Shown piece after piece: positions 1 through 64,000 of a DNA stretch of 64,000 nucleotides. The notes under the pieces are model-generated. The model did not search any database and was not told the DNA's origin. It saw only the letters and a program-made list of their open reading frames with translations. Every line of letters starts with the position of its first letter. Position 1 is the stretch's first letter. The position numbers and the translations under genes are program-made. The stretch comes from an uncultured delta proteobacterium (GTDB taxonomy: Bacteria; Desulfobacterota; Desulfomonilia; Desulfomonilales; Desulfomonilaceae), in assembly GCA_963789265.1 (NCBI GenBank), contig CAWBKB010000001.1, positions 1 to 64,000 on the forward strand. Reading direction: 5' to 3'.

Positions 1-3000
1 TCACTATTGTAGCGCACCTTGCTAAGACATTCTCCACATCAGCATGTATGTCTACAGTTCGCCAGTAGACGACACCTCTTCGGCCACAGCCCACCAGCAG
101 TCTTCGAGGGAGAGAGTGGGCATCCGTCGCGTCACTTGCGGAGATGTTCCAGGGCAACGGCGCACAAATGGTTTAGTCAGCGATCCCCCGCGCAATGTGG
201 GCTTCTCTCATGCGATGACGAAGATAATTAGTGCGACTCATTCGAGCCGGCCGATAGCCTCTTCGTCCTGATTAGAGATCCGACTATGAGCTCTGGAAAT
301 ATTATAAAAAAGCTTGTTCATCGAGGGAAATGCTCTCCTTTCCATCCTTGAATTTTATGTTCATGCCATTTATCTTTAATTCCATCCCGGTACTGCCCAA
401 ATCCAAGGCTTTTCATCATTTTGGTCCTTTCAACAAAGCTTCATCCATGAAACTGGAGACAGATGAAGACTAAGGATTCCTCTGTTGGGAACCCCGGGGA
501 TTTCGATGCCCATCCTGTCAGTTTTTTTGTTTTCTTTTAACGAGACCTTTCGGTTGGCCGAGATCATCCGAGGACCCATCACAGCCCCGTTGAGAGTCCG
601 GCTGCAGACCGGAAACGGATGAGTGCCGCAAAAACCGGGCAAAGCCTTTGTCGTATCCGGAGGTTTCCACGATCTCGACCTTTACGATACCATCAGTGAC
701 GCGTACGGGGATTTAGTCAGCCCATGCCCGTATCCAGTGCCTCGTATCAGGAGCAGTGGTGGAGCAGCGTATTCATATCTCGATTCGAGCAGAATCTTCG
801 TCCAAAAGATCCGCCACGGTGACGGCGGCTAACCCTCGGTCCGGGCCAGGAAGATCTCGAAAACCGATGGACACAGGCTATTTGGATTGCCCTCTGAAAA
901 AGATCTCGATTGACGCGGCCGTGTTAATACCCGGCCTCAATATCTCGTTCTAGAATCCCTGTGACTAAACTTTCCAGTCGTCGACATCTTTTTCGAACCC
1001 AAGTAGCTAGATCCATCTGGCCCCATCCCAATGGTGTGAAATTGCCAGAAAAAGGAGCCTCGGGGCGGTGAGAGCATCCAAGGTCATGAAACAATGTGCC
1101 TAGCAGTAGCCTACGTCGCACATTGTCTTTTGCAGAGCAAGCCGATTCGGTCGACAAGACTTTCAAAGATGGGATAGTCCGTGGTCAGTGAACTCGGCAC
1201 ATTCTACGTTGAGGCGAGAAATTGCCTGGAGCAAGAAACTCAAGAAATCATCGACGTCAACGCCCAGGTCGCATTGGTGGCTTCTGCAGCAAAGTTTCAG
1301 CTCTTTTTTCTATGTGAGGGTTTTGGCCGAGCACGCAATTAGATTCAGTCTCCTCGACAGATACCGCCTTACTTGAATAGGACCTCTAATTCCATAAATA
1401 CCGTCCTATAGCCAATCCTGGCACAGAGTGAACCGTGCCTCTACGATCCGGCGGATTTCAAGTACTTCTGATGACGAGCTTCGAAGTATACAGTCCTTTG
1501 GTGGTTCGGGTTGTCCGAAATCTCGATTTTGGATTATCAGAATTATTCTAAGAGCTAAAGATGCGGCTCGCTGTCAATGGAGCACGTCGCATGACATCGA
1601 CTTACACGACGCCGCGTTATCAGGGGCAGGTTTTGACTATCAGGACATAGTACTCCGTTGAGATGCTCAAGCATTTACATCAGAATGCGATACGATGGGT
1701 CAGCGTCGAGAGGGAAGAAAATGGAAGCCTCGATGATATTGAAGCATTTTGGGATGGAACTTACCTTTTAATAAGTTCCGCTAACCCGGATGAAGCCAGA
1801 GATCCATGGACCTGGTATTTGGAAGCGCGGAAAGCATAAGAAGACGAGGAAGCTCTTGCCCTCCCGCTCATGAGGGGCGGATGAATCGATCAAACTTTTG
1901 AAGACGCGGGGGACAGCCATAGCAGCGGTCGTCACCAATCGAAAGCCATCTCCGGAAACTTAGCTTCGACATTCCAGAACTTAGAGATTTGGGACCTGAT
2001 AATTGCGGAGATGCTACAAAAGATCATTGAGCAATTTGGGGGAGATGGAAAGCGGAAGAATTTTTGCTGAATTCCAGTTTCAAGATGGATTCAACAAGGT
2101 TCGGTCTACGGGAAAACTCAGTTAAAAGACGCTTTGAAAAGCTAGGGGGATCCAGGCTCCGGCCGGCCCTCAAAGGATGCCATGCGCACTTGAGAAGAAC
2201 CGGCGGAACCTGACGGACGCATAACCCCAGAAAAGGCAAAAAAGGCTGCCAAAGGGAGAATCCTGGAGAAGTTGCCTCAAGATTTCAGAGTCCCGTCCGA
2301 TTTCGTGATTCCTTCACACGGTTTCCATGAGCAGTTCCTGCAGGTCGTGGTGGGCAACGATGTACGGTCCTATTTGGAGCTCTGGGGTAGGAGGAGTTGG
2401 GAACAGTACACTCGAGCTCGCATTGCACGAACTTGAGTTGAGAAAAGAATTCCCGTCCTACGATGATCTTGTCTCGAGACACGCCGAGTTGCAAGTTCAT
2501 TAATGAGTGATAGCAATCATTATCCCGAGGCGCTGGGAGAACTCGGGTCACGAAAACCTGACCCCGAACATCTCGGGCAAATGGTCGAGCAATGCGGGCA
2601 TTTCTTCTCAAATGGGAACTCGGGCTGGTTGCTCGAACCGGTCTTGACCATGTGGCCCAGGTGAGGAGCAGGCATGGAGCAAGTCGATGACATCCGCCGC
2701 CGTTCCAGACGGAGTTACGATAGTTTCTTCTTGCAACTCAACCGATGCGGAACCCGCCCAATGGATTACTCAAGAGGAACGTGGAAACAACTTCCCGCTG
2801 ATGAGGTTAACACGCGGTTGGTCTCTAAAAATTCAGCTCGCCTAATAACTCGGCAGTGCCGGGGATGGGGGTGGGTCAGGAGACTCAGCATTCAAGAAGC
2901 GAAAGTCTCAACGACAGCCATAAAACAATGGGAAGCAGCCGAGAGGGAAATGGCTGTGGATGGCACCTACGCTTTCTGGGCGGTATCGGATGGTCACCCG

Positions 3001-3520
3001 CTCCACTTGCGTCACGATCGGATCTATTTGCGAAAACAACTTGCCGCCAATCCCGAGCTTAATATGGATCTTCAGGCCTGCCAGAGCTCAAGACATCGAC
3101 AGTTACTATCGTCGTCTATGGGACGGTATAATCCACGAAAGGGGAAGGCAATTACTTCACCTGATGACAGCATGTCCCTTTGAATTGCGAATCCGGCTTG
3201 CTCGCCTCCCTTGACCCCCAACAAAAAACCGAGCCGAGTGTGTCCAAGCGCTGAGAACGGTCAAACATCTAACTAAGAAGACCGCAAAATGACGCGCCTT
3301 TTCATCCCAGCCTTAGTGCGCAACGGAACCGACCATTGTTATATTCGGATCTCTGCCGAAAACGGCGCTTGGCGTGGCTGCAGACCCCTGGTTCACCAGA
3401 ATACTTGCGTTGGTCACAGTAGTTTCCGCAGCGGCATCGGCGATTCCACGGGATTAATCCAACGACCCGCCGGTCTCGGCAATTTGACGCAATCATCAAA
3501 CGATAATGCCTGTCACAGTT
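1..3520. repeat. Degenerate inverted copy of ~3540-7360 (probable fold-back read/assembly artefact)
   Basis: 14-33 is the reverse complement of 7343-7362 and 1392-1438 of 5784-5830; symmetry centre at ~3515-3545. The left copy has many small indels, and its ORFs are scrambled pieces of the genes at 3.6-7.3 kb. Confidence 0.93.
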
Positions 3521-5618
3521 TGAGATCGTGAGACAATCTCAAGACATCATTAGCATTGTATCGTTTGATGATTGCGTCAATTGCCCAAGACCGGCAGGGT
3601 CCGTCAATTAATCCCGTGGAATCGCCGAGTTCCGCTCGGAGGTGCCACTCCTGTGACCAACGCAAGTATTCTGGTGAACCAGGGGTCTGCCAGCCACGCC
3701 AACGCCTGCTTTCGGCAGAGATCCGAATATAACGAATGGTCGGTTCCGTTGCGCACAAATTCCCTAAGGCTGGGATGAAAAGGCACAAGGCCTAGAGCGG
3801 TCTTCTTAGTTAGATGTTTGACCGTTCTCAGCGCTTGGACACACTCCGCTCGGTAATATCCTTGGGGGTCAAGGGAGGCGAGCAAGCCCGATTCAGGCCA
3901 TTCAAAGGGACATGCTGTCATCAGGTGAAGTAATTGCCTGCCCCTTTCGTGGATTATACCGTCCCATAGACGACGATAGTAACTGTCGATGTCTTGACTC
4001 TGGCAGGCCTGAAGATCCCATATTAAGCTCGGGATTGGCGGCAAGTTGTTTTCGCAAATAGATCCAATCAGGTAACACAAGTGGAGCGGGTGACCATCCG
4101 ATACCGCCCAGAAAGCGTAGGCGAGGTCATCCACAGCCATTTCCCTCTGGGCTGCTTCCATCCTTTTATGGCTGTCGTTCAAGCTTTCGCTTCTTGAATG
4201 CTGAGTCTCCTGACCCACCCCATCCCCGGCATTGCCGAGGCCTAGGCGAGCTGAATTTTTTAAGACCCATTCGCGTGTAGCCTCATAACTCATGGCGGGA
4301 AGTTCTTTCCACGTTCCTCTTGGGGCGTGATCCAGCAATTTTTTGGGCAGGTTCGGCGCCTCCATCGGTTGAGTTCCGAGAACTATCGTAACTCCGTCTG
4401 GGACCGGCAGCAGATGGTAAAGAAGATCATCGACTTGCTCCATGGTACCTTTGTCACGAGCCACATGGTCAAGACCGTCGACAATTACTACCAGCCGAGT
4501 TCCCATTTTGGCAAAGAAATGCCCGCATTGCTCAAGCCATTTGCCGAGATGTTCGGGGTCAGGGTTTCGTGACCCGAGTTCTCCCAGCGCTTCGGGATAA
4601 TAGATCTCCAGATCACTCATTAATGAACTTGCGACTCGGCGGTGCAACGATCTATCTCCACTGCGATCCTCGAGAGCAAGATAATAGTGATGCCGCAGGA
4701 CGGGAATTCTTTTCTCAACTAGAGTTCGTGCAATGCGACTCAAGTAGGTACTTTTCCCAACTCCTGGAGCTCCAAATAGGACCGTACATCGTTGCCCACC
4801 ACGAAGGATGTCCTCCAGGAACTGCTCATGGAAACCGTGTGAAGGAATCACGAAATCGGACGGGACTCTGAAATCTTGAGGCAGACTCTCCAGGATTCTC
4901 CATTTGGCAGCCTTTTTTGCCTTTTCTGGGGTTATGCGTCCGTCAGGTTCCGGCCGGTTCTTCTCTCTTGACCAAGTGCGCATGGCATCCTTGAGGGCCA
5001 GCCAACCCTCTGGAGTTCCCCCTAGCTTTTCAAAGCGTAGCTTAACTGAGTTTTCCCGGTCAACCAAACCTTGTTGATCCATCTTGAAATGGAATTCGGC
5101 AAAAAGTCTTCCGCTTGCTTGCCATCTCCCCCAAATTGCTCAATGATCTTTTGTTTCGTCTCAGCGTCCGCGATCTTGTTCAGGTCCACCAAATCTAAGT
5201 TCTGGAATGTCGAAGCTAGTTCCGGAGATGGCTTTCGATTGGTGACGACCGCTGCTTCGTATGGCTGTCCCCGCGTCTTCAAAAGTTTGATCGATTCATG
5301 CCACCTCATGAGCAGGGAGGGCAAGAGCTTCCTCGTCTTCTTATGCTTTGCGCGCTTCAATAGGTCATCCCAGGTCCATGGATCTCTGGCTTCATCCGGG
5401 TTAGCGGAAAATTTGACCTGTCTTAAAAGGTAGGTTCCATCCCCTCTAAATGCTTCAATATCATCGAGGCTTCCATTTTCTTCCCTCTCGACGCTGACCC
5501 ACTGGTATCGATTCTGATGTAAATGCTTGAGCATCTCAACAACGAAGTCCAAGGCCACTATGTCCTGATAGTCAAAACCTGCCCTGAGTGTTCCCGGCGT
5601 CGTGTAAGTCGATGTCAT
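3513..5618 (-). CDS. PD-(D/E)XK-type nuclease fused to STAND/NACHT-like NTPase (Avs/AVAST-like); frameshifted and 3'-truncated at the fold-back
   Basis: N-terminal GFDYQD...DDI...QVK nuclease motif (5022-5648 ORF); Walker A GAPGVGKST and Walker B VVIVDGLDH (3604-5082 ORF). One extra T in the homopolymer at 5101-5105 fuses the two (EDFFAEFHFKMDQQ). A second shift near GGGG 3682-3685 continues into ...WHLRAELGD...GPCRSWAIDAI up to the fold point. Confidence 0.75.
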
Positions 5619-5826
5619 GCAACGTGCTCCATTGACAGCGAGCCGCATCTTTAGCTCTTAGAATAATTCTGATAATCCAAAATCGAGATTCGGACAAGTC
5701 CGAACCACCAAAGGACTGTATATTTCAAACTCGTCGTCGGAAGTACTTGAAATACCACCCCGGATCGTCAATAAAGACCAAGAGCACGGTTCACTCTGTG
5801 CCAGGATTGGCTATAGGACGGTATTT

Positions 5827-7077
5827 ATGGAATTCAGAGGTCCTATTCAGAAAATAAGGCGGTATCTGTCGAGGAGACTGAATCTAATTGCGTGCTCGGC
5901 CAAAACCCTCACGAATGAGAAACCGCCGACACTGAACAGTTTTCTTGCGGCAAAAGCCCGCCAATGCGACCTGGGCGTTGACGTCGATGATTTCTTGAGT
6001 TTCTTGCTCCAGGCAATTTCTCGCCTCGAACGAAGTTGCAATCTGCCAGAGTTCACTGACCACGGACTATCCCATCTTGAAAGTCTTGTCGACCGAATCA
6101 GTCACTGGACTTGCTCTGCAAAGAACGGCCCCAGCGCAGTCCTGTGCGATCTGCTGGACGTAGGCTCAAGCGAATCGGCGGTGCTACTGCTAGGCACATT
6201 GTTTCATGACCTTGGAATGCTTTCTCACCGCCCCGAGGCTCTTTCTGGCAATTTCACACCATTGGGATGGGGCCAGATGGATCTAGCTACTTGGGTTCGA
6301 AAGACCCATGTCCAACGACTGGAAAGTTTAGTCACAGGGATTCTGGACGAATATGAGGCCGGGCTATTGAGCACGGGCCCTCGCGTCAATCGAGATCTTT
6401 TTCAGAGGGCAATCCAAATAGCCTGTGCTCATCAATACTGGCCCTGGCAGAACGGTTTTCGAGATCTTCCTGGCCGGGACCAAGGGTTAGCGGCCATTAT
6501 AGCCGTGGCGGATCTTTTGGACGAAGATTCTGCTCGATGCGATACGAATACGCTGCTCCACCACCGACAGGGAACCCTCCTGAACATGGGGCACTGGATA
6601 CGGCATGGGCTGACTAAATCCCCCATACGCGTCACTGATGGTATCGTAAAGGTCGAGATGGTGAAACCTCCGGATACCGGCGAAGGTCTTGCCCCGGTTT
6701 TTGCGGCACTCAGAAACCAGTTCCGGCTGACCGGACTCTACAACGGGGCTCTGGATATGATCGGGGCCGCTCCCATCGGAGTCATCTTTCACCCGTCCGA
6801 AGGTCTTCCGTCAGAAGAAAACAAAGAACTAACAGGGTGGAATGAAATCCCCGGGCTTCCAACAGAGGAATCCTTAGTCTTTCATCTGCTCTCCAGTTTC
6901 ATGGATGAAGCTTTGTTGAAAGGACCAAATAATACTGCTGAAAGCCTTGCAGATCGGGGAGCCATCGGGATGGAATTAATAGATCTCAAATGGCATGAAC
7001 AGATAAAATTCAAGGATGGAAAGGAGGCTCGTTCCCTCGATGAACAAGCTTTTTATGCCATACTTCAGGACTCATAA
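5827..7077 (+). CDS. HD-domain protein, HD-CE-like
   Basis: FTDHGLSH, LFHDLGM, RKTH, IACAH, VADLLD and HWIRH motifs; no Hsp90-like ATPase domain visible. Confidence 0.7.
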   Translation: MEFRGPIQKIRRYLSRRLNLIACSAKTLTNEKPPTLNSFLAAKARQCDLGVDVDDFLSFLLQAISRLERSCNLPEFTDHGLSHLESLVDRISHWTCSAKNGPSAVLCDLLDVGSSESAVLLLGTLFHDLGMLSHRPEALSGNFTPLGWGQMDLATWVRKTHVQRLESLVTGILDEYEAGLLSTGPRVNRDLFQRAIQIACAHQYWPWQNGFRDLPGRDQGLAAIIAVADLLDEDSARCDTNTLLHHRQGTLLNMGHWIRHGLTKSPIRVTDGIVKVEMVKPPDTGEGLAPVFAALRNQFRLTGLYNGALDMIGAAPIGVIFHPSEGLPSEENKELTGWNEIPGLPTEESLVFHLLSSFMDEALLKGPNNTAESLADRGAIGMELIDLKWHEQIKFKDGKEARSLDEQAFYAILQDS

Positions 7078-7079
7078 CG

Positions 7080-9818
7080 ATGTCTAATCAGGACGAAGAG
7101 GCTATGGCCGGCTCAAATGAAGAAAGGAGGCGACTGGCGCTTAATTATCTTCGTCATCGCATGAGAGAAGCCCACATGCGCGGGGATGGCTCAACTGTAA
7201 ACCATTTGTGCGCCGTTGCCCTGGAACATCTCCGCAAGTGGCAACGCGAGGAAAATTGCGCTCTCTCCCTCGAAGACTGCTGGTGGGCTGTAGCAATGTC
7301 CTGTTACTGGCTTGTAGACGAGTACATGCTGAGGTACTGTGAAGAATGTCTTAGCAAGGTGCCGGCTGAGGATGAGGGAGCACAAGAGCTGGCTCGGATT
7401 CTCAATGCCGTGGTGAATCTCATCAAGGAACCGCTATCCGAAGCACCCAGCATCCAAGACGACCTCTGGAAGGCCGAATTCCATTGGCTGACCGACGAAA
7501 ACCAGACGGAGGGGATGACTCTCCTGGTATTTGCCATCGAGCTTCTGTGGAGACACCGGCTGTCAAACATGGATTCCTCTTGGCGCGATCTTGCTGCAAA
7601 TTGGCAGGCCAAGGTGAGTGGTTCTGTCCGGCTCGCAGCGCTAGCGGAGGCTCTGCAAAATGTTGTTGGCCGCCTTGCTGTCCAGGAAAAGGTCTTGTGG
7701 CCAGGCCTGAGCGGAAAGGACCCGGATGACTGGTCGGATGAACACGATAGGCCTGAGGTCGGAATTTACAGTGCGTGGAAGGCATGGGTTGCCCGGGACT
7801 GGGATACTTTTGACCGATTGTTGAAAGAGCTTGTGCCAAGTACCTCAATGGAATCTGTTCACGCTGTTCCGCTTTGGCGACTACACGATATGGCACGTGG
7901 AGTAAAAAGCCATCCCCTATATAGGGCTTACTGGGAGGCCCGAGGAGATCCTCAAGTTTTAGGTCTCACCCGCATGAGAGAACGGGTGCTCGCTGGAGGC
8001 TACATTGCGTTTCAGGACATTCGTGACCGTGCCCTAAAGAATTATCTCGCAGCGGTTTGGAGAGAGGGAAGTTCCGAAAACAGAGCCACTGAACGATTTC
8101 ATTGTGTCAGACTGGCAATATTGAATCAAATTGCGGCTCTGAGAATATGGGATTTGGCCTCCTGGCTTCATACGGCGAAACTGATTTCGGAGGTATTCCT
8201 TGAGATAGCGTCCCAAGACGACCGTAGCGGCTATTCTGCTCGCGAGGCCATCTGGTGGACTGTGCTGTCCCTGCATCTGCGAGAAAATGATCCGTTCCTT
8301 AAGCGGGCAATATCGTTACTGGAGCGGACCGATATAGTTTTCACCAGAACGCTTGTCCAGGGATTGATTCTGTCTCGGCCCATTGAATATGGACATGCAA
8401 TGTATGTTTTGTCTGAACTGAGTGATGCCATTCCGGAGGATCTGCTTCCTGAGGTTGCAAAATGGTGGGTAAAATGCGTTCAATTTCGCAATCATTATAT
8501 TCACCCTCTCCAGAATAAACAGGCATTTTTCTGGGGTGAAATTCTGTTGTATATGACTGACGCGGCATCGCTTTGCAAATTTCTACATCCTGGAATGATC
8601 CTGATATCCCAATCGCCAGGGGTATGGGACGAAGACAAACCGGGAATGATCAGAGCATATCTCATAAAAGCTCCTCTGAATCAGGCGAACGAAATAGGAT
8701 TGTCGATGAGACACTCAAGCAGAAAGGCCAACAGAGAAACTATTGCGATCATGCGATCGATATTCGCGAGTGCAGCGCGAGTTAGACACGAACTGACTGA
8801 GCAGGTTGCAGGGGAGACAAGCCCGATCCAGGAGTTTTCAAACAGAGAGCATCCGGAGAGCAGATCCAGGGGGGACAATGAAGCAAGAGGACTTGAAGAA
8901 CTCAAGACAGAATGCAGGAAACGAATTGAGACTTCAACCGATGCGGTTTTTCAGCGGCCTGGAAACGGCCCGTTTCCGATTATGGCTGACATCTACCCAA
9001 ACGGGATCACTGCAGTATCATGGGAACAATCGGATGCAGACCTTGTCCAGCGACTTGTGCAGGCTGTCGACCACTCCAGAGCAACTCACGACGAGAAGGC
9101 TCAATTCTTACTTACGTTGGCACATTTGATACGGGTCGGCGATCCTCATTGGGCAACGTCTATCTTTTCATCCTTCTGTGGTTGGCTTCGATCAGCCGCA
9201 TCAGTCTCAACAGAGGTAGATGAGACGTCTAGCGGTCCTCTCCAAATTCTTCAGTTTCATAGGCGTGGCAATCTGACAATCATGTCTTCACTTGCAGATC
9301 TCGCGAGAGAGATGTCCCGTAGGATACCGGAGCAGGTCGCTGGTCCGGTAGACGCGTGGATCGAGCAATGCGTGTGTTCGGCGGAAATAAGAGCCTTGCC
9401 GAGTGTGATACACTTGGCTATCACCATTGCGCTCAGTAGGCAAGAGTCATTCGGTTACTGCCTGGTACTTTATGTTCACACAATGCTTACCAAGCTGTCT
9501 TGTGCTCACGGCGACGAGGATACGGCGTCTGCACTGATCGAGGTTCTGAACGAGTTTGCATTTATTCTCGGGCTTAATGCTGGAAATGAACGTGTTTTTG
9601 GAGCCGCTAGTGAGGGGCCAAGAGCCTTGTTCCTCCAGGGTCTCGGTCCCTGCCTTGGACCTGTGTCCGGGTCAGATTCTCCGGATGTCCGGCAGGCAGT
9701 AGCATATACCATTCGGGAATGGCAGCGGAGTAGTACAATACCAGAAGAAGTCTCAGGCATTCTTGAGGCATTGCGCAATGACAGGCGAATGAGAGTGCGT
9801 CGGGCAGCATCGAATTAA
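7080..9818 (+). CDS. Large predominantly alpha-helical hypothetical protein with a HEAT-like C-terminus
   Basis: 912-aa ORF starting 2 nt after the HD gene; Leu/Ala/Trp-rich helices; C-terminal DSPDVRQAVA...DRRMRVRRAA HEAT-like motif. Confidence 0.7.
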   Translation: MSNQDEEAMAGSNEERRRLALNYLRHRMREAHMRGDGSTVNHLCAVALEHLRKWQREENCALSLEDCWWAVAMSCYWLVDEYMLRYCEECLSKVPAEDEGAQELARILNAVVNLIKEPLSEAPSIQDDLWKAEFHWLTDENQTEGMTLLVFAIELLWRHRLSNMDSSWRDLAANWQAKVSGSVRLAALAEALQNVVGRLAVQEKVLWPGLSGKDPDDWSDEHDRPEVGIYSAWKAWVARDWDTFDRLLKELVPSTSMESVHAVPLWRLHDMARGVKSHPLYRAYWEARGDPQVLGLTRMRERVLAGGYIAFQDIRDRALKNYLAAVWREGSSENRATERFHCVRLAILNQIAALRIWDLASWLHTAKLISEVFLEIASQDDRSGYSAREAIWWTVLSLHLRENDPFLKRAISLLERTDIVFTRTLVQGLILSRPIEYGHAMYVLSELSDAIPEDLLPEVAKWWVKCVQFRNHYIHPLQNKQAFFWGEILLYMTDAASLCKFLHPGMILISQSPGVWDEDKPGMIRAYLIKAPLNQANEIGLSMRHSSRKANRETIAIMRSIFASAARVRHELTEQVAGETSPIQEFSNREHPESRSRGDNEARGLEELKTECRKRIETSTDAVFQRPGNGPFPIMADIYPNGITAVSWEQSDADLVQRLVQAVDHSRATHDEKAQFLLTLAHLIRVGDPHWATSIFSSFCGWLRSAASVSTEVDETSSGPLQILQFHRRGNLTIMSSLADLAREMSRRIPEQVAGPVDAWIEQCVCSAEIRALPSVIHLAITIALSRQESFGYCLVLYVHTMLTKLSCAHGDEDTASALIEVLNEFAFILGLNAGNERVFGAASEGPRALFLQGLGPCLGPVSGSDSPDVRQAVAYTIREWQRSSTIPEEVSGILEALRNDRRMRVRRAASN

Positions 9819-10462
9819 GTGGGTGAGAGAGTGAGCCCCCTAGCGCTCCTAGATCCCACAAGATCATTCTAGGGGACTATAGTGGCCGGTAAGAGACCCC
9901 TGCCATGTAGCAAGCGTGCGCACCGAGGCGTTCCGTAACCTTCTTTAATTTCCTCCGTGTCTTTCTGTTTAGATCCGCGATCTGGCGAAAGGCTATGCTC
10001 TCTCCACAGTACTCTCTTCCAATCCATCCCCGGCTCCAGGTCAAGCCGCATTCGCTCAGCGGTAATCAGCGCACAACTTCCTTCGCACACCTTCAATGCT
10101 CTCACGGGCACTAATGGCAACCATGATAAGCCCCCGCCATCGGGTCAAGCCTTGGACGCCAAAAGCAGCCCCGTAATCCAGTCCAGAAAACGGATCCGCA
10201 ACGAAGCCCGAGAAGGGTGCAAGGCAGCCTCATCCTCCCCTTGTTGAGGACCTAAGGAGCTCTAAAGCTCGCGAAACTTAATGCGGGCTGGAAACGAATA
10301 CGTTGTAAGCCGGATCACCTTGATCAACCGGTGGTGTCACTCTCATACGGACTTCCCTCATCAAGATATGAGGAGAAAAGTGCTTCCCATTGCCGAGACA
10401 TCATGGGAGGTTTTGCGGCCTCGAACGCGTTCTCCTTTCGACAACGATCGGGAGAAGAACCA

Positions 10463-11377
10463 ATGCAGGGCAATCAAACATGCACTGACAAATCATCCGC
10501 CTCCGAGGCCTCTCCAAATGAGGACAAGCAGGGCCTTTCCTTCTATGAGCGTCAGATCTGCCAGCAGTTTCCAACCACGGAGAATACGCCCTGCGAAGAG
10601 GTCCCCATACCGGCCGATTGCATCGACCGCATATTCCATAAATCTTCGGAGTCAATGGATGAATTACCGGACTCTTCAATTCATTTTATGGTCACGAGTC
10701 CACCATACAATTGCGGTAAACCCTACGATCTCGATCTGAACCTGAACGAATATCTCCAATTCCTCCGCAAGGTACTTGCCGAGACGTTCCGAGTTCTCAT
10801 TCCCGGGGGACGAATGGCAATCAATATCGCGGGCCTCGGCAGGAGGCCGTTCATTCCGTTGCAGGCGCACGTCATGATGCTCGCCATAGAAATTGGCTTC
10901 TTGCCCAGAGGAGAAATTATCTGGGTGAAGGCAAAGGGCAAGGCCGGATCGTGTGCGTGGGGTTCATGGATGAGCGCCAGCAATCCGTGTCTCAGAGATC
11001 TCCACGAATACGTCCTCGTCTTTTCAAAAGCGAGGTTTGATAGAGCCCAGAAAGGGATTTCTACCATAGACCGTGATGAATTCCTGGAAGCGACCACCAG
11101 CGTGTGGTCTATACCTCCAGAGTCTCCGCGACGAGTAAAGCATCCGGCACCCTTTCCGGAAGAACTGGTGGATAGGTTGGTAAAGCTCTACACGTTCGAG
11201 GGAGACATCGCGCTGGACCCGTTCATGGGCAGCGGGACCACGGCCGTAGCGGCCCTCAAAAACTCAAGACATTTCGTCGGATATGAGACTTGCCAGGAGT
11301 ACGTGGCCTCCGCCGAGGCACGTATCAACGGCTTGGCCTTGCCGAAGCCGAACATCTGTGCAGTCGTCTCGGCATAG
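10463..11377 (+). CDS. Site-specific DNA methyltransferase, N4/N6 beta class (probably m4C)
   Basis: Catalytic VTSPPYN precedes SAM-binding DPFMGSGTT; HPAPFPEEL motif; GGAGA RBS before ATG 10463. Confidence 0.9.
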   Translation: MQGNQTCTDKSSASEASPNEDKQGLSFYERQICQQFPTTENTPCEEVPIPADCIDRIFHKSSESMDELPDSSIHFMVTSPPYNCGKPYDLDLNLNEYLQFLRKVLAETFRVLIPGGRMAINIAGLGRRPFIPLQAHVMMLAIEIGFLPRGEIIWVKAKGKAGSCAWGSWMSASNPCLRDLHEYVLVFSKARFDRAQKGISTIDRDEFLEATTSVWSIPPESPRRVKHPAPFPEELVDRLVKLYTFEGDIALDPFMGSGTTAVAALKNSRHFVGYETCQEYVASAEARINGLALPKPNICAVVSA

Positions 11378-11579
11378 CTGTCGTCCGCGAAGGCATCTAA
11401 ATTGTCCGAATCCTTCGCCTGACTGAATTAATCTGGGACTCTTTCGCTGTCTTTCCTTCGGGGCCGTTAAAGCATGAGACCTGCCCAAAATAAGATGATC
11501 TCGGATGAACCGGGAGGTTTTCGGGCCTTAAAAAAGGTCATTTAATAACTGCGAATACTTCGCTCCAGGAGTATTTTTC

Positions 11580-11792
11580 ATGACACGAAGACGCGGTGGA
11601 TATAGAGGCGACAGAGTTTATGTAGTGAAATTCCGTGCGGACGAAGAGTTGAACGCCGCTCTCCAAAAGCTGGCCGATGCGAACCATTCGGCCAAAGCTC
11701 GTGTGGTGAGAGAGATGGTGCTTTACGCTTTGTCCGAGGGGTTCCGAGGCAGCGAAATGTGCTCGGCAAATACTCAATCAGCGGTGGTCTAG
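11580..11792 (+). CDS. Ribbon-helix-helix (CopG-like) DNA-binding protein
   Basis: Alternating beta strand YVVKFR followed by two helices (DEELNAALQKLA; SAKARVVREMV). Confidence 0.6.
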   Translation: MTRRRGGYRGDRVYVVKFRADEELNAALQKLADANHSAKARVVREMVLYALSEGFRGSEMCSANTQSAVV

Positions 11793-12047
11793 AATGCCGG
11801 CCCACGTTTGTGCGGACTTGGAGTTTTAAAGGGTGCAGAACGTCTATCAAGGGCCGATAAAACTTGAGCTGGCCCGCTCTTTGGGCAATCCGAGAGGGCC
11901 CTTATTTTCTGCTTGGCAGTTCTTCCGACGGAGGCTGGTTTTATACTTGTTCGTTGAAATTCACAGCCTTCAAGACATTCACTTTGATTCAGGCCCATTA
12001 GGCTGACTGTCTTTCTGATGAATATCGCAAGAGAGGAGTTTTAGGCC

Positions 12048-12299
12048 ATGGATTCATCGCATAGGACCCGTGCGGGAAGGTTGCTCGGTCAGGTCAGTCA
12101 AGATCTTGGTGAAGAGAATTTGGAAAGCGGTTTGCCCGAATTTCAAAGCTTCCCCAAGCTGCTACGGCAATACACCGGAACTCCCCGATCTTTGAAAATG
12201 AAGCCAGCTAATGTCGGTCACGTCATGGCGCTTGCCGAAGCGTACGGGGAGCTGGCGGGGGAGATCGAGGAACTGAGGATGTCTCTAAGAAAGCTGTGA
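12048..12299 (+). CDS. Small hypothetical protein
   Basis: 83-aa ORF with GAGGAG RBS; coiled-coil-like C-terminus. Confidence 0.45.
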   Translation: MDSSHRTRAGRLLGQVSQDLGEENLESGLPEFQSFPKLLRQYTGTPRSLKMKPANVGHVMALAEAYGELAGEIEELRMSLRKL

Positions 12300-12780
12300 G
12301 ACAATGAGGACCGGTTTTTCTCTACGAATATGGCCGCTACGGGATGAGGGCTTCTGCAGAACGTATGCGTTCAAAGGCCCGTAATCCGCTTTCCTTGAGA
12401 TTTGTCATTTTGGGCGGCCCAGCTCTTCGAGTTTGAGCTTTTCCAGGCTCAATTCGGCTCTCGGGCATGTTGTCAATGCTATGGGCGCTTTTTTCAGACC
12501 CGAGCAAACGCAAAGAAGCCTCTATCACTATGAATCTGAGATGCACTGAAAACATCCGATTAAGAAAATACTCATAGGGACTGGCCTCGCACTTCGAGGT
12601 TGTCAGGACTACCGACGTTGAGATCTGCACCCCCAGGTCATGATGTCCGACGAGTTCGATGTTTTCTGATGTTTTCTCAACGTTTTCTGGACAGGCTCAG
12701 GATTTGAGTTAGGCTTGCGGCTGAACCTGACGATGATATGAGGTCAGGATGAAGCGGCATGGACCCCATGGCGAAACGTC

Positions 12781-14532
12781 TTACCCATTCTCTGTTCCCG
12801 CCTTTTGTTCGTAGGCACTGGCGAGCTCTTGGACCGTCGCAAAAAAGTTATCATTGCCCACCAAATCGGTGAGTCCATAGCGATCCAGCTTTGCTTTTAC
12901 CTCTTCTGACACTCCGGCAAACACAAGCTGTATCCCCTGATCTTTCAAAATCTTGTATGCCGAACGGAGAGTCTCCGCAGCAGAGAAATCCACATCGTCC
13001 ACTCCGGATGCCTCAATGCCGAACCACTTTAAGGGAGGTTGCGCTCCCTGCACCAAATCAAGGACCTGCTGGAACAAGCATCCAGCGTTGGCATAGTACA
13101 TCCCATGAGTGAAACGGTAGATCAGGAGCCCAGGAGCCGCCTGCGCAGGCTTGGAAACCGCTAGCCTCTGCCAACCATTGGGTGTAGCCGGTACCAGTAC
13201 CCCATTCTTCGGTCTATATCCGTGGCGGGTGTGTGCGATTAGGGAAAGAGCCATGGCAAATACAATGCCCTGCTCGACACCGGCGAAGACCACCACTGCG
13301 GCAGTCAGTAGCGCTACCCAAAACTCAACCGGTGCCTGAGCATGGATTTTTCGCATTCCTTTGATATCAATTAGATTCACACCAATGAGAAGGACGATGG
13401 CGGACAGGGCGGCCTTAGGCAAGTATTCAAGTGGAGCCGCAAGGAACAGCAACACGAGAATCACGATTACAGTCGTAGTGATCTGCGCTAGCTGACTACT
13501 TCCGCCGGCGCTGTCGACCATCTCTGTTTTCGTCGGGCTGCCATTCACAACGAATGTTCCTGAAAGCCCTGCACCAAGGTTGGCAAGACCGAGGCCGACC
13601 AGATCCGCGTCTTCGCTGAAACGTTCGTTGTACCGGGCGGCAAATGCCCGGGAAGTGGCGGCACTTTGGGCTAAAATCACCACAAAAATTGAGAATGCCA
13701 GTGGAAGGAGCTTCCATATGAGGCCCCAGGACCAAGTGACGTCCGGTAAGCGAAGCGTCGGGAGCCCACTAGGGACCGACCCCAGAGTGGAAACACCATG
13801 AGACGGGAGGTTGAGTGCCCAGCTCGCGACAATTGCACCGATTATTGCGATGAGTGCTCCAGGCACTTTCTTCGAGACCATCTTAATAGCCACAACGATT
13901 ACGAGCACAATGATCCCAATCGCTAAGTGGATGGTATTTGTCTGCTCAATGTGCTGCACACTGTGCACAAGGCGTGTGGCGATGTCGCTCCCGGCATTCG
14001 GAATTCCGAAAAGTCTTAAAATTTCACCAAGGGCAACCTGGATACCAACCCCGGTAAGGAAGCCTACGAGCACGGTACGCGACAGGAAATCCGCCAATAA
14101 TCCCAGGCCAACAATGCGAGCAATTATTAGAAACCCGGCTGCCATAATTGCTATTACGCTGGTGAGGGCCACGTACTCGGCGGACCCGGAGACAGCGAGG
14201 CCAGAGAGACCGGCTGCCAACATGGCCGCCGTCGCGGAATCAGCCCCGACCACGAGATGCCTGGATGACCCAAACAGGGCATACAGGCCCATGGGAATGA
14301 GCATGGTGTACAGGCCGGTGATTACCGGGGTGCCGGCGATTTCCGTGTACCCCATCACCTCGGGGATGGCCAGCGCGGCTAGAGTGATACCGGCAACAAT
14401 GTTAGCAGGCACCTCCGAACTTTTGACGGGCAGCATTCCCTGTAAGATTCGTAATCGCAATCCCTGCCTCTCACCCTTTGATCCGTTTACGTAAGTCCTC
14501 TTCACCACTCGGGCGGTTGGATGAAACGTCAC
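12781..14532 (-). CDS. sulP: SulP family inorganic anion transporter with STAS domain
   Basis: AGITLAALAIPEVMGY and GSSRHLVVG signatures, many TM helices, C-terminal STAS (DVDFSAAETL). Exact start uncertain. Confidence 0.93.
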   Translation of the reverse strand: MTFHPTARVVKRTYVNGSKGERQGLRLRILQGMLPVKSSEVPANIVAGITLAALAIPEVMGYTEIAGTPVITGLYTMLIPMGLYALFGSSRHLVVGADSATAAMLAAGLSGLAVSGSAEYVALTSVIAIMAAGFLIIARIVGLGLLADFLSRTVLVGFLTGVGIQVALGEILRLFGIPNAGSDIATRLVHSVQHIEQTNTIHLAIGIIVLVIVVAIKMVSKKVPGALIAIIGAIVASWALNLPSHGVSTLGSVPSGLPTLRLPDVTWSWGLIWKLLPLAFSIFVVILAQSAATSRAFAARYNERFSEDADLVGLGLANLGAGLSGTFVVNGSPTKTEMVDSAGGSSQLAQITTTVIVILVLLFLAAPLEYLPKAALSAIVLLIGVNLIDIKGMRKIHAQAPVEFWVALLTAAVVVFAGVEQGIVFAMALSLIAHTRHGYRPKNGVLVPATPNGWQRLAVSKPAQAAPGLLIYRFTHGMYYANAGCLFQQVLDLVQGAQPPLKWFGIEASGVDDVDFSAAETLRSAYKILKDQGIQLVFAGVSEEVKAKLDRYGLTDLVGNDNFFATVQELASAYEQKAGTENG

Positions 14533-14752
14533 GAAGGCGGTTCGGGCAACCTGCCCCCGGATTATTTACCACTAGTCATGTCAGAGGCATAGTGCCTTTT
14601 TTGTTTGAACAGGCGCCGCAGACCATGCCCATGTTGGATTCGAAGAGATCCGCCTTGCAAAGTTGAGGCTGAGGAGAAATGAATATGCGGTGGGGCGGTC
14701 ACCTCTCCGCCTTTCAGTTTCTCCAGCGTTAATTTCGTTTATAGGAGCGTTT

Positions 14753-15511
14753 TCAGGCGCTTAAGCCCGAACGCCGACCCCCGCGAGCCGTGCCGACGTA
14801 TTCAGCGTCCTCGATCACTTGCCAGAAATCGGACCTGGCCTTGATGTCCCCTGGGTCTTTGCAGGTTTGCCGTTGGCCGTATTTGGTCGGGATGGGAGCA
14901 GTGAGTTTGATGTCGGACCAGACCACCCGATAAAGATGCGGCACTTCCAACTTCAGGAGATCGATCAATTTGTCCTGTGCATCTTGACCGGCCTTGTCGC
15001 AGTCCAAGCCCAGGTATACGCTCTGGCCTGACCACAGCGTCAAGACACCGACAAGGGCATCGATGCTCCGGGTGGCTCCGCCGGTAGCGACGACGTTTGT
15101 GAAGCCGAACGAGTAGCAACACTCGGCGTCGATCTCCCCTTCTACCACGAGAAGAGCCCTGGACGTCTCCGCCTGAGCCAGTCCGAACATGGACGAACCG
15201 AGGGAGCCGAGGGTAATGAATCCTCGATGGTTCTTGAGGTCCTTCCCGGCCAGAGACCTGAGCCGCAGAGCGGATACCGAGCCGTCACGGTTTGTGAATT
15301 CGGTCACAAGGGTCTTCGGGACTCTATCAGTCGGGTCTCCTGGCAGATATCGGACCCTAAAGTGTTCGTACGCATTGTCCGTCGCCCCGCGACCTCGAAG
15401 GTACTTTTTCAGATACCCGGTCGAGTTTCGGCTGTATCGGGTCAGCAGCGGGTAGCCACTGACAACGTTCTCACTTAACGCTTCAGATTGATGAGATCCT
15501 GATGGGTACAA
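14753..15511 (-). CDS. TOPRIM (DnaG-type primase catalytic) domain; probably the C-terminal part of the upstream ORF
   Basis: YLRGRG, LLVVEGEIDA, VATGGA, YLGLDCDKAG and KDPGD motifs; overlaps the upstream ORF by 29 nt in the +1 frame. Confidence 0.8.
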   Translation of the reverse strand: MYPSGSHQSEALSENVVSGYPLLTRYSRNSTGYLKKYLRGRGATDNAYEHFRVRYLPGDPTDRVPKTLVTEFTNRDGSVSALRLRSLAGKDLKNHRGFITLGSLGSSMFGLAQAETSRALLVVEGEIDAECCYSFGFTNVVATGGATRSIDALVGVLTLWSGQSVYLGLDCDKAGQDAQDKLIDLLKLEVPHLYRVVWSDIKLTAPIPTKYGQRQTCKDPGDIKARSDFWQVIEDAEYVGTARGGRRSGLSA

Positions 15512-16826
15512 GGACCGCTTTGAGCTGCATCAGTCGAGATACCGACAAGCAAGTCCGGTGGGCTTCAGTCGGGAACTCTCCGAATTCCTGGGCCGTGGCC
15601 TTGAACAAGTGGGAAATAGGTCGAGCGCTGCCATCCCCGCAGGCGAAACAGTTGTAGAGAATGGTGCCGTCGGTACCGATGGAGATTCCGAAGCTGGGAT
15701 TATGATCGGTGCCATGATCATGATTTACGCAAGCCAGTGGACAGGAGCCGTCACTCCAGTGACCATTGAGCGTTGTCCGTCCGCGGTAGGAGTTCAGCGA
15801 TTTGTGGACCTCCTCGTGCAAGTCCGGGTAAGTGTAAGCGGCTTCGCCCACGTACTCGGAAATAGGCTGACCGAAAATCTCATGGAAATCGTCTTCTCGG
15901 TTGAGTCTGTCGAGCAGATTGTAGGTTGAGTAATAAAGCTCCAAAGAGCGAACGCTCCTATGATCCCTGGCGTGGACTGCCGCAATACCGAGGATGTTGA
16001 GGGTGAGCTGGCCGGTCTTGTGATTAGGACACCTCCGAGTGATTGAAATCAAGCCAAACTCTTCGAGTCTATTCAGCGATGCTCTCACTGCCCGGTCCTT
16101 CAGAGGCAGGCCAAGCGATCCACGATCATAGTGACCATACAGAATTCTCTCTATGGAGAACTGCCCTTCGATGGCATCCCGCTCCAAAGTCATGTTGAGA
16201 CACCGCATGAAGGCGAAGAACAATGCCTTGCTTTCCAGGTATCGGGTGGCTATAGCCATTGCCGCATCGATCATACGCCACTTGAACAAGGTTCTCCTTC
16301 GCCCGAAGACCGTTTCAAGGACCGGATTTCTCCGGCCAACCGAGCAATCTGGCCTCGACCCTAGCACCGGGACCGGCATGGCTAATTCCACCAAGGGGAT
16401 TTGATCCGACAAGAATCGTTCCCGTATCGCGGTAAAAAGCTGTTCGACCTTGACCCTCTTGCTAGGTCTCGCCCTTCGATTCATTGCAAGCTGCCGGTAG
16501 AAGCGAACAAGGCCGTAAACATTGGCCACATAATCGCTCTGACCCAGTTTCAACAGTAAACCCAAGTTAACCAGTCGCTTGAGGGTATCATGCAGCCGCA
16601 GCAGGATTTCGGGGACCGGGATGACCAGATGAGTGAGATCCAGCCGTAGTCCCTGGCTCCGCGTGGTATGGCCGTAGATGGTTTCGAGGAATTTGTGCTC
16701 GCTTAAGGTCAGAGCCAAAAAGGGCCCCACGTGACGGATGAGTTCAAGGAGAAGCGCCCATTTCGATGACGACCAGGTAATCGTACGCTTTGACATGTTC
16801 TCATCCTTTGCGAAAGAATTTTCCAT
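15483..16826 (-). CDS. Tandem winged-helix (replication-initiator-like) protein with C-terminal CHC2 zinc finger
   Basis: CPLACVNH...DHNPSF...NCFACG primase Zn-finger; GLPLKDRAVRASLNRLEEFGLISI resembles wHTH recognition helices of phage O-like initiators. Confidence 0.7.
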   Translation of the reverse strand: MENSFAKDENMSKRTITWSSSKWALLLELIRHVGPFLALTLSEHKFLETIYGHTTRSQGLRLDLTHLVIPVPEILLRLHDTLKRLVNLGLLLKLGQSDYVANVYGLVRFYRQLAMNRRARPSKRVKVEQLFTAIRERFLSDQIPLVELAMPVPVLGSRPDCSVGRRNPVLETVFGRRRTLFKWRMIDAAMAIATRYLESKALFFAFMRCLNMTLERDAIEGQFSIERILYGHYDRGSLGLPLKDRAVRASLNRLEEFGLISITRRCPNHKTGQLTLNILGIAAVHARDHRSVRSLELYYSTYNLLDRLNREDDFHEIFGQPISEYVGEAAYTYPDLHEEVHKSLNSYRGRTTLNGHWSDGSCPLACVNHDHGTDHNPSFGISIGTDGTILYNCFACGDGSARPISHLFKATAQEFGEFPTEAHRTCLSVSRLMQLKAVLVPIRISSI

Positions 16827-17139
16827 CCTGTGATAAAATGTTGCGAGATGGCAGAGGACTGGAAGGATAGCCCCCGATTGCCTGGCCGTCTCGCGAGAAA
16901 GTCGGGGCTGGTCGACTTGGTGACCCCATCCGCTATAAAACGTCTCAGCGTCACGGAAACCTGACCGGTTTGCCTCACTGAGCTGATCTTCCCTGAAGGA
17001 TTTGCCGCGTTTTTGTCGGCTAGAATAGACCTCAACACAACGTAATCACATGCGATATAGCTCAACATCCTTCCCGGCCGTTGCTAAAAGAGCGTAAACC
17101 TCAAGGAAGGGGAAGCGAAGAGGGATAGAGAGAACCTAC

Positions 17140-17270
17140 AAGGTACGAGAAAAACCAAGTACAAGAACCACTAAGTACAGTAACATCATCAAGTGCAGAA
17201 AAAACCCATAAGTACAAGAAAAACAACCAAGTACATCAAATTCCATAGAAGACACCATAGTGGAGGTACA
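17140..17270 (+). repeat. A-rich array of A(A/G)GTAC-core repeats (iteron-like)
   Basis: GTAC at 17143, 17159, 17175, 17212, 17231 and 17266, plus GTGC at 17193; spacings 16,16,18,19,19,35; strand strongly A-rich and T-poor. Confidence 0.7.
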
Positions 17271-17350
17271 TGAAAAAACGACTCATGAAGCCTCACGAAT
17301 TCCAGAAGCAAAGAAGAACCCTATAGAGAACTCCAGTCATAACGACATAC

Positions 17351-18263
17351 TCAGCCCTTGCAGTGTTTTTTGAGAACAGGATCAAACTGGAAGTAATAGG
17401 CGTACGGGTTAGTCTGGTGTCGTCTGATATTGAATGGTCTTAGTCTGCACTCATCGAGAATCTGTTGGATCACCCTATGAACGTATGCTGATGAACCGAA
17501 GTCGGGAAGTCCAATGCTATAGCCTTTCTGACCGTACTGGATGATGTCCGCGGTAGTAGTGATCGGCTCAATCTGCTTTCGCGCAATCGATAACTCCAGG
17601 AGTCGGCTCATCACGAAGAAATTCATTAAGTCATCGTCATTTTCGAGGATTATGTCCCAGAACCGGTAAATGAACTCGAATACCTGACTGGTAGTGAGAT
17701 CCGCGAGTCTGTAGGGATTCACAGAAACCGTATGAGATTTATCGGGACGAGGTGACGCTTTGGGTGCGGGTATCTCCAGAGTCACCACCGGTAGGTCGAG
17801 AGCATCAAAGTCCCACTGAATAGTTTCGAGTATCCTGGCATTGGTACTCATGCCGGTTTATTGTAAGGGGTCGATTCCGTGAACAAGAGAGGAAGTATTG
17901 CAGGCATCCATACAGATTCACCAGATGAGTGTCCTGGTCGTCTGTTGGTATCAGGATACGTTGAGCCACAAACCGATCAACGAGGGTGGAATCCACGGAA
18001 CACTCGGAGAGCTCAATATAGAGAGACGAACCCCTGAGAGAGCAATTCACGATTCGTTGCAGTGCCCGAAACTCGCTCGATGTCTTGACCATGAAGGGAA
18101 TTACCTGATCCACCATTGCGAGCGCTGGAGGCCAAGTCTTCCACTCTGAGAGCTGTCCGAGACTGGGAGCAATGAGTTTGGTGGTTGGAACCGGCTCGGT
18201 AGCTGATTGAGTAATCTCGGGATTCTCTGGTTCAGGTTTTACGATTTTCAGAGCTCTTGACAT
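17351..18263 (-). CDS. Tandem winged-helix protein paralogous to the N-terminal ~300 aa of 15483-16826; split by a +1 frameshift near 17830-17850
   Basis: The two ORFs (17805-18263, 17351-17851) align in order with the 447-aa protein: VNLYG/ANVYG, LPVVTLEIPAP..PRPD/IPLVELAMPVP..SRPD, YG..SIGLP/YG..SLGLP. Confidence 0.7.
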
Positions 18264-19246
18264 GATTTCACCTCGCTATGCTTTGCGTTGTAGTTCTCCC
18301 AGTGCCATGACTTGATGGGGTTGTCTTTTCCGGGTACCCAGGTGACAGACCAATTTGCGGCCCGTAAACCGCTCTTGATGGTGCTCACAAAACACTGATG
18401 ACGATCGACGTTGATTCTCCATGCTCCTCGGAGTTGATTCACCACGAAGCGACTGCTGGATCGCAACGAAAGATTCTCAATCGGGGGAAACTTCTTGAGA
18501 GCCTCAGCGAATCTTTGAACCCCGAGGTACTCGGCGTCGTGAAGGGAGCCCCAGTACCGAGTGTGGTAAATTTCTTGTAAGAGCTCGCGTCCATCTGGTC
18601 GGATGAGTAGGTAAGCTACGGAGATATGGCCACTGCCTTTGTGTCCCGTGATCCCACTGGTATATGCAGTGTGTTGGCCGTCACGCTCGCGTAGGTGGAT
18701 AAGGTCACTCATGCTCAAGCCTCTCTTTGAACAGTTACCTAGATTGCCAGGCCAGCCCGACCAGCCTGGCCACCACGTAGTGAGAAGCGCAAGAATGCTC
18801 AGCGTCTCAATAGAGGAACGTCGGAGATGGTCGGAAACCTCCCTGATTTCCCGGGTGAGGCCCCACAATGAACTGTTAGGGCAAGTCGTGATTAATGGAT
18901 GGTAATCTTGCCAGTTGTGCCGCAGTCCCCGTCGTCGTCCAGAAAGAATGCGACTGTCTCCTGTGCCAGGTAAAGGCAGTGCTGGCTGATGCTGACGAGA
19001 AGAGTAGGCCTGCATATCTGGTGAGTTAAAGTCGGCCTCGTGACAGGCAGCGCGGGCTTGAGCGCAGGCCTCAGAAGCAATGCGTGCGATCTCTGAGACC
19101 TCAGAATCCCAATCACAACAGTCGTAGTTATCGATTCCAATGCGTTCATCGATGGTTTTTGCTAATGAGATTGCGGAAGCAACCAAAATGAAATGGCTGT
19201 AATCTACTTCCTTCGCGATTTTCTTTCTACGTGCCTTCTTTCCCAT
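18248..19246 (-). CDS. Protein with a C-terminal degenerate RNase HI-like domain (possible internal start at 18712)
   Basis: AEYLG, SSSRFVVNQLRGAWRIN and WVPGKDN match the RNase HI fold, but the catalytic Asp positions are Ser/Ser/absent; AGAGG RBS before ATG at 18712. Confidence 0.7.
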   Translation of the reverse strand: MGKKARRKKIAKEVDYSHFILVASAISLAKTIDERIGIDNYDCCDWDSEVSEIARIASEACAQARAACHEADFNSPDMQAYSSRQHQPALPLPGTGDSRILSGRRRGLRHNWQDYHPLITTCPNSSLWGLTREIREVSDHLRRSSIETLSILALLTTWWPGWSGWPGNLGNCSKRGLSMSDLIHLRERDGQHTAYTSGITGHKGSGHISVAYLLIRPDGRELLQEIYHTRYWGSLHDAEYLGVQRFAEALKKFPPIENLSLRSSSRFVVNQLRGAWRINVDRHQCFVSTIKSGLRAANWSVTWVPGKDNPIKSWHWENYNAKHSEVKSCQEL

Positions 19247-19307
19247 GATGTGTTCCTTTCCTTGGTAAGGAGTTACCTAAAGTCGTTACTCCCGTGCGCA
19301 AAGTGAA

Positions 19308-19332
19308 ATCCGGGGAGAAACGATCCCCGGAT
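19308..19332 (-). terminator. Stem-loop, possible intrinsic terminator
   Basis: ATCCGGGGA-7nt-TCCCCGGAT followed on the minus strand by TTCACTTT. Confidence 0.4.
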
Positions 19333-20021
19333 CTCAGGTAAACTGATACTTCCTACAGCCCCGGCACCTTGAAATTACGGCGATTTCGTTTGCTTGCGGC
19401 GGCACAAAGATTGCCACTCCTTATCGCCCCCACACGAAATTTGCGGAGATCAAAGGTGACCGGCTTCGGAATCAGCCATTAGGTCATGTGCTCAAACGTT
19501 GGTGGCCCAGGACTCAGCCTAGGAAGGGAGTGTGGTTTTGGAGTGGAGATTTCCGACAAATCAGCGCCGGACACTACCAATCGGAAGCCGCTCAGAACAA
19601 CCAATTTCACGTGTCTGATTCCGAGGCCGCCCCCTTCTTCGGCGTTAAGTTTTTCGGCCCTTGATCGGTTTCTTGGAGCGTTCCCAACGGTACGAGCAGC
19701 CTCCCGTGGTCCAAGTAAACCAGCGGTGGCTTAGGCGGCGATAGGACCTGACGAGAATCATTGAAGGTTCGCCATAAGGAATCCTCAATATGAACAAGTT
19801 TCCGACGGCAGGGTGCGCTTCAAAGGACAGTGTTTTCGAATTGGATTGGCAGTAGTTCGCTTTGGTTTCCCTTAATGGCAGGCTCTGTCTCTATCAACAT
19901 CATGTTGTCGTCCTTCTCCAAGCCGCTGATGGACTCACCTGCACGGGGAAATCGCATCAGCGACCTTCTAATGTAAAAACTATGGGGTTGTGGAGTGCCT
20001 TCGCGACGTCAGTCTGTCGCA

Positions 20022-21056
20022 TTAGCATGGCCGGTCACAATCGGAACAGAGGGACGTTCCGTACCACAACAATCCGGGGCCCTCAACCTGTGAGTAGAAG
20101 CATTCACCCTGCAGTCTAGCTATCACTTCTGCTCTCTTTACTGAGTCCTGCAGCAGCATGTCCGTTTGGGTGCTGTCAGCCCCGTTCCTCAACAGAGCCA
20201 TAGAGATCCCCTCGAGACCGAGCAACACCGCATAGGTGAGTGCTGTATTCCCTGAGCCGTCTCTTGCATTCACGTGGGCACCCTCGTCAATGAGGAGCTG
20301 GACCATCTCCATCATTCCATGCCTGCAAGCGGCGATCAGTGCTGAATCCACCCGATCGTCATTTTCAGACCCATAAGGCCTTTCGATGAGAGCCCCGTAC
20401 TTGATTAGTAGCTGCACAGCATCTCGGTCGTCGTTAAATACTGCGGTCAGAAGAGGATGCAGAAAATTTGGATCGGCACCTGCTTCGAGGAGGACTCGAG
20501 TTGTCTCGAGGTGACCTTTCTCGGTCGCGGCCGTCAGGGTCGTGTATTCTTCACCGAACGGCGGTCCTGATGGGAATTCTGACTTGCCACTTGCATTTAC
20601 ATCCGCCCCGCCCTCCAATAGAAGCTTCACCATTTCCAAATCTCGCCGGCGTGCGGCTTCAATCAGAAGCGTAGAAGAGAAGCCATATTTCGCGTTGCCT
20701 CTAAAAACTGTCTGGTCAGCGCCAGCCTGAAGCGGTCCTCGGACGATCTCTTTGTGGTCCGCAGAGAATGCGACGTTGATTGCCTCATTCATTTCGGCTT
20801 CTAAGTGGGACAGATGCTTGTGCTCCAGCAACAGTCTGGTCATTTCCAGATTTCCAGCTCGCGACGCGACCACCAGCGGGGCCACGCCAACGGATTCCGT
20901 TTCACTGTTTAAGGGACATTCTCTCAAGAGGTGTATCACCATCTCGGTATCGCCAGCGGTCACAAATTGTGGGAGCAATACTGAGTAGATTTCGCCTATG
21001 TGCTCCTGGACGTAGGCACTAATGGCGTCATTGAGCCTTTGAGCTATTGTTCTCAT
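20022..21056 (-). CDS. Ankyrin repeat protein
   Basis: Multiple ankyrin repeats (LLEGGADVNA, LLIDEGAHVNARDGSGNTALTYA). Confidence 0.92.
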   Translation of the reverse strand: MRTIAQRLNDAISAYVQEHIGEIYSVLLPQFVTAGDTEMVIHLLRECPLNSETESVGVAPLVVASRAGNLEMTRLLLEHKHLSHLEAEMNEAINVAFSADHKEIVRGPLQAGADQTVFRGNAKYGFSSTLLIEAARRRDLEMVKLLLEGGADVNASGKSEFPSGPPFGEEYTTLTAATEKGHLETTRVLLEAGADPNFLHPLLTAVFNDDRDAVQLLIKYGALIERPYGSENDDRVDSALIAACRHGMMEMVQLLIDEGAHVNARDGSGNTALTYAVLLGLEGISMALLRNGADSTQTDMLLQDSVKRAEVIARLQGECFYSQVEGPGLLWYGTSLCSDCDRPC

Positions 21057-21157
21057 TTCTCTTCTCCTTGTTCTTTTTTATGGGGATTTCGCGGTGAATG
21101 TGAGTGGGGCCGATAGACTGACCTATAGGGTGAGCCGGTGTTCCTTTGCTGTAGTCC

Positions 21158-21556
21158 TTACGAACTCGGCAAGGTGGGGGCTGCGGAGCCTATCCCGTCT
21201 GCATCGTTCAATTCTCTCGGTATCCATGAGAGGCGCCAGCCTCGATGACTTCTCATCAGAGTCTGAGCCTGGGCTGCAAGATCCGCGAGATGAGGTTGAT
21301 TGACTTGCCACTCCCCCATGACCTGGTTGACGACCAATCGGGAATCCCCGAGGATTTGTACCTGTCCGACATTATTCTCTTCCAGGCAGTTCATAAGCGC
21401 TAGGAGGGCCAAGTACTCGGCAATGTTGTTGGTTCCATGACCGAGTTTCTTAGAGAATCGCGTGACCGCGTGACCTTGGTCATCGTAAATGATGAATTTG
21501 ATAGTCATCGGTCCAGGGTTTCCGGAGCATCCTCCGTCGAAATAGGCTCTGTGCAT
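21158..21556 (-). CDS. rnhA: Ribonuclease HI
   Basis: YFDGGCSGNPGP, TNNIAEY, GDSRLVVNQ and WIPRELNDAD; DEDD residues present. Confidence 0.9.
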   Translation of the reverse strand: MHRAYFDGGCSGNPGPMTIKFIIYDDQGHAVTRFSKKLGHGTNNIAEYLALLALMNCLEENNVGQVQILGDSRLVVNQVMGEWQVNQPHLADLAAQAQTLMRSHRGWRLSWIPRELNDADGIGSAAPTLPSS

Positions 21557-21755
21557 GGCCGATATTCCTATTCTGTAGATGAATGTGGGAGGAGATAAAG
21601 ACGGGGATGCGCTCCTCCCGTTAGAGGCAAAAGAACGAACCGGTAGAGTCATTCGCAGCCACTTACGTTGGTGAGGTTGTTAGGGGTGAACTGGAGCCTT
21701 AAGGTTGCTCCAAAGGTGAGCATGCAGAAGCGTCAGTTGGTAGGGAGAGATTTGG

Positions 21756-21962
21756 CTATGCGGTTGAAACTGCCTGCTCCTCGGTCTTCATCGCGGCATT
21801 CTCCATGAGCCCTTGGACCAATGATCCAAGACTGCTTAGGTCGACCGCGGCAGTAATGAGTGGGGCCTGGCCGCGACCCCTTTTCTTGTTTTTCTTCTTA
21901 GGATTTCTTGTCTTTTTCATTCTTGAATCCTCCACAGTGTTGTGTTGAGCCGGGGTTTCCAC
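21756..21962 (-). CDS. Small basic hypothetical protein
   Basis: GAGGA RBS before the internal MKKTRNPKKKNKKRGRG start; co-oriented with its neighbours. Confidence 0.45.
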   Translation of the reverse strand: METPAQHNTVEDSRMKKTRNPKKKNKKRGRGQAPLITAAVDLSSLGSLVQGLMENAAMKTEEQAVSTA

Positions 21963-22136
21963 GGTGAGGCCCAGGCCTGTTGCCCCATGCTCAGAGTTGA
22001 CCTTCGAGTGCGTCGTTGTTCATTGAGGTGATTGTGATTCTAGCGTTTGCCCGCTCCTGTGAGGATAGTGGCTCAGGTTCCTATTCTTGGCTGGAGCCCG
22101 ATTAAAAGACAGTATCTGAAGGTAGGTGATGGAGGT

Positions 22137-23036
22137 TTAGCAAGCCGTCGATCCAGGATAACCACTGCCCCACTTCACTCCTCCGAACCAATCATTGTAA
22201 ATGTAGGCCGAAAAATATGGTGTGCACCAGTGGATATCGGCCTGTCTTGAAGCCTTTTGATAAGGATAAACGATCGCGTGTTTTCCGTTGGAGTGGCCAA
22301 CGATTGTGACAAGGCGCCCTAGCCCCTCAGGATTGGATGAAGGATCGAAACGCGAATAGACCAGGAAGACTTCCTTACCATTGAACTTTCTAATCAGCTC
22401 TCGGACAACCTCCTGATGCTTCTTCTCATCCTCAGAGCAAAGAATCACTCCCCGTATGGACACCGGTTGGATCGAGTCCTCGCCGTCCAGGATCAGGGAA
22501 TAGTCCGACGACCAGCCTTCTTGAGATATCTGCTCTAGACTTCGTTCGATTGCGGGGCCGACGAGAGGCTTGGCGCCGTCGGACGAAAAGAAGGACTTCT
22601 GAGGAGGTTGCTTCCGTATCTCAGCCTTTTCGCTCTTGGTCATCCTTGAGATCAATCCTTCAACATTTTTTTGCACTGCTGAATGCGAAGCTTTGATGAA
22701 TGCTGCCACTTTATTAATGGTTTTCTGCATGCTCGCGTCTTGGAGAAATGTATCAACTTGGCTTTCACACGCGGCTCGATTCGCAAGCTCCAACATGTAG
22801 TCAGACGGAGCGCAGTTAAGCGAATTCGTAACAGTAGCAACAAGCACATCCTCAACACCCCTGAGCATTTCATCGACAAGGAGGCCCTTAAGGGTCCTGA
22901 AACCATCCACATGATTACCTGATCTCGCGGATAAATCGGCAACTACAAGGCTAGTCCCAGTCTCATGCTTAGACTTACGGCTCCCGGTGTTTCTTGGCCT
23001 GCCAGTGTACGTCTTCTTCTGCTTTGACATTTTCAA
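22137..23036 (-). CDS. Hypothetical protein
   Basis: 299-aa ORF with AGGAG RBS, co-oriented in the block; no recognised motif. Confidence 0.7.
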   Translation of the reverse strand: MKMSKQKKTYTGRPRNTGSRKSKHETGTSLVVADLSARSGNHVDGFRTLKGLLVDEMLRGVEDVLVATVTNSLNCAPSDYMLELANRAACESQVDTFLQDASMQKTINKVAAFIKASHSAVQKNVEGLISRMTKSEKAEIRKQPPQKSFFSSDGAKPLVGPAIERSLEQISQEGWSSDYSLILDGEDSIQPVSIRGVILCSEDEKKHQEVVRELIRKFNGKEVFLVYSRFDPSSNPEGLGRLVTIVGHSNGKHAIVYPYQKASRQADIHWCTPYFSAYIYNDWFGGVKWGSGYPGSTAC

Positions 23037-23318
23037 TCTCCTGTCTTGATGCCATCGCTGATCCTGGATCTTGTTTTCCTTCTCGGTATGGCCCAGGGAG
23101 GGCTATTGCAAATGTTCCCCGGCCGCACTTCCGGTGGTGTCGATCGTTCTGATCTCCGTGGTGCAGTCGTTAGTGTTACTTGTGAAATGTGGTGGAATCC
23201 CGAGCGAGGGTTTCTCTCGGCAGACAGTCTATCCGTACGGACTGCATGTAACGTTTGGAGGTGCGTGATAGTTGCTCTTCACATTCTCAAGATTGTCGAG
23301 TATCGTCTACCGCTCCTG

Positions 23319-24347
23319 CTAGAGAGATCCCTCTACGTTGCGAATCGTTGGAATAAGATCGTCGGGATCTTCGACGTTCACCAGAATGGGGTGCAACCAT
23401 TTCAGCACGAGGTTGCGATCCCAGGGGTCTTGTGTTGAACCCGTCCAAAAATGATGCCAATGAGCTCGCCGGACATGCGGCCGCACAGAAAATCTTTGCC
23501 TTGCCCCGGAAAGGTTTTTGCCCGTTGCCATGACTTGAACTTCGTTGTGGTTCCTCAGAGCGGGTCCAACCCGAAAGCCGACATTCCATACTTTTGGAGA
23601 AGTGAGGACCTTCCTAAAATTAATGGCCAGCGGTCTTTGAGGGCGTGTTTCATCACCGATTGAGGACCGAATGTCATTGTTTGCGGCCGCGAGGTACAGC
23701 AATATCGACAAGGCAACATGCAGCCGGCTCTCCAAGTCCTGTTGATCATGGTGGTCCAGTCGTGTAGCTCCCTGAGGCTTTCGCCGGAGCTGCAAAATAA
23801 AACCCCCCTTTACCACCGCATTGACGCTCTCCTGAAGGGAGCCAATGAGGGGCAAGTAGTCAATTCCCAGGGCGCAATCCCGGTCATTCACCCATCCGAT
23901 ATGTAGGATCGGTGCGGAACAATGATTGGGATCGAAAGAGAGCATTGCAAAGAATCCTAAGTACGATTGCCCGTCGATAGGGATTGCCGATGGCAATTCA
24001 ACATAGACGCACCACTCTGGGAGGCGGCACAGGATTTCGACAGGAATAGCTCCGCCCATCTTGGTTTTGAGAAGCTCAAGGCACAGCCCCTCGTGGATCC
24101 TGTATATGCCCTGGGACGGGCGCCACGCAGCCATGAGATGGAGGAGGGTGGCTAGAACAGTCAGATTTGAGCCTACCTTCACTCGGTCACTGGCTACGAT
24201 GTTCTTGAGCTCCTGGAAAGGCATGTAACACCATGCGGGCCAGCGCTTCTTGTGCTTCGCTCTTGTCCTTTCAATTACCTTCCAAACCCTGTTCGGAATC
24301 AGTTTCTCGACGCGTGCGAGGATGAGCTTTGGCTTAGGTACTGACAT
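23319..24347 (-). CDS. AcrVA2/FinQ family protein (anti-CRISPR-like)
   Basis: WPAWCYMP, WRPSQGIYR, LPEWCVYVE, LLYL, VWNVG and RPHVRRAHWHHFWTG motifs in family order; 342 aa. Confidence 0.8.
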   Translation of the reverse strand: MSVPKPKLILARVEKLIPNRVWKVIERTRAKHKKRWPAWCYMPFQELKNIVASDRVKVGSNLTVLATLLHLMAAWRPSQGIYRIHEGLCLELLKTKMGGAIPVEILCRLPEWCVYVELPSAIPIDGQSYLGFFAMLSFDPNHCSAPILHIGWVNDRDCALGIDYLPLIGSLQESVNAVVKGGFILQLRRKPQGATRLDHHDQQDLESRLHVALSILLYLAAANNDIRSSIGDETRPQRPLAINFRKVLTSPKVWNVGFRVGPALRNHNEVQVMATGKNLSGARQRFSVRPHVRRAHWHHFWTGSTQDPWDRNLVLKWLHPILVNVEDPDDLIPTIRNVEGSL

Positions 24348-24767
24348 CTTTTATTCCTTTCTGATGGATGTCCGGTATCAGGGAGAGGCGGGTGGTGTTC
24401 CGCCGCTCCCTCCACGCCGGTGTTTATGGTTTTGGTCTAGGGGAAAACGAGGTTGGATCGCCAGAATAGGCGTAGAGGCGTCGCCCTGGTGCGATGACGG
24501 CCCTGAAATCTCTGTGATTATGTTTTGTCAGGGTGTCTGGAGATCGTCTCCGCTAGGAAACGGAATCTCCAGGTTTCTGTGCTTTTGTCTCGCAGGAGGA
24601 TGGGGCAGCCGAAGCGGTGAACGGATTTTGGGGTTCAGTAGAGTTGAGGTGACAAAGCAGAGTTGGATAAAGAATAGCTGCCGGATCAGTAAGTTCAGGA
24701 TAGTTGTCGATAGGTGCAATGTTGATCGGGTGATTGGTCACCCTGGCCCTTCTGGACAGCGTTCGGA

Positions 24768-25493
24768 TTACGCGAGCAACTTTTTGACTCTTTTCCCACG
24801 AGCGTAATCGCTCGCCTCTTTTCCCCTAGAATCCTTGGCCCACTTATCCGCTCCTTGGCTAAGGAGAAGCCTTACGACCGAAACATAACCGTTCTCAGCC
24901 GCCTTCATGATGGGCGTGACGCCGTCCCGATCCGCCGTGTTGACAAATGCTCCCGCGTCGAGAAGAAGCTGAACCATGGCTGCTGAGCGTCGCTCGCTGT
25001 CAGATTTCGATAGATTAACATCTCTGAATGCGGCGGCCTGCCACAATGGGGTCCTCCCGTTCTTGTAGCCGATGTTCACGTCCGCACCGTGCTTCAACAA
25101 GATGTCGAGGATTTCTACGCATCCTTCGTACAGAGCGAAGATTAGGGCGGAGTCGTCATCGGGATATGCAAAACTGATATCCGCACCCCGTTTCAAAAGC
25201 CGGAGGACAACCCCATCCATACCCCACGTTGCAGCACAGATGAGTGCCTTCCCAAGAACTTCTCGGTCACCGGCGAGCGCGGGACACACAAAAGGGGCGA
25301 TCAAATCTTTAAGATATGGGGACACCTGTAAACGGTTCCTCGCACTAAACAGCTTCGGCAACCACAAAATGATGGACATAAGGAGCAGCTTGAGATCCTC
25401 GGCCTCATGGGCCCGTGCTTGCAAAGCCTGAAGTTTGGGGCCACTGGTATGCACCAAGTATCCAAAACGACCTGTCGGAAAATCTTCGGACAT
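24768..25493 (-). CDS. Ankyrin repeat protein
   Basis: GADVNIGYKNGRTPLWQA and DRDGVTPIMKAAENG repeats. Confidence 0.9.
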   Translation of the reverse strand: MSEDFPTGRFGYLVHTSGPKLQALQARAHEAEDLKLLLMSIILWLPKLFSARNRLQVSPYLKDLIAPFVCPALAGDREVLGKALICAATWGMDGVVLRLLKRGADISFAYPDDDSALIFALYEGCVEILDILLKHGADVNIGYKNGRTPLWQAAAFRDVNLSKSDSERRSAAMVQLLLDAGAFVNTADRDGVTPIMKAAENGYVSVVRLLLSQGADKWAKDSRGKEASDYARGKRVKKLLA

Positions 25494-26794
25494 TAATCGA
25501 CCTCCTGTGTGTTTTTAGTTCCTATTCGAGGAAGCACTATTGAAAGGGGACGCCGGAACAGAATCTTAAGATTCTGGTTGAGCACGCGCTTTCGTTCTGC
25601 TGCCCTCCGAGCATTCTCCTCAACGACTTGCTGCTCATCGTGCTGCGTAACACAGCAGACTTTCTTCTCCCAGGGGACCGTGTATGGACGGGGGTGACCG
25701 GATTCAAAGTTCGCCACAGTCCAATTGAGAGCGGCGATCAAATCTTGTCTCTGCGACCTGGCGATTTCTTCCGAGAAGTACACAGTCCATGATTCCAGGT
25801 TGAAATTGGTGGCGAAAAACTGGGGAATCCGTGCTGGGATTTCCTCACTGGCCCGGCGGATCCGTTCCTCAAGTCCATCCGCTACATCGTCCGAAGCATC
25901 GTCCCCTTGAGGAGTCTGGCAAACGGAAACGGATTCGGGATCAGCTTTCTGGTTAACAGCAATTTTCGTCTCTGTTTTTCCCGCGATGGATCGTTCGGCC
26001 GGTGACAGAGTTGTTGCAGCGGGGGCGCCAGCGATTGCTCCAGGCTGAGTTTGTGGTTGCCCATTTTTGAGGGTTTTGGCAACCTTGCCGGAACCCCGAG
26101 CTGGGTCCTCTCGTATTTTGCGGATCAAGTCCCGGAGGTTTCGCTTGCTGTTGCCGAGGGCCCACGGAAAGGCGGTTTCCACATCCGCGCCGATGGCATC
26201 ATCGTCTTTGCCTGAATCGAGCCCTTGACGAATGATTTCCCTGCGTCTGCGGTTGAATTCGCTCTTTGCTTCACTAAGATAGTGACGAGCAGTGCGTTCC
26301 GGAATTCCCAACTGTGCGGCATAGAAATCACTGGCGCGACCTGGGTCTTTGTCATACAGCTTCAGAATGACAGCCTTCCTATCAGCGGGTGTCGGTCTGC
26401 GACCGTGGGTCAAATTTGCCCGATAACAGTAAACAATAGGCTCATCACCAGAAGGGATGGATGCGATGTTGACCTTAATGCGGCCGGTAGTATCACAGGG
26501 ATAGCCTTTGATTGCGTTCGGTTGAAGGTTACCCGCGGAGATCGCGTCCACAAGTTCCTTCAGTGCGTGCCACGTGTGGCAACCTGTTAAGATCCTTTTA
26601 TGGTCATCAATTTCTATGAGCGGAAATTCGCAAGAGCTTGAAAGAAGGGCATACTTGTATTCCTTTACTATGCTCTTGTCTACGCGAGCCCGAGGAAAGA
26701 TCGCCGAGTCGATAAAAAGAACCTGAGAATTCACCCATTCCGTATTCATTATGTTGTCCATCCGATCGATATTGTGTTGGCGAAGAATCGTCAC
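25493..26794 (-). CDS. ParB/Srx N-terminal domain protein with HTH
   Basis: FPRARVD..VKEY, FPLIEI..ILTGCHTWHAL (divergent DGxHR) and ANLTHGRRPTPADRK, then an HTH (AAQLGIPERTARHY); probable start ATG 26749. Confidence 0.75.
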   Translation of the reverse strand: MTILRQHNIDRMDNIMNTEWVNSQVLFIDSAIFPRARVDKSIVKEYKYALLSSSCEFPLIEIDDHKRILTGCHTWHALKELVDAISAGNLQPNAIKGYPCDTTGRIKVNIASIPSGDEPIVYCYRANLTHGRRPTPADRKAVILKLYDKDPGRASDFYAAQLGIPERTARHYLSEAKSEFNRRRREIIRQGLDSGKDDDAIGADVETAFPWALGNSKRNLRDLIRKIREDPARGSGKVAKTLKNGQPQTQPGAIAGAPAATTLSPAERSIAGKTETKIAVNQKADPESVSVCQTPQGDDASDDVADGLEERIRRASEEIPARIPQFFATNFNLESWTVYFSEEIARSQRQDLIAALNWTVANFESGHPRPYTVPWEKKVCCVTQHDEQQVVEENARRAAERKRVLNQNLKILFRRPLSIVLPRIGTKNTQEVD

Positions 26795-26800
26795 GCCGAG

Positions 26801-26844
26801 AACGCCGAAAGCGATCTGTAGAGTTCCAGATCGCTTTCGGCGTT
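26801..26844. repeat. Perfect 18-bp inverted repeat with 8-nt loop
   Basis: AACGCCGAAAGCGATCTG-TAGAGTTC-CAGATCGCTTTCGGCGTT. Confidence 0.9.
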
Positions 26845-26860
26845 GGAGAAATCAGGGGGG

Positions 26861-27439
26861 CTATTTTTTGTGCAGTTGCTTTCGGTTCGGTCCTTTAGGA
26901 GCATTCTCTGGGCGCTGCTCCCAAGGAATGGCGGAATCGCCAAATCTCTTTCGGATTTCCCGGTAACCGTCGTTGACGGCCTTGGTTAACTTGAACCTAC
27001 GAGAGTACCAGATTTTATTTGGAGTGCAGATGGGGCGTGGCTTGCATTTTATCAGGTTGAACTCGCGCTCGACGGTCGTAATAATCCCATTTTCCCTGAG
27101 GATCTTTCTGACATGGGACTGGGAGTGCGGCAGATCCGGATGGTTCTTCCTAAGTTCTTCGCACAAGTCCACAAGGTCGAGGTGCTCCTCCCATTTGGCT
27201 ACTAACTGGGAAGCGGTGGCCTCTTTTCTTACCTTTCGAGCCGCCTGCTTAGCCGCCGCGAACTCATCCACGAAGCCCATCTTTTCCAATTCCTGACGGA
27301 GTTCAGGGATGCGGTTGCGGCCGATGCCAGACTTTTTGGATAATTCGGAATGTGACATCCCGGGATCGACCCGCAGCAATTGAGCGAGCTTGAAGAGTGC
27401 CTCTCTACGAGAGGTTTTAGGCCGTCCAGTTCTCGGCAT
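26861..27439 (-). CDS. HTH DNA-binding protein
   Basis: DPGMSHSELSKKSGIGRNRIPELRQEL HTH plus a second HTH-like segment (SQSHVRKILRENG); GGAGA RBS before ATG 27439. Confidence 0.7.
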   Translation of the reverse strand: MPRTGRPKTSRREALFKLAQLLRVDPGMSHSELSKKSGIGRNRIPELRQELEKMGFVDEFAAAKQAARKVRKEATASQLVAKWEEHLDLVDLCEELRKNHPDLPHSQSHVRKILRENGIITTVEREFNLIKCKPRPICTPNKIWYSRRFKLTKAVNDGYREIRKRFGDSAIPWEQRPENAPKGPNRKQLHKK

Positions 27440-27514
27440 CTGAATTGTCTCCGTTGGGGGGGATTTACAGTGCAATGCAAAATCGCGAAGATTACTTTAA
27501 AAACGCAGTGCTTT

Positions 27515-27543
27515 TTTGTAGCAAAAACCGGCGGCGTTGTCAA
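27515..27543 (-). promoter_or_regulatory. Sigma70-type promoter for the minus-strand block
   Basis: TTGACA-17 bp-TACAAA with extended -10 TG, on the minus strand. Confidence 0.65.
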
Positions 27544-28003
27544 ATAAAAAATGTCCCTAACTCCAATAACGCGCGGTTGACCATCATTACTGCGTTTGCC
27601 TGGCCCTCGCTCCTGATCGAGAATCAAAATGACGGGCAAAAGATGCTCCACACGTAGGCAACGCAATGTAGGGACCACGAGGCTCACCAAACTTTTCCCC
27701 CAAAAAGTCGTTGGGCGTGTCTTTCCTTCCAGAGTCTGAGACTTCACACGGGCTACTACCTTAACCCCAGTCTGATGCCTCCCCCCGCCCAGCCACATGT
27801 CCCAATTCCTTTTTCTATATTAATGTGATAGTTGAATATTTAATGATATAATACCAATATTATTTACCTATTCCTAGACGCATAGGAAAACCGCAAGAGG
27901 GCAGAAAGCGCTTTCAACCTGCCTCTTCGCACTCCCAGACAGGGAAATCCGCTAGCGGGTTCAAGGCCCAAGGTTCCGTTCACCGGCATAGCTCCGGGGT
28001 ACG

Positions 28004-28185
28004 TGGAGCAAGAAATACAACACCTTCAGACCGCACAGCTCATTGAACTACCGTCCGCCCGTTCCTGAGGCGATACCCACCACGTAGCTCGTCCGTACTA
28101 CGCCCGGAGATTGTTTCCTTATTACGGGAGGTGAAGGTACTACACCTCTAACTTAACAAGCGAAACATAATCCGGGAGCAGGTTA
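28004..28185 (+). mobile_element. IS3-family transposase 3' remnant with probable right end
   Basis: 28004-28087 translates as WSKKYNTFRPHSSLNYRPPVPE, an IS3 integrase-core C-terminus; followed by CTAACTT...GGGAGCAGGTTA resembling an IS3 IRR. Confidence 0.7.
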
Positions 28186-28334
28186 ATAGTCGTGGTCAGT
28201 CAGGGTTCCGCCCATGAGCACCGAACTGGACAACCTGAAAGCCTGCGGCGCTGAGTTCGGCCACCAGCTCTTCGTGCAACCCAGCCCACAGTGATCAGCG
28301 GCGTTTCCCAACCGCTTCGAAAAACGGGGAGTCA

Positions 28335-28586
28335 TCAGGATGCCTCCTTGAGCTTCCGATACCGTCGGATCAGGGTGTTTGTTGAGCTATCATGGTCAAG
28401 TCGGAGCGCCTCCTGGCTCTCCAGTTCCGGGATAATACGCTGGGCCAGTGCCTTGCCCAGCTCGACTCCCCACTGGCCGAAGGAGTTAATGTTCCAAATA
28501 CTCCCCTGGGTGAACACGCTGTGCTCATAGAGGGCGACAAGTTTGCCCAGTGTTTCCGGCGTGAGGCGCTCGGCTAGGATTGTGTT
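28335..28586 (-). pseudogene. pgi: 3' fragment of glucose-6-phosphate isomerase
   Basis: [15 protein letters not shown]...[15 protein letters not shown]...HDSSTN; only the last ~80 aa are present. Confidence 0.88.
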
Positions 28587-28609
28587 GGCCAAAAAAGCAG
28601 AAAGGTTAT

Positions 28610-28820
28610 CAATTGCTTGAGGTGCCGCCATCAAGCAGAGTGTTCGACGGGCACAGCATCGTGTTTGTGGGGTACGAGGACAGTCCGGAACAAAGAGGAG
28701 GAGGGGTATCCCTGTTCCGAAATAGCAATGGTCCGCATTGGGGAAACAAGGGTTATGGCACCATGTCTTACGCCTATGCCCGCAATTATGCCAACGACGC
28801 ACTCTGGCTGCAACTCAGAC
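28610..28820 (+). pseudogene. Fragment of a C1 (papain-like) cysteine peptidase
   Basis: [11 protein letters not shown]...[15 protein letters not shown] (His/Asn half); the catalytic Cys half is absent. Confidence 0.7.
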
Positions 28821-29051
28821 CTCTGTGCTCTCAAGCATACAGGGAGCCCTTCAAGACCGGGAGCGTGCACCCTGGGCGTCGATTGGGACAGCCTCGGCTT
28901 CACGGTAGTCGGTGAGGACTGGCTTGGAAGAACCGTCTCTCTATCCTCGAGCCTGTTGAGAGTAGTCGCGTCCAATTACCCTCCTAGCGGGGTTTGCTTC
29001 ACTGTCGCCTCCTCCTTTCCTGAATGACAGCATGTTTCTCTTTTGATCTGG

Positions 29052-29114
29052 ATATCCCCTCAGGGATTTTCCCGCTAAGTCCTCAAAGTTATTAGGATGA
29101 TTCTGAGGGGATAT
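29052..29114. repeat. 12-bp inverted repeat
   Basis: ATATCCCCTCAG ... CTGAGGGGATAT. Confidence 0.6.
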
Positions 29115-29539
29115 GATGTTTGGGGTGCGGTGCCGCGGGCAAATGTTGAAAATTTACCTATGCTAAACCATGGTGAAAAGGAAAACGTTGCTGAGAATTG
29201 AGCTGGCTAAGCCTGAGAACGTGTCTCAGTGGAGATCGACAGCCTGGGGGATCGGTCATGCTTACGGGAAGGGGCAGTCCTGACAATAAGGAATTGAAAA
29301 TGACTTCCCTGCCATTCAGAACCGAATCATGAAAGCCTTTTCCCGGGACCGATTACGGAAATCTCTGAATCGGTTGTTCAACCGGCAATCGGGGGAGATT
29401 AAGTGCAATAAGATGGAGATACCTACCTGAACCATTCGGTGACGGAATCGAGGCTAGTACAGGAAGATGGCTCCAATCCTATATGAAATGAATAGCGGGT
29501 CGCGGAGGATAGTTAGCGGCTAACCGTATAAGTTTTTTC

Positions 29540-29599
29540 TTGACACGTTCATAATAGTAGTGGTAGGAAAATAAAGCAAAACATACCGGCTGGCCGGTA
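29540..29599 (+). promoter_or_regulatory. Promoter and palindromic TetR operator upstream of tetR
   Basis: TTGACA at 29540; palindrome TACCGGC-TG-GCCGGTA at 29584-29599. Confidence 0.65.
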
Positions 29600-29622
29600 A
29601 CCCAAGAACTGGATTCGAACCC

Positions 29623-30258
29623 TTGAAGGATCAAGTACGCGAACTAGCTAAATTCGAAACTTTTACAGAGAAAGGTCAGAAAAAAATCGACCAAATCTGT
29701 GAATCGGCTGCCCAGGTTTTTTATGAAAAGGGGTATTTGACCGCTACGTTAGCTGATATCGCCTCCGCGGCAGGCCTTACCAAGGGGGCAATATTTCATT
29801 ATTTTTCTACCAAGGAGGAGTTGCTCTTCCTAATACTTTACCGGTACCATGAATCGGCCCTCTTACATCTCAAGAAAGAGCTTGAATCCCATCACTCATC
29901 TGATGACAAGATATATGCCTATATTCGAAATTTCATCATGGGTTATAAAGACCGGCAAATAGAGTCGTGCCTGGCCCTAAATGAGAGAGGGAACCTTCCG
30001 CAAAATTACCTGCAAATCATTAAGAGCAAGGAACGAGAATTTGTCACCATCCTGAGATCGTTGGTTGTCGACCTACTGGAAAAAAACGAGAAAAGCCGCA
30101 ACAAGGTTACTTTGCTTACTTATTCCCTGTTGGGAATGGTCACTTGGCCTTACCGATGGTTTGATCCCAGAGGCAAGTCATCCCCCGAGGAACTGGCCCG
30201 GACCATATATAGGATTTTTGTCGGCGATCTAAAGTTTCTTGCTCGACCACCCAAATAA
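29623..30258 (+). CDS. TetR/AcrR family regulator (KstR2-like C-terminus)
   Basis: FYEKGY..TLADIA...GLTKGAIFHYFSTKEELL; GMVTWPYRWFDPRG. Confidence 0.93.
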   Translation: MKDQVRELAKFETFTEKGQKKIDQICESAAQVFYEKGYLTATLADIASAAGLTKGAIFHYFSTKEELLFLILYRYHESALLHLKKELESHHSSDDKIYAYIRNFIMGYKDRQIESCLALNERGNLPQNYLQIIKSKEREFVTILRSLVVDLLEKNEKSRNKVTLLTYSLLGMVTWPYRWFDPRGKSSPEELARTIYRIFVGDLKFLARPPK

Positions 30259-30327
30259 AAGTTTTCTGATCCACATGAAAACAATGGGGCTGCACCTGAC
30301 AAGACGCAGCAAGATGAAATAAAAACC

Positions 30328-30343
30328 TACCGGCCGGCTGGTT
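30328..30343 (+). promoter_or_regulatory. Second TetR operator-like site
   Basis: TACCGGCCGGCTGGTT, 13/16 identical to the 29584 palindrome, upstream of the catabolic operon. Confidence 0.55.
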
Positions 30344-30489
30344 CGTTCTAGATTAGAGGTAAATGTGAAATGTGTTTAGCCTGTCAAGTAACTGTTCCGT
30401 AACCTGACAAGACGACCTTAGGACGCCCGGGGTTTTCGATATTTAGATCTACTTTCGCCCGATGCCGATATCAAGAAAGGCTTGTAGGA

Positions 30490-32094
30490 ATGGATACCTA
30501 TCCACCGTTTTTTCGGACTTTGGGACAGATCTTGGAGGAAAAAGCCGACGCATGCGGCGATAAGGTGTTCCTTCAATACGAAGAGGAAAAGACTGTAACT
30601 TATAGAGAGGCTGATGCCATTGCCAACCGCATCGCTAACGGACTGATTAAACTCGGTGTGAGAAAGGGCGACAAAGTCGCCTTGTTCCTGCCCAATTCCC
30701 TGGAATGTCTGTATCTTTGGTTCGGGATTTCGAAGGCCGGGGCCATCGATGTTCCTATCAATGTGGCCAACAAAGGTTATTTTCTTTCCCATCAGATAAG
30801 CGATTCCGAGGCGAACGTCCTCATTATCGAGCGAGGCTTCATGGACCGGCTTCAGCTCATAGAGAAGGACGTGCCAAAGCTGGAAAAGGTGGTGATCTGG
30901 TCAAAAACTCCCTTGAGCGGAGAAATGCCCAGCCTGGGATTTGAGTGTGCGGCCTACGAAGATTTATTAGCCGGCTCTTCTGAAGCGCCGCAAATCGCAA
31001 TTAATCCTACCGACATCCAAACTATTATCTATACATCCGGAACAACCGGGGCGGCCAAAGGTGTGATGGATCCTCACACCAAAATAGCGCACTCGGCTCT
31101 GGAATACATCGAGGCGGTAAAGGCCGCTCCCTCGGACATCTTCTTCACCTGTCTGCCCCTTTTCCATGCCAACGCCAGGATCTTATGCATTTATCCAGCA
31201 ATGCTTCTGGGAGCTAAGGTCGTGATCTATGAGAAATTCAGCGCCTCCAAGTTTTGGGAAGAGATCAAAAAGGCCGGTGCCACAATTTTTAACTCTCTTG
31301 GGGCCATGGCCCATTTTATCTACAACCAACCCCGGAAGGAAAACGATGCAGATAATCCGGTGAGGGTTTGCGCGGCCTTTCCTATGCCCGCATCCATCTA
31401 TGACGATTTTCAGACAAGGTACGACCTGAAAGTGACAGAAGGCTACGGGCTGACGGAGGTGGCCATAATCACTTACAACCCCTATGGCCAACCCAGGAAG
31501 GGCTCTTGCGGGAAGGAGACCGGGAGTTTTGAAGTCAGGATTGTGGACGAAAATGATTTTCCTGTACCTCCAGGAACGGTAGGAGAAATCGTCGCCAGGG
31601 GACGAATGCCATGGGTCACATCCCTGGGATACTGGAATAGGCCTGACAAGACCGTTGAGCTCGCTAGGAATCACTTTTATCACACCGGTGACGGCGGGTA
31701 CCTTGATGAGGACGGTTACATGTACTTTGTCGACCGGATGAAGGATTATATCCGAAGACGGGGGGAGAATATTTCATCCTTTGAGATCGAAAGGGTGGTC
31801 AATGCCCATCCGAAAGTCGTCGAATCCGCCGCCGTGTCGGTCAAATCGGAACTTTCCGAAGACGAAGTCAAGATAAGTGTTGTTTTGGAAGACGGCGTGA
31901 AGCTGACTCCGGAGGAACTGCTGGCCTTTTGTGAAGAGCGGATGCCCTATTTTGCCGTTCCCAGGTATGTGGAGTTCGTGGAGAGTCTTCCCAAAACCCC
32001 CAACGAAAAGATACAGAAAGCCAAATTGAGAGAGTCTGGCATTACGCCGGATACCTGGGATCGGGAAAAGGCTGGATATCAGGTAAAGAGATAA
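30490..32094 (+). CDS. Acyl-CoA synthetase, CaiC-like
   Basis: IIYTSGTTGAAKG, EGYGLTE, HTGD, DRMKDYIRRRGENISS. Confidence 0.93.
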   Translation: MDTYPPFFRTLGQILEEKADACGDKVFLQYEEEKTVTYREADAIANRIANGLIKLGVRKGDKVALFLPNSLECLYLWFGISKAGAIDVPINVANKGYFLSHQISDSEANVLIIERGFMDRLQLIEKDVPKLEKVVIWSKTPLSGEMPSLGFECAAYEDLLAGSSEAPQIAINPTDIQTIIYTSGTTGAAKGVMDPHTKIAHSALEYIEAVKAAPSDIFFTCLPLFHANARILCIYPAMLLGAKVVIYEKFSASKFWEEIKKAGATIFNSLGAMAHFIYNQPRKENDADNPVRVCAAFPMPASIYDDFQTRYDLKVTEGYGLTEVAIITYNPYGQPRKGSCGKETGSFEVRIVDENDFPVPPGTVGEIVARGRMPWVTSLGYWNRPDKTVELARNHFYHTGDGGYLDEDGYMYFVDRMKDYIRRRGENISSFEIERVVNAHPKVVESAAVSVKSELSEDEVKISVVLEDGVKLTPEELLAFCEERMPYFAVPRYVEFVESLPKTPNEKIQKAKLRESGITPDTWDREKAGYQVKR

Positions 32095-32226
32095 CCAATC
32101 AGAACAACGGGATAGGCCGGAGGTTTAGGTAAAGCCGAAGATCGAATTTGAAAGTTGACCAACAAAATAAAGAACTAGTAGGGCTGAGCAGTGATCCGGC
32201 CAACTGATGGAGATAAGGAGTACCAA

Positions 32227-32622
32227 ATGTCAGAAGTGGTTCCATTTTGGGAAGGGGTCTTCGTACAGGATAGCGAGGGAGGGAGGTTGCTTGGGAATAA
32301 ATGCCTCGCGTGCGGAAGGATCTACTTTCCCAGGGCAGAGTTCTGTTTTGATTGCCTGGCTCAGGACATGGAAGACTTAGTATTAAGCCGTCGAGGGAAA
32401 CTGTACTGGTACACGATCGCTCGGATGCCCTCTGCCCATTTTGCCCCGCCATACACGCTGGGACTCATTGATCTCCCTGAGGGTCTGCGCGTTTTTGCCC
32501 CGCTCGAACTTCTCGATGATGATTCGTATCGGCTTGGGATGGAAATGGAAGTCTGCATAGACGTCTTGTGGAAAGAGGGAGATCAACAGGTCATGGGATA
32601 CAAATTCAAACCCGTGATCTGA
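32227..32622 (+). CDS. DUF35 Zn-ribbon/OB-fold protein (thiolase partner)
   Basis: CLACG..YFP...CFDC followed by an OB fold. Confidence 0.9.
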   Translation: MSEVVPFWEGVFVQDSEGGRLLGNKCLACGRIYFPRAEFCFDCLAQDMEDLVLSRRGKLYWYTIARMPSAHFAPPYTLGLIDLPEGLRVFAPLELLDDDSYRLGMEMEVCIDVLWKEGDQQVMGYKFKPVI

Positions 32623-32636
32623 GGAGGAGGTTCTCG

Positions 32637-33782
32637 ATGAGAGAAGTAGCAGTAATAGGGGTCGGACAAAGTGCCTTCGGGAAGTTCCCCTGGCGGTCTG
32701 CGGCTTCCCTTGGGGCCGAAGCGGTAAAGGAGGCCATAGCAGATTGCGGTATCTCCCCTCGGGCCATTCAAGTGGCGTATTGCGCCAGGGCATACGATGC
32801 CAATTGCACCGCCCAAGGCATATTGAAAGAGGTGGGGATTCGAGGCATCGAGATGATCAACGTTGAAAATGCTTGCGCCGGCGGCGCAACCTCTTTTCGA
32901 GAGGTCTGGAAAGAAATAGCCGACGGCCGTTATGACGTGGGTATCGCCATGGGGGTGGAGTCCATGACGACTAGTCCCGTGGCGGGCAGGCTGATTCCGC
33001 CGGAAAAATCCGATCTGGATGGGCACTTGGGACTGACCATGCCAGCAATGTTTGCCATGGTAGCGAGAAGGCAAATGGAACAGGGAGCCACCGTGGAAGA
33101 TTTTGCACAGGTCTCGGTCAAAAACCACAATAACGGCTGCCTAAATCCTCAGGCACAGTACAAAAAGGAGTTTTCCGTCGAGGATATCCTTAGTTCCCGC
33201 ATGATTTGCGATCCGATCACCCTCCTCATGTGTTGTCCCAACACAGATGGGGCCGCGGCCGCCATCCTATGTTCTATGGAGGTAGCCCGAAAGTACACCA
33301 GCCATCCCATACGGGTACTCGCTTCTGCGCTCTGTTCGGCGGACTACAAATTTACCCAAGAAGATATCTGCGCCTCGCCTGTGGGGATCAAGGTGGCGAA
33401 GATGGCTTACGAAATGGCCGGCGTGGACCCCAAAGATATCGACCTGGTGGAAATGCACGACGCCTTCGCCAATGAAGAGGTCTTGCGCTACGAGGACCTC
33501 ATGCTCTGCGCGCCAGGTGAAGGCCTGGATTTGCTTCGCTCGGGTGCCACCGCCATCGGCGGTAGGATCCCGGTTAATCCCAGCGGCGGACTTCTCGCGC
33601 TCGGACATCCTTTGAGCGCCTCAGGAGTCCGCACCGTGTGCGAGGTAGTCCTCCATCTCCGGGGCCAGGCTGGGGCACGGCAAACGCCCAAGGCCAAGGT
33701 CGGTCTGGCTCAGATGTTGGGCGGCCTAGTAACCAACCTGGAACACGGGGCGGTGGCCGGTATTCACATTTTGGCTCGCTGA
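32637..33782 (+). CDS. SCP2/SCP-x type thiolase family protein
   Basis: NVENACAGG, DGAAA, EMHDAF, NPSGGLLALGHP. Confidence 0.93.
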   Translation: MREVAVIGVGQSAFGKFPWRSAASLGAEAVKEAIADCGISPRAIQVAYCARAYDANCTAQGILKEVGIRGIEMINVENACAGGATSFREVWKEIADGRYDVGIAMGVESMTTSPVAGRLIPPEKSDLDGHLGLTMPAMFAMVARRQMEQGATVEDFAQVSVKNHNNGCLNPQAQYKKEFSVEDILSSRMICDPITLLMCCPNTDGAAAAILCSMEVARKYTSHPIRVLASALCSADYKFTQEDICASPVGIKVAKMAYEMAGVDPKDIDLVEMHDAFANEEVLRYEDLMLCAPGEGLDLLRSGATAIGGRIPVNPSGGLLALGHPLSASGVRTVCEVVLHLRGQAGARQTPKAKVGLAQMLGGLVTNLEHGAVAGIHILAR

Positions 33783-33792
33783 GAGGTGGTGG

Positions 33793-34191
33793 ATGATTAA
33801 GCGATTCAATCACGTAGGAATTGCCGTCAAAGATTTGGATAAGGCAGTGGCTTTTTTCGAGGAGATGTATGGCACCAGGCTCATAAGACGAGACAGGTAT
33901 GAAGCCCAACAGTTCGAAACGGCCCTGGTAGGGATCGGTGATATGCGTCTGGAATTGATCGCCAGCCTTGATCCAGAAAGTTTGATTGCACGTTTCATTG
34001 AAGACAGAGGAGAAGGGATCCACCACATGTCGCTGGAGGTCGATCAGTTCGAACAGGCCATAAGGGAATTCAGAGGAAAGGGGCTCAAATTACTTGGTGT
34101 AGCCGAAACCGGTGATTTCAAAGCTGCGTTTATCCATCCCCAGGGAAACCTTGGGGTCCTCACTGAAATCATGGAGCCCAAAGAGCGGTAG
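33793..34191 (+). CDS. VOC family protein (methylmalonyl-CoA epimerase-like)
   Basis: HVGIAV, LELI, GEGIHHMSLEV, AFIHP, LTEIME. Confidence 0.88.
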   Translation: MIKRFNHVGIAVKDLDKAVAFFEEMYGTRLIRRDRYEAQQFETALVGIGDMRLELIASLDPESLIARFIEDRGEGIHHMSLEVDQFEQAIREFRGKGLKLLGVAETGDFKAAFIHPQGNLGVLTEIMEPKER

Positions 34192-34239
34192 CGGTAGAGC
34201 TTTCACAGACACAAGGATACCAGAAGGAGGATCGAGGCT

Positions 34240-35242
34240 ATGGGAGAAAAAGAGCAGACCTTTGAAGAACTGAAGCCAATGCTTAGGCCCAACGGGGTCG
34301 AACCAGGGGTGATGAAGGTCGATCCGGAAAAGTGTACCAGTTGCGGGCTTTGCATTCTGAACTGTCCCTTTAAGTGCCTGGAGATGGACGAAGACAACCA
34401 CCCGAAGATGAAGAGTGACTACGTATGCATGTCCTGCTTCAACTGTGCGGTCGCCTGCCCGACGGATGCCCTGTCGATTGCGTCCATCTATAACGTAAAG
34501 GGAGGGTTCTTCGATACCCAAACCCCCGCCATTAAAATGCCGCTTCCGCCGAACGATGCGGAGGGTAAACAGGTCGAATGGAACGCTGTGGAACGATTGG
34601 TACTGGAACGAAGAAGCGTGAGGCATTTTAAGAAAGACCCGATTCCTGAACCGCTAATACTCCGTGTGCTGGAAGCAGGACGCTTTGCCCCTAGCGGCGG
34701 CAATCATCAGCCGTGGAGATTCACTGTAGTCACCAATCAGGAAACGATAGCCGAGCTGGAAACAGCCTGCCAAAACTTTTGGGCCGGTGTTTACCCCGTG
34801 TTCAAAAATGATGAGACGATAATGAACATGGTGGGAGTTGTGGAAACAGGGGTTTTCGATCCCAGAACCCAGTTCGGCATCCGATGTATAGCTCTAAAGG
34901 AGTTACCCGTATTCCTCGGTGCCCCCGCGGTCATCTTCCTGGGAGCCCATCCTAAACTGAATAATCCGGCTCTTGTCATCGGTATCTGCGGCCAGAATAT
35001 GACTATCGTGGCCAATTCTCTCGGCCTAGGAGCCTGCTGGACCAATTTCGGAGGTGTCGCGGTCAATGCCGTTCCCGAGCTGAGATACAGATTAGGATTT
35101 GAAGACCCCTGGGTCTGTACATACGGCCATCGTACTGGGCTATCCGAAATTCAAACAATCCGGAATGGTGCCGCGCCACTACCGGCCCGTCACTTGGTTT
35201 CGCACCGAGTCCAAGGACCCTCAAATCGAGGAACAAGTTTGA
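34240..35242 (+). CDS. 4Fe-4S ferredoxin-nitroreductase fusion; frameshift near 35115
   Basis: Two CxxCxxCxxxCP motifs, RRSVRHF, APSGGNHQPW; the canonical TAIVLGYP C-terminus lies in the +1 frame, ending at TGA 35240-35242. Confidence 0.88.
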
Positions 35243-35341
35243 CCAAGGCTGCGTCGAGCCCCACCCGGCAGGGGAAAGACGATGCCCGTTCGAGCCAAAG
35301 GGCAGGCATAGCGGTACACGCAAAAAAAAGGAGCAGGAACC

Positions 35342-36592
35342 ATGGACTATTTTGACCTAAACATGAATCTGTCGCCGGAGGACATCGCCTTGAGGGAGAC
35401 CGCCAGCAAGTTTGCCAGAGAGGTCATGCGCCCCATTTCCATTCAACTTGACCAGATGAGTGCCGAAGACGCCTTCGCGACCGCATCACCGTTTTGGGAT
35501 TTCATGCGAAAATCTTATGAACTCGGCTATCATAAGCTCCCGTTTCCCGAAGATTTCGGCGGACCCGGTCTCACGCCCTTACAGATTCAGATTGTCATGG
35601 AGGAATTGGCCTGGGGGAGTTTCGGATTGACTCTAACCCTCAATACGAGCCTGGACGCTGCCGTTGCGATGGGAGGGACCGAGGAACACATCAAGAGTTT
35701 CACCATTCCGTATTGCCAATGCACAGATGCCAGCTACATTGGTTGTTGGGCCATCACTGAGCCCGACCACGGCTCAGACACGCTCATGGTCGGTTATCCC
35801 AGTTTCCGAGACCCAAGCATCCAGGCCCAGTGTCGAGCCCGCCTGGACGGAGACGAGTACGTGATTCACGGCCAGAAATCGGCCTGGGTTTCCGCGGGTC
35901 CTCTCGCCAACCGCATCCTTTTGATGTGCCAGATCGATTCCTCGATCGGACACGCTGGAGGCGGCATGTTTATTTTCTCTCTGGACCGCCAAGGAGTCTC
36001 CAAGGGCAAACCCGTTGAAATGGTGGGCGCGCGGGACCTATGTCAGGGCGAGGTCTTTTTCGACGAGGTCCGCGTCCCCAAAGAAGCCTTGATTATAGGG
36101 CCGGAAGGTTATGAGGCGGCGCTGGAAGCGCACTTATGTATGACTCTTCCCATGGTGGGTACGTGGTCGACAGGGCTGGCACGGGCTGGTTTTGATGAGG
36201 CCCTTGCTTACGCGAGGGAACACGTTCAGGGCGGCAAACCTCTCATTGATCACCCGAATGTCCAGCAAAAGCTTTTCGACATGTTTCGTAAGGTGGAAGC
36301 CAGTCGGCAGTTGTGCCGTGCAGTCTTTGTTTATAACTGGTCCCATCCGATGCAACCTGAAAAGCGTGCCATCGAGTACGCCATGGCTGCAAAGACTTTT
36401 GCAACCCAAACTGCATTGGAAGTTACAAGCGACGCAATCCAGATTCTGGGAGGCAATGGACTGACGAGAGAGTATTTTGTGGAGAAGCTATTCAGGGACG
36501 CCCGAACTACTTTAATTTGTGATGGGTCCAATGACACACTCTCTGTTGCTGGAGGGAATAAGATCGCTCGGACGTACCCGCGGAACAGGTGA
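35342..36592 (+). CDS. Acyl-CoA dehydrogenase
   Basis: WAITEPDHGSD, GQKSAWVS, AIQILGGNG, EKLFRDAR. Confidence 0.93.
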   Translation: MDYFDLNMNLSPEDIALRETASKFAREVMRPISIQLDQMSAEDAFATASPFWDFMRKSYELGYHKLPFPEDFGGPGLTPLQIQIVMEELAWGSFGLTLTLNTSLDAAVAMGGTEEHIKSFTIPYCQCTDASYIGCWAITEPDHGSDTLMVGYPSFRDPSIQAQCRARLDGDEYVIHGQKSAWVSAGPLANRILLMCQIDSSIGHAGGGMFIFSLDRQGVSKGKPVEMVGARDLCQGEVFFDEVRVPKEALIIGPEGYEAALEAHLCMTLPMVGTWSTGLARAGFDEALAYAREHVQGGKPLIDHPNVQQKLFDMFRKVEASRQLCRAVFVYNWSHPMQPEKRAIEYAMAAKTFATQTALEVTSDAIQILGGNGLTREYFVEKLFRDARTTLICDGSNDTLSVAGGNKIARTYPRNR

Positions 36593-36662
36593 AATCGAGA
36601 TGCCAGTGGAGAATGCACCGTTTTGGTCTGATACGGAACTAGACATGGAAAGGAGGTGTTGA

Positions 36663-37496
36663 ATGAAGTTGGAAGGCAGAGTTGCCCTGATTACGGGTGC
36701 CGGCAGCGGCTTTGGCAGAGAAACAGCCATACAAATGGCGCAGGAAGGGGCAAAAATCGGAGTTAACGATGTCCATGCACAGGCCATTGAAGAAACCTTG
36801 ACGGCTATTCATCAGGTGGGATCCGAGGGATTGTCCCTGCTGGCCGACGTGGGGAATGTTGATCAGGTAAAAGCGATGTTTGAGAAAACTATTTCAAAGT
36901 GGGGAACAGTGGACATCCTGGTCAACAACGCTGGCATCGCCATGAAACCAGACTGGAAGGACTATGAGGAACTCCACAATACCGCTGTTCTTAAGATAGT
37001 GGATCAGGTGATGAAGACTGGAAAAGCGCAGGAGTCCATGAAAATCACGTCCACATTTAAGGATGAATGGTGGCACGCCACCCTGAATGTGAACCTCAAC
37101 GGCACCTTCTACTGCACCCGCGAGGCGCTTAGAGTGATGGAAGAGAAAGGGAAGGGTAAAATTATCAATGTAGCATCGATCGCAGGAGTTCATGGTGAAC
37201 CTAATATTCCTGCCTATTCTGCCTCTAAGGGTGGGATCGTAGCCTTCACAAAATCCGTGGCTAAGGAGGTCATCGGTTCCGGTATTATTGTCAATGCCGT
37301 AGCCCCAGGGTATTGCGATACTCCCCTTTTGACGAGCATTGATCCAAAACTCCTGCCGATCCTGAAAAGCCAAATACCTATCGGACGTTTGGGAACCGCC
37401 ACCGAAATAGCCAGCCTGGTTGTTTATCTGGCCACTGACGAAGCCGATTATATTGTGGGCCAGGTCATCGGGGCCAATGGTGGTATGGGGATTTGA
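36663..37496 (+). CDS. Short-chain dehydrogenase/reductase (FabG-like)
   Basis: TGAGSGFG, NNAG, YSASK. Confidence 0.93.
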   Translation: MKLEGRVALITGAGSGFGRETAIQMAQEGAKIGVNDVHAQAIEETLTAIHQVGSEGLSLLADVGNVDQVKAMFEKTISKWGTVDILVNNAGIAMKPDWKDYEELHNTAVLKIVDQVMKTGKAQESMKITSTFKDEWWHATLNVNLNGTFYCTREALRVMEEKGKGKIINVASIAGVHGEPNIPAYSASKGGIVAFTKSVAKEVIGSGIIVNAVAPGYCDTPLLTSIDPKLLPILKSQIPIGRLGTATEIASLVVYLATDEADYIVGQVIGANGGMGI

Positions 37497-37578
37497 TCAT
37501 GTAAGCGCGGGGTTAGATCTCTCTCAGTGGAGAGAATGGATTCTGGCCTTTAACCAAACTGCAAAGGAGGATTAGGCA

Positions 37579-38778
37579 ATGAAGCGCATGGGATTGTTTC
37601 TAACTTTGGTTTTCATTCTTGCTGCTTTTGCCGTTGGTTGGCAGCCTTGCTTTGCCGCCGGCACCAAAACACTGAAGATAGGGGCACTGGATTCCCTGAC
37701 AGGGGTAATGGCGCCTGGGGAAGGTCCTATGCACCAGGGGGTGTTGCTGGGAGCCGACTGGATTAATGACAAAGGGGGTATCACCATTAAGGGACAGAAA
37801 TATCACATCCAAGTGGTCTCTGAAGACACGAAAAGCACCGGTGAAGGTATGATCGCTGCTGCAAATAAATTGATTATGGAGCAGGGCATCAAATTCCTGG
37901 TTGGTGGAGTTATGACCGAAATGAATCTAGCCGCAAATTCGGTCGTAGTGCCGGCTGGAGTAACCCTTATCCGACAATATATCTGTCTGGCCCCTGATGA
38001 ACTGGGACCCAATGCCCCACAGGTATTCAGCAATTCTCCGGGCATCGTGGCCGGCATGAGGATAGCCTTCGCTTATCTTAAGGAAAAATATCCCAAGGCC
38101 AAAACCATGTCCTTCATTTGGCCCGCTGACGGCGGTGAACCTTACCGGCAGAAATATCTTAAAATGGTGGCCGATGAATTCGGTTTCAAAGTGGTCTTCA
38201 CCGGGTCGTTCCCCAACGACACCACGGACTTCAATCCGATTGTGGCCAAGGCCCTTGAGGCCAAGGCGGACATCTTTTCCCCCATGGACGGATGGCCTTA
38301 TCACATAGGCTCAATCATTAAAGCCTCTCGGGCCATGGGATACAAAGGGCCCCTCTTCAACGTTACTCCCAGTGCCCTTTCAGACATCATAGACGCCGCC
38401 GGTCACGGAAAGGAAGTAGAGGGTTTCTTTATTGTCAGTTGGCATATGGATGATCCCAAGTTGGGGCCTCTCATGGCTGAAATAATCAAAAGAGGGAAGG
38501 CCAAGTTTGGGAAGACTTCTCATTGGCACTCATTCGGGTTCAACACCGTCTGGGCTCTGGTTCAGGCCATTCAGTCAGCCCAAAGCTTGGATCCGAAAGT
38601 GGTAGCCAATCACTGGCGCACCATGAAAAGCCTACAGACGGTAACCGGACCGGGGATCATGGGTGGACAGAAGACGTTTGGAATCAACAACGTGGTCTGC
38701 CAGCCTCTGGCCATAGTTCAGTGCATAAAAGGCAAACCGGTAAACGTCAAGTGGGCCGCCAATAATCATACGCCGTGA
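37579..38778 (+). CDS. ABC transporter substrate-binding protein, branched-chain amino acid (Liv) type
   Basis: Signal peptide, LKIGALDSLTG, TTDFNPIV; precedes livHMGF-like genes. Confidence 0.88.
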   Translation: MKRMGLFLTLVFILAAFAVGWQPCFAAGTKTLKIGALDSLTGVMAPGEGPMHQGVLLGADWINDKGGITIKGQKYHIQVVSEDTKSTGEGMIAAANKLIMEQGIKFLVGGVMTEMNLAANSVVVPAGVTLIRQYICLAPDELGPNAPQVFSNSPGIVAGMRIAFAYLKEKYPKAKTMSFIWPADGGEPYRQKYLKMVADEFGFKVVFTGSFPNDTTDFNPIVAKALEAKADIFSPMDGWPYHIGSIIKASRAMGYKGPLFNVTPSALSDIIDAAGHGKEVEGFFIVSWHMDDPKLGPLMAEIIKRGKAKFGKTSHWHSFGFNTVWALVQAIQSAQSLDPKVVANHWRTMKSLQTVTGPGIMGGQKTFGINNVVCQPLAIVQCIKGKPVNVKWAANNHTP

Positions 38779-38812
38779 GTAGGCCGTTAGGAAGAAATCT
38801 GGAATTCGAAAC

Positions 38813-38862
38813 CCGAAACCGGGACCCAATCGGTGACGGCAGATCCAGGTTCCCGGTTTCGG
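38813..38862 (+). terminator. Intercistronic stem-loop after the binding-protein gene
   Basis: CCGAAACCGGGA ... TCCCGGTTTCGG (12-bp arms). Confidence 0.5.
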
Positions 38863-38947
38863 ATTTGACCCACTGAGTCTATTTGCGGCCCTGGGCAGAC
38901 AATGATTCAGCCTTTTCCATCGGAAAAATAGAACGGGGTATCAGAGA

Positions 38948-39808
38948 GTGGTTTCACAAGTGGCAGGGCATTTGATAAATGTGCTGATGATATCGTCCAT
39001 ATATATATTGGCCGCCCTGGGTTTTGCTCTCGTTTTCGGCGTCATGCGCATCATGAATTTTGCCCACGGCGCTTTCTACATGGTCAGCGGTTATGTCTGT
39101 TACTATTTCTGGGTCATTCTAGGTTTGAATCCATGGCTGGCCCTGCCGCTGACTATGGCCGTCATGGCACTCATCGGTCTTTTCCTTGAGAAGTTTTGTT
39201 TCCGCCCTTTCCGAGGCGACTTTGAAAAAGCAACTATCATGGCCATCATTCTGGTCATCATCCTGAAAACCGGGGCCGATCTGACTGTTGGTCCTTATAC
39301 GAAAAGGCTACCCTCCATATACCAAGGCGCTATCACCATCGGGAATATCAGCGTGAACGCCGATAGGCTGGCTATCCTAATTATCTGCGCCGTCCTGTTG
39401 ATAGCACTTACCCTCTTCATCCAAAAGAGCAAGACCGGTCTGTCCATGCTAGCCATTGCAGAGGATCAGGAAGCAGCCGCTTTGCAGGGGATCAATATTG
39501 ATCGCATTTCCGCCCTGGCGTTTGCCATGGGCACCGGCTTGGTCGGGCTGGCCGGGGGAGTTATGGGCTCGGTATCCGTTTTGCATGTTGGGGTGGCAGA
39601 CGTAATACTGATACGAATCATAGCCGTGGTCATTCTTTCCGGTATTGGAACCATCGGCGGCATTTGGGCCGGAGGGCTCGTTATGGGCGCACTGGATGCC
39701 CTTTGCCCCTATTTCTTGCCGGCGGCTTTTTCCGATTTATTTAGTTTTAGTCTAATCATCCTGATACTGGTAGTCAGACCCCAAGGTTTTTTTGGACATG
39801 AGGTGTGA
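38948..39808 (+). CDS. livH: Branched-chain amino acid ABC permease
   Basis: ALGFALVFGVMRIMNFAHG; VRPQGFFG. Confidence 0.9.
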   Translation: MVSQVAGHLINVLMISSIYILAALGFALVFGVMRIMNFAHGAFYMVSGYVCYYFWVILGLNPWLALPLTMAVMALIGLFLEKFCFRPFRGDFEKATIMAIILVIILKTGADLTVGPYTKRLPSIYQGAITIGNISVNADRLAILIICAVLLIALTLFIQKSKTGLSMLAIAEDQEAAALQGINIDRISALAFAMGTGLVGLAGGVMGSVSVLHVGVADVILIRIIAVVILSGIGTIGGIWAGGLVMGALDALCPYFLPAAFSDLFSFSLIILILVVRPQGFFGHEV

Positions 39809-40764
39809 TTTTGTTTGACCGACTATTTCTCCCCGGAGTCGCTTGGGGCAAGCACGGCGGCCTCACTGGTTTCACAATCCTCTTGTTCCTCGCCCCGCTA
39901 TATTTAAGTAGTTACCACCTACACCTGGCCAATCTGGTGTTGGTATATGTACTTCTCACTAGCAGCCTTCGCACTATCTACATTTCAGGACAGTTATCGC
40001 TTGGTCATGCGGCATTCATGGGTATCGGGGCCTATAGTTCCGCCATATTGGCCAAGCAGTTGGGCTGGACGCCCTGGCTCACGATTCCGATCGGCGGACT
40101 TTCAGCCATGATAGCCGGCATCCTGATAGGCTTCCCTTTTTCCCGGTTAAGGGCAATCTATTTTTCCATGGCCAGCCTTTTTTTTGGGATCACGGTGACT
40201 GCCCTCACCGGCGTTTTTCCCGACTGGACTGGCTATCTGGGCGGGATGCCTGGTATTCCCCGCCTGCTAGGCTATTCCAAGGTTCCTTACTTCTATTTCT
40301 TTCTGATCTTGACCTTGCTCTCACTCTTTATCCTTTATCGGATTGAACATTCTCGAATAGGCCTGACCTTTAGGAGTGTCGCCCAATCCTATCTGGCGGC
40401 ATCGAGTAGGGGCATAAACGAGGCAGGCGCCAGGATCCGAGCCCTGGGTATAGGCTGTTTTTTTGCCGGTATAGCCGGCGCAGGCTATGCCCACTATAAC
40501 ACGTTCATTGCTCCTTCCAACTTTTCTTTGCTGCCGAGTATCTTTTTGGTGGTTTACCTTTTGGTCGGCGGGACGGAAAGCTTCGCCGGCCCTATTGTCG
40601 GCGCGTTCGTTCTGTACCTGATCCCTTACGTTATGAGCGGGCTCAAGGGATACACCCCATTCTTGCTTGCCGGCGTGCTGGCTGTGGTCATCTTCCTGAT
40701 ACCGAAGGGCATCGTCAGTTTGCCGGACCAAGTTAAGTCGTGGTTTAATGGAGACCGAAAGTAG
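39805..40764 (+). CDS. livM: Branched-chain amino acid ABC permease
   Basis: GQLSLGHAAFMGIGAY; RLRAIYF; PKGIV. Confidence 0.9.
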   Translation: MILFDRLFLPGVAWGKHGGLTGFTILLFLAPLYLSSYHLHLANLVLVYVLLTSSLRTIYISGQLSLGHAAFMGIGAYSSAILAKQLGWTPWLTIPIGGLSAMIAGILIGFPFSRLRAIYFSMASLFFGITVTALTGVFPDWTGYLGGMPGIPRLLGYSKVPYFYFFLILTLLSLFILYRIEHSRIGLTFRSVAQSYLAASSRGINEAGARIRALGIGCFFAGIAGAGYAHYNTFIAPSNFSLLPSIFLVVYLLVGGTESFAGPIVGAFVLYLIPYVMSGLKGYTPFLLAGVLAVVIFLIPKGIVSLPDQVKSWFNGDRK

Positions 40765-40778
40765 AGAGGTTCTGAATC

Positions 40779-41543
40779 ATGCTTCTTGAAACTGCCGGAC
40801 TGACCAAGATTTTTGGAGGATTGATTGCACTTCACGATATCAATATGTCTATAGAGGAAGGTGAGATCGTCGGCCTGATCGGTCCCAACGGAGCAGGAAA
40901 ATCGACTATCATCAATTTGATCAGCGGTTTCTTGCGACCCCACAGCGGAAGAATCCTGTTCGAAGGGAAGGACATAACCGGGTTAAAACCTCATTTGATG
41001 GCCCGGCTGGGAATTGGCCGTACCTTTCAGATTACCCCTTTCTTTGGTGAGTTTACCACGTTACAAAATATCGTGGCATCCTTCTATCTGTCTGCCGACA
41101 ACAGCTTGTTCGGATCCATCTTTAACACACTGTCCTATCGCCAGAAAGAAAAAGCAATTTTAAACCAAGCCGAGAAGAACTTAGAATTGGTAGGTTTAGG
41201 GCCGGTGAGAGACGAACTGGCCAAGAACTTGCCTCACGGATTTCAAAAGGTGCTCGATCTGGCTACGGCCCTTTCCGTTAAACCTAAAATACTATTGCTG
41301 GATGAGCCTATCGGCGGGATGGACCCAGACGAAATTGCCCTGGCCTTGCAAGTTATTGACAGAATTCGCGCCCAGGGGACTACGATCCTCTTAGTGGAAC
41401 ATAATGTCGGTATCGTCATGAGCCTTTGCGATCGGATCATGGTAGTCAATTACGGACTAAAGATTGCCGAGGGACCACCCGATGAAGTGAGGGCCAATAA
41501 CGAGGTCATCCGGGCTTATTTTGGTGAAGAATATGCTGCTTAA
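40779..41543 (+). CDS. livG: ABC ATP-binding protein
   Basis: GPNGAGKST, RTFQ, LLLDEP, LVEH. Confidence 0.92.
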   Translation: MLLETAGLTKIFGGLIALHDINMSIEEGEIVGLIGPNGAGKSTIINLISGFLRPHSGRILFEGKDITGLKPHLMARLGIGRTFQITPFFGEFTTLQNIVASFYLSADNSLFGSIFNTLSYRQKEKAILNQAEKNLELVGLGPVRDELAKNLPHGFQKVLDLATALSVKPKILLLDEPIGGMDPDEIALALQVIDRIRAQGTTILLVEHNVGIVMSLCDRIMVVNYGLKIAEGPPDEVRANNEVIRAYFGEEYAA

Positions 41544-42240
41544 GGCGAAGGGAATTACCGTTCAGTATGGTAAGGCCAAGGCTGTAGAAGAAGTTTCCTT
41601 GAACATGGCCGAAGGAGACTTAATTTCCATCATCGGAAGTAACGGAGCGGGGAAGAGCACCATTTTACGGGCCTTGTCCGGATTGAAATCGCTCACCTCC
41701 GGAGAAATTTGGTTCCGGAATAAACGGATTGACGTGATGGACATTCACGAAATCGTGAAACACGGCCTTGTCCATGTTCCCGAGGGCCGGAGGCTTTTCG
41801 CTAATCTAAGCGTCCAGGCCAATCTCAAACTGGGCGCAGTGTTACGCCACGACCCTGTGGTCATAAAGCGGGACATGGAACAGATTTTTCAGTACTTTCC
41901 GAGATTGAAGGAGAGACTCAATCAAAAAGCCGGAACCTTAAGTGGTGGCGAACAACAAATGCTGGCCATAGGACGCGGTTTGATGGCCGCTCCTAAGCTG
42001 CTTCTGTTGGATGAACCTTCTTTGGGACTGGCTCCTCTGGTGGTCAACGAACTGGGTTCGGTGATTAAGCGCATCAATCAGAGCGGGATCAGCGTCATTT
42101 TGGTCGAACAGAATGTCCCGCTGGCCTTGCGCGTAGCGAACAGAGGATATGTACTTCAGGTTGGCCAAATTATTTTAGAAGGTGATCGTGAGGTACTCAA
42201 GAATAGTGCCCTCATCCAGAAAGCTTATTTGGGCGGTTAA
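41533..42240 (+). CDS. livF: ABC ATP-binding protein
   Basis: GSNGAGKST, VPEGRRLF, LSGGEQQM, LDEPSLGLAP. Confidence 0.92.
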   Translation: MLLKAKGITVQYGKAKAVEEVSLNMAEGDLISIIGSNGAGKSTILRALSGLKSLTSGEIWFRNKRIDVMDIHEIVKHGLVHVPEGRRLFANLSVQANLKLGAVLRHDPVVIKRDMEQIFQYFPRLKERLNQKAGTLSGGEQQMLAIGRGLMAAPKLLLLDEPSLGLAPLVVNELGSVIKRINQSGISVILVEQNVPLALRVANRGYVLQVGQIILEGDREVLKNSALIQKAYLGG

Positions 42241-42874
42241 CAGGAAACGCAGGACAGGACTTTCTTGACTGAGCTGGCAAGGCATAACATGTAGGCTATG
42301 CAGCCCTGTCACTCCTTTACCATGTGGTTGGCGCTGCAGCCTCAAGATACTATTGAGTCGATCTGACTTCCCGCGCCCATTACGTGGCCTTCTTTTGGTT
42401 TGTCCCACCCTATACCGGTAACAAGCTATGTAGAGGGCGAACCGAAGACCATGAAGTGGTCACCATATTCGACAAACGATTCGGATCCGATTGGAGAAGC
42501 TCTGAACAGGAGTTTTGGGACTGATTTGAAAAAGACTCTCCTTGGACGAAGCGGCGATCATAAAGTGAGTCATGTTAGTTTCTCGAACCCGCACAAACGT
42601 TTGATTGGCAAAGCCCCCGGCGAGCCTAGTTGAGGTTGGTCTTGCTCCATGTGCTGAGGCTGACCCGGTCTGAGATAAGCTCGCGTAAAGGCTGCACATC
42701 AGTTGTCACTATTTGTAGCCGATTTGCTCAACCGTCTTCTTGCTAGGGCTCTGTCCTATAGTTCCCTGCAAGGACTTACGAGCTTAACAGGCAACAGAAT
42801 TAGTTTGGGTGAGGATAGTGAGAAACGTCTCGATAAGCGGTGATGGATTTGCTATTGAGGCTCTTTTGTTCCTG

Positions 42875-43144
42875 TCAGGAGGAGGGCCGATGGGCAGCGC
42901 GAAACTACTGCTGATGGCTGAGCCTTCGCTGGGGTTGGCACCGATAGTGGTCAACGATCTGGCCGTGGTGATCGAAAGTTTAAATAGTCGGGGAGCGCCT
43001 GTGTTGCTCATTGAGCAAGGCATTCGTCTGGTCCTTCGCGTTGCGCAGCGGGGTCATGCTCTGCAAATGGGCAGGGTCGTGATGGATGCCGATACAGCAC
43101 ACTTTAAGGCCGGCCTTTTCAAAAATGCTTGCCTAGGCGGATGA
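42875..43144 (+). pseudogene. Decayed C-terminal fragment of a livF-like ATPase
   Basis: KLLLMAEPSLGLAPIVVNDL...LLIEQ...LQMGRVV; no Walker A, and Walker B D>A. Confidence 0.8.
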
Positions 43145-43195
43145 GGTAGACACCGAGATTCAACGGATTAATCATGATGAGGAGGAGGACAGATC

Positions 43196-43957
43196 ATGCG
43201 CTTAGAAAACAGAGTCGCGCTGGTAACGGGGGCTGGGACAGGCCTAGGCAGGGCCATCGCCAAAAGGTTTGCCGCAGAGGGTGCAAAGGTGGTTGTCAAT
43301 GATATCAATGGAGTCACCGCCAGTGAGACGGTTGACGAGATCAAAGCAAAGAGTGGAAGCGCTGTCCATATCCACGGAAACACAAGCAATGAGGCGGATG
43401 CGGAAAAGGCAGTCCGAGTTGCCGTTGAGACTTACGGGGGACTGGATATTCTGATCAACAACGCCGGGGTAGAAGTATGGAAACTGGTCCATGAATTGGC
43501 CGTAGAGGAATGGGAGCGCGTTATGAGCGTCAACATGAGGGGAGTCTTTCTCATGTCAAAGCATGCCGTTCGGCAGATGTTGGCACAGAACCGGGGAGGC
43601 AAGATTGTGAATCTCTCCTCCGCTGGAGGTCTCGTTGGTCTTCCGCAACTGGGGGCGTACTGCGCCTCTAAGCATGGCGTCATCGGGTTGACCAAGACTA
43701 TGGCGCTGGAACTACGGGCACACAACATCAGGGTGAACGCTGTCTGCCCTTCCTTCATTGATACTGAGATGGTCAGACGCTCATTCGAGCTTCTTAGAAA
43801 CCGGGGGGTGCCTATCGATGACCTTCTGGTCCAGCTTTCCGGACGCCTGGGTACGCCGGACGAGGTCGCCGATCTCGCCCTGTTCCTGGCAAGCGACGAG
43901 TCTTCCTTTGTGAACGGTGCGGCCATACCCATCGACAATGCCTGTACGGCCCAGTAG
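43196..43957 (+). CDS. Short-chain dehydrogenase/reductase
   Basis: TGAGTGLG, NNAG, YCASKHG. Confidence 0.93.
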   Translation: MRLENRVALVTGAGTGLGRAIAKRFAAEGAKVVVNDINGVTASETVDEIKAKSGSAVHIHGNTSNEADAEKAVRVAVETYGGLDILINNAGVEVWKLVHELAVEEWERVMSVNMRGVFLMSKHAVRQMLAQNRGGKIVNLSSAGGLVGLPQLGAYCASKHGVIGLTKTMALELRAHNIRVNAVCPSFIDTEMVRRSFELLRNRGVPIDDLLVQLSGRLGTPDEVADLALFLASDESSFVNGAAIPIDNACTAQ

Positions 43958-44019
43958 GCCGCTCTGCGAAAGCTCTTGCCGAGAGCGTTCCTCATGGCCT
44001 CTGGGGCAAGGCAAACCAC

Positions 44020-44319
44020 ATGGACAAACTCGTGTACCATACATCCCTGCCACTCGCTTCAAGGGTCGTCGCACGAACCCACATCGAACCTGTAGAAAGA
44101 CAAGAGATGGAGCAGTACCTACTCCATCACCTTGCTCTCACCGGCGTCAAATCCAACCTCTTCGATGATCCGGTCATCACAGCCATCCATCAAGGCTCAG
44201 GAGGAATATTCAGAAAGGCAAATCATCTGGCAAGAGGGGCTCTCATCGCAGCGGCCGACAGCCAATCTACCCTCGTTACCGCCGACCACGTCAGGCTGGC
44301 TGCCACTGAAATCTTTTAA
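44020..44319 (+). pseudogene. C-terminal fragment of an ExeA-like AAA ATPase (transposon-associated type)
   Basis: PLASRVV...YLLHHL...LFDDPVITAIHQGSGGIFRKANHLA; Walker motifs missing. Confidence 0.7.
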
Positions 44320-44612
44320 GCAACCAAAACCGGGCCGGCACTCCCGGCTCGGTCCACACAATCTAAAAAACCAGGAGGTCTGTCCCAAATAATCAGGAAA
44401 AACCAGTCAATTTAATGTGAGAAACCAACCCTGCTTTGTCAGGCGCACCAATTCTTGCGCTGGGGTCATTCTTCACGGTTGGATCTCCGGTTGACAGACA
44501 CGAATTAGATCTTCTATGATCAAGGTTCGCAAAGGCTTCGGCTTCCCTTTCGCCCGATCCGAATATGCCCGACACTTCAGGTGAAAACCACGTGCAAGCG
44601 TAAACCGCATCC

Positions 44613-46823
44613 ATGACTAAGGGTGACAGAAAAAGCACAAATTCCAGGCTATTGAAATTCGGCTCTCGGAAAGGAAGAGGCTGGATTGATGTAGGGGGGA
44701 CTCGAATGTGCCTCCTGGACATCCCCGGTGGCTGGCTTAGTATTGCGCGGTCAATAACTCTGTTCGCAGGAGAGGATACGGCAAAAAGGGTTTTGTTCGA
44801 AGCAGGGTTGGGAGAGACCTTTTCAGCGACGGCACTGGAAGCTGGAATTCTCAGTAGGACCTCTCAAGGCTTCAGGGATGCAGTGGACACCTATTCGGAG
44901 GCCGGCTTCGGAAACTTTATCGTGAGGGAATTAGGCTTCTCAGAAGGATACTCACGAATAATGTGCGAGGACACGTTTGAAGCATGGGCCTTGCTCAGCA
45001 ACGGAAAGGTCTTTGATTCAAGGGTCTGCTACTATTCTACCGGGGTTCTGCTGTCTTTTATGAAGCATATTTCAGGGAAAACGGATCTCGTGGCAACTGA
45101 GACAAAGTGTATCAGTAGGGGCGATAACGAATGTGAGTTCGTCATTGGACCGGAAGACCGATTGCTGCAACAGGGAATAATTTTGCCCGAATGGGGCATG
45201 ACTATTAGGGAGAAGGCGGAATTCCTTGAAAGCCTTTTGGAAGAAAAGAGGAAGGTGGAAAAGGAAATCCGGCGGAAAAATATCGAATTGGCCTTGCTCA
45301 ACAAGATTTCTGCTACAGTCAATCAATCTCTGGATCTCGAAGAGATCTCGAATCTTGCAATCAGCGAACTTCGGAAAATGGTCATGGATAAGGCCGTTGC
45401 TATTTATGTAATTGATCCGAAAGAGAATGAGCTTATTCTGACGGCACATGAAGGATTTTCCGAGGAGTTCTTTACAAGCGTCAAAAAGCTCGACGTCGGG
45501 GAGGGGCTCACTGGAATTGTTGCCCGTGAAAAAAAGGCTATGGTTTGCGACGATTACGCGCAATGCTCCGAAGCAATCGAGTCGGCGGTACGAGAAGAAA
45601 AGATCAAATCTCTTTTATCCGTCCCTCTGATGGCCAAGGAGGTAATGGTTGGAGTTTTAACTATCACAAGTAAAACTCCATACCATTTTACAGACGAGGA
45701 GATAGCTCTTATGACTCATATCGGCAATCAGTTAGGTATGGCAATAGAGAATGCCCGATTGCATGAAGAAATCAAGGAATCGGAAAGCAAATACAAGACA
45801 CTGGTTGAAGACATTAACGACGGGTATTTCGTATCCCAGAATGGTAGAGTTGTATTCGCAAATAATGCATTTCTGACCATGAGTGGGTACGCGAAGGATG
45901 AGGTCATCGGAAGAGATTTCAAAATGTTTATCTCCACTGAATCTGTCCAGCACGTGAAGAAAACCATAGTGGACATGATGATGGACGAAATAGTTCCGGA
46001 GCATTTAGAATTTTTTAGAAAACATAAGGATGGAAGAGACCTGCCGACAGAACTGAAAATCGATTTGTCGGAATTCGATGGCAAGCCCGCAGTGATAGGC
46101 ATATTTAGGGACATCAGCGAACGTAAAAGACTGGAACAAAAAATCCTGGAGAATGAGAGACTGGCATCCATCGGACAACTGGCATCGACGATTGCTCATG
46201 AAATCAGAAATCCTCTTGGTGCAATCAAGATGAACGTCCAGATTCTTCTCAAGACCCTGAATATCCAAGGATTCGATAAGGAACGACTCGAAATCGCTGA
46301 AACTGAAATAAAGCGCTTGGACAGTTTCCTGCACGATATGCTGCATTTTGCCAAACCCGTTAAAATGAAGACAGACCTAAATTCCATTTGGGACATAATT
46401 GATGAATGTGTGGCAAGGCTCTCTGAAAGGCTGAGCCAAGCCAACATAAAAGTCCTCCGTAACAAAGTGGCAACGATCAGAAAGATACCGCTGGATTTTG
46501 GGAAAATGGAAGAAGTTTTCCTAAACATAATACTCAACTCCATAGACGCCATGCCGCGGGGAGGAGAAATAGAAGTTTCTGCTTTCGAGGCTCAAGAGTC
46601 AGGTCAATCGATGATACGGGTTGACATCAGAGATAATGGTGTAGGAATACCGGCAGGGCAAGTGCGTATGATCTTTGAACCTTTCTTCAGCACCAAGACT
46701 GAAGGCGTAGGTTTAGGCCTATCGAACGTTAAGAAAATAGTTGAGGCCCACCGCGGAATCATTGAGGTGGAAAGTCGCGTGAATTTGGGAACTTCTTTCA
46801 AAATCCTGCTCCCTGCGAGGTGA
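44613..46823 (+). CDS. Sensor histidine kinase with XylR_N/V4R, GAF and PAS domains
   Basis: V4R (ETKCISRGDNECEF), GAF (GEGLTG...LLSVPL), PAS, AHEIRNPL, EPFFSTK.EGVGLGL. Confidence 0.92.
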   Translation: MTKGDRKSTNSRLLKFGSRKGRGWIDVGGTRMCLLDIPGGWLSIARSITLFAGEDTAKRVLFEAGLGETFSATALEAGILSRTSQGFRDAVDTYSEAGFGNFIVRELGFSEGYSRIMCEDTFEAWALLSNGKVFDSRVCYYSTGVLLSFMKHISGKTDLVATETKCISRGDNECEFVIGPEDRLLQQGIILPEWGMTIREKAEFLESLLEEKRKVEKEIRRKNIELALLNKISATVNQSLDLEEISNLAISELRKMVMDKAVAIYVIDPKENELILTAHEGFSEEFFTSVKKLDVGEGLTGIVAREKKAMVCDDYAQCSEAIESAVREEKIKSLLSVPLMAKEVMVGVLTITSKTPYHFTDEEIALMTHIGNQLGMAIENARLHEEIKESESKYKTLVEDINDGYFVSQNGRVVFANNAFLTMSGYAKDEVIGRDFKMFISTESVQHVKKTIVDMMMDEIVPEHLEFFRKHKDGRDLPTELKIDLSEFDGKPAVIGIFRDISERKRLEQKILENERLASIGQLASTIAHEIRNPLGAIKMNVQILLKTLNIQGFDKERLEIAETEIKRLDSFLHDMLHFAKPVKMKTDLNSIWDIIDECVARLSERLSQANIKVLRNKVATIRKIPLDFGKMEEVFLNIILNSIDAMPRGGEIEVSAFEAQESGQSMIRVDIRDNGVGIPAGQVRMIFEPFFSTKTEGVGLGLSNVKKIVEAHRGIIEVESRVNLGTSFKILLPAR

Positions 46824-46826
46824 AGC

Positions 46827-48170
46827 ATCGCTCTAAGGATACTGATAATCGACGATGAGAGATCCATCCGTAAGTCCCTTGAGATGTTCTTTCAAGAGAA
46901 AGGATATGACGTACTCACTGCTGAGAACGGCGAAAAAGGGCTGCTGATTGTCGAAACCGAAAGGCCCGAAATACTGATCTTGGACATCCGCCTGCCCGGC
47001 ATGGATGGATTGGAGGTGCTGCGCGCGGTGCGGGCCAGGCATCAAATTGTCAGTGTTATTGTGATCACCGCCTTTCATGACATGGACACTACGATCCAGG
47101 CAATGAAACTTGGGGCCTATGAATATATCCACAAGCCTATTGATAGTGACGAGCTGGAAATCGTCGTTGACAAGGTTGCCAGAAACATCAGGCTGAGCGG
47201 GCGGTTGGAAGATTTAATTACCGAAATTTCCAGGGATTACAAGGTACATAACATCGTCGGCGAGACGTCGGCGATGCAGGAAATCTTTAAACTTATAGGT
47301 CTGGTGTCTGAAAATAGAGCGACAGTTCTCATACAGGGTGAAAGCGGCACTGGCAAAGAGTTGATTGCCAAGACCATTCATTACAACAGCCAATTTGGTA
47401 GAGAGCCTTTTGTTCCCGTAAATTGTTCAACGCTTGTTGAAAATCTGTTCGAAAGTGAATTGTTCGGGCATGAAAAGGGGGCCTTCACCGGCGCCGAGTA
47501 TCTGAAAAAAGGTAAAATCGAATACGCTCACAACGGGACGATATTCTTTGACGAAATAGGAGACACTTCTCTTTCGGTGCAAGTGAAGCTATTAAGGTTT
47601 CTTCAAGAAAGGGAGTTCGAGCGAGTCGGGGGAAAGGAGCTATTGCGCTCAAAAGCTAGAATAATCGCGGCCACCAATAGAGGCCTTCCCGGACTCGTGG
47701 CCGAAAAGAGCTTCCGACAGGACCTGTATTACAGGCTTAAGGTAGTGGAAATCCAGGTTCCGCCGTTGCGGGATCGGAAATCTGACATTCCACTTCTTGT
47801 CGATCACCTTTTGAACAAGATCAACGAAGAACTTCATAAGAAAGTGACCAAAGTTCCCAAGAACATTATGACTTGCTTGATGAATTATCACTGGCCGGGA
47901 AACGTGAGAGAGTTGGAAAATATACTGACCAGGGCTGTTGTGCGGTCCAAAGGCGACGTGTTATCGCCAGACGATTTTTCGGATCTCAACCTTAGCGATT
48001 CGTGCTCCGCTACACGGCTCCCCGTCAAGCGGCTGGAGGACGTGGTGAAACGTCATGTTTCGGAGATCCTCAGATACACGAACTGGCACAAAGGTAAGGC
48101 CTGTGAATTGTTGGGAGTAACGAGACCCACCTTGAGGGACATGATCAAGAAGTACAATCTTTACCCGTGA
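46827..48170 (+). CDS. Sigma54-dependent response regulator (NtrC family)
   Basis: Receiver RILIIDDE...LDIRLPGMDG, GESGTGKE, GAFTGA, C-terminal HTH; the frame opens at ATC 46827. Confidence 0.92.
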   Translation: MALRILIIDDERSIRKSLEMFFQEKGYDVLTAENGEKGLLIVETERPEILILDIRLPGMDGLEVLRAVRARHQIVSVIVITAFHDMDTTIQAMKLGAYEYIHKPIDSDELEIVVDKVARNIRLSGRLEDLITEISRDYKVHNIVGETSAMQEIFKLIGLVSENRATVLIQGESGTGKELIAKTIHYNSQFGREPFVPVNCSTLVENLFESELFGHEKGAFTGAEYLKKGKIEYAHNGTIFFDEIGDTSLSVQVKLLRFLQEREFERVGGKELLRSKARIIAATNRGLPGLVAEKSFRQDLYYRLKVVEIQVPPLRDRKSDIPLLVDHLLNKINEELHKKVTKVPKNIMTCLMNYHWPGNVRELENILTRAVVRSKGDVLSPDDFSDLNLSDSCSATRLPVKRLEDVVKRHVSEILRYTNWHKGKACELLGVTRPTLRDMIKKYNLYP

Positions 48171-48217
48171 CACGGCTACTGGTTCAAGAAGGCATCCCCC
48201 TTGCCGGCCTTGTCGAC

Positions 48218-48265
48218 TGAAAGAAACTTTCACCCCTCTGACTAAGAGTTTGAAAAAATCTTTCA
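48218..48265. promoter_or_regulatory. Paired palindromic enhancer (UAS) sites TGAAA-N5-TTTCA
   Basis: TGAAAGAAACTTTCA at 48218-48232 and TGAAAAAATCTTTCA at 48251-48265, 33 bp apart. Confidence 0.6.
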
Positions 48266-48348
48266 AGTCTCCATCTCGCATGAGCACCTCCCGTGCTTAA
48301 TCGACCCCAAAGTTTAATTATTTCACGGCACGATTCTAGAGCAGCTTT

Positions 48349-48364
48349 TGGCACAGTTCTTGAT
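48349..48364 (+). promoter_or_regulatory. Sigma54 (-24/-12) promoter candidate
   Basis: TGGCAC-AGTTC-TTGAT; -12 is GA instead of GC; lies downstream of the UAS pair and the bEBP gene. Confidence 0.55.
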
Positions 48365-48712
48365 GCCTTTACAGACGGCTTCTTCACAGCGAGCTTTGCT
48401 GTCGATCATCAGTCTTAATGTTTCAGAAACTCCTTGTCAGGTCATGCAACATCGAACGCCTCCTTAGGTTTTTCGAGAAGCATACTTGGCATGCTTTCGT
48501 GCCCACTTCACGTTGTGATGCGCCCATGGCCTTTCATGAGTGTTAGAGGAAGGGCTCCCTTCCCGGTCAATGAATTGCGATTTTGTCGCAGAACTCCTAC
48601 GCCGGATGCCATGCGTGGCTCGTTCACGGTGCATGCAGCTTGAGGTGCAAGGAGGTTTCACAGGATTTCTTGGACCTAGATCGGACCAAGACAACACAGG
48701 AGGACGATTTCA

Positions 48713-50683
48713 ATGGCCGCAGAACAAAAGTTTCCCAAGCTGATGGAGCCGGGTGAGATCGCAAACTTGACCCTCAAAAACCGCGTCGTCTCCGCACCCA
48801 TGGTTACTGGGTACGCCACACGCGATGGAATGGTCACCGAACGACTGCTAAGGTTTTACGCGGAGAAGGCCAGAGGTGGAACCGGACTGATTGTCGTAGA
48901 GTATTCCTACATAGACCAGGAAGCCAGCAAGTCGGCCTATTGTCAACTCGGAGTATATGATGACGAATGTGTCATAGGTCTCGCTCAGTTGGCAGAATGC
49001 ATTCAGGAAAATGGGGCGAAAGCCTGTTTACAGATAGAGCATTGCGGAAGGCAGAAGTTCATTGGGACTTTCCCAATGGTAGCGCCCTCTCGTGTTCCCT
49101 GGGAGGCCCTCTTGGCAATGGGAGCCGTGATTCCAACTGAGCTCGGGATAGAAGAAATTCGGCACATAGTGGAATCCTTCGGCGATGCTGCACGCAGAAC
49201 CAAGCAGGCTGGTTTCGACATGGTCGAAATTCACGGGGCCCATGGATACTTGATCACCAACTTCCTCTCTCGCCACACTAATCGACGCACAGACATGTAC
49301 GGGGGCAGCCTCCATGAGAGGATGAGATTTGGCCTTGAGGTGGCAGAGAACGTCAGAAAAAAGGTGGGACCAAGCTACCCGGTCTGTATAAGGCTGAGCG
49401 GGACTGAATACATCGAAGATGGTGTCATGATTGAACATACCATAGCCTTTGCCAAGGAGTTGGAAAACATCGGGATCGACGTTTTCCACATCTCTGGAGG
49501 AAATCACCACACAATGCACTGCCAAGTGGTTCCGTCAAACCAACCTCTCGCTTTTAACGCGTGGGCTGCTGAAGCGGTGAAAATGGAAGTGAAGGCCCCT
49601 GTCATTGCCTCTGGTTCCATCACCAGCCCGGAACTGGCCGAAAGTATCCTGCGGGAAGGCAAAGGAGATTTCGTGTCTCTCGGCCGGCCTCTCGTTGCCG
49701 ACCCGTATTTCCCAAAGAAAGCGGAACTGGGTAACCCTGAGGAAATTCGTCATTGCGTGAGATGTAATCAGGGTTGTCTGCAAAAAGGGATTATGGCCGG
49801 AAAAAGTCTCATGTGTTCAGTTAACGTGGCTATTGGTAGAGAAGATCGGTTTGCGCGCCTGCAATACGATGAAAATGATCCTGCACCGCTATCAAAAAGC
49901 GTCTTCGTGGTAGGCGGCGGGCCGGGAGGCATGGAGGCAGCGCGAGTCGCGGCTCTGCGAGGGCATAAAGTTCAGCTCTTTGAAAAAAGGGAGCAACTGG
50001 GTGGGGCGCTTCTCGAGGCTTCTGTCCCTGAATTCAAACATGAGCTCAAAGACCTGATTGATTATCTGTCCAATCAGCTGAAAAGACTCAACGTGGATAT
50101 CCATCTGAACACCGAAATCACGGCAGCCCAAATTCTCAAGAAACGTCCCGACGCCGTCGTAGTTTCAGCCGGAAGCAAGCCGTCCATGCCGGAGATTCCT
50201 GGGATTGAGAGCGAAAACTGCATCAACGGCCTCGAAGTGTACAGGGGAAAAGACGTCGGTGAGACCGTGGTTATAGTTGGTGGCGGCATGCTTGGTTCCG
50301 AATTGGCCCTTCACCTCGCGGAGAAAGGGAAAAAGGTCATTCTGACTACCCGGCAGGAAAAGATCGCTTATGACATGGAGATGGCCCACTTCATTGTGTT
50401 CATGGGAAGACTTGCGAACTCAGGCGTCCAGGTTCACACCAACAAATTGCTGTCCCAAATTACTCCCGAGGGAGTTGTCATGCTGGATCTGGCAAGGCTG
50501 GGAGAGAGGACGGAAGTGAAAGCGGATACGATCATCGTCATGGGTGGTTTTCAACCAGATCAGAGTCTGTGCGAACAGCTCAACGGAAACGGACTGCAAG
50601 TTATACCCGTAGGTGACTGCAACCAACCTCGCGGCATCCACGAAGCCATATATGAAGGCCATCTAGCGGCCAGATCCATTTGA
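48713..50683 (+). CDS. NADH:flavin oxidoreductase (OYE TIM barrel + 4Fe-4S + FAD domain; 2,4-dienoyl-CoA reductase/BaiCD-like)
   Basis: EIHGAHGYL, NRRTDMYGGS, CVRCNQGC...CSVN, VVGGGPGGMEAA. Confidence 0.92.
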   Translation: MAAEQKFPKLMEPGEIANLTLKNRVVSAPMVTGYATRDGMVTERLLRFYAEKARGGTGLIVVEYSYIDQEASKSAYCQLGVYDDECVIGLAQLAECIQENGAKACLQIEHCGRQKFIGTFPMVAPSRVPWEALLAMGAVIPTELGIEEIRHIVESFGDAARRTKQAGFDMVEIHGAHGYLITNFLSRHTNRRTDMYGGSLHERMRFGLEVAENVRKKVGPSYPVCIRLSGTEYIEDGVMIEHTIAFAKELENIGIDVFHISGGNHHTMHCQVVPSNQPLAFNAWAAEAVKMEVKAPVIASGSITSPELAESILREGKGDFVSLGRPLVADPYFPKKAELGNPEEIRHCVRCNQGCLQKGIMAGKSLMCSVNVAIGREDRFARLQYDENDPAPLSKSVFVVGGGPGGMEAARVAALRGHKVQLFEKREQLGGALLEASVPEFKHELKDLIDYLSNQLKRLNVDIHLNTEITAAQILKKRPDAVVVSAGSKPSMPEIPGIESENCINGLEVYRGKDVGETVVIVGGGMLGSELALHLAEKGKKVILTTRQEKIAYDMEMAHFIVFMGRLANSGVQVHTNKLLSQITPEGVVMLDLARLGERTEVKADTIIVMGGFQPDQSLCEQLNGNGLQVIPVGDCNQPRGIHEAIYEGHLAARSI

Positions 50684-50715
50684 CACCGAGAAATAGCCTG
50701 CAAGGAGCGTGCAAA

Positions 50716-52797
50716 ATGAAGTACGTGGTCGGAGTAGACATAGGAGGAACATTCACTGATTTGGTCTGCGTCGATGAGGCCGGAGAGATTGCCATCGTAA
50801 AGACTCCCTCAACACCTGACGACCCATCCATTGCGGTCTTGAATGCTCTTCAAAGGGCAGCTGCTGAACTGGGACTCGAGTACAGTTCATTCCTTACCAA
50901 CATTACGCGCATATGTCATGGAACCACCGTGAGTACCAATACGGTGCTCACCTGGACTGGTGCAAAGGTCGGCTTTCTCACCACAAAGGGATTCAGGGAT
51001 ATCTTGGGGATGCGCTTTGGCATTAGAGAAACTCCCTATGACTACACGGTACCTAAGCCCAGATCGCTATCCCGAAGGTACCTGCGCGTCCCGGTTGAGG
51101 AGCGGATTAAATGGAATGGGGAGGTCATGGTCCCCCTCAACGAAGATGAGGTCAGAAAAGCGTGCAAGTACCTCAAAGAGCAAGGAGTTCAGGCGGTGGT
51201 CGTGGGATTTCTCTGGTCATTCAAGAATAATGCCCACGAGAACAGAGCCGTAGAGATATGTCGCGAAGAGCTTCCCGATGTATATGTTTGCTCGTCATGT
51301 GACATTCAGCCAGAGATTCGAGAATACTGGCGCTTCAGCACCGCGGTGCTCAGCGCCTATGTAGGACCGAATCTTTCGGGGTATATACATAATCTGGTGG
51401 AATCTCTTGATGGGGCCGGCTTCAAGGGAGAACTCCTCATCACGCAATCGAATGCCGGCGTCATTTCTCCGGAGCTTGCGGTTGAGCAGGCCGTCCGCAC
51501 AATCCTTTCTGGTCCAGCCTGTGGTCCGGCCGCCGCCGCCTATCTAGCTTCGCCCCTAAACATGAAGGATCTGATAACCGTAGACATGGGCGGCACGAGC
51601 TTCGACGTGTGTCTCATCAAAGACGGCCAGCCGGCCACAACCTTGGAGACAGCCGTTGCAGGTGTATACCACATGAGGCTCCCTATGATCGACGTTCATA
51701 CCATTGGAGCCGGCGGAGGCAGCATAGCATGGTTGGACAAAATGAATGTACTGCACGTCGGCCCTCAAAGCGCTGGCTCGGTCCCCGGTCCCGCATGCTA
51801 CGGCCGTGGGGGTACCGAACCGACGAGCACGGACGCGGACTTGATTCTGGGCTATCTTAACCCAGCGTTCTTTAATGGCGGAGAGATGGTTCTCGACGTT
51901 AGCTTGGCTGAAAGGGCTATCAAGGAAAAAATCGCAGATCCATTGGGGATAAACACAGTAGACGCGGCCAGAGCCATAAGAAAAATAGTTGATCACAACA
52001 TGTCGGACGCAATATCTACGGTTTCCGTGGAGAGGGGAGAGGATCCTAGAAAATTTACGCTCGTCGCGGCCGGTGGCGCAGGTCCGGTCCACGTGACGGA
52101 TCTGGCCAAGGACCTTGGTATTAAACAAATCCTCATCTCCAGAAGTTCTTCGATATTCTGTGCGATGGGGAGCATCATTGCAGATCTCAGGCACGATTTT
52201 GTCACCTCTGTGGTCACCAAGGCGAATGCCGCGGATCTTGATGCCATTAACGTAGCATACCTGGACATGCGGGCCATGGGAGACCGTTACCTTTCTCGCG
52301 AGGGCATTGCCGAGACGGATAGATATTACGAAAAATCGGTTGATATGAGATACAAGGGCCAATTCCATGAGGTTGAGCTTCCTTTACCCAAGGGTCCCCT
52401 CAGCGACGCCATGAGAGAATACATGGTAAACGGATTTCACAAGAAGCATGAGGATCTCTATGGGTACAGAGATGAGGTGGAGACGGAGGTCATCAACCTC
52501 CGTAGATCCTGTTACGGCAAGGTCGTAGTCCCCGAGAGAAAGGCTATGCCCTGGTCATCTCCGGATGCAAAGAAATTCATCAAAGGGAAAAGAGATGTTT
52601 ATTTTGAAGAAGAATTCGGTTTTGTTCCAACAAACATATTCGATGGGGATCGGATGCAGCCTGGAAACATTGTCGAAGGGCCTGCCATAGTTGAACAGAA
52701 AGCTACCACAGTGGTAGTTCCCCCGAAGGCCAGACTCGAGGTCACTACCTATGGCGATTATTTGCTGAGGTTGGGAGCCGCGGGCTATTCCCTTTGA
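50716..52797 (+). CDS. Hydantoinase/oxoprolinase family subunit A (ATP-binding)
   Basis: GVDIGGTFTD, HGTTVSTN, SGPA, DMGGTSFD, IGAGGGS, GPACYGRGG. Confidence 0.93.
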   Translation: MKYVVGVDIGGTFTDLVCVDEAGEIAIVKTPSTPDDPSIAVLNALQRAAAELGLEYSSFLTNITRICHGTTVSTNTVLTWTGAKVGFLTTKGFRDILGMRFGIRETPYDYTVPKPRSLSRRYLRVPVEERIKWNGEVMVPLNEDEVRKACKYLKEQGVQAVVVGFLWSFKNNAHENRAVEICREELPDVYVCSSCDIQPEIREYWRFSTAVLSAYVGPNLSGYIHNLVESLDGAGFKGELLITQSNAGVISPELAVEQAVRTILSGPACGPAAAAYLASPLNMKDLITVDMGGTSFDVCLIKDGQPATTLETAVAGVYHMRLPMIDVHTIGAGGGSIAWLDKMNVLHVGPQSAGSVPGPACYGRGGTEPTSTDADLILGYLNPAFFNGGEMVLDVSLAERAIKEKIADPLGINTVDAARAIRKIVDHNMSDAISTVSVERGEDPRKFTLVAAGGAGPVHVTDLAKDLGIKQILISRSSSIFCAMGSIIADLRHDFVTSVVTKANAADLDAINVAYLDMRAMGDRYLSREGIAETDRYYEKSVDMRYKGQFHEVELPLPKGPLSDAMREYMVNGFHKKHEDLYGYRDEVETEVINLRRSCYGKVVVPERKAMPWSSPDAKKFIKGKRDVYFEEEFGFVPTNIFDGDRMQPGNIVEGPAIVEQKATTVVVPPKARLEVTTYGDYLLRLGAAGYSL

Positions 52798-52811
52798 TAC
52801 GGAGGAAAACA

Positions 52812-54596
52812 ATGACCCAGTCAGAAAAGTTCAGGCTAAAGAGTGATGCTGCGGATTTCTCAATCCTTACCTCGGCGATGTTCACCGTTGCCCGAGAAAT
52901 GGGCAAGAACATGGAACGCACGGCCCGAGCCCCTATCTATTTCGCCGCTCACGATTTTGTTACCACCATAATCACCCGGGATGCAGAGCTTCTCGCGCTT
53001 GCGGAATACATCCCTGTACTGATCGGGACTACACCTTTCGCAGTGAAGGCGGTCAAGGAGTATTTCGGCGAAGAGATTTACCAAGGGGACGTTTTTCTGT
53101 GCAATGATCCCTACACCCTTGATGGGGGGGGCCAATTGGCCGATTGGTGCATAGTGTATCCCGTATTTTGGAACAATAACCAGATACTCTGGATTGCGAA
53201 CAAAGCTCATCAACAAGATACCGGCGGTGGGGCGCCTGGCGGTTACAATCCGGCAGCCATCGATGTCTATGCTGAAGGCCTTCGGATTCCTCCGATAAAG
53301 ATTTTTGAAAAAGGAAAAGAGAGGAAGGACGTCTTCAATCTCATCATGACCAATGTCCGAATTCCTGAAACCCAGAGAGGTGATCTTTTATCCATGATCG
53401 GCTCTGCGAGAATAGGGGAAAGACGCATTGGGGCACTGTATGATACGTACGGTGAGAAGAAGATTGAGACGTTCATGGTTGATCTTCAGAACTACGGGGA
53501 ATTTATGATGAGAGAGGAGATCAGCAAAATCCCGGATGGCACTTATCGTAGCGAAATTAGTGGCAATGATGGGGCGTCTGCTGTGGTCTGCGACATGACC
53601 GTCCGTGGAAGCGACATCTCAGTGGACTTCAGTGAAAGTGGACCGATGTCCAGGCAATACATCAATAGTCCGCTCGCGAACACGGTGAGCTGTGTATACA
53701 TGGCGCTCATGACTTCTATCGGGAAGCGGATTCAATACCGTTGCGGCGGCTGTTACCGTCCCATAAAAATCGTCACCAAGCCGGGAACCATCACTCACGC
53801 AGTCTATCCGGTCACTCAGGGCAACTGTACCAACTTCATAGCCAAGCAAATCATTGAAGCATTTTGGAGTGCGGTCAGCCAGGCTGTGCCAACAGAGGCT
53901 CCTGCCGGGTGGGGGTCCATCAATTACTGGGTGTTTGCGGGCCTGGATCCGAGGCGTATGGAAGGATACGGGAGCCCGGATTTTCAGGGTTGCGCGAGCG
54001 GTGCGGGCGCAATCTGGGGCGTGGACGGATGGCCTACCAACGGCCCACAAATCTGCAGTGGAACCCTCTACTATCCAGAAATAGAAGTGGTTGAAGGTCT
54101 TTATCCGATAATCTGGGAAAAATGGCAATGGGCCACGGACTCCGGAGGGGCGGGCAAATGGCGCGGCGGATGTGGAGTAGACAACGTCTGGGTTTGTGAT
54201 TCGGATCCCGAACCCATGCATCTGGCTTATGCGGCGGACCCTTGTGACTACATCCCGGCCCCGGCGATCGCTGGAGGAAAACTTCCTGTTGCCAACTCTA
54301 AGAGTCTCGTTCTTGCCGGCGGAAAGGTGGAAACACCCGAAGAGGTCCGGATGAAAATGATTTACATGCTGCACACTGGCGACAAAGCGATCGATCTGGT
54401 TCAAGGAGGAGCCGGTGTCGGCGACCCTCTGGAGCGGGATGTTGAAGCAGTGAGAGAGGATGTCCGAGACCAGTTGGTTTCCCTGCAAAGCGCCAAAGAA
54501 GAATACGGCGTGATTATTGATCCGGCAACATGGGAGATCGACCCGGCGGCTACCGAAAAGCTGAGGAAAGAACTCATCGCTTTGCAGCAATCATGA
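52812..54596 (+). CDS. Hydantoinase B/oxoprolinase family subunit
   Basis: NDPY, KAHQQDTGG, EGLRIPP, DSGGAGKWRGG, GGAGVGDPLER. Confidence 0.92.
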   Translation: MTQSEKFRLKSDAADFSILTSAMFTVAREMGKNMERTARAPIYFAAHDFVTTIITRDAELLALAEYIPVLIGTTPFAVKAVKEYFGEEIYQGDVFLCNDPYTLDGGGQLADWCIVYPVFWNNNQILWIANKAHQQDTGGGAPGGYNPAAIDVYAEGLRIPPIKIFEKGKERKDVFNLIMTNVRIPETQRGDLLSMIGSARIGERRIGALYDTYGEKKIETFMVDLQNYGEFMMREEISKIPDGTYRSEISGNDGASAVVCDMTVRGSDISVDFSESGPMSRQYINSPLANTVSCVYMALMTSIGKRIQYRCGGCYRPIKIVTKPGTITHAVYPVTQGNCTNFIAKQIIEAFWSAVSQAVPTEAPAGWGSINYWVFAGLDPRRMEGYGSPDFQGCASGAGAIWGVDGWPTNGPQICSGTLYYPEIEVVEGLYPIIWEKWQWATDSGGAGKWRGGCGVDNVWVCDSDPEPMHLAYAADPCDYIPAPAIAGGKLPVANSKSLVLAGGKVETPEEVRMKMIYMLHTGDKAIDLVQGGAGVGDPLERDVEAVREDVRDQLVSLQSAKEEYGVIIDPATWEIDPAATEKLRKELIALQQS

Positions 54597-54736
54597 CCCT
54601 GACTCGAGCCGAGATTGGCCATGGCCTGCCTCCGGCCATGGCCGCATGGTTGGCGGACTTACGAGGCCACATGGTTGCAATTGGCCAAAGCACCTCTTGG
54701 CGCAGCGAAGGTGCCAACAACTGACAGGGGAGCATC

Positions 54737-56341
54737 ATGGTAGTTGGTGATGAATTGCGCAGGAGCTTTGAGAATCACCCCGACAAGCTTGCCATAAAGG
54801 ATATGTATGGTAAGCACTTTCCTGAGGGTTTCAATTTCACTTATCGGGAACTTTTTGAATCGGTCAATCGCCTCGCCAATGGCTTTCTTGCTATAGGCCT
54901 ATCAAAGGGGGACAGACTTGCTGTTCAGACTGGAACTGGAATTGGTCACATAGTTACTTTGCTTGCTGCCGCCAAGTTGGGACTAGCCTTCACACCCATC
55001 GACCGGTCCAACATGGCTGATGAAATCACGTATCTTGTCCAAGATAGTGGTGCCAGAGCGCTTGTGGTTGATGCCGACATATACTCAGCAAAAATTGCTC
55101 CCATCAAACAGAGACTGAATTCAGTTCAATTTTATGTTGGCATAGGGGAAGACCATCCATGTCAATTCGACTTTGACACACTTTTGAAAGAAGCGCCTGC
55201 CGATGAGCCGCAAGTGGAAGTCAACGAGGACGACATAGTAACCCTTATTTATACCAGCGGGACGACAGGAAAACCCAAGGGCGTACCCCTGACTCACCGG
55301 AACTGGACATTAAGTGCCTACATGTGGGCAGCCGAACTGGGAGTCCACCCCTATACCAAATGGCTTCTTGTAATGCCGCTGCACACCTCCGGTGGCACTG
55401 GTCTGAGCCTAGCCTCTGCCATCCGAGGGTGTTCCCTTATAGTAACCAATCCAGATCCCAAGAAGATTCTGCATTTGATCGAGAAAGAAGGAATCACATT
55501 TACACAGTTTAGCCCCACCCTGCTTGCCAATGTGATAAGGCATCCCGATGCCAAGAACTGTGATTTCTCAAGCATAGAACACTGGTTCACCTCAGCCGCG
55601 CCCATCTCAGCCGAACTGTTGAAGGAAGGGGCCCAATGCTTCGGAGAAAAGTTCACTCAGCTTTTTGGTACCACCGAAACAGCTCTGTTGGGTACGGTTC
55701 TGCGTCCAGAGGACGTGTCGGTTGAGGGTACGCTCTCCAAGAGGCTTACTTCCATCGGGAAGGCCTGTTTGGGCTACAAGACTAAAGTTATAGACATTGA
55801 TGGCAACGAGGTTGTAGCGGGCGGTTCGGGGGAATTGCTCATTAAAGGCGTGGGAGTGGCGAATTCGTACTGGAAAAAACCCGAGGCGGACGATTTCAAA
55901 GATGGATGGTGGCATTCCGGGGATATTGTAAGGATCGATGAGGACGGATTCTACTACGTAATTGACCGAATGAAAGACATGATCCTCACTGGCGGTATGA
56001 ACGTATATCCTAGGGAAATTGAGGAGGTCATAGCAGACCATCCTGCTGTCCACCTTGTCAGTGTAGTCGGGGTTCCGGATGACAAGTGGGGCGAAAGCGT
56101 GAAGGCTGTCGTCGTCCTTAAAGAAGGAGCCGAAATAACCGAAGAAGAGATCATTGAACATTGCAAGGCACGACTGGCTTCCTACAAGAAACCCAAGTCC
56201 GTAGATTTTATAAATATTGCCGAAATGCCAATGTTGGGCGGAGGATACAAGATAAAAAAAAGAGAGCTGAGAGAAAGGTACCGCAAAGAGTATGAGAAGG
56301 CCAAGGGAGCAAACATCGAAAGCTGGGGAGCAGCCTCGTGA
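54737..56341 (+). CDS. Acyl-CoA synthetase (AMP-binding)
   Basis: IYTSGTTGKPKG, FGTTE, HSGD, DRMKDMILTGGMNVYP. Confidence 0.93.
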   Translation: MVVGDELRRSFENHPDKLAIKDMYGKHFPEGFNFTYRELFESVNRLANGFLAIGLSKGDRLAVQTGTGIGHIVTLLAAAKLGLAFTPIDRSNMADEITYLVQDSGARALVVDADIYSAKIAPIKQRLNSVQFYVGIGEDHPCQFDFDTLLKEAPADEPQVEVNEDDIVTLIYTSGTTGKPKGVPLTHRNWTLSAYMWAAELGVHPYTKWLLVMPLHTSGGTGLSLASAIRGCSLIVTNPDPKKILHLIEKEGITFTQFSPTLLANVIRHPDAKNCDFSSIEHWFTSAAPISAELLKEGAQCFGEKFTQLFGTTETALLGTVLRPEDVSVEGTLSKRLTSIGKACLGYKTKVIDIDGNEVVAGGSGELLIKGVGVANSYWKKPEADDFKDGWWHSGDIVRIDEDGFYYVIDRMKDMILTGGMNVYPREIEEVIADHPAVHLVSVVGVPDDKWGESVKAVVVLKEGAEITEEEIIEHCKARLASYKKPKSVDFINIAEMPMLGGGYKIKKRELRERYRKEYEKAKGANIESWGAAS

Positions 56342-56426
56342 AGTGGGGCCGCGTGACGAGCCTGTGACTATGGTATACGCAGACTCTCGGACACGATCCG
56401 TGGCTCTCACAGACTAGGAGCCTGCA

Positions 56427-57572
56427 ATGAATTTTGAATTTACCGAAGAGCAACGAGAATTCCGAAGGAACATAGCACGCTACGTGGATGAAAAAGTCAT
56501 ACCTGTTGCGGAGTCTCTCGATGACACTGAGGAATTTCCGCGTGATATCGTCAAGCAGTTGGGGCAACTGGGATACCTTGGGATCAAATATCCTGAAGAG
56601 TATGGCGGCAGCGGCTTGAAAGACTCTAATGTATTTCATTGCATCTTCTGTGAGGAGTTAGCCCGCGGATCCTTGGGTGTTGCTTCGGTCCTTGGCATGC
56701 ATACATCCACCGCAACCCATACAGTCTTCACATGGGGAACTGAGGAACTGAAACAAAAGTACCTGGTACCCGCCCTGTCAGGAGACAAAATTGCTGCGTT
56801 TGGGCTCACTGAACCCGGTGCCGGTTCTGATGCGGCGGCAATCAGGACAAGGGCTGTGAAAACCTCCAACGGCTATGTGCTAAATGGGAGCAAGATTTTT
56901 ATCAGTAATGGGACCGTAGCCGATTTTGTTACCATTGCAGCAAAGACCGCACCTGAAAAAGGCGTACACGGGATCTCTCTTTTTCTGGTGGACACCAAAA
57001 CCTCGGGGTTTTCAGTTGGCCGCCGTCTGGAGAAATTCAGCAACAAGTGTTCGGATACTGCTGAACTTGTCCTGGAAGACGTTGAGCTTCCACATGATTG
57101 TCTTCTGGGCGAAGAAAACAAGGGTTTTACCAATATCTATGTCTCCTTGGCTATTGATCGGATTATGACGGCCGCTCTCGCGTTGGGCCTGTCCAGGGCG
57201 GCATACCAGGCGGCTTACAATTACTCCAAGGAGAGGGAGCAGTTCGGCCAGCCTATTTCCAAGTTTCAGGCAATTCAATTCCGTCTCGTGGACATGTTGG
57301 TGCGACTGAAATCTGCTGAACTGCACACCTACTATGCTGCTAGCGTGGCGGATCGGCACGACAATCCCACGGAGGCAGCGGCTATGGCCAAACTAGTGGC
57401 CACGGAAGCTGCAAACTACATTTGCAGAATGGCAGTGTCCGTCTTCGGGGGTTATGGGTTGATGAGTGAATTCCCTGTTCAACGCTATCTCAGAGATTCT
57501 TTCTTCCCTCTCGTCGCAGGGGGCACGAACGACATCATGAAGCTGATCGTGGCCAAGCAAATCGGGCTGTGA
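56427..57572 (+). CDS. Acyl-CoA dehydrogenase
   Basis: FGLTEPGAGSD, GSKIFISN, REQFGQPI, FGGYG. Confidence 0.93.
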   Translation: MNFEFTEEQREFRRNIARYVDEKVIPVAESLDDTEEFPRDIVKQLGQLGYLGIKYPEEYGGSGLKDSNVFHCIFCEELARGSLGVASVLGMHTSTATHTVFTWGTEELKQKYLVPALSGDKIAAFGLTEPGAGSDAAAIRTRAVKTSNGYVLNGSKIFISNGTVADFVTIAAKTAPEKGVHGISLFLVDTKTSGFSVGRRLEKFSNKCSDTAELVLEDVELPHDCLLGEENKGFTNIYVSLAIDRIMTAALALGLSRAAYQAAYNYSKEREQFGQPISKFQAIQFRLVDMLVRLKSAELHTYYAASVADRHDNPTEAAAMAKLVATEAANYICRMAVSVFGGYGLMSEFPVQRYLRDSFFPLVAGGTNDIMKLIVAKQIGL

Positions 57573-57986
57573 AAGACGCCCGGGGAGGAAGGCGCAGGGG
57601 CACGAAGTTTCTTGACCCACAGCTCATCGCGTGGCCGTATCCGATGAAACTTGTGGGCCGTGCCACTTAACAGCGCTAGCTCTGCGCGGTCTCCTTTGAG
57701 AACGGTGACACCTGGACTCACGTTTAAGACCCAGGGCGACGTGCCACGCGGGTGGCCGCCGCATAGCATTATCCAGAGACCGTTTTCGACCAATCGTATG
57801 ATACCAGCCCACAACGCAAGAATATTGGAAAGCCGGTTTCCGACCCAGTTCTCGACGGTTTTGAATCCGCAGCGTTTAGAGAAGTAGTTTATGAGACCGC
57901 ATAAATAGATCTCGCATAAATAGATCTCAGGAATAGGGAGTGATGTGTCAACAACACTGTCAACAACACAAGAAGGAGGTCGGAAA

Positions 57987-59393
57987 ATGGATGCGAAAGT
58001 CAGATTGGCGGAGGTCGCGGATTCTCTGACGGAAATTGGCTCAAGTGAAGAAAAGATGGAGGATTATGCTCTCAGAAGCGTTCCCGACCACTTCAGGAAC
58101 ACCAAGGCAGCCAACATGGCAATGTTCGGCATCCCCATGTGCATGTACTATCTTGCAGTGGGGAGCCTCAGCGTCGCCCTTGCCGGCTTTTGGATGGGCC
58201 TGCTCGCGTCGCTCTTAGCCTACATGGTGTTTTGTCTTTTCTCAATGAGCTTCGGCTACGTCTCTTGGAAAGGAGGGTACTCTTTCGACATGATTGCGCG
58301 GTTCAGTTGGGGAAAGACAGGCTCCTTCTTGCCATCCCTTTTGGGGACCTATCTTCTCATGTCCTTTTGGGCCATGGAAACCTACTGGCTGGCGACAGCA
58401 CTCAAAACAGTCTGGCCGGATCTGAGCCTGTGGTTCTACTTCCTCCTTCTGCTTCCCCTCTTCATAGTGGTTCCGCTGTACGGGCATCGGGCCATGGCCA
58501 ATTTCAACTATATCGCGGTACCTGTCGGGGTGGCCGCCACCGCCTATGTACTCATCTACTTCTATGGAATGAAAGACTTCACTGTCTCCGGGATCATGGC
58601 AATGACCCAAAAGCCCTTGATCCCCGGGGGCTTCGGGGCAGCCCTAGATTGGTCCCTTGCGGCCGTTGGGCTTTGGGGACTCACGGCGGGTGATTTCGGT
58701 CGGTTCATTCAAAAGGAGCATAAGCAGTGGGCCCTTGGGTTCGGACCGTTTCAGGGTGCATTTTGCCACATTGTGTTCCCGGTTCTAGGTATATTCATAG
58801 TCTTTCCCATGATCCAGATCCTTACTCCCCAAATCGGGGCCGAGAAGGCCGGGATGGCTGCCCTCAGCGCTTCCGTACCGTTCGTCATGGCAATGGGCCT
58901 GGTGGGAGCCCTGATGGTCATCACCTACCAGTTGCATATTCAGTTCATCAATGCCTATTTGCCTTCTGTGAATCTAGCCAACTTCTTCTCCGTAGTCTTC
59001 GGTGTGGAACCTGGGAGGAAATGGTGGGTGGTGATTGTCAATCTGGCCGGCCTTGGTCTTCTTGCGATGGGCATTATTGGATGGATCACCCAATGGGCCT
59101 GGGTCGCTGGTCTCACTTTGGGTACTGCTTGCGTGATATCGATTTCAGACATGGCATATCGCGCGTACAGAGGCATGGCAACAGAGTACGAGGAACTGCC
59201 GAGAAATATGCGGAAAGTGAATCCAATCGCCTTTATCGTCTTCTTCATCAGCGTTGGCGTAGGTATTCTGGATAAGCTTTGGTGGAAGTTTCTTCCGTCT
59301 CCATCGTTGATGGCGTACCCGATAGCGTTTGTCCTTTACTGGATCATTTCTGCCGCAGGCAGTGGCAGATTTCAGCAGGACGTCGCCCAGTAG
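57987..59393 (+). CDS. NCS1 / purine-cytosine permease family transporter
   Basis: EDYALRSVP N-terminal motif, ~12 TM helices, GDFGRF. Confidence 0.8.
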   Translation: MDAKVRLAEVADSLTEIGSSEEKMEDYALRSVPDHFRNTKAANMAMFGIPMCMYYLAVGSLSVALAGFWMGLLASLLAYMVFCLFSMSFGYVSWKGGYSFDMIARFSWGKTGSFLPSLLGTYLLMSFWAMETYWLATALKTVWPDLSLWFYFLLLLPLFIVVPLYGHRAMANFNYIAVPVGVAATAYVLIYFYGMKDFTVSGIMAMTQKPLIPGGFGAALDWSLAAVGLWGLTAGDFGRFIQKEHKQWALGFGPFQGAFCHIVFPVLGIFIVFPMIQILTPQIGAEKAGMAALSASVPFVMAMGLVGALMVITYQLHIQFINAYLPSVNLANFFSVVFGVEPGRKWWVVIVNLAGLGLLAMGIIGWITQWAWVAGLTLGTACVISISDMAYRAYRGMATEYEELPRNMRKVNPIAFIVFFISVGVGILDKLWWKFLPSPSLMAYPIAFVLYWIISAAGSGRFQQDVAQ

Positions 59394-59403
59394 GAGGACA
59401 TTC

Positions 59404-59491
59404 GTAAGCATTCACTTACGTGCGGTGAAAAATTGTCATTGCGAGTCAAATGACACGGGACAGAAAGTTGGCCACGTAAGTGAATGATTAC
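59404..59491. mobile_element. MITE-like element with 19-bp terminal inverted repeats
   Basis: GTAAGCATTCACTTACGTG ... CACGTAAGTGAATGATTAC (18/19 match). Confidence 0.55.
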
Positions 59492-59553
59492 AGCTAACCT
59501 GATTATATACTTGACGAGCTGTGAAGTTTAAAATCCGATTCGGAGAGTCACAC

Positions 59554-60576
59554 ATGCGTTTGCCTTCTTTCGCCTACCATGCGCCGCACAGCCTGGATCA
59601 AGCATTGAAAATCAAGGGGGAACTTGGCACGCAGGCCGCGTTTCTTGCCGGCGGTACCGATCTTATAGTGAATCTTAAACATCGGCTTTCTTCCCCCTCA
59701 GCCCTCGTCAGTTTACGGAATATCAAAGAGATCAAAGGGATCGAAGTCAAACCCGATGCCGTGATCGTAAAGGCGGCAACCTCCCTGATAGAGATAAAAA
59801 GCAATGAGGCTGTTCGCACTCACTTCCCTATCCTCGTGAAGGCCGTAGAATCCATAGGTGCGCTGGGGATCCAGGGTTTTCGAGGCACGATAGGGGGAAA
59901 TCTTTGTCTGCAACCTCGCTGTATCCTCTATAACCAGTCGCTCTTCTGGCGGACCGGCAAAACAAAATGCCACCGAACAGGAGGCAAAGAGTGTCTTGCC
60001 CTTCAGGGCTCCGAATCGTGCAACTCCATCTGCTCGGGCGACACTGTCCCGGTGCTGGCGGCCTTGTCCGCGCAACTTTCTATCGCAGGGAGCGGCGGCC
60101 AAAGGACGGACCCGGTGGCGGATTTCTTCACGAACAAGGGAGAAAGTCCTTTTAATCTTGCTCCGGATGAGATTGTAACCGCGATACGAATACCCATCCC
60201 GTGGGCGCCGATGTCCTGGTCCTATCAGCGTCTTAGTCTCAGGTCCGCAGTTGATTTTCCTCTCGTCAACGCGGCCGCAGCGGCGATAATTGACAAGGGA
60301 AGAGTTGAAAGCTTCCGGCTAGTACTTTCCGCTCTAGGCCCGGGACCTCTGGTACTCAAAGAAGCTGAAGCCATTGTGAGAGGGAGAAAACCGGATAACG
60401 CAATGGTCCATGAAGCAGGCGAGATCGCTCGGCGAACCGCAGAAGGCGTGGTTGTTGAGAATGCTGTAACTTCCAAAGCCTACAGAGTCAAGATGGCCGC
60501 GGTTATGGCTAGGCGGGCCGTAGAAGAGGCGCTAGCTCTTGGTTCATCTCAGTCCGCGGTAATTGAGGGTCAATAA
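59554..60576 (+). CDS. Xanthine dehydrogenase family FAD subunit with 4Fe-4S insertion (HcrB-like)
   Basis: LAGGTDL, GTIGGNLC..RC..YNQSLFWR....CHRTGG..C......C. Confidence 0.88.
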   Translation: MRLPSFAYHAPHSLDQALKIKGELGTQAAFLAGGTDLIVNLKHRLSSPSALVSLRNIKEIKGIEVKPDAVIVKAATSLIEIKSNEAVRTHFPILVKAVESIGALGIQGFRGTIGGNLCLQPRCILYNQSLFWRTGKTKCHRTGGKECLALQGSESCNSICSGDTVPVLAALSAQLSIAGSGGQRTDPVADFFTNKGESPFNLAPDEIVTAIRIPIPWAPMSWSYQRLSLRSAVDFPLVNAAAAAIIDKGRVESFRLVLSALGPGPLVLKEAEAIVRGRKPDNAMVHEAGEIARRTAEGVVVENAVTSKAYRVKMAAVMARRAVEEALALGSSQSAVIEGQ

Positions 60577-61067
60577 TGAAGAAACAGCTCGTTACTATGA
60601 CCGTCAACGGCAATGAAATCGAGATTGCCGTGACCCCCAACAGCACGCTGCTGGAAGTTCTTCGCGACGAGCTTGGCTTCACGGGCGTCAAGGAAGGTTG
60701 TTCCGAAGGCGTGTGCGGAGCGTGTACCGTTCTCCTGGACGGAGCGCCGGTAAGGTCGTGCCTCACACTGGCCCTTGAAGCCGAAGGCACGTCCATCACC
60801 ACTATTGAGGGACTCGCTTCTGATGGGAGGCTCCACCCTGTTCAGCAGGCATTCATAGATCACGGGGCTGTCCAGTGCGGATTCTGCACTCCGGGTATGA
60901 TACTCTCGTCCAAAGCGTTGCTGGATAGGAGCCCTCATCCCACGGATGAAGAGATCAAGACTGCTCTGGCCGGCAATTTTTGCCGATGCACGGGGTACAA
61001 AAAGACTCTTGAGGCAGTTCGGTCCGTGGCGAGACAAAATACCACAGAGACGGGCGAGAAAGGTTAA
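60576..61067 (+). CDS. Xanthine dehydrogenase family 2x[2Fe-2S] subunit
   Basis: GCSEGVCGACTV, QCGFCTPG, GNFCRCTGY. Confidence 0.95.
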   Translation: MKKQLVTMTVNGNEIEIAVTPNSTLLEVLRDELGFTGVKEGCSEGVCGACTVLLDGAPVRSCLTLALEAEGTSITTIEGLASDGRLHPVQQAFIDHGAVQCGFCTPGMILSSKALLDRSPHPTDEEIKTALAGNFCRCTGYKKTLEAVRSVARQNTTETGEKG

Positions 61068-61081
61068 CCAACACAGCGTCA

Positions 61082-61265
61082 GTAGGACCGGCATCTTGCC
61101 GGTCAAGAGGTTTAAAACAATTGACCGGCAAGATGCCGGTCCTTCTGACACTATGGGGCGCCCTTGGGCATATTGCCCGTCGTCATGCCCGCGAACGCGG
61201 GCATTCAGACTGGACCCCGGATCGAAGTCCGGGGTGACGAATGACCGGCAAGATGCCGGTCCTAC
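61082..61265. repeat. Composite REP-like cluster
   Basis: GTAGGACCGGCATCTTGCCGGTCA (61082-61105) with inverted copies at 61122-61143 and 61242-61265; a second hairpin pair GTCATGCCCGCG..CGCGGGCAT / CTGGACCCCGGA..TCCGGGGTGAC at 61182-61238. Confidence 0.85.
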
Positions 61266-61360
61266 TGTGGCAATGGAGCCACGTCGATCACCAGGAAAAT
61301 GCCGCCGAGTTTGAAAAGTGAATTACTTGGTCCCATCTGAACCAGTCGGAGGCGAAGACA

Positions 61361-63700
61361 TTGCCTGAGTACAGTCTCATCGGGAAAAGCATCCCCCGCG
61401 TTGACTCTCTGCCCAAGGTTACAGGCGAGGCGATTTTCACGGCGGACTTGAGCCTTCCCAAGATGCTAGTGGGTAAGATACTGCGCAGCCCTTATCCCCA
61501 TGCCCGAATCCTTGACGTTGACACGTCAAAGGCTCGGCAGCTTCGTGGGGTTCAGGCGGTGGTAACGGGCAAGGATACCGCAGGGGAAAAGTGGGGCGTA
61601 TTCAGGTACACGTGGGACCAGCAACTGCTCTGCGTAGACAAGGTCCGATACGTTGGAGACGAGGTCGCGGCCGTTGCCGCCGTTGATGAGGATACGGCCC
61701 TGGAGGCGCTCAGCCTTATCCAGGTCGATTACGAAGAATTGCCCGCAGTTTTTGACTGTCATTCCGCGTTAGCCCCGGACGCGGCTTTGCTTCACGACGA
61801 ATATGCGCATAACGTTAACGTCGCTGTTAACATTGATGTCGGTAACGTGGATGCGGCATTCAAAGGATGCGCATTGATTCGCGAGGACACCTTTGTAGCG
61901 GAAGAAGACTCGTACTTCATGATCGAACCTTACGCGGTGGTGGCAAGTTATCACGCAGACGGTTCGATTGAAGTCTGGATGCCGAACGCGTCTCCGCACA
62001 CCAAAGCCAAAGCATTATCGAATGCGCTACAATTGCCCCTTTCAAAGGTAAACGTTCGTAAGATCACAATCGGCGGTGCTTTTGGGGGTCGATCCGACGT
62101 TTTTCCTGCGGAATTCATTACCTGCCTCCTCAGCATAAAGGCTCAAAGGCCGGTCAAGCTAGTTTACTCCCGTGAAGAGAACTCCATTGCCACCCGCATG
62201 GGTCATGCAATGATTACCACAATAAAGACCGGCGTGGACAAAGCAGGTAAAGTTCTGGCAAGAGACATTGTTTCGTATCTGGATGGCGGGGCATATTCCA
62301 GTACCGGTCCCATCGCGACATCCGTCCCTTTCTTGTGCCACGAGCAGACGTACAGAATGGACAATGTCCGATTCCGAGGCTATCGCATCTATACGAACAA
62401 GCCGGTCAGAGGAATGATCCGTATTCACGGCAGATCGTTTGCATGCGGGATTGACACGCAATTGGACATGATTGCCGAGCAATTGGGGATCGACCCGGTG
62501 ACGATCCGGCTCCGTAATGCACGGCGACCGGGCGAAACGACTCCCACCGGTTCGTACGTGGCGAGCTGCGGTCTCGTGGAGTGCATAGAAAAGACAGCGG
62601 CCGAGAGCAAATTCATTGAGAAATTCCGCAATCCTGCTCCTAACCGCGGAATCGGCATGGGTCTGAATTCGGTGCAAACCGGATTCCCCTTGGGGATTCG
62701 CGGCGGTTCCCAGGCGTTCATAAAGTTTCATGAAGATGGTGGGGCCACTGTGATTTCAGGGGTCGTGGACAACGGTCAGGGAAACGACAACATGCTGGTT
62801 CAGATCGCTGCCGAGGAGCTTGGGCTTCCGCTTGAAGATATCCGGCTCATATCCGCGGACACGGAAGTCACCCCAACTGATGCAGGCTCGTATTCCATGA
62901 TTTCCACGTTTGGCGGAGGGAACACGGTAAAGACGGCAGCAGCAGATGCCAGGACTCAGCTCTTCGAGGTAGCCTCGGACATGCTCGAAGCCGATCCCGC
63001 GGATCTGGTGGCCAAGGACGGGAAAATATATGTCAAGGGCGCTCCAGGCACCGGTATTTCCATTGCCAAGGTCGTGCGCAGGGCGTTGATCATGGGCCGA
63101 CCGATAATGGGGCGAGGTGCATTTTCACCAAAGGTGGACCAGCGACGAGAGTGGATAACGAATCCTAAAGGTCAACTCTCGCAGGCGTTTTCGTTCGGTG
63201 CGACAGTTACAGAGGTTGAAGTGGACCCCGAAACAGGCCAGGTCAAGGCGCTTGAAGTTACGTGCGCTCAGGACTGCGGCTTCACGTTGAACCCTCTGGT
63301 GGTGGAAGGGCAGTTTGAGGGCGGAGTGGCAATGGGAGGCCAAGGCGGCATGCTCGCCGAGGAGCATCGCTGGAGCCAGGGGCACCTATTAAATCCCACA
63401 ATGCTCGAATACAAGATCCCAATAATAAAGGACATGCCCAATATCAAGCCGATCATCGTGGAATCCATAGATCCAAGTGGTCCGTACGGGGCCAAAGAAG
63501 CCGGCATGTCCATCGCAATGTCGGCAGCCCAGGCATACTGCAACGCTGTGAGTAAGGCCCTTGGGATCTATTTCAACCACTACCCTTTGACGCCCGAGCG
63601 AATCCTGGACGCAATCGAGAACAAGAAGCCCGGCATACATACAGCTTGGGAATTTGAGCCCGCCAGAGTAATCGAACGTGAGGGGTGCGGCCGGAAGTGA
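61361..63700 (+). CDS. Xanthine dehydrogenase family molybdopterin-binding subunit (HcrA-like)
   Basis: KVTGEA, LRSPYPHA, IGGAFGGR, DNGQG, VEGQFEGG, GPYGAKE. Confidence 0.92.
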   Translation: MPEYSLIGKSIPRVDSLPKVTGEAIFTADLSLPKMLVGKILRSPYPHARILDVDTSKARQLRGVQAVVTGKDTAGEKWGVFRYTWDQQLLCVDKVRYVGDEVAAVAAVDEDTALEALSLIQVDYEELPAVFDCHSALAPDAALLHDEYAHNVNVAVNIDVGNVDAAFKGCALIREDTFVAEEDSYFMIEPYAVVASYHADGSIEVWMPNASPHTKAKALSNALQLPLSKVNVRKITIGGAFGGRSDVFPAEFITCLLSIKAQRPVKLVYSREENSIATRMGHAMITTIKTGVDKAGKVLARDIVSYLDGGAYSSTGPIATSVPFLCHEQTYRMDNVRFRGYRIYTNKPVRGMIRIHGRSFACGIDTQLDMIAEQLGIDPVTIRLRNARRPGETTPTGSYVASCGLVECIEKTAAESKFIEKFRNPAPNRGIGMGLNSVQTGFPLGIRGGSQAFIKFHEDGGATVISGVVDNGQGNDNMLVQIAAEELGLPLEDIRLISADTEVTPTDAGSYSMISTFGGGNTVKTAAADARTQLFEVASDMLEADPADLVAKDGKIYVKGAPGTGISIAKVVRRALIMGRPIMGRGAFSPKVDQRREWITNPKGQLSQAFSFGATVTEVEVDPETGQVKALEVTCAQDCGFTLNPLVVEGQFEGGVAMGGQGGMLAEEHRWSQGHLLNPTMLEYKIPIIKDMPNIKPIIVESIDPSGPYGAKEAGMSIAMSAAQAYCNAVSKALGIYFNHYPLTPERILDAIENKKPGIHTAWEFEPARVIEREGCGRK

Positions 63701-63794
63701 GCAAACCTACTGGTACCAGGCCAAACTTCCGCAGTACTAGCCTGCGTCTCTTCTGCCCGCACTAAGAGCAGGCCTTTCGCAGAGAGGATTCGCG

Positions 63795-64000
63795 GTGAAA
63801 GTAAAAGAAATCGATCACATTTGCTTCGCAGTCCACAGTGTGGACGAAGCCCGCAAGGTCTACGAAGGAATTATGGGACTGGAACCGGCGTGTGAGTATA
63901 TCGCTGAGGAGGAGTCCATACGAGTAATCCGGTACTATGTAGGAACAGTGGCAGTGGAGATCATGGAACCTACTGATTCAACGTGTGAAGTCGCCTCATT
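63795..64000 (+). CDS. VOC family protein (partial, runs off the window)
   Basis: GTG start after AGAGGA RBS; IDHICFAVHSVDEARKVYE...VEIMEP. Confidence 0.8.
   Translation, partial: MKVKEIDHICFAVHSVDEARKVYEGIMGLEPACEYIAEEESIRVIRYYVGTVAVEIMEPTDSTCEVAS

Follow-up and report, generated by a model that had tools for sequence, protein, structure and literature searches.

What is the function of a locus in which a gene joining a double winged-helix domain to a DnaG-type primase lies beside a primase-less paralog and an array of direct repeats? The locus is a chromosomal mobile-element module on the minus strand of an uncultured Desulfomonilaceae bacterium, contained in the 64-kb stretch of DNA analyzed here (the window). 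On that strand an RNase H-like gene (c2) is followed by the paralog, the direct repeats and the fusion gene (Table 1); ORF calls confirmed the gene positions given in a first-pass annotation. That annotation had proposed an origin-binding initiator with the paralog as its partner or inhibitor, which is plausible as a putative role. The module resembles an autonomous unit for starting replication, of a design not described so far and with a putative function.

Table 1. Features of the module and its neighbors in the window.
Feature	Position	Strand	Composition or basis
c2, RNase H-like gene	18248..19246	-	ORF, 332 aa
Paralog, primase-less	17351..18263	-	ORFs 17805-18263 (152 aa) and 17351-17851 (166 aa)
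Direct-repeat array	17133..17270 (about)	-	6-7 copies
Pyrimidine-rich tract and box	17079..17136	-	Directly after the array; conservation in relatives
Fusion gene	14753..16826	-	ORFs 15483-16826 (447 aa) and 14753-15511 (252 aa)
Winged-helix domain 1 of the fusion (predicted)	16461..16745	-	Residues 28-122 of the 447-aa ORF; AF2 model
Winged-helix domain 2 of the fusion (predicted)	15981..16277	-	Residues 184-282 of the 447-aa ORF; AF2 model
Zn-binding domain core of the fusion	15636..15746	-	SCPLAC…NPSFG…CFACG
TOPRIM catalytic core of the fusion	14846..15157	-	Pfam Toprim_2, 4.9e-8
EGEID of the fusion	15128-15142	-	Motif mapping
DCD of the fusion	within 14987-15007	-	Motif mapping
KDPGD of the fusion	within 14846-14863	-	Motif mapping
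N6/N4 DNA methyltransferase	10331..11377	+	Pfam N6_N4_Mtase, 3.5e-42
c7, small conserved ORF	11578-11850	-	Homolog clusters
c4, small conserved ORF	12048-12299	+	Homolog clusters
c8, small conserved ORF	12337-12630	-	Homolog clusters
SulP transporter gene	12781-14532		Pfam

The junction between the two ORFs of the fusion, first read as a +1 overlap, is instead a break of frame by a single base, as also found in the paralog; relatives are uninterrupted, including all nine paralog homologs (303 aa each). The fusion carries one extra base at 15504, and removal of 15505 gives 763 open codons. In the paralog, homolog alignment places one extra base near 17843, between RHEY and NARILE, and removal of the base at 17843 gives 307 open codons. 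The X1 contig from a short-read run, of low depth (4.3), is identical to the window over 773 nt except for one gap that coincides with the extra base at 15504. This base is also absent from the X4 (31.8 of 31.8) and X3 (6.19 of 14) contigs, and the base at 17843 is absent from the related contigs X3 and X4. Because these near-identical or related short-read contigs do not contain the extra bases, both breaks are probably assembly errors rather than biology. The X1 and X3 contigs are also one base short at 16802, and the true start of the fusion is probably the ATG at 16796. As assembled, the fusion is broken in three of the eight complete loci (the window, L019 and L020). Further likely one-base breaks in the window assembly lie at 5027-5136 and 27232-27496.

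The fusion is composed of a double winged-helix domain, a Zn-binding domain and a DnaG-type RNA-polymerase/TOPRIM domain. The first-pass annotation had recognized this architecture, which is real and intact in relatives (fusions of 656-682 aa): a homolog and synteny search returned 12 intact fusions (605-682 aa), all with Toprim Pfam domains and collinear with the two window ORFs, together with a recurrent gene order. The Zn finger is present as claimed, with its four ligands (C-x6-H-x23-C-x2-C) invariant in 12/12 and 13/13 fusions in two alignments; Pfam zf-CHC2 itself was unmatched at E ≤ 0.1. The classical spacing is C-x2-H, as opposed to C-x6-H here. In a PDB profile search the domain pairs with its counterpart in Aquifex DnaG, and stand-alone primases of 321-332 aa carry the same module. 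The TOPRIM domain is likewise intact, with a Pfam Toprim_2 match and EGEID, DCD and KDPGD corresponding to the EGxxD and DxD noted before; the catalytic motifs are invariant in aligned fusions. Residues 336-654 match phrog_47 (phage DNA primase) at 1.5e-21. The PDB profile search matched the Zn-binding and polymerase domains of Aquifex DnaG (9.3e-9) and T7 gp4 (1.5e-8), and 12 of its 13 matches at E ≤ 1 are primase sequences. Consistently, a Foldseek search of the PDB with a full-length relative, whose model has pLDDT below 50 at residues 419-522, gave 33 matches at E ≤ 0.001, headed by Aquifex DnaG (2.7e-7) and including T7 gp4, T4 gp61 and the E. coli DnaG core. Among the matches listed (25 of the 33), all are DnaG-type primases or primase-helicases.

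The fusion ends about 30 residues past the last TOPRIM motif and has no helicase-binding tail. No helicase, DnaB_bind, DnaB_C or P-loop family was found in it with Pfam and PHROGs, nor a helicase or loader in the conserved neighbors, in agreement with the earlier reading. Its NCBIfam dnaG score is 51.4 bits against a cut-off of 283.6. Since it scores below this cut-off and has no C-terminal helicase-binding domain, the fusion is by sequence a member of the DnaG-type primase superfamily and a predicted primase, but not a cellular DnaG ortholog. Assignment to the P4 alpha-type primase-helicases was rejected, there being no SF3 helicase and a phrog_239 match over the primase part only (positions 35-312 of 801). 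Assignment to the ColE2-type AEP primases was rejected as well; Pfam gave no Replicase PF03090 match, and the catalytic domain is TOPRIM.

An AF2 model of the N-terminal domain contains two winged helices (pLDDT 85.5, pTM 0.85). The best fold match of the first is the MCM8 winged helix (Z 8.2), with ORC and Cdc6 winged helices at Z 6.5-7.5, and the second matches the extended winged helix of TFIIE-alpha (Z 7.0). The iteron-bound Pi initiator (2nra_C) aligns across both domains (185 residues over 26-283, rmsd 5.0) at Z 5.9, within the chance-level range of the tool. All of these are generic winged-helix hits in a Z range that unrelated models also reach. The model and the fold matches over the two intervals in Table 1 support the tandem winged-helix assignment as a prediction. 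No sequence link to known initiators emerged from the family and profile comparisons. The 447-aa ORF and the paralog match no Pfam family, PF01051 and PF21205 of Rep_3/RepE included, and hhalign of alignment A5 against a 15-sequence RepE profile gave a probability of 0.17% (E 0.35); this profile is narrow (45-87% identity), and a distant kinship is possible. With the N-terminal domain as query, Foldseek returned no match at E ≤ 0.001 in PDB or BFVD, the PDB profile search nothing below E 1, and Pfam, PHROGs and NCBIfam no family. The domain is an orphan, with 15 hits among 1.84 billion cluster representatives. It is absent from the plasmid and phage records searched, and a literature search found no paper describing it; the first-pass annotation had likewise not recognized the architecture from described replicons.

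The N-terminal domain was found only in a few Desulfomonilaceae genomes. The module occurs in 5 of 69 other genomes of the family and in none of a sample of 400 further genomes from the whole phylum, a patchy distribution as expected for a mobile element. It recurs with differing neighbors, and in L016 and L017 an HTH_17 gene and a tyrosine integrase are found at a distance of 4-7 kb from it. There is no integrase near the module in the window, and the best integrase homolog of this genome lies on another contig and has two stops. The search gave no evidence of a circular form of the element.

Sequence comparison indicates that the paralog is a significant relative of the double winged-helix domain of the fusion. 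Intact paralogs and fusions align by hhalign with a probability of 99.45% (E 5.2e-22, 213 columns), pairing paralog residues 42-255 with fusion residues 9-232, and the five motif pairs quoted in the first-pass annotation share columns of alignment A5. BLASTP of the window pieces detected the relationship in the C-terminal half (E 6e-5, 27% over 117 aa), with nothing significant in the N-terminal half (best E 1.6). Conserved basic residues, forming invariant alignment columns, are common to the two proteins in both winged-helix domains. The paralog is present in only three of the eight complete loci, in one sub-lineage that includes the window, and is therefore dispensable for the fusion.

The direct repeats of the GTACTTGG type lie between paralog and fusion gene, as proposed, and are kept in relatives. 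Six copies have no more than two mismatches; the consensus is (T)GTACTTGGTGGTTT, and the spacing is 15-19 nt, with 35 nt to the outlying first copy. Exact GTACTT occurs four times on one strand within 17157-17234 and 29 times on both strands of the whole window, where 13.4 are expected. The array has a GC content of 33-37%, compared with about 52% in the window, and no DnaA box with one mismatch or fewer was found in the repeat-array scan. In L014 (8 copies), L015 (5), L024 (4) and L025 (a TGTACTA variant), an array follows the paralog stop at the corresponding position. The spacer between paralog and fusion has a mean column identity of about 84%, and its first ~275 columns are near-invariant. 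The array is followed by a pyrimidine-rich tract and box (…TTCTCTCTATCCCTCTTCGCTTCCCC…TTGAGGTTTACG…TTAGCAA); the tract is nearly invariant among the window, L014 and L015, and a TTTACG..TTAGTAA box is also present in the divergent loci L017, L020 and L024.

The gene c2 lies directly upstream of the paralog and overlaps its start by 16 nt, and homologs stand upstream of the module in six of the eight loci, making c2 a recurrent part of the gene order. Its product is longer in the window than in relatives (122-201 aa). It matches NCBIfam RNase HI at 1.3e-5, below the cut-off. Aligned with the RVT_3/RNase H protein of the window itself, at positions that we take to be the catalytic DEDD residues, the c2 proteins have Ser for the first Asp in all five rows covering it and for the third acidic residue in four of six proteins; the Glu (AEY) is kept in 7/7 rows. 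An RNase H with a full DEDD set was rejected for c2 on these replacements and on family scores below cut-offs. The methyltransferase (PADLOC MTase_II, 6.8e-99) has homologs in L015 and L016 and is a conserved neighbor in the element family. Pfam and PHROGs assign no family to c7, c4 and c8; in L014 these genes follow the fusion at a distance of a few hundred bases, and in the window the SulP gene comes between. The surrounding island is rich in defence-type genes, which encode HD-CE (5827-7077), a Cap4-like nuclease and a NACHT/Avs-like NTPase (3604-5648), ankyrin proteins that match PDC-M72A, and a type II-like methylase.

The reading that we prefer, at about even probability, is a replication-initiation module of a small integrative element family, with the fusion as putative origin-targeted initiator-primase and the paralog as regulator. 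Through the double winged-helix domain the primase would be held at the 6-8 direct GTACTTGGTGGTTT repeats, an AT-rich array a short way upstream of its own gene, and would lay a primer on the adjacent conserved pyrimidine-rich tract. A host polymerase could then extend the primer, the host helicase being loaded secondarily. Such a logic would resemble that of ColE2 Rep or pSK41 RepA, the primase being covalently fused instead of recruited. The 303-aa paralog may bind the same repeats or the fusion and act as a repressor or copy-number brake, and may autoregulate a promoter region containing the repeats. A stronger version, which we put forward only tentatively and find rather doubtful, is a self-priming iteron initiator, the first to carry a DnaG-type primase and a double winged-helix domain for origin binding in one chain. 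The paralog would oppose it as a dedicated anti-initiator at these GTAC-core iterons, and the element's own methyltransferase might gate its firing by methylating the GTAC cores. If this were true, a single step would recognize the origin and make the primer, needing neither host DnaG nor helicase-coupled priming. Counting against a helicase-less initiator is the statement, in an excerpt of a survey of dsDNA viruses, that DnaG homologs there are always accompanied by a replicative helicase (PMC4889955).

Lying between paralog and fusion gene, the array could be a mere operator. The repeats would then belong to the paralog, a winged-helix repressor as in a cop/rep pair, and the fusion would serve general priming, such as making the second strand once the element is excised or transferred, with no origin-specific initiation; its winged helices would make protein contacts or bind ssDNA or the template. 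The array does lie within the 5' region of the fusion gene, and in a comparison of the window with L014 both the repeats and the paralog (86-96% aa identity) are well kept, whereas the winged-helix part of the fusion is only 58% identical and its primase part 80-81%; the repeats may for this reason belong to the paralog. The TGTACTA variant also accompanies a paralog of 66-71% identity, and an upstream repressor next to a replication protein is a known layout, described for orf56/orf904 of pRN1 in part of PMC4234260. However, the paralog is missing from five of the eight loci, one of which (L017) still has GTAC-type direct repeats before the fusion, and the basic residues common to paralog and fusion also speak against this division of labor. 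An AT-rich run with six to eight direct repeats is also more usual for iterons than for operators. A purely regulatory array appears unlikely. Still less credit is due to a partition site, in which the repeats would be a centromere-like element bound by the paralog as winged-helix adaptor, as in TubR/tubC. A small winged-helix protein does adjoin the array and TubR is among the weak Foldseek rows (E 0.47), but no ParA, ParM or TubZ-type NTPase was found in any locus scanned and a winged-helix domain is fused to the primase, making this highly improbable.

True pseudogenes of a degraded integrated element, inactive in the window genome, could account for the frame breaks in both genes, the broken copies in L019 and L020, the inserted SulP gene and the lack of a nearby integrase, the best homolog elsewhere having two stops. 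Against decay, the extra bases are missing from the short-read contigs (15504 from X1, X3 and X4; 17843 from X3 and X4), the assembly has other likely one-base breaks, and the catalytic motifs and conserved residues are all intact in both window genes; we regard it as rather improbable. The defence-type genes of the island would suit a role in conflict, in which a DNA-targeted TOPRIM nuclease or abortive primase acts with an inactive RNase H-like partner and no replicon exists. TOPRIM domains are present in nucleases too (Aravind 1998, as cited in an excerpt of PMC4538821), and one fusion homolog is annotated as RNase M5-like in one source. No known defence system was recognized in the module by PADLOC, which gave for the fusion a weak match (2e-4, only 66 residues) to the DnaG-like protein that accompanies RTs in DRT systems (RTasDnaG-like) and none for the paralog or c2. 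The similarity of the fusion to primases reaches past TOPRIM into the primase-specific Zn-binding domain and polymerase subdomain, and the module recurs among different neighbors, with an integrase in L016 and L017, all of which renders a defence function quite improbable.

The preferred initiator-primase can be placed among known systems. P4 alpha, in the excerpted accounts, unites an SF3 helicase with a DnaG-type primase and a winged-helix domain that binds the origin (PMC2777425; PMC4889955). It and the N15/PY54 RepA-type primase-helicases, like the fusion, join a DnaG-type primase and a winged-helix origin-binding domain in one polypeptide, the binding being putative for the fusion. By the same excerpts, the P4 element is integrative and has, besides repeat-type origin sites, a tyrosine integrase (PMC2777425; PMC4889955), features to which the putative origin of the module and the integrase of L016 and L017 would correspond. 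In P4 alpha, however, an SF3 helicase lies between the parts and the winged helix is single and C-terminal, whereas the fusion has no helicase and its DNA-binding part is double and N-terminal. The N-terminal domain has no detectable sequence relation to any solved structure, the P4 alpha winged helix included if it is in the PDB copy searched. The T4 gp61-type stand-alone primases (Zn-binding domain and TOPRIM, about 320-340 aa) have the same domain set as the C-terminal 330 aa of the fusion, and the stand-alone relatives P0018 (332 aa) and P0021 (321 aa) have the C-x6-H…CxxC module in common with it; unlike the fusion, gp61-type primases act together with a helicase and carry no DNA-binding domain at the N terminus. 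ColE2-P9 Rep, as portrayed in part of PMC4538821, binds the origin and makes a primer extended by Pol I; it is thus helicase-less, origin-recognizing and dependent on a host polymerase to extend its own primer, as proposed for the fusion, but its primase is of the archaeo-eukaryotic type (PF03090 and PriCT) rather than TOPRIM/DnaG-type with a Zn-binding domain. The winged-helix iteron initiators (Rep_3: RepE, Pi and RepA; RepA_N of pSK41) have two winged-helix domains beside a direct-repeat array, as predicted for the fusion. Its N-terminal domain is not a sequence member of Rep_3 by Pfam or the RepE profile. To our knowledge, winged-helix initiators are proteins of 250-350 aa without an enzyme domain. 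According to an excerpt on pSK41, RepA recruits the host DnaG primase non-covalently (PMC5703833), and a term search of a 2026 preprint that surveys plasmid initiators gave no occurrence of the word Toprim (10.1101/2024.09.03.610885). In its putative function, the fusion is nearest to P4 alpha, ColE2 Rep and the winged-helix iteron initiators, and it is a member of none of these groups.

Across 14753–19246, where every long ORF lies on the minus strand, the window (the 64 kb at the start of a 2.59-Mb contig, in a genome of 6.06 Mb and 9 contigs) carries a gene fusion in which a predicted double winged-helix (WH-WH) domain is joined to a complete, helicase-less DnaG-type primase. The WH-WH domain has no relatives by sequence outside its own family. 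The fusion is accompanied by a primase-less paralog of the WH-WH domain and by a conserved AT-rich direct-repeat array between the two genes, and the module is set in an integrative element.

ORFs and spacer of the module as assembled in the window
Feature	Coordinates	Strand	Length	Overlap
c2, RNase H-like ORF	18248–19246	−	332 aa	
Paralog, upstream piece	17805–18263	−	152 aa	47 nt, mutual
Paralog, downstream piece	17351–17851	−	166 aa	47 nt, mutual
Spacer between paralog and fusion			524 nt	
Fusion, upstream piece	15483–16826	−	447 aa	29 nt, mutual
Fusion, downstream piece	14753–15511	−	252 aa	29 nt, mutual

Both genes are split as assembled. The 447-aa ORF used as a query recovered 24 proteins at E ≤ 0.001, 12 of which are 605–682 aa long and contain Toprim domains (12 of 12); where sources give names, the homologs are called 'toprim domain-containing protein [Desulfomonilaceae bacterium]'. 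When aligned to intact homologs, the fusion pieces abut at KAVLVP/SGSHQSE; the paralog pieces abut at RHEY/NARILE on the proteins of the paralog family (n = 9, each 303 aa). Since the pieces abut on uninterrupted relatives, both breaks are one-base frame shifts. The +1 overlap described for the fusion in the first-pass annotation is therefore present as an overlap (29 nt), but its cause is a one-base frame break absent from relatives. Programmed frameshifting was rejected because the relatives all read through both sites in one frame.

The breaks were checked by aligning public contigs to 14700–18300. A contig from run X1, identical across 773 nt but for one gap, has one base fewer at 15504, at a depth of 4.3 that is flagged low; the base is also missing from X4 (31.8 of 31.8) and X3 (6.19 of 14), which are relatives at 90–99% identity. 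The base at 17843, outside X1 coverage, is missing from X3 (10.1 of 10.1) and X4 (37.1 of 37.1). Deletion near 15505 opens 763 codons and deletion at 17843 opens 307 codons. A third base, at 16802, is missing from X1 and X3; without it the annotated ATG at 16826 is out of frame and ATG 16796 is the likely start, with which homolog start positions agree. The base at 17142, within the repeat array, is missing from X2, X3, and X4. The likeliest source of the breaks in the fusion and the paralog is error in the assembly consensus, or else private mutation.

Pfam analysis of the window ORFs identified Toprim_2 (4.9e-8) in the 252-aa ORF and nothing at E ≤ 0.1 in the other four ORFs of 14753–19246. 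Residues 336–654 of an intact relative match phrog_47, a phage DNA primase (1.5e-21), as well as a primase/helicase family over its primase part. Matches of the fusion family's profile are to the Zn-binding and polymerase domains of Aquifex DnaG (9.3e-9), to T7 gp4 (1.5e-8), and to other DnaG cores. With a full-length model (pLDDT 72.6; residues 419–522 poor), 33 PDB matches were obtained at E ≤ 0.001, and the 25 listed are all DnaG-type primases or primase-helicases (Aquifex DnaG, Twinkle, T7 gp4, T4 gp61, E. coli DnaG). No variation is seen in the family at the Zn ligands (C-x6-H-x23-C-x2-C) or the acidic motifs, all of which are intact in the window, and the Zn module is common to stand-alone primases of 321 and 332 aa. 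These results uphold the intact TOPRIM domain of the first-pass annotation. They also agree with its failure to see a helicase or DnaB-binding tail, as no helicase or helicase-binding domain was found in the fusion. The proposed CHC2 Zn finger holds as a four-ligand Zn-binding domain, although Pfam is silent on the 447-aa ORF at that threshold.

The N-terminal domain of the fusion is an orphan at the sequence level. In 1.84 billion cluster representatives, its profile had 15 matches at E ≤ 0.001, all to proteins of 680 aa or less; it matched nothing below E 1 among PDB sequences and showed no relation to one hand-made RepE-family profile (probability 0.17%). The first 340 residues, modelled with AlphaFold2 (11-row alignment; mean pLDDT 85.5, pTM 0.85), are predicted to contain two winged-helix regions, in line with the tandem wHTH proposed earlier: matches to structural representatives cluster on residues 28–122 and 184–282 and are all winged-helix domains. 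They include the WH domains of MCM8 (Z 8.2) and of ORC and Cdc6 (Z 6.5–7.5), the TFIIE-alpha extended WH (Z 7.0), the two-WH protein SarS (Z 7.0), and the Pi initiator on iteron DNA (Z 5.9, 185 residues across both WH domains), all of them generic matches with Z values in the range reached by unrelated models in the tool's calibration. Foldseek returned no match at E ≤ 0.001 in the PDB or the viral models of BFVD, and lambda O-like and 'replication initiator' rows appeared only at E 0.2–0.34. ESM Atlas gave weak leads, the best at 0.92 (unnamed clusters) and HTH_24/TrmB-type clusters at 0.90, with recognition under the stated threshold.

The block-by-block alignment of the two WH-WH domains in the first-pass annotation is borne out column by column when profiles are compared (9 paralogs versus 12 fusions; probability 99.45%, E 5.2e-22; paralog 42–255 aligned with fusion 9–232). 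Raw BLASTP of the window pieces is weak for the C-half (E 6e-5) and non-significant for the N-half. Two loci of a same-genus genome each have both genes intact, the paralog lying upstream of the fusion. Their paralogs have open frames of 307 and 350 aa, in which ORFs of 303 and 347 aa are called, and their fusion ORFs measure 664 and 666 aa.

The repeat array contains four exact copies of a GTACTT core on one strand within 78 nt of the spacer. Six copies match GTACTTGG at ≤2 mismatches, besides one outlying TGTACCT, and the GC of the array falls to 0.33–0.37. On both strands of the whole window, GTACTT was observed 29 times versus 13.4 expected. The first ∼275 nt past the paralog stop contain, besides the array, a pyrimidine tract of 32 nt and a TTTACG…TTAGCAA box; they are near-invariant among the window and the related loci L014 and L015, and the remaining spacer diverges. 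The array also follows paralogs on two short metagenome contigs, one with the variant core TGTACTA; in L017, a paralog-less locus, GTAC(T/C) repeats precede the fusion. No DnaA box was found at ≤1 mismatch, Rfam gave no match at E ≤ 0.1 in 14000–20500, and promoter and terminator scans were not above shuffles (3 versus 4.1 and 3 versus 5.1).

Of the four bases missing from near-identical or related short-read contigs (15504, 17142, 17843, and 16802), three are a G that immediately precedes GTAC on the plus strand. The repeats have this tetranucleotide as their core too, and an N6/N4 methylase is conserved in the element family; GTAC methylation may cause the base-calling indels and perhaps gate repeat binding. 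The idea that a G is inserted wherever GTAC occurs was rejected, as base removal merges ORFs at only 2 of the 94 GGTAC/GTACC sites, besides one trivial overlap of genes.

The comparison covered eight complete loci, the window and the related L014–L020, together with a ninth, L004, that is cut by a contig end. Intact fusions are present in relatives, and the conserved synteny sought in the first-pass annotation is seen as an RNase H-like gene preceding the module in six of the eight loci. The paralog is present in three of the eight; in L016 an IS element (DUF772/DDE_Tnp_1; 7727–9203) occupies its place between c2 and the fusion. In L016 and L017, genes for a tyrosine integrase and an HTH_17 protein lie 4–7 kb from the module, adjoining prmA in the latter. 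The N6/N4 methylase (10331–11377 in the window) and several small ORFs recur across loci. No integrase lies near the window copy, the best own-genome matches lying 1.4 Mb away or on different contigs; the query used did not recover the HTH_17 gene, the window has no tRNA genes, and a circularity test detected no terminal overlap in the whole-contig loci L015 and L020. Three of the eight module copies are broken as assembled. The L019 fusion (8758–10733) lies in three frames with several breaks, and that of L020 (2618–4583) has one extra base within the Zn-binding domain; L020 also has a DUF669 gene, a type characteristic of replication/recombination modules in phages. Past the window fusion a SulP transporter gene is inserted, an intact SulP/STAS sulfate permease (12781–14532, −) that separates the fusion from small conserved ORFs; the same ORFs lie within a few hundred bases of the fusion in L014. 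The SulP gene has the look of cargo or of a rearrangement within the module.

Of 69 other family genomes, 5 have the module; a sample of 400 other genomes from across the phylum has it in none. Matches in plasmids (7 of 72,556 records) and phages (32 of 50,697) are to the primase half alone, each listed match beginning at residue 311 or later. Scans with one or two peptide patterns each returned only three short contigs from metagenomes (paralog profile), one IMG/VR locus in which the Zn-binding region alone matched, and four genome contig loci in two MAG records.

The island around the window copy contains many defence genes. A Cap4-like dsDNA endonuclease ORF (5022–5648) overlaps a NACHT/Avs1b-like NTPase ORF (3604–5082) by ∼60 nt on the minus strand; as one added base anywhere in 5027–5136 merges them, the pair (3604–5648) is probably a single Avs-type defence gene split by an assembly indel. 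Another frame break is likely at 26861–27798 (−), where one added base in 27232–27496 joins overlapping ORFs of 204 and 189 aa, of no family, into 319 codons. An HD-CE domain protein (416 aa) and a 912-aa protein without a match in Pfam, PHROGs, NCBIfam, or PADLOC (5827–9818, +) may form an undescribed two-gene system. Ankyrin-repeat proteins at 20022–21056 and 24768–25493 (−) match the candidate defence model PDC-M72A (9e-27 and 2e-23), and between them lie a phage-family protein (23319–24347; phrog_6160, 1.8e-42) and ORFs of no named family. At the island edge, by TetR/fatty-acid genes, the ORF 28335–28802 (−) matches phosphoglucose isomerase over its final 73 positions only (414–486 of 486); it is a gene fragment and may be an insertion-site remnant. 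A second RNase H-like gene (21158–21652, −; RVT_3/RNase H match) keeps its acidic residues. c2 has Ser at what we take to be the first catalytic Asp and, in the window's lineage, also at the presumed third acidic position; the window c2 bears a 180-aa N-terminal extension absent from relatives.

We give about even chances to the fusion being an initiator-primase. Its WH-WH domain would tether the primase to the repeats, a primer would be synthesised on the conserved tract beside them, and host polymerase and helicase would then take over, with the paralog acting as a putative regulator. Against this, the WH-WH part of the fusion is 58% identical between the window and L014 while the repeats are near-unchanged (paralog 86–96%, c2 85%, primase half 80–81%). 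Repeats kept while the fusion WH-WH domain diverges are possibly the paralog's site; they may be an operator bound by the paralog, and such an operator/regulator variant is a lesser possibility that we entertain tentatively. The fold evidence for an initiator is also generic, and DnaG homologs of dsDNA viruses are reported always to be paired with a replicative helicase (PMC4889955).

Further points against an initiator-primase lead to other readings. The three broken copies among eight could mark a genuine pseudogene remnant, which is unlikely; the motifs of the fusion are complete in the window. The loss of the presumed catalytic residues of c2 likewise counts against an initiator-primase, as does the island's wealth of defence genes; a defence role is decidedly unlikely, the primase half matching DnaG-type enzymes throughout. 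A partition function is very unlikely, no partition NTPase having been seen in the compared loci; these showed no helicase or relaxase either.

Known plasmid and satellite initiators fall into winged-helix Rep proteins that recruit a primase, and proteins with their own primase, either of archaeo-eukaryotic type (ColE2 Rep, pRN1 ORF904) or of DnaG type with a helicase (P4 alpha, T7 gp4). If the initiator-primase reading is true, a helicase-less DnaG-type primase with a sequence-specific double WH domain would fill an empty cell among initiators, and bacterial-type primases could be aimed at one DNA site. The full-length protein and its primase-less paralog, a natural pair, would offer a simple system in which to study how a truncated initiator controls copy number. 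The immediate reach is limited, as the family is narrow and its known members are all from uncultured bacteria of soil and sediment.

The architecture was not recognised in the first-pass annotation. Literature searches, preprint supplements excluded, found no description of the combination, and the word Toprim is absent from the text of a 2026 preprint surveying plasmid initiators. The individual parts, and initiators carrying a primase, are known already; what is new is how the domains are combined, and the N-domain family. Short and long Rep forms that act antagonistically are reported elsewhere (PMC6854812). ColE2 Rep combines origin binding with primer synthesis for Pol I (PMC4538821), and pSK41 RepA binds host DnaG (PMC5703833). 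The fusion would follow the same logic by analogy, its primase being covalently joined where that of pSK41 is recruited. The nearest fused precedent is P4 alpha, whose WH domain, unlike that of the fusion, is C-terminal and which also contains an SF3 helicase (PMC2777425, PMC4889955).
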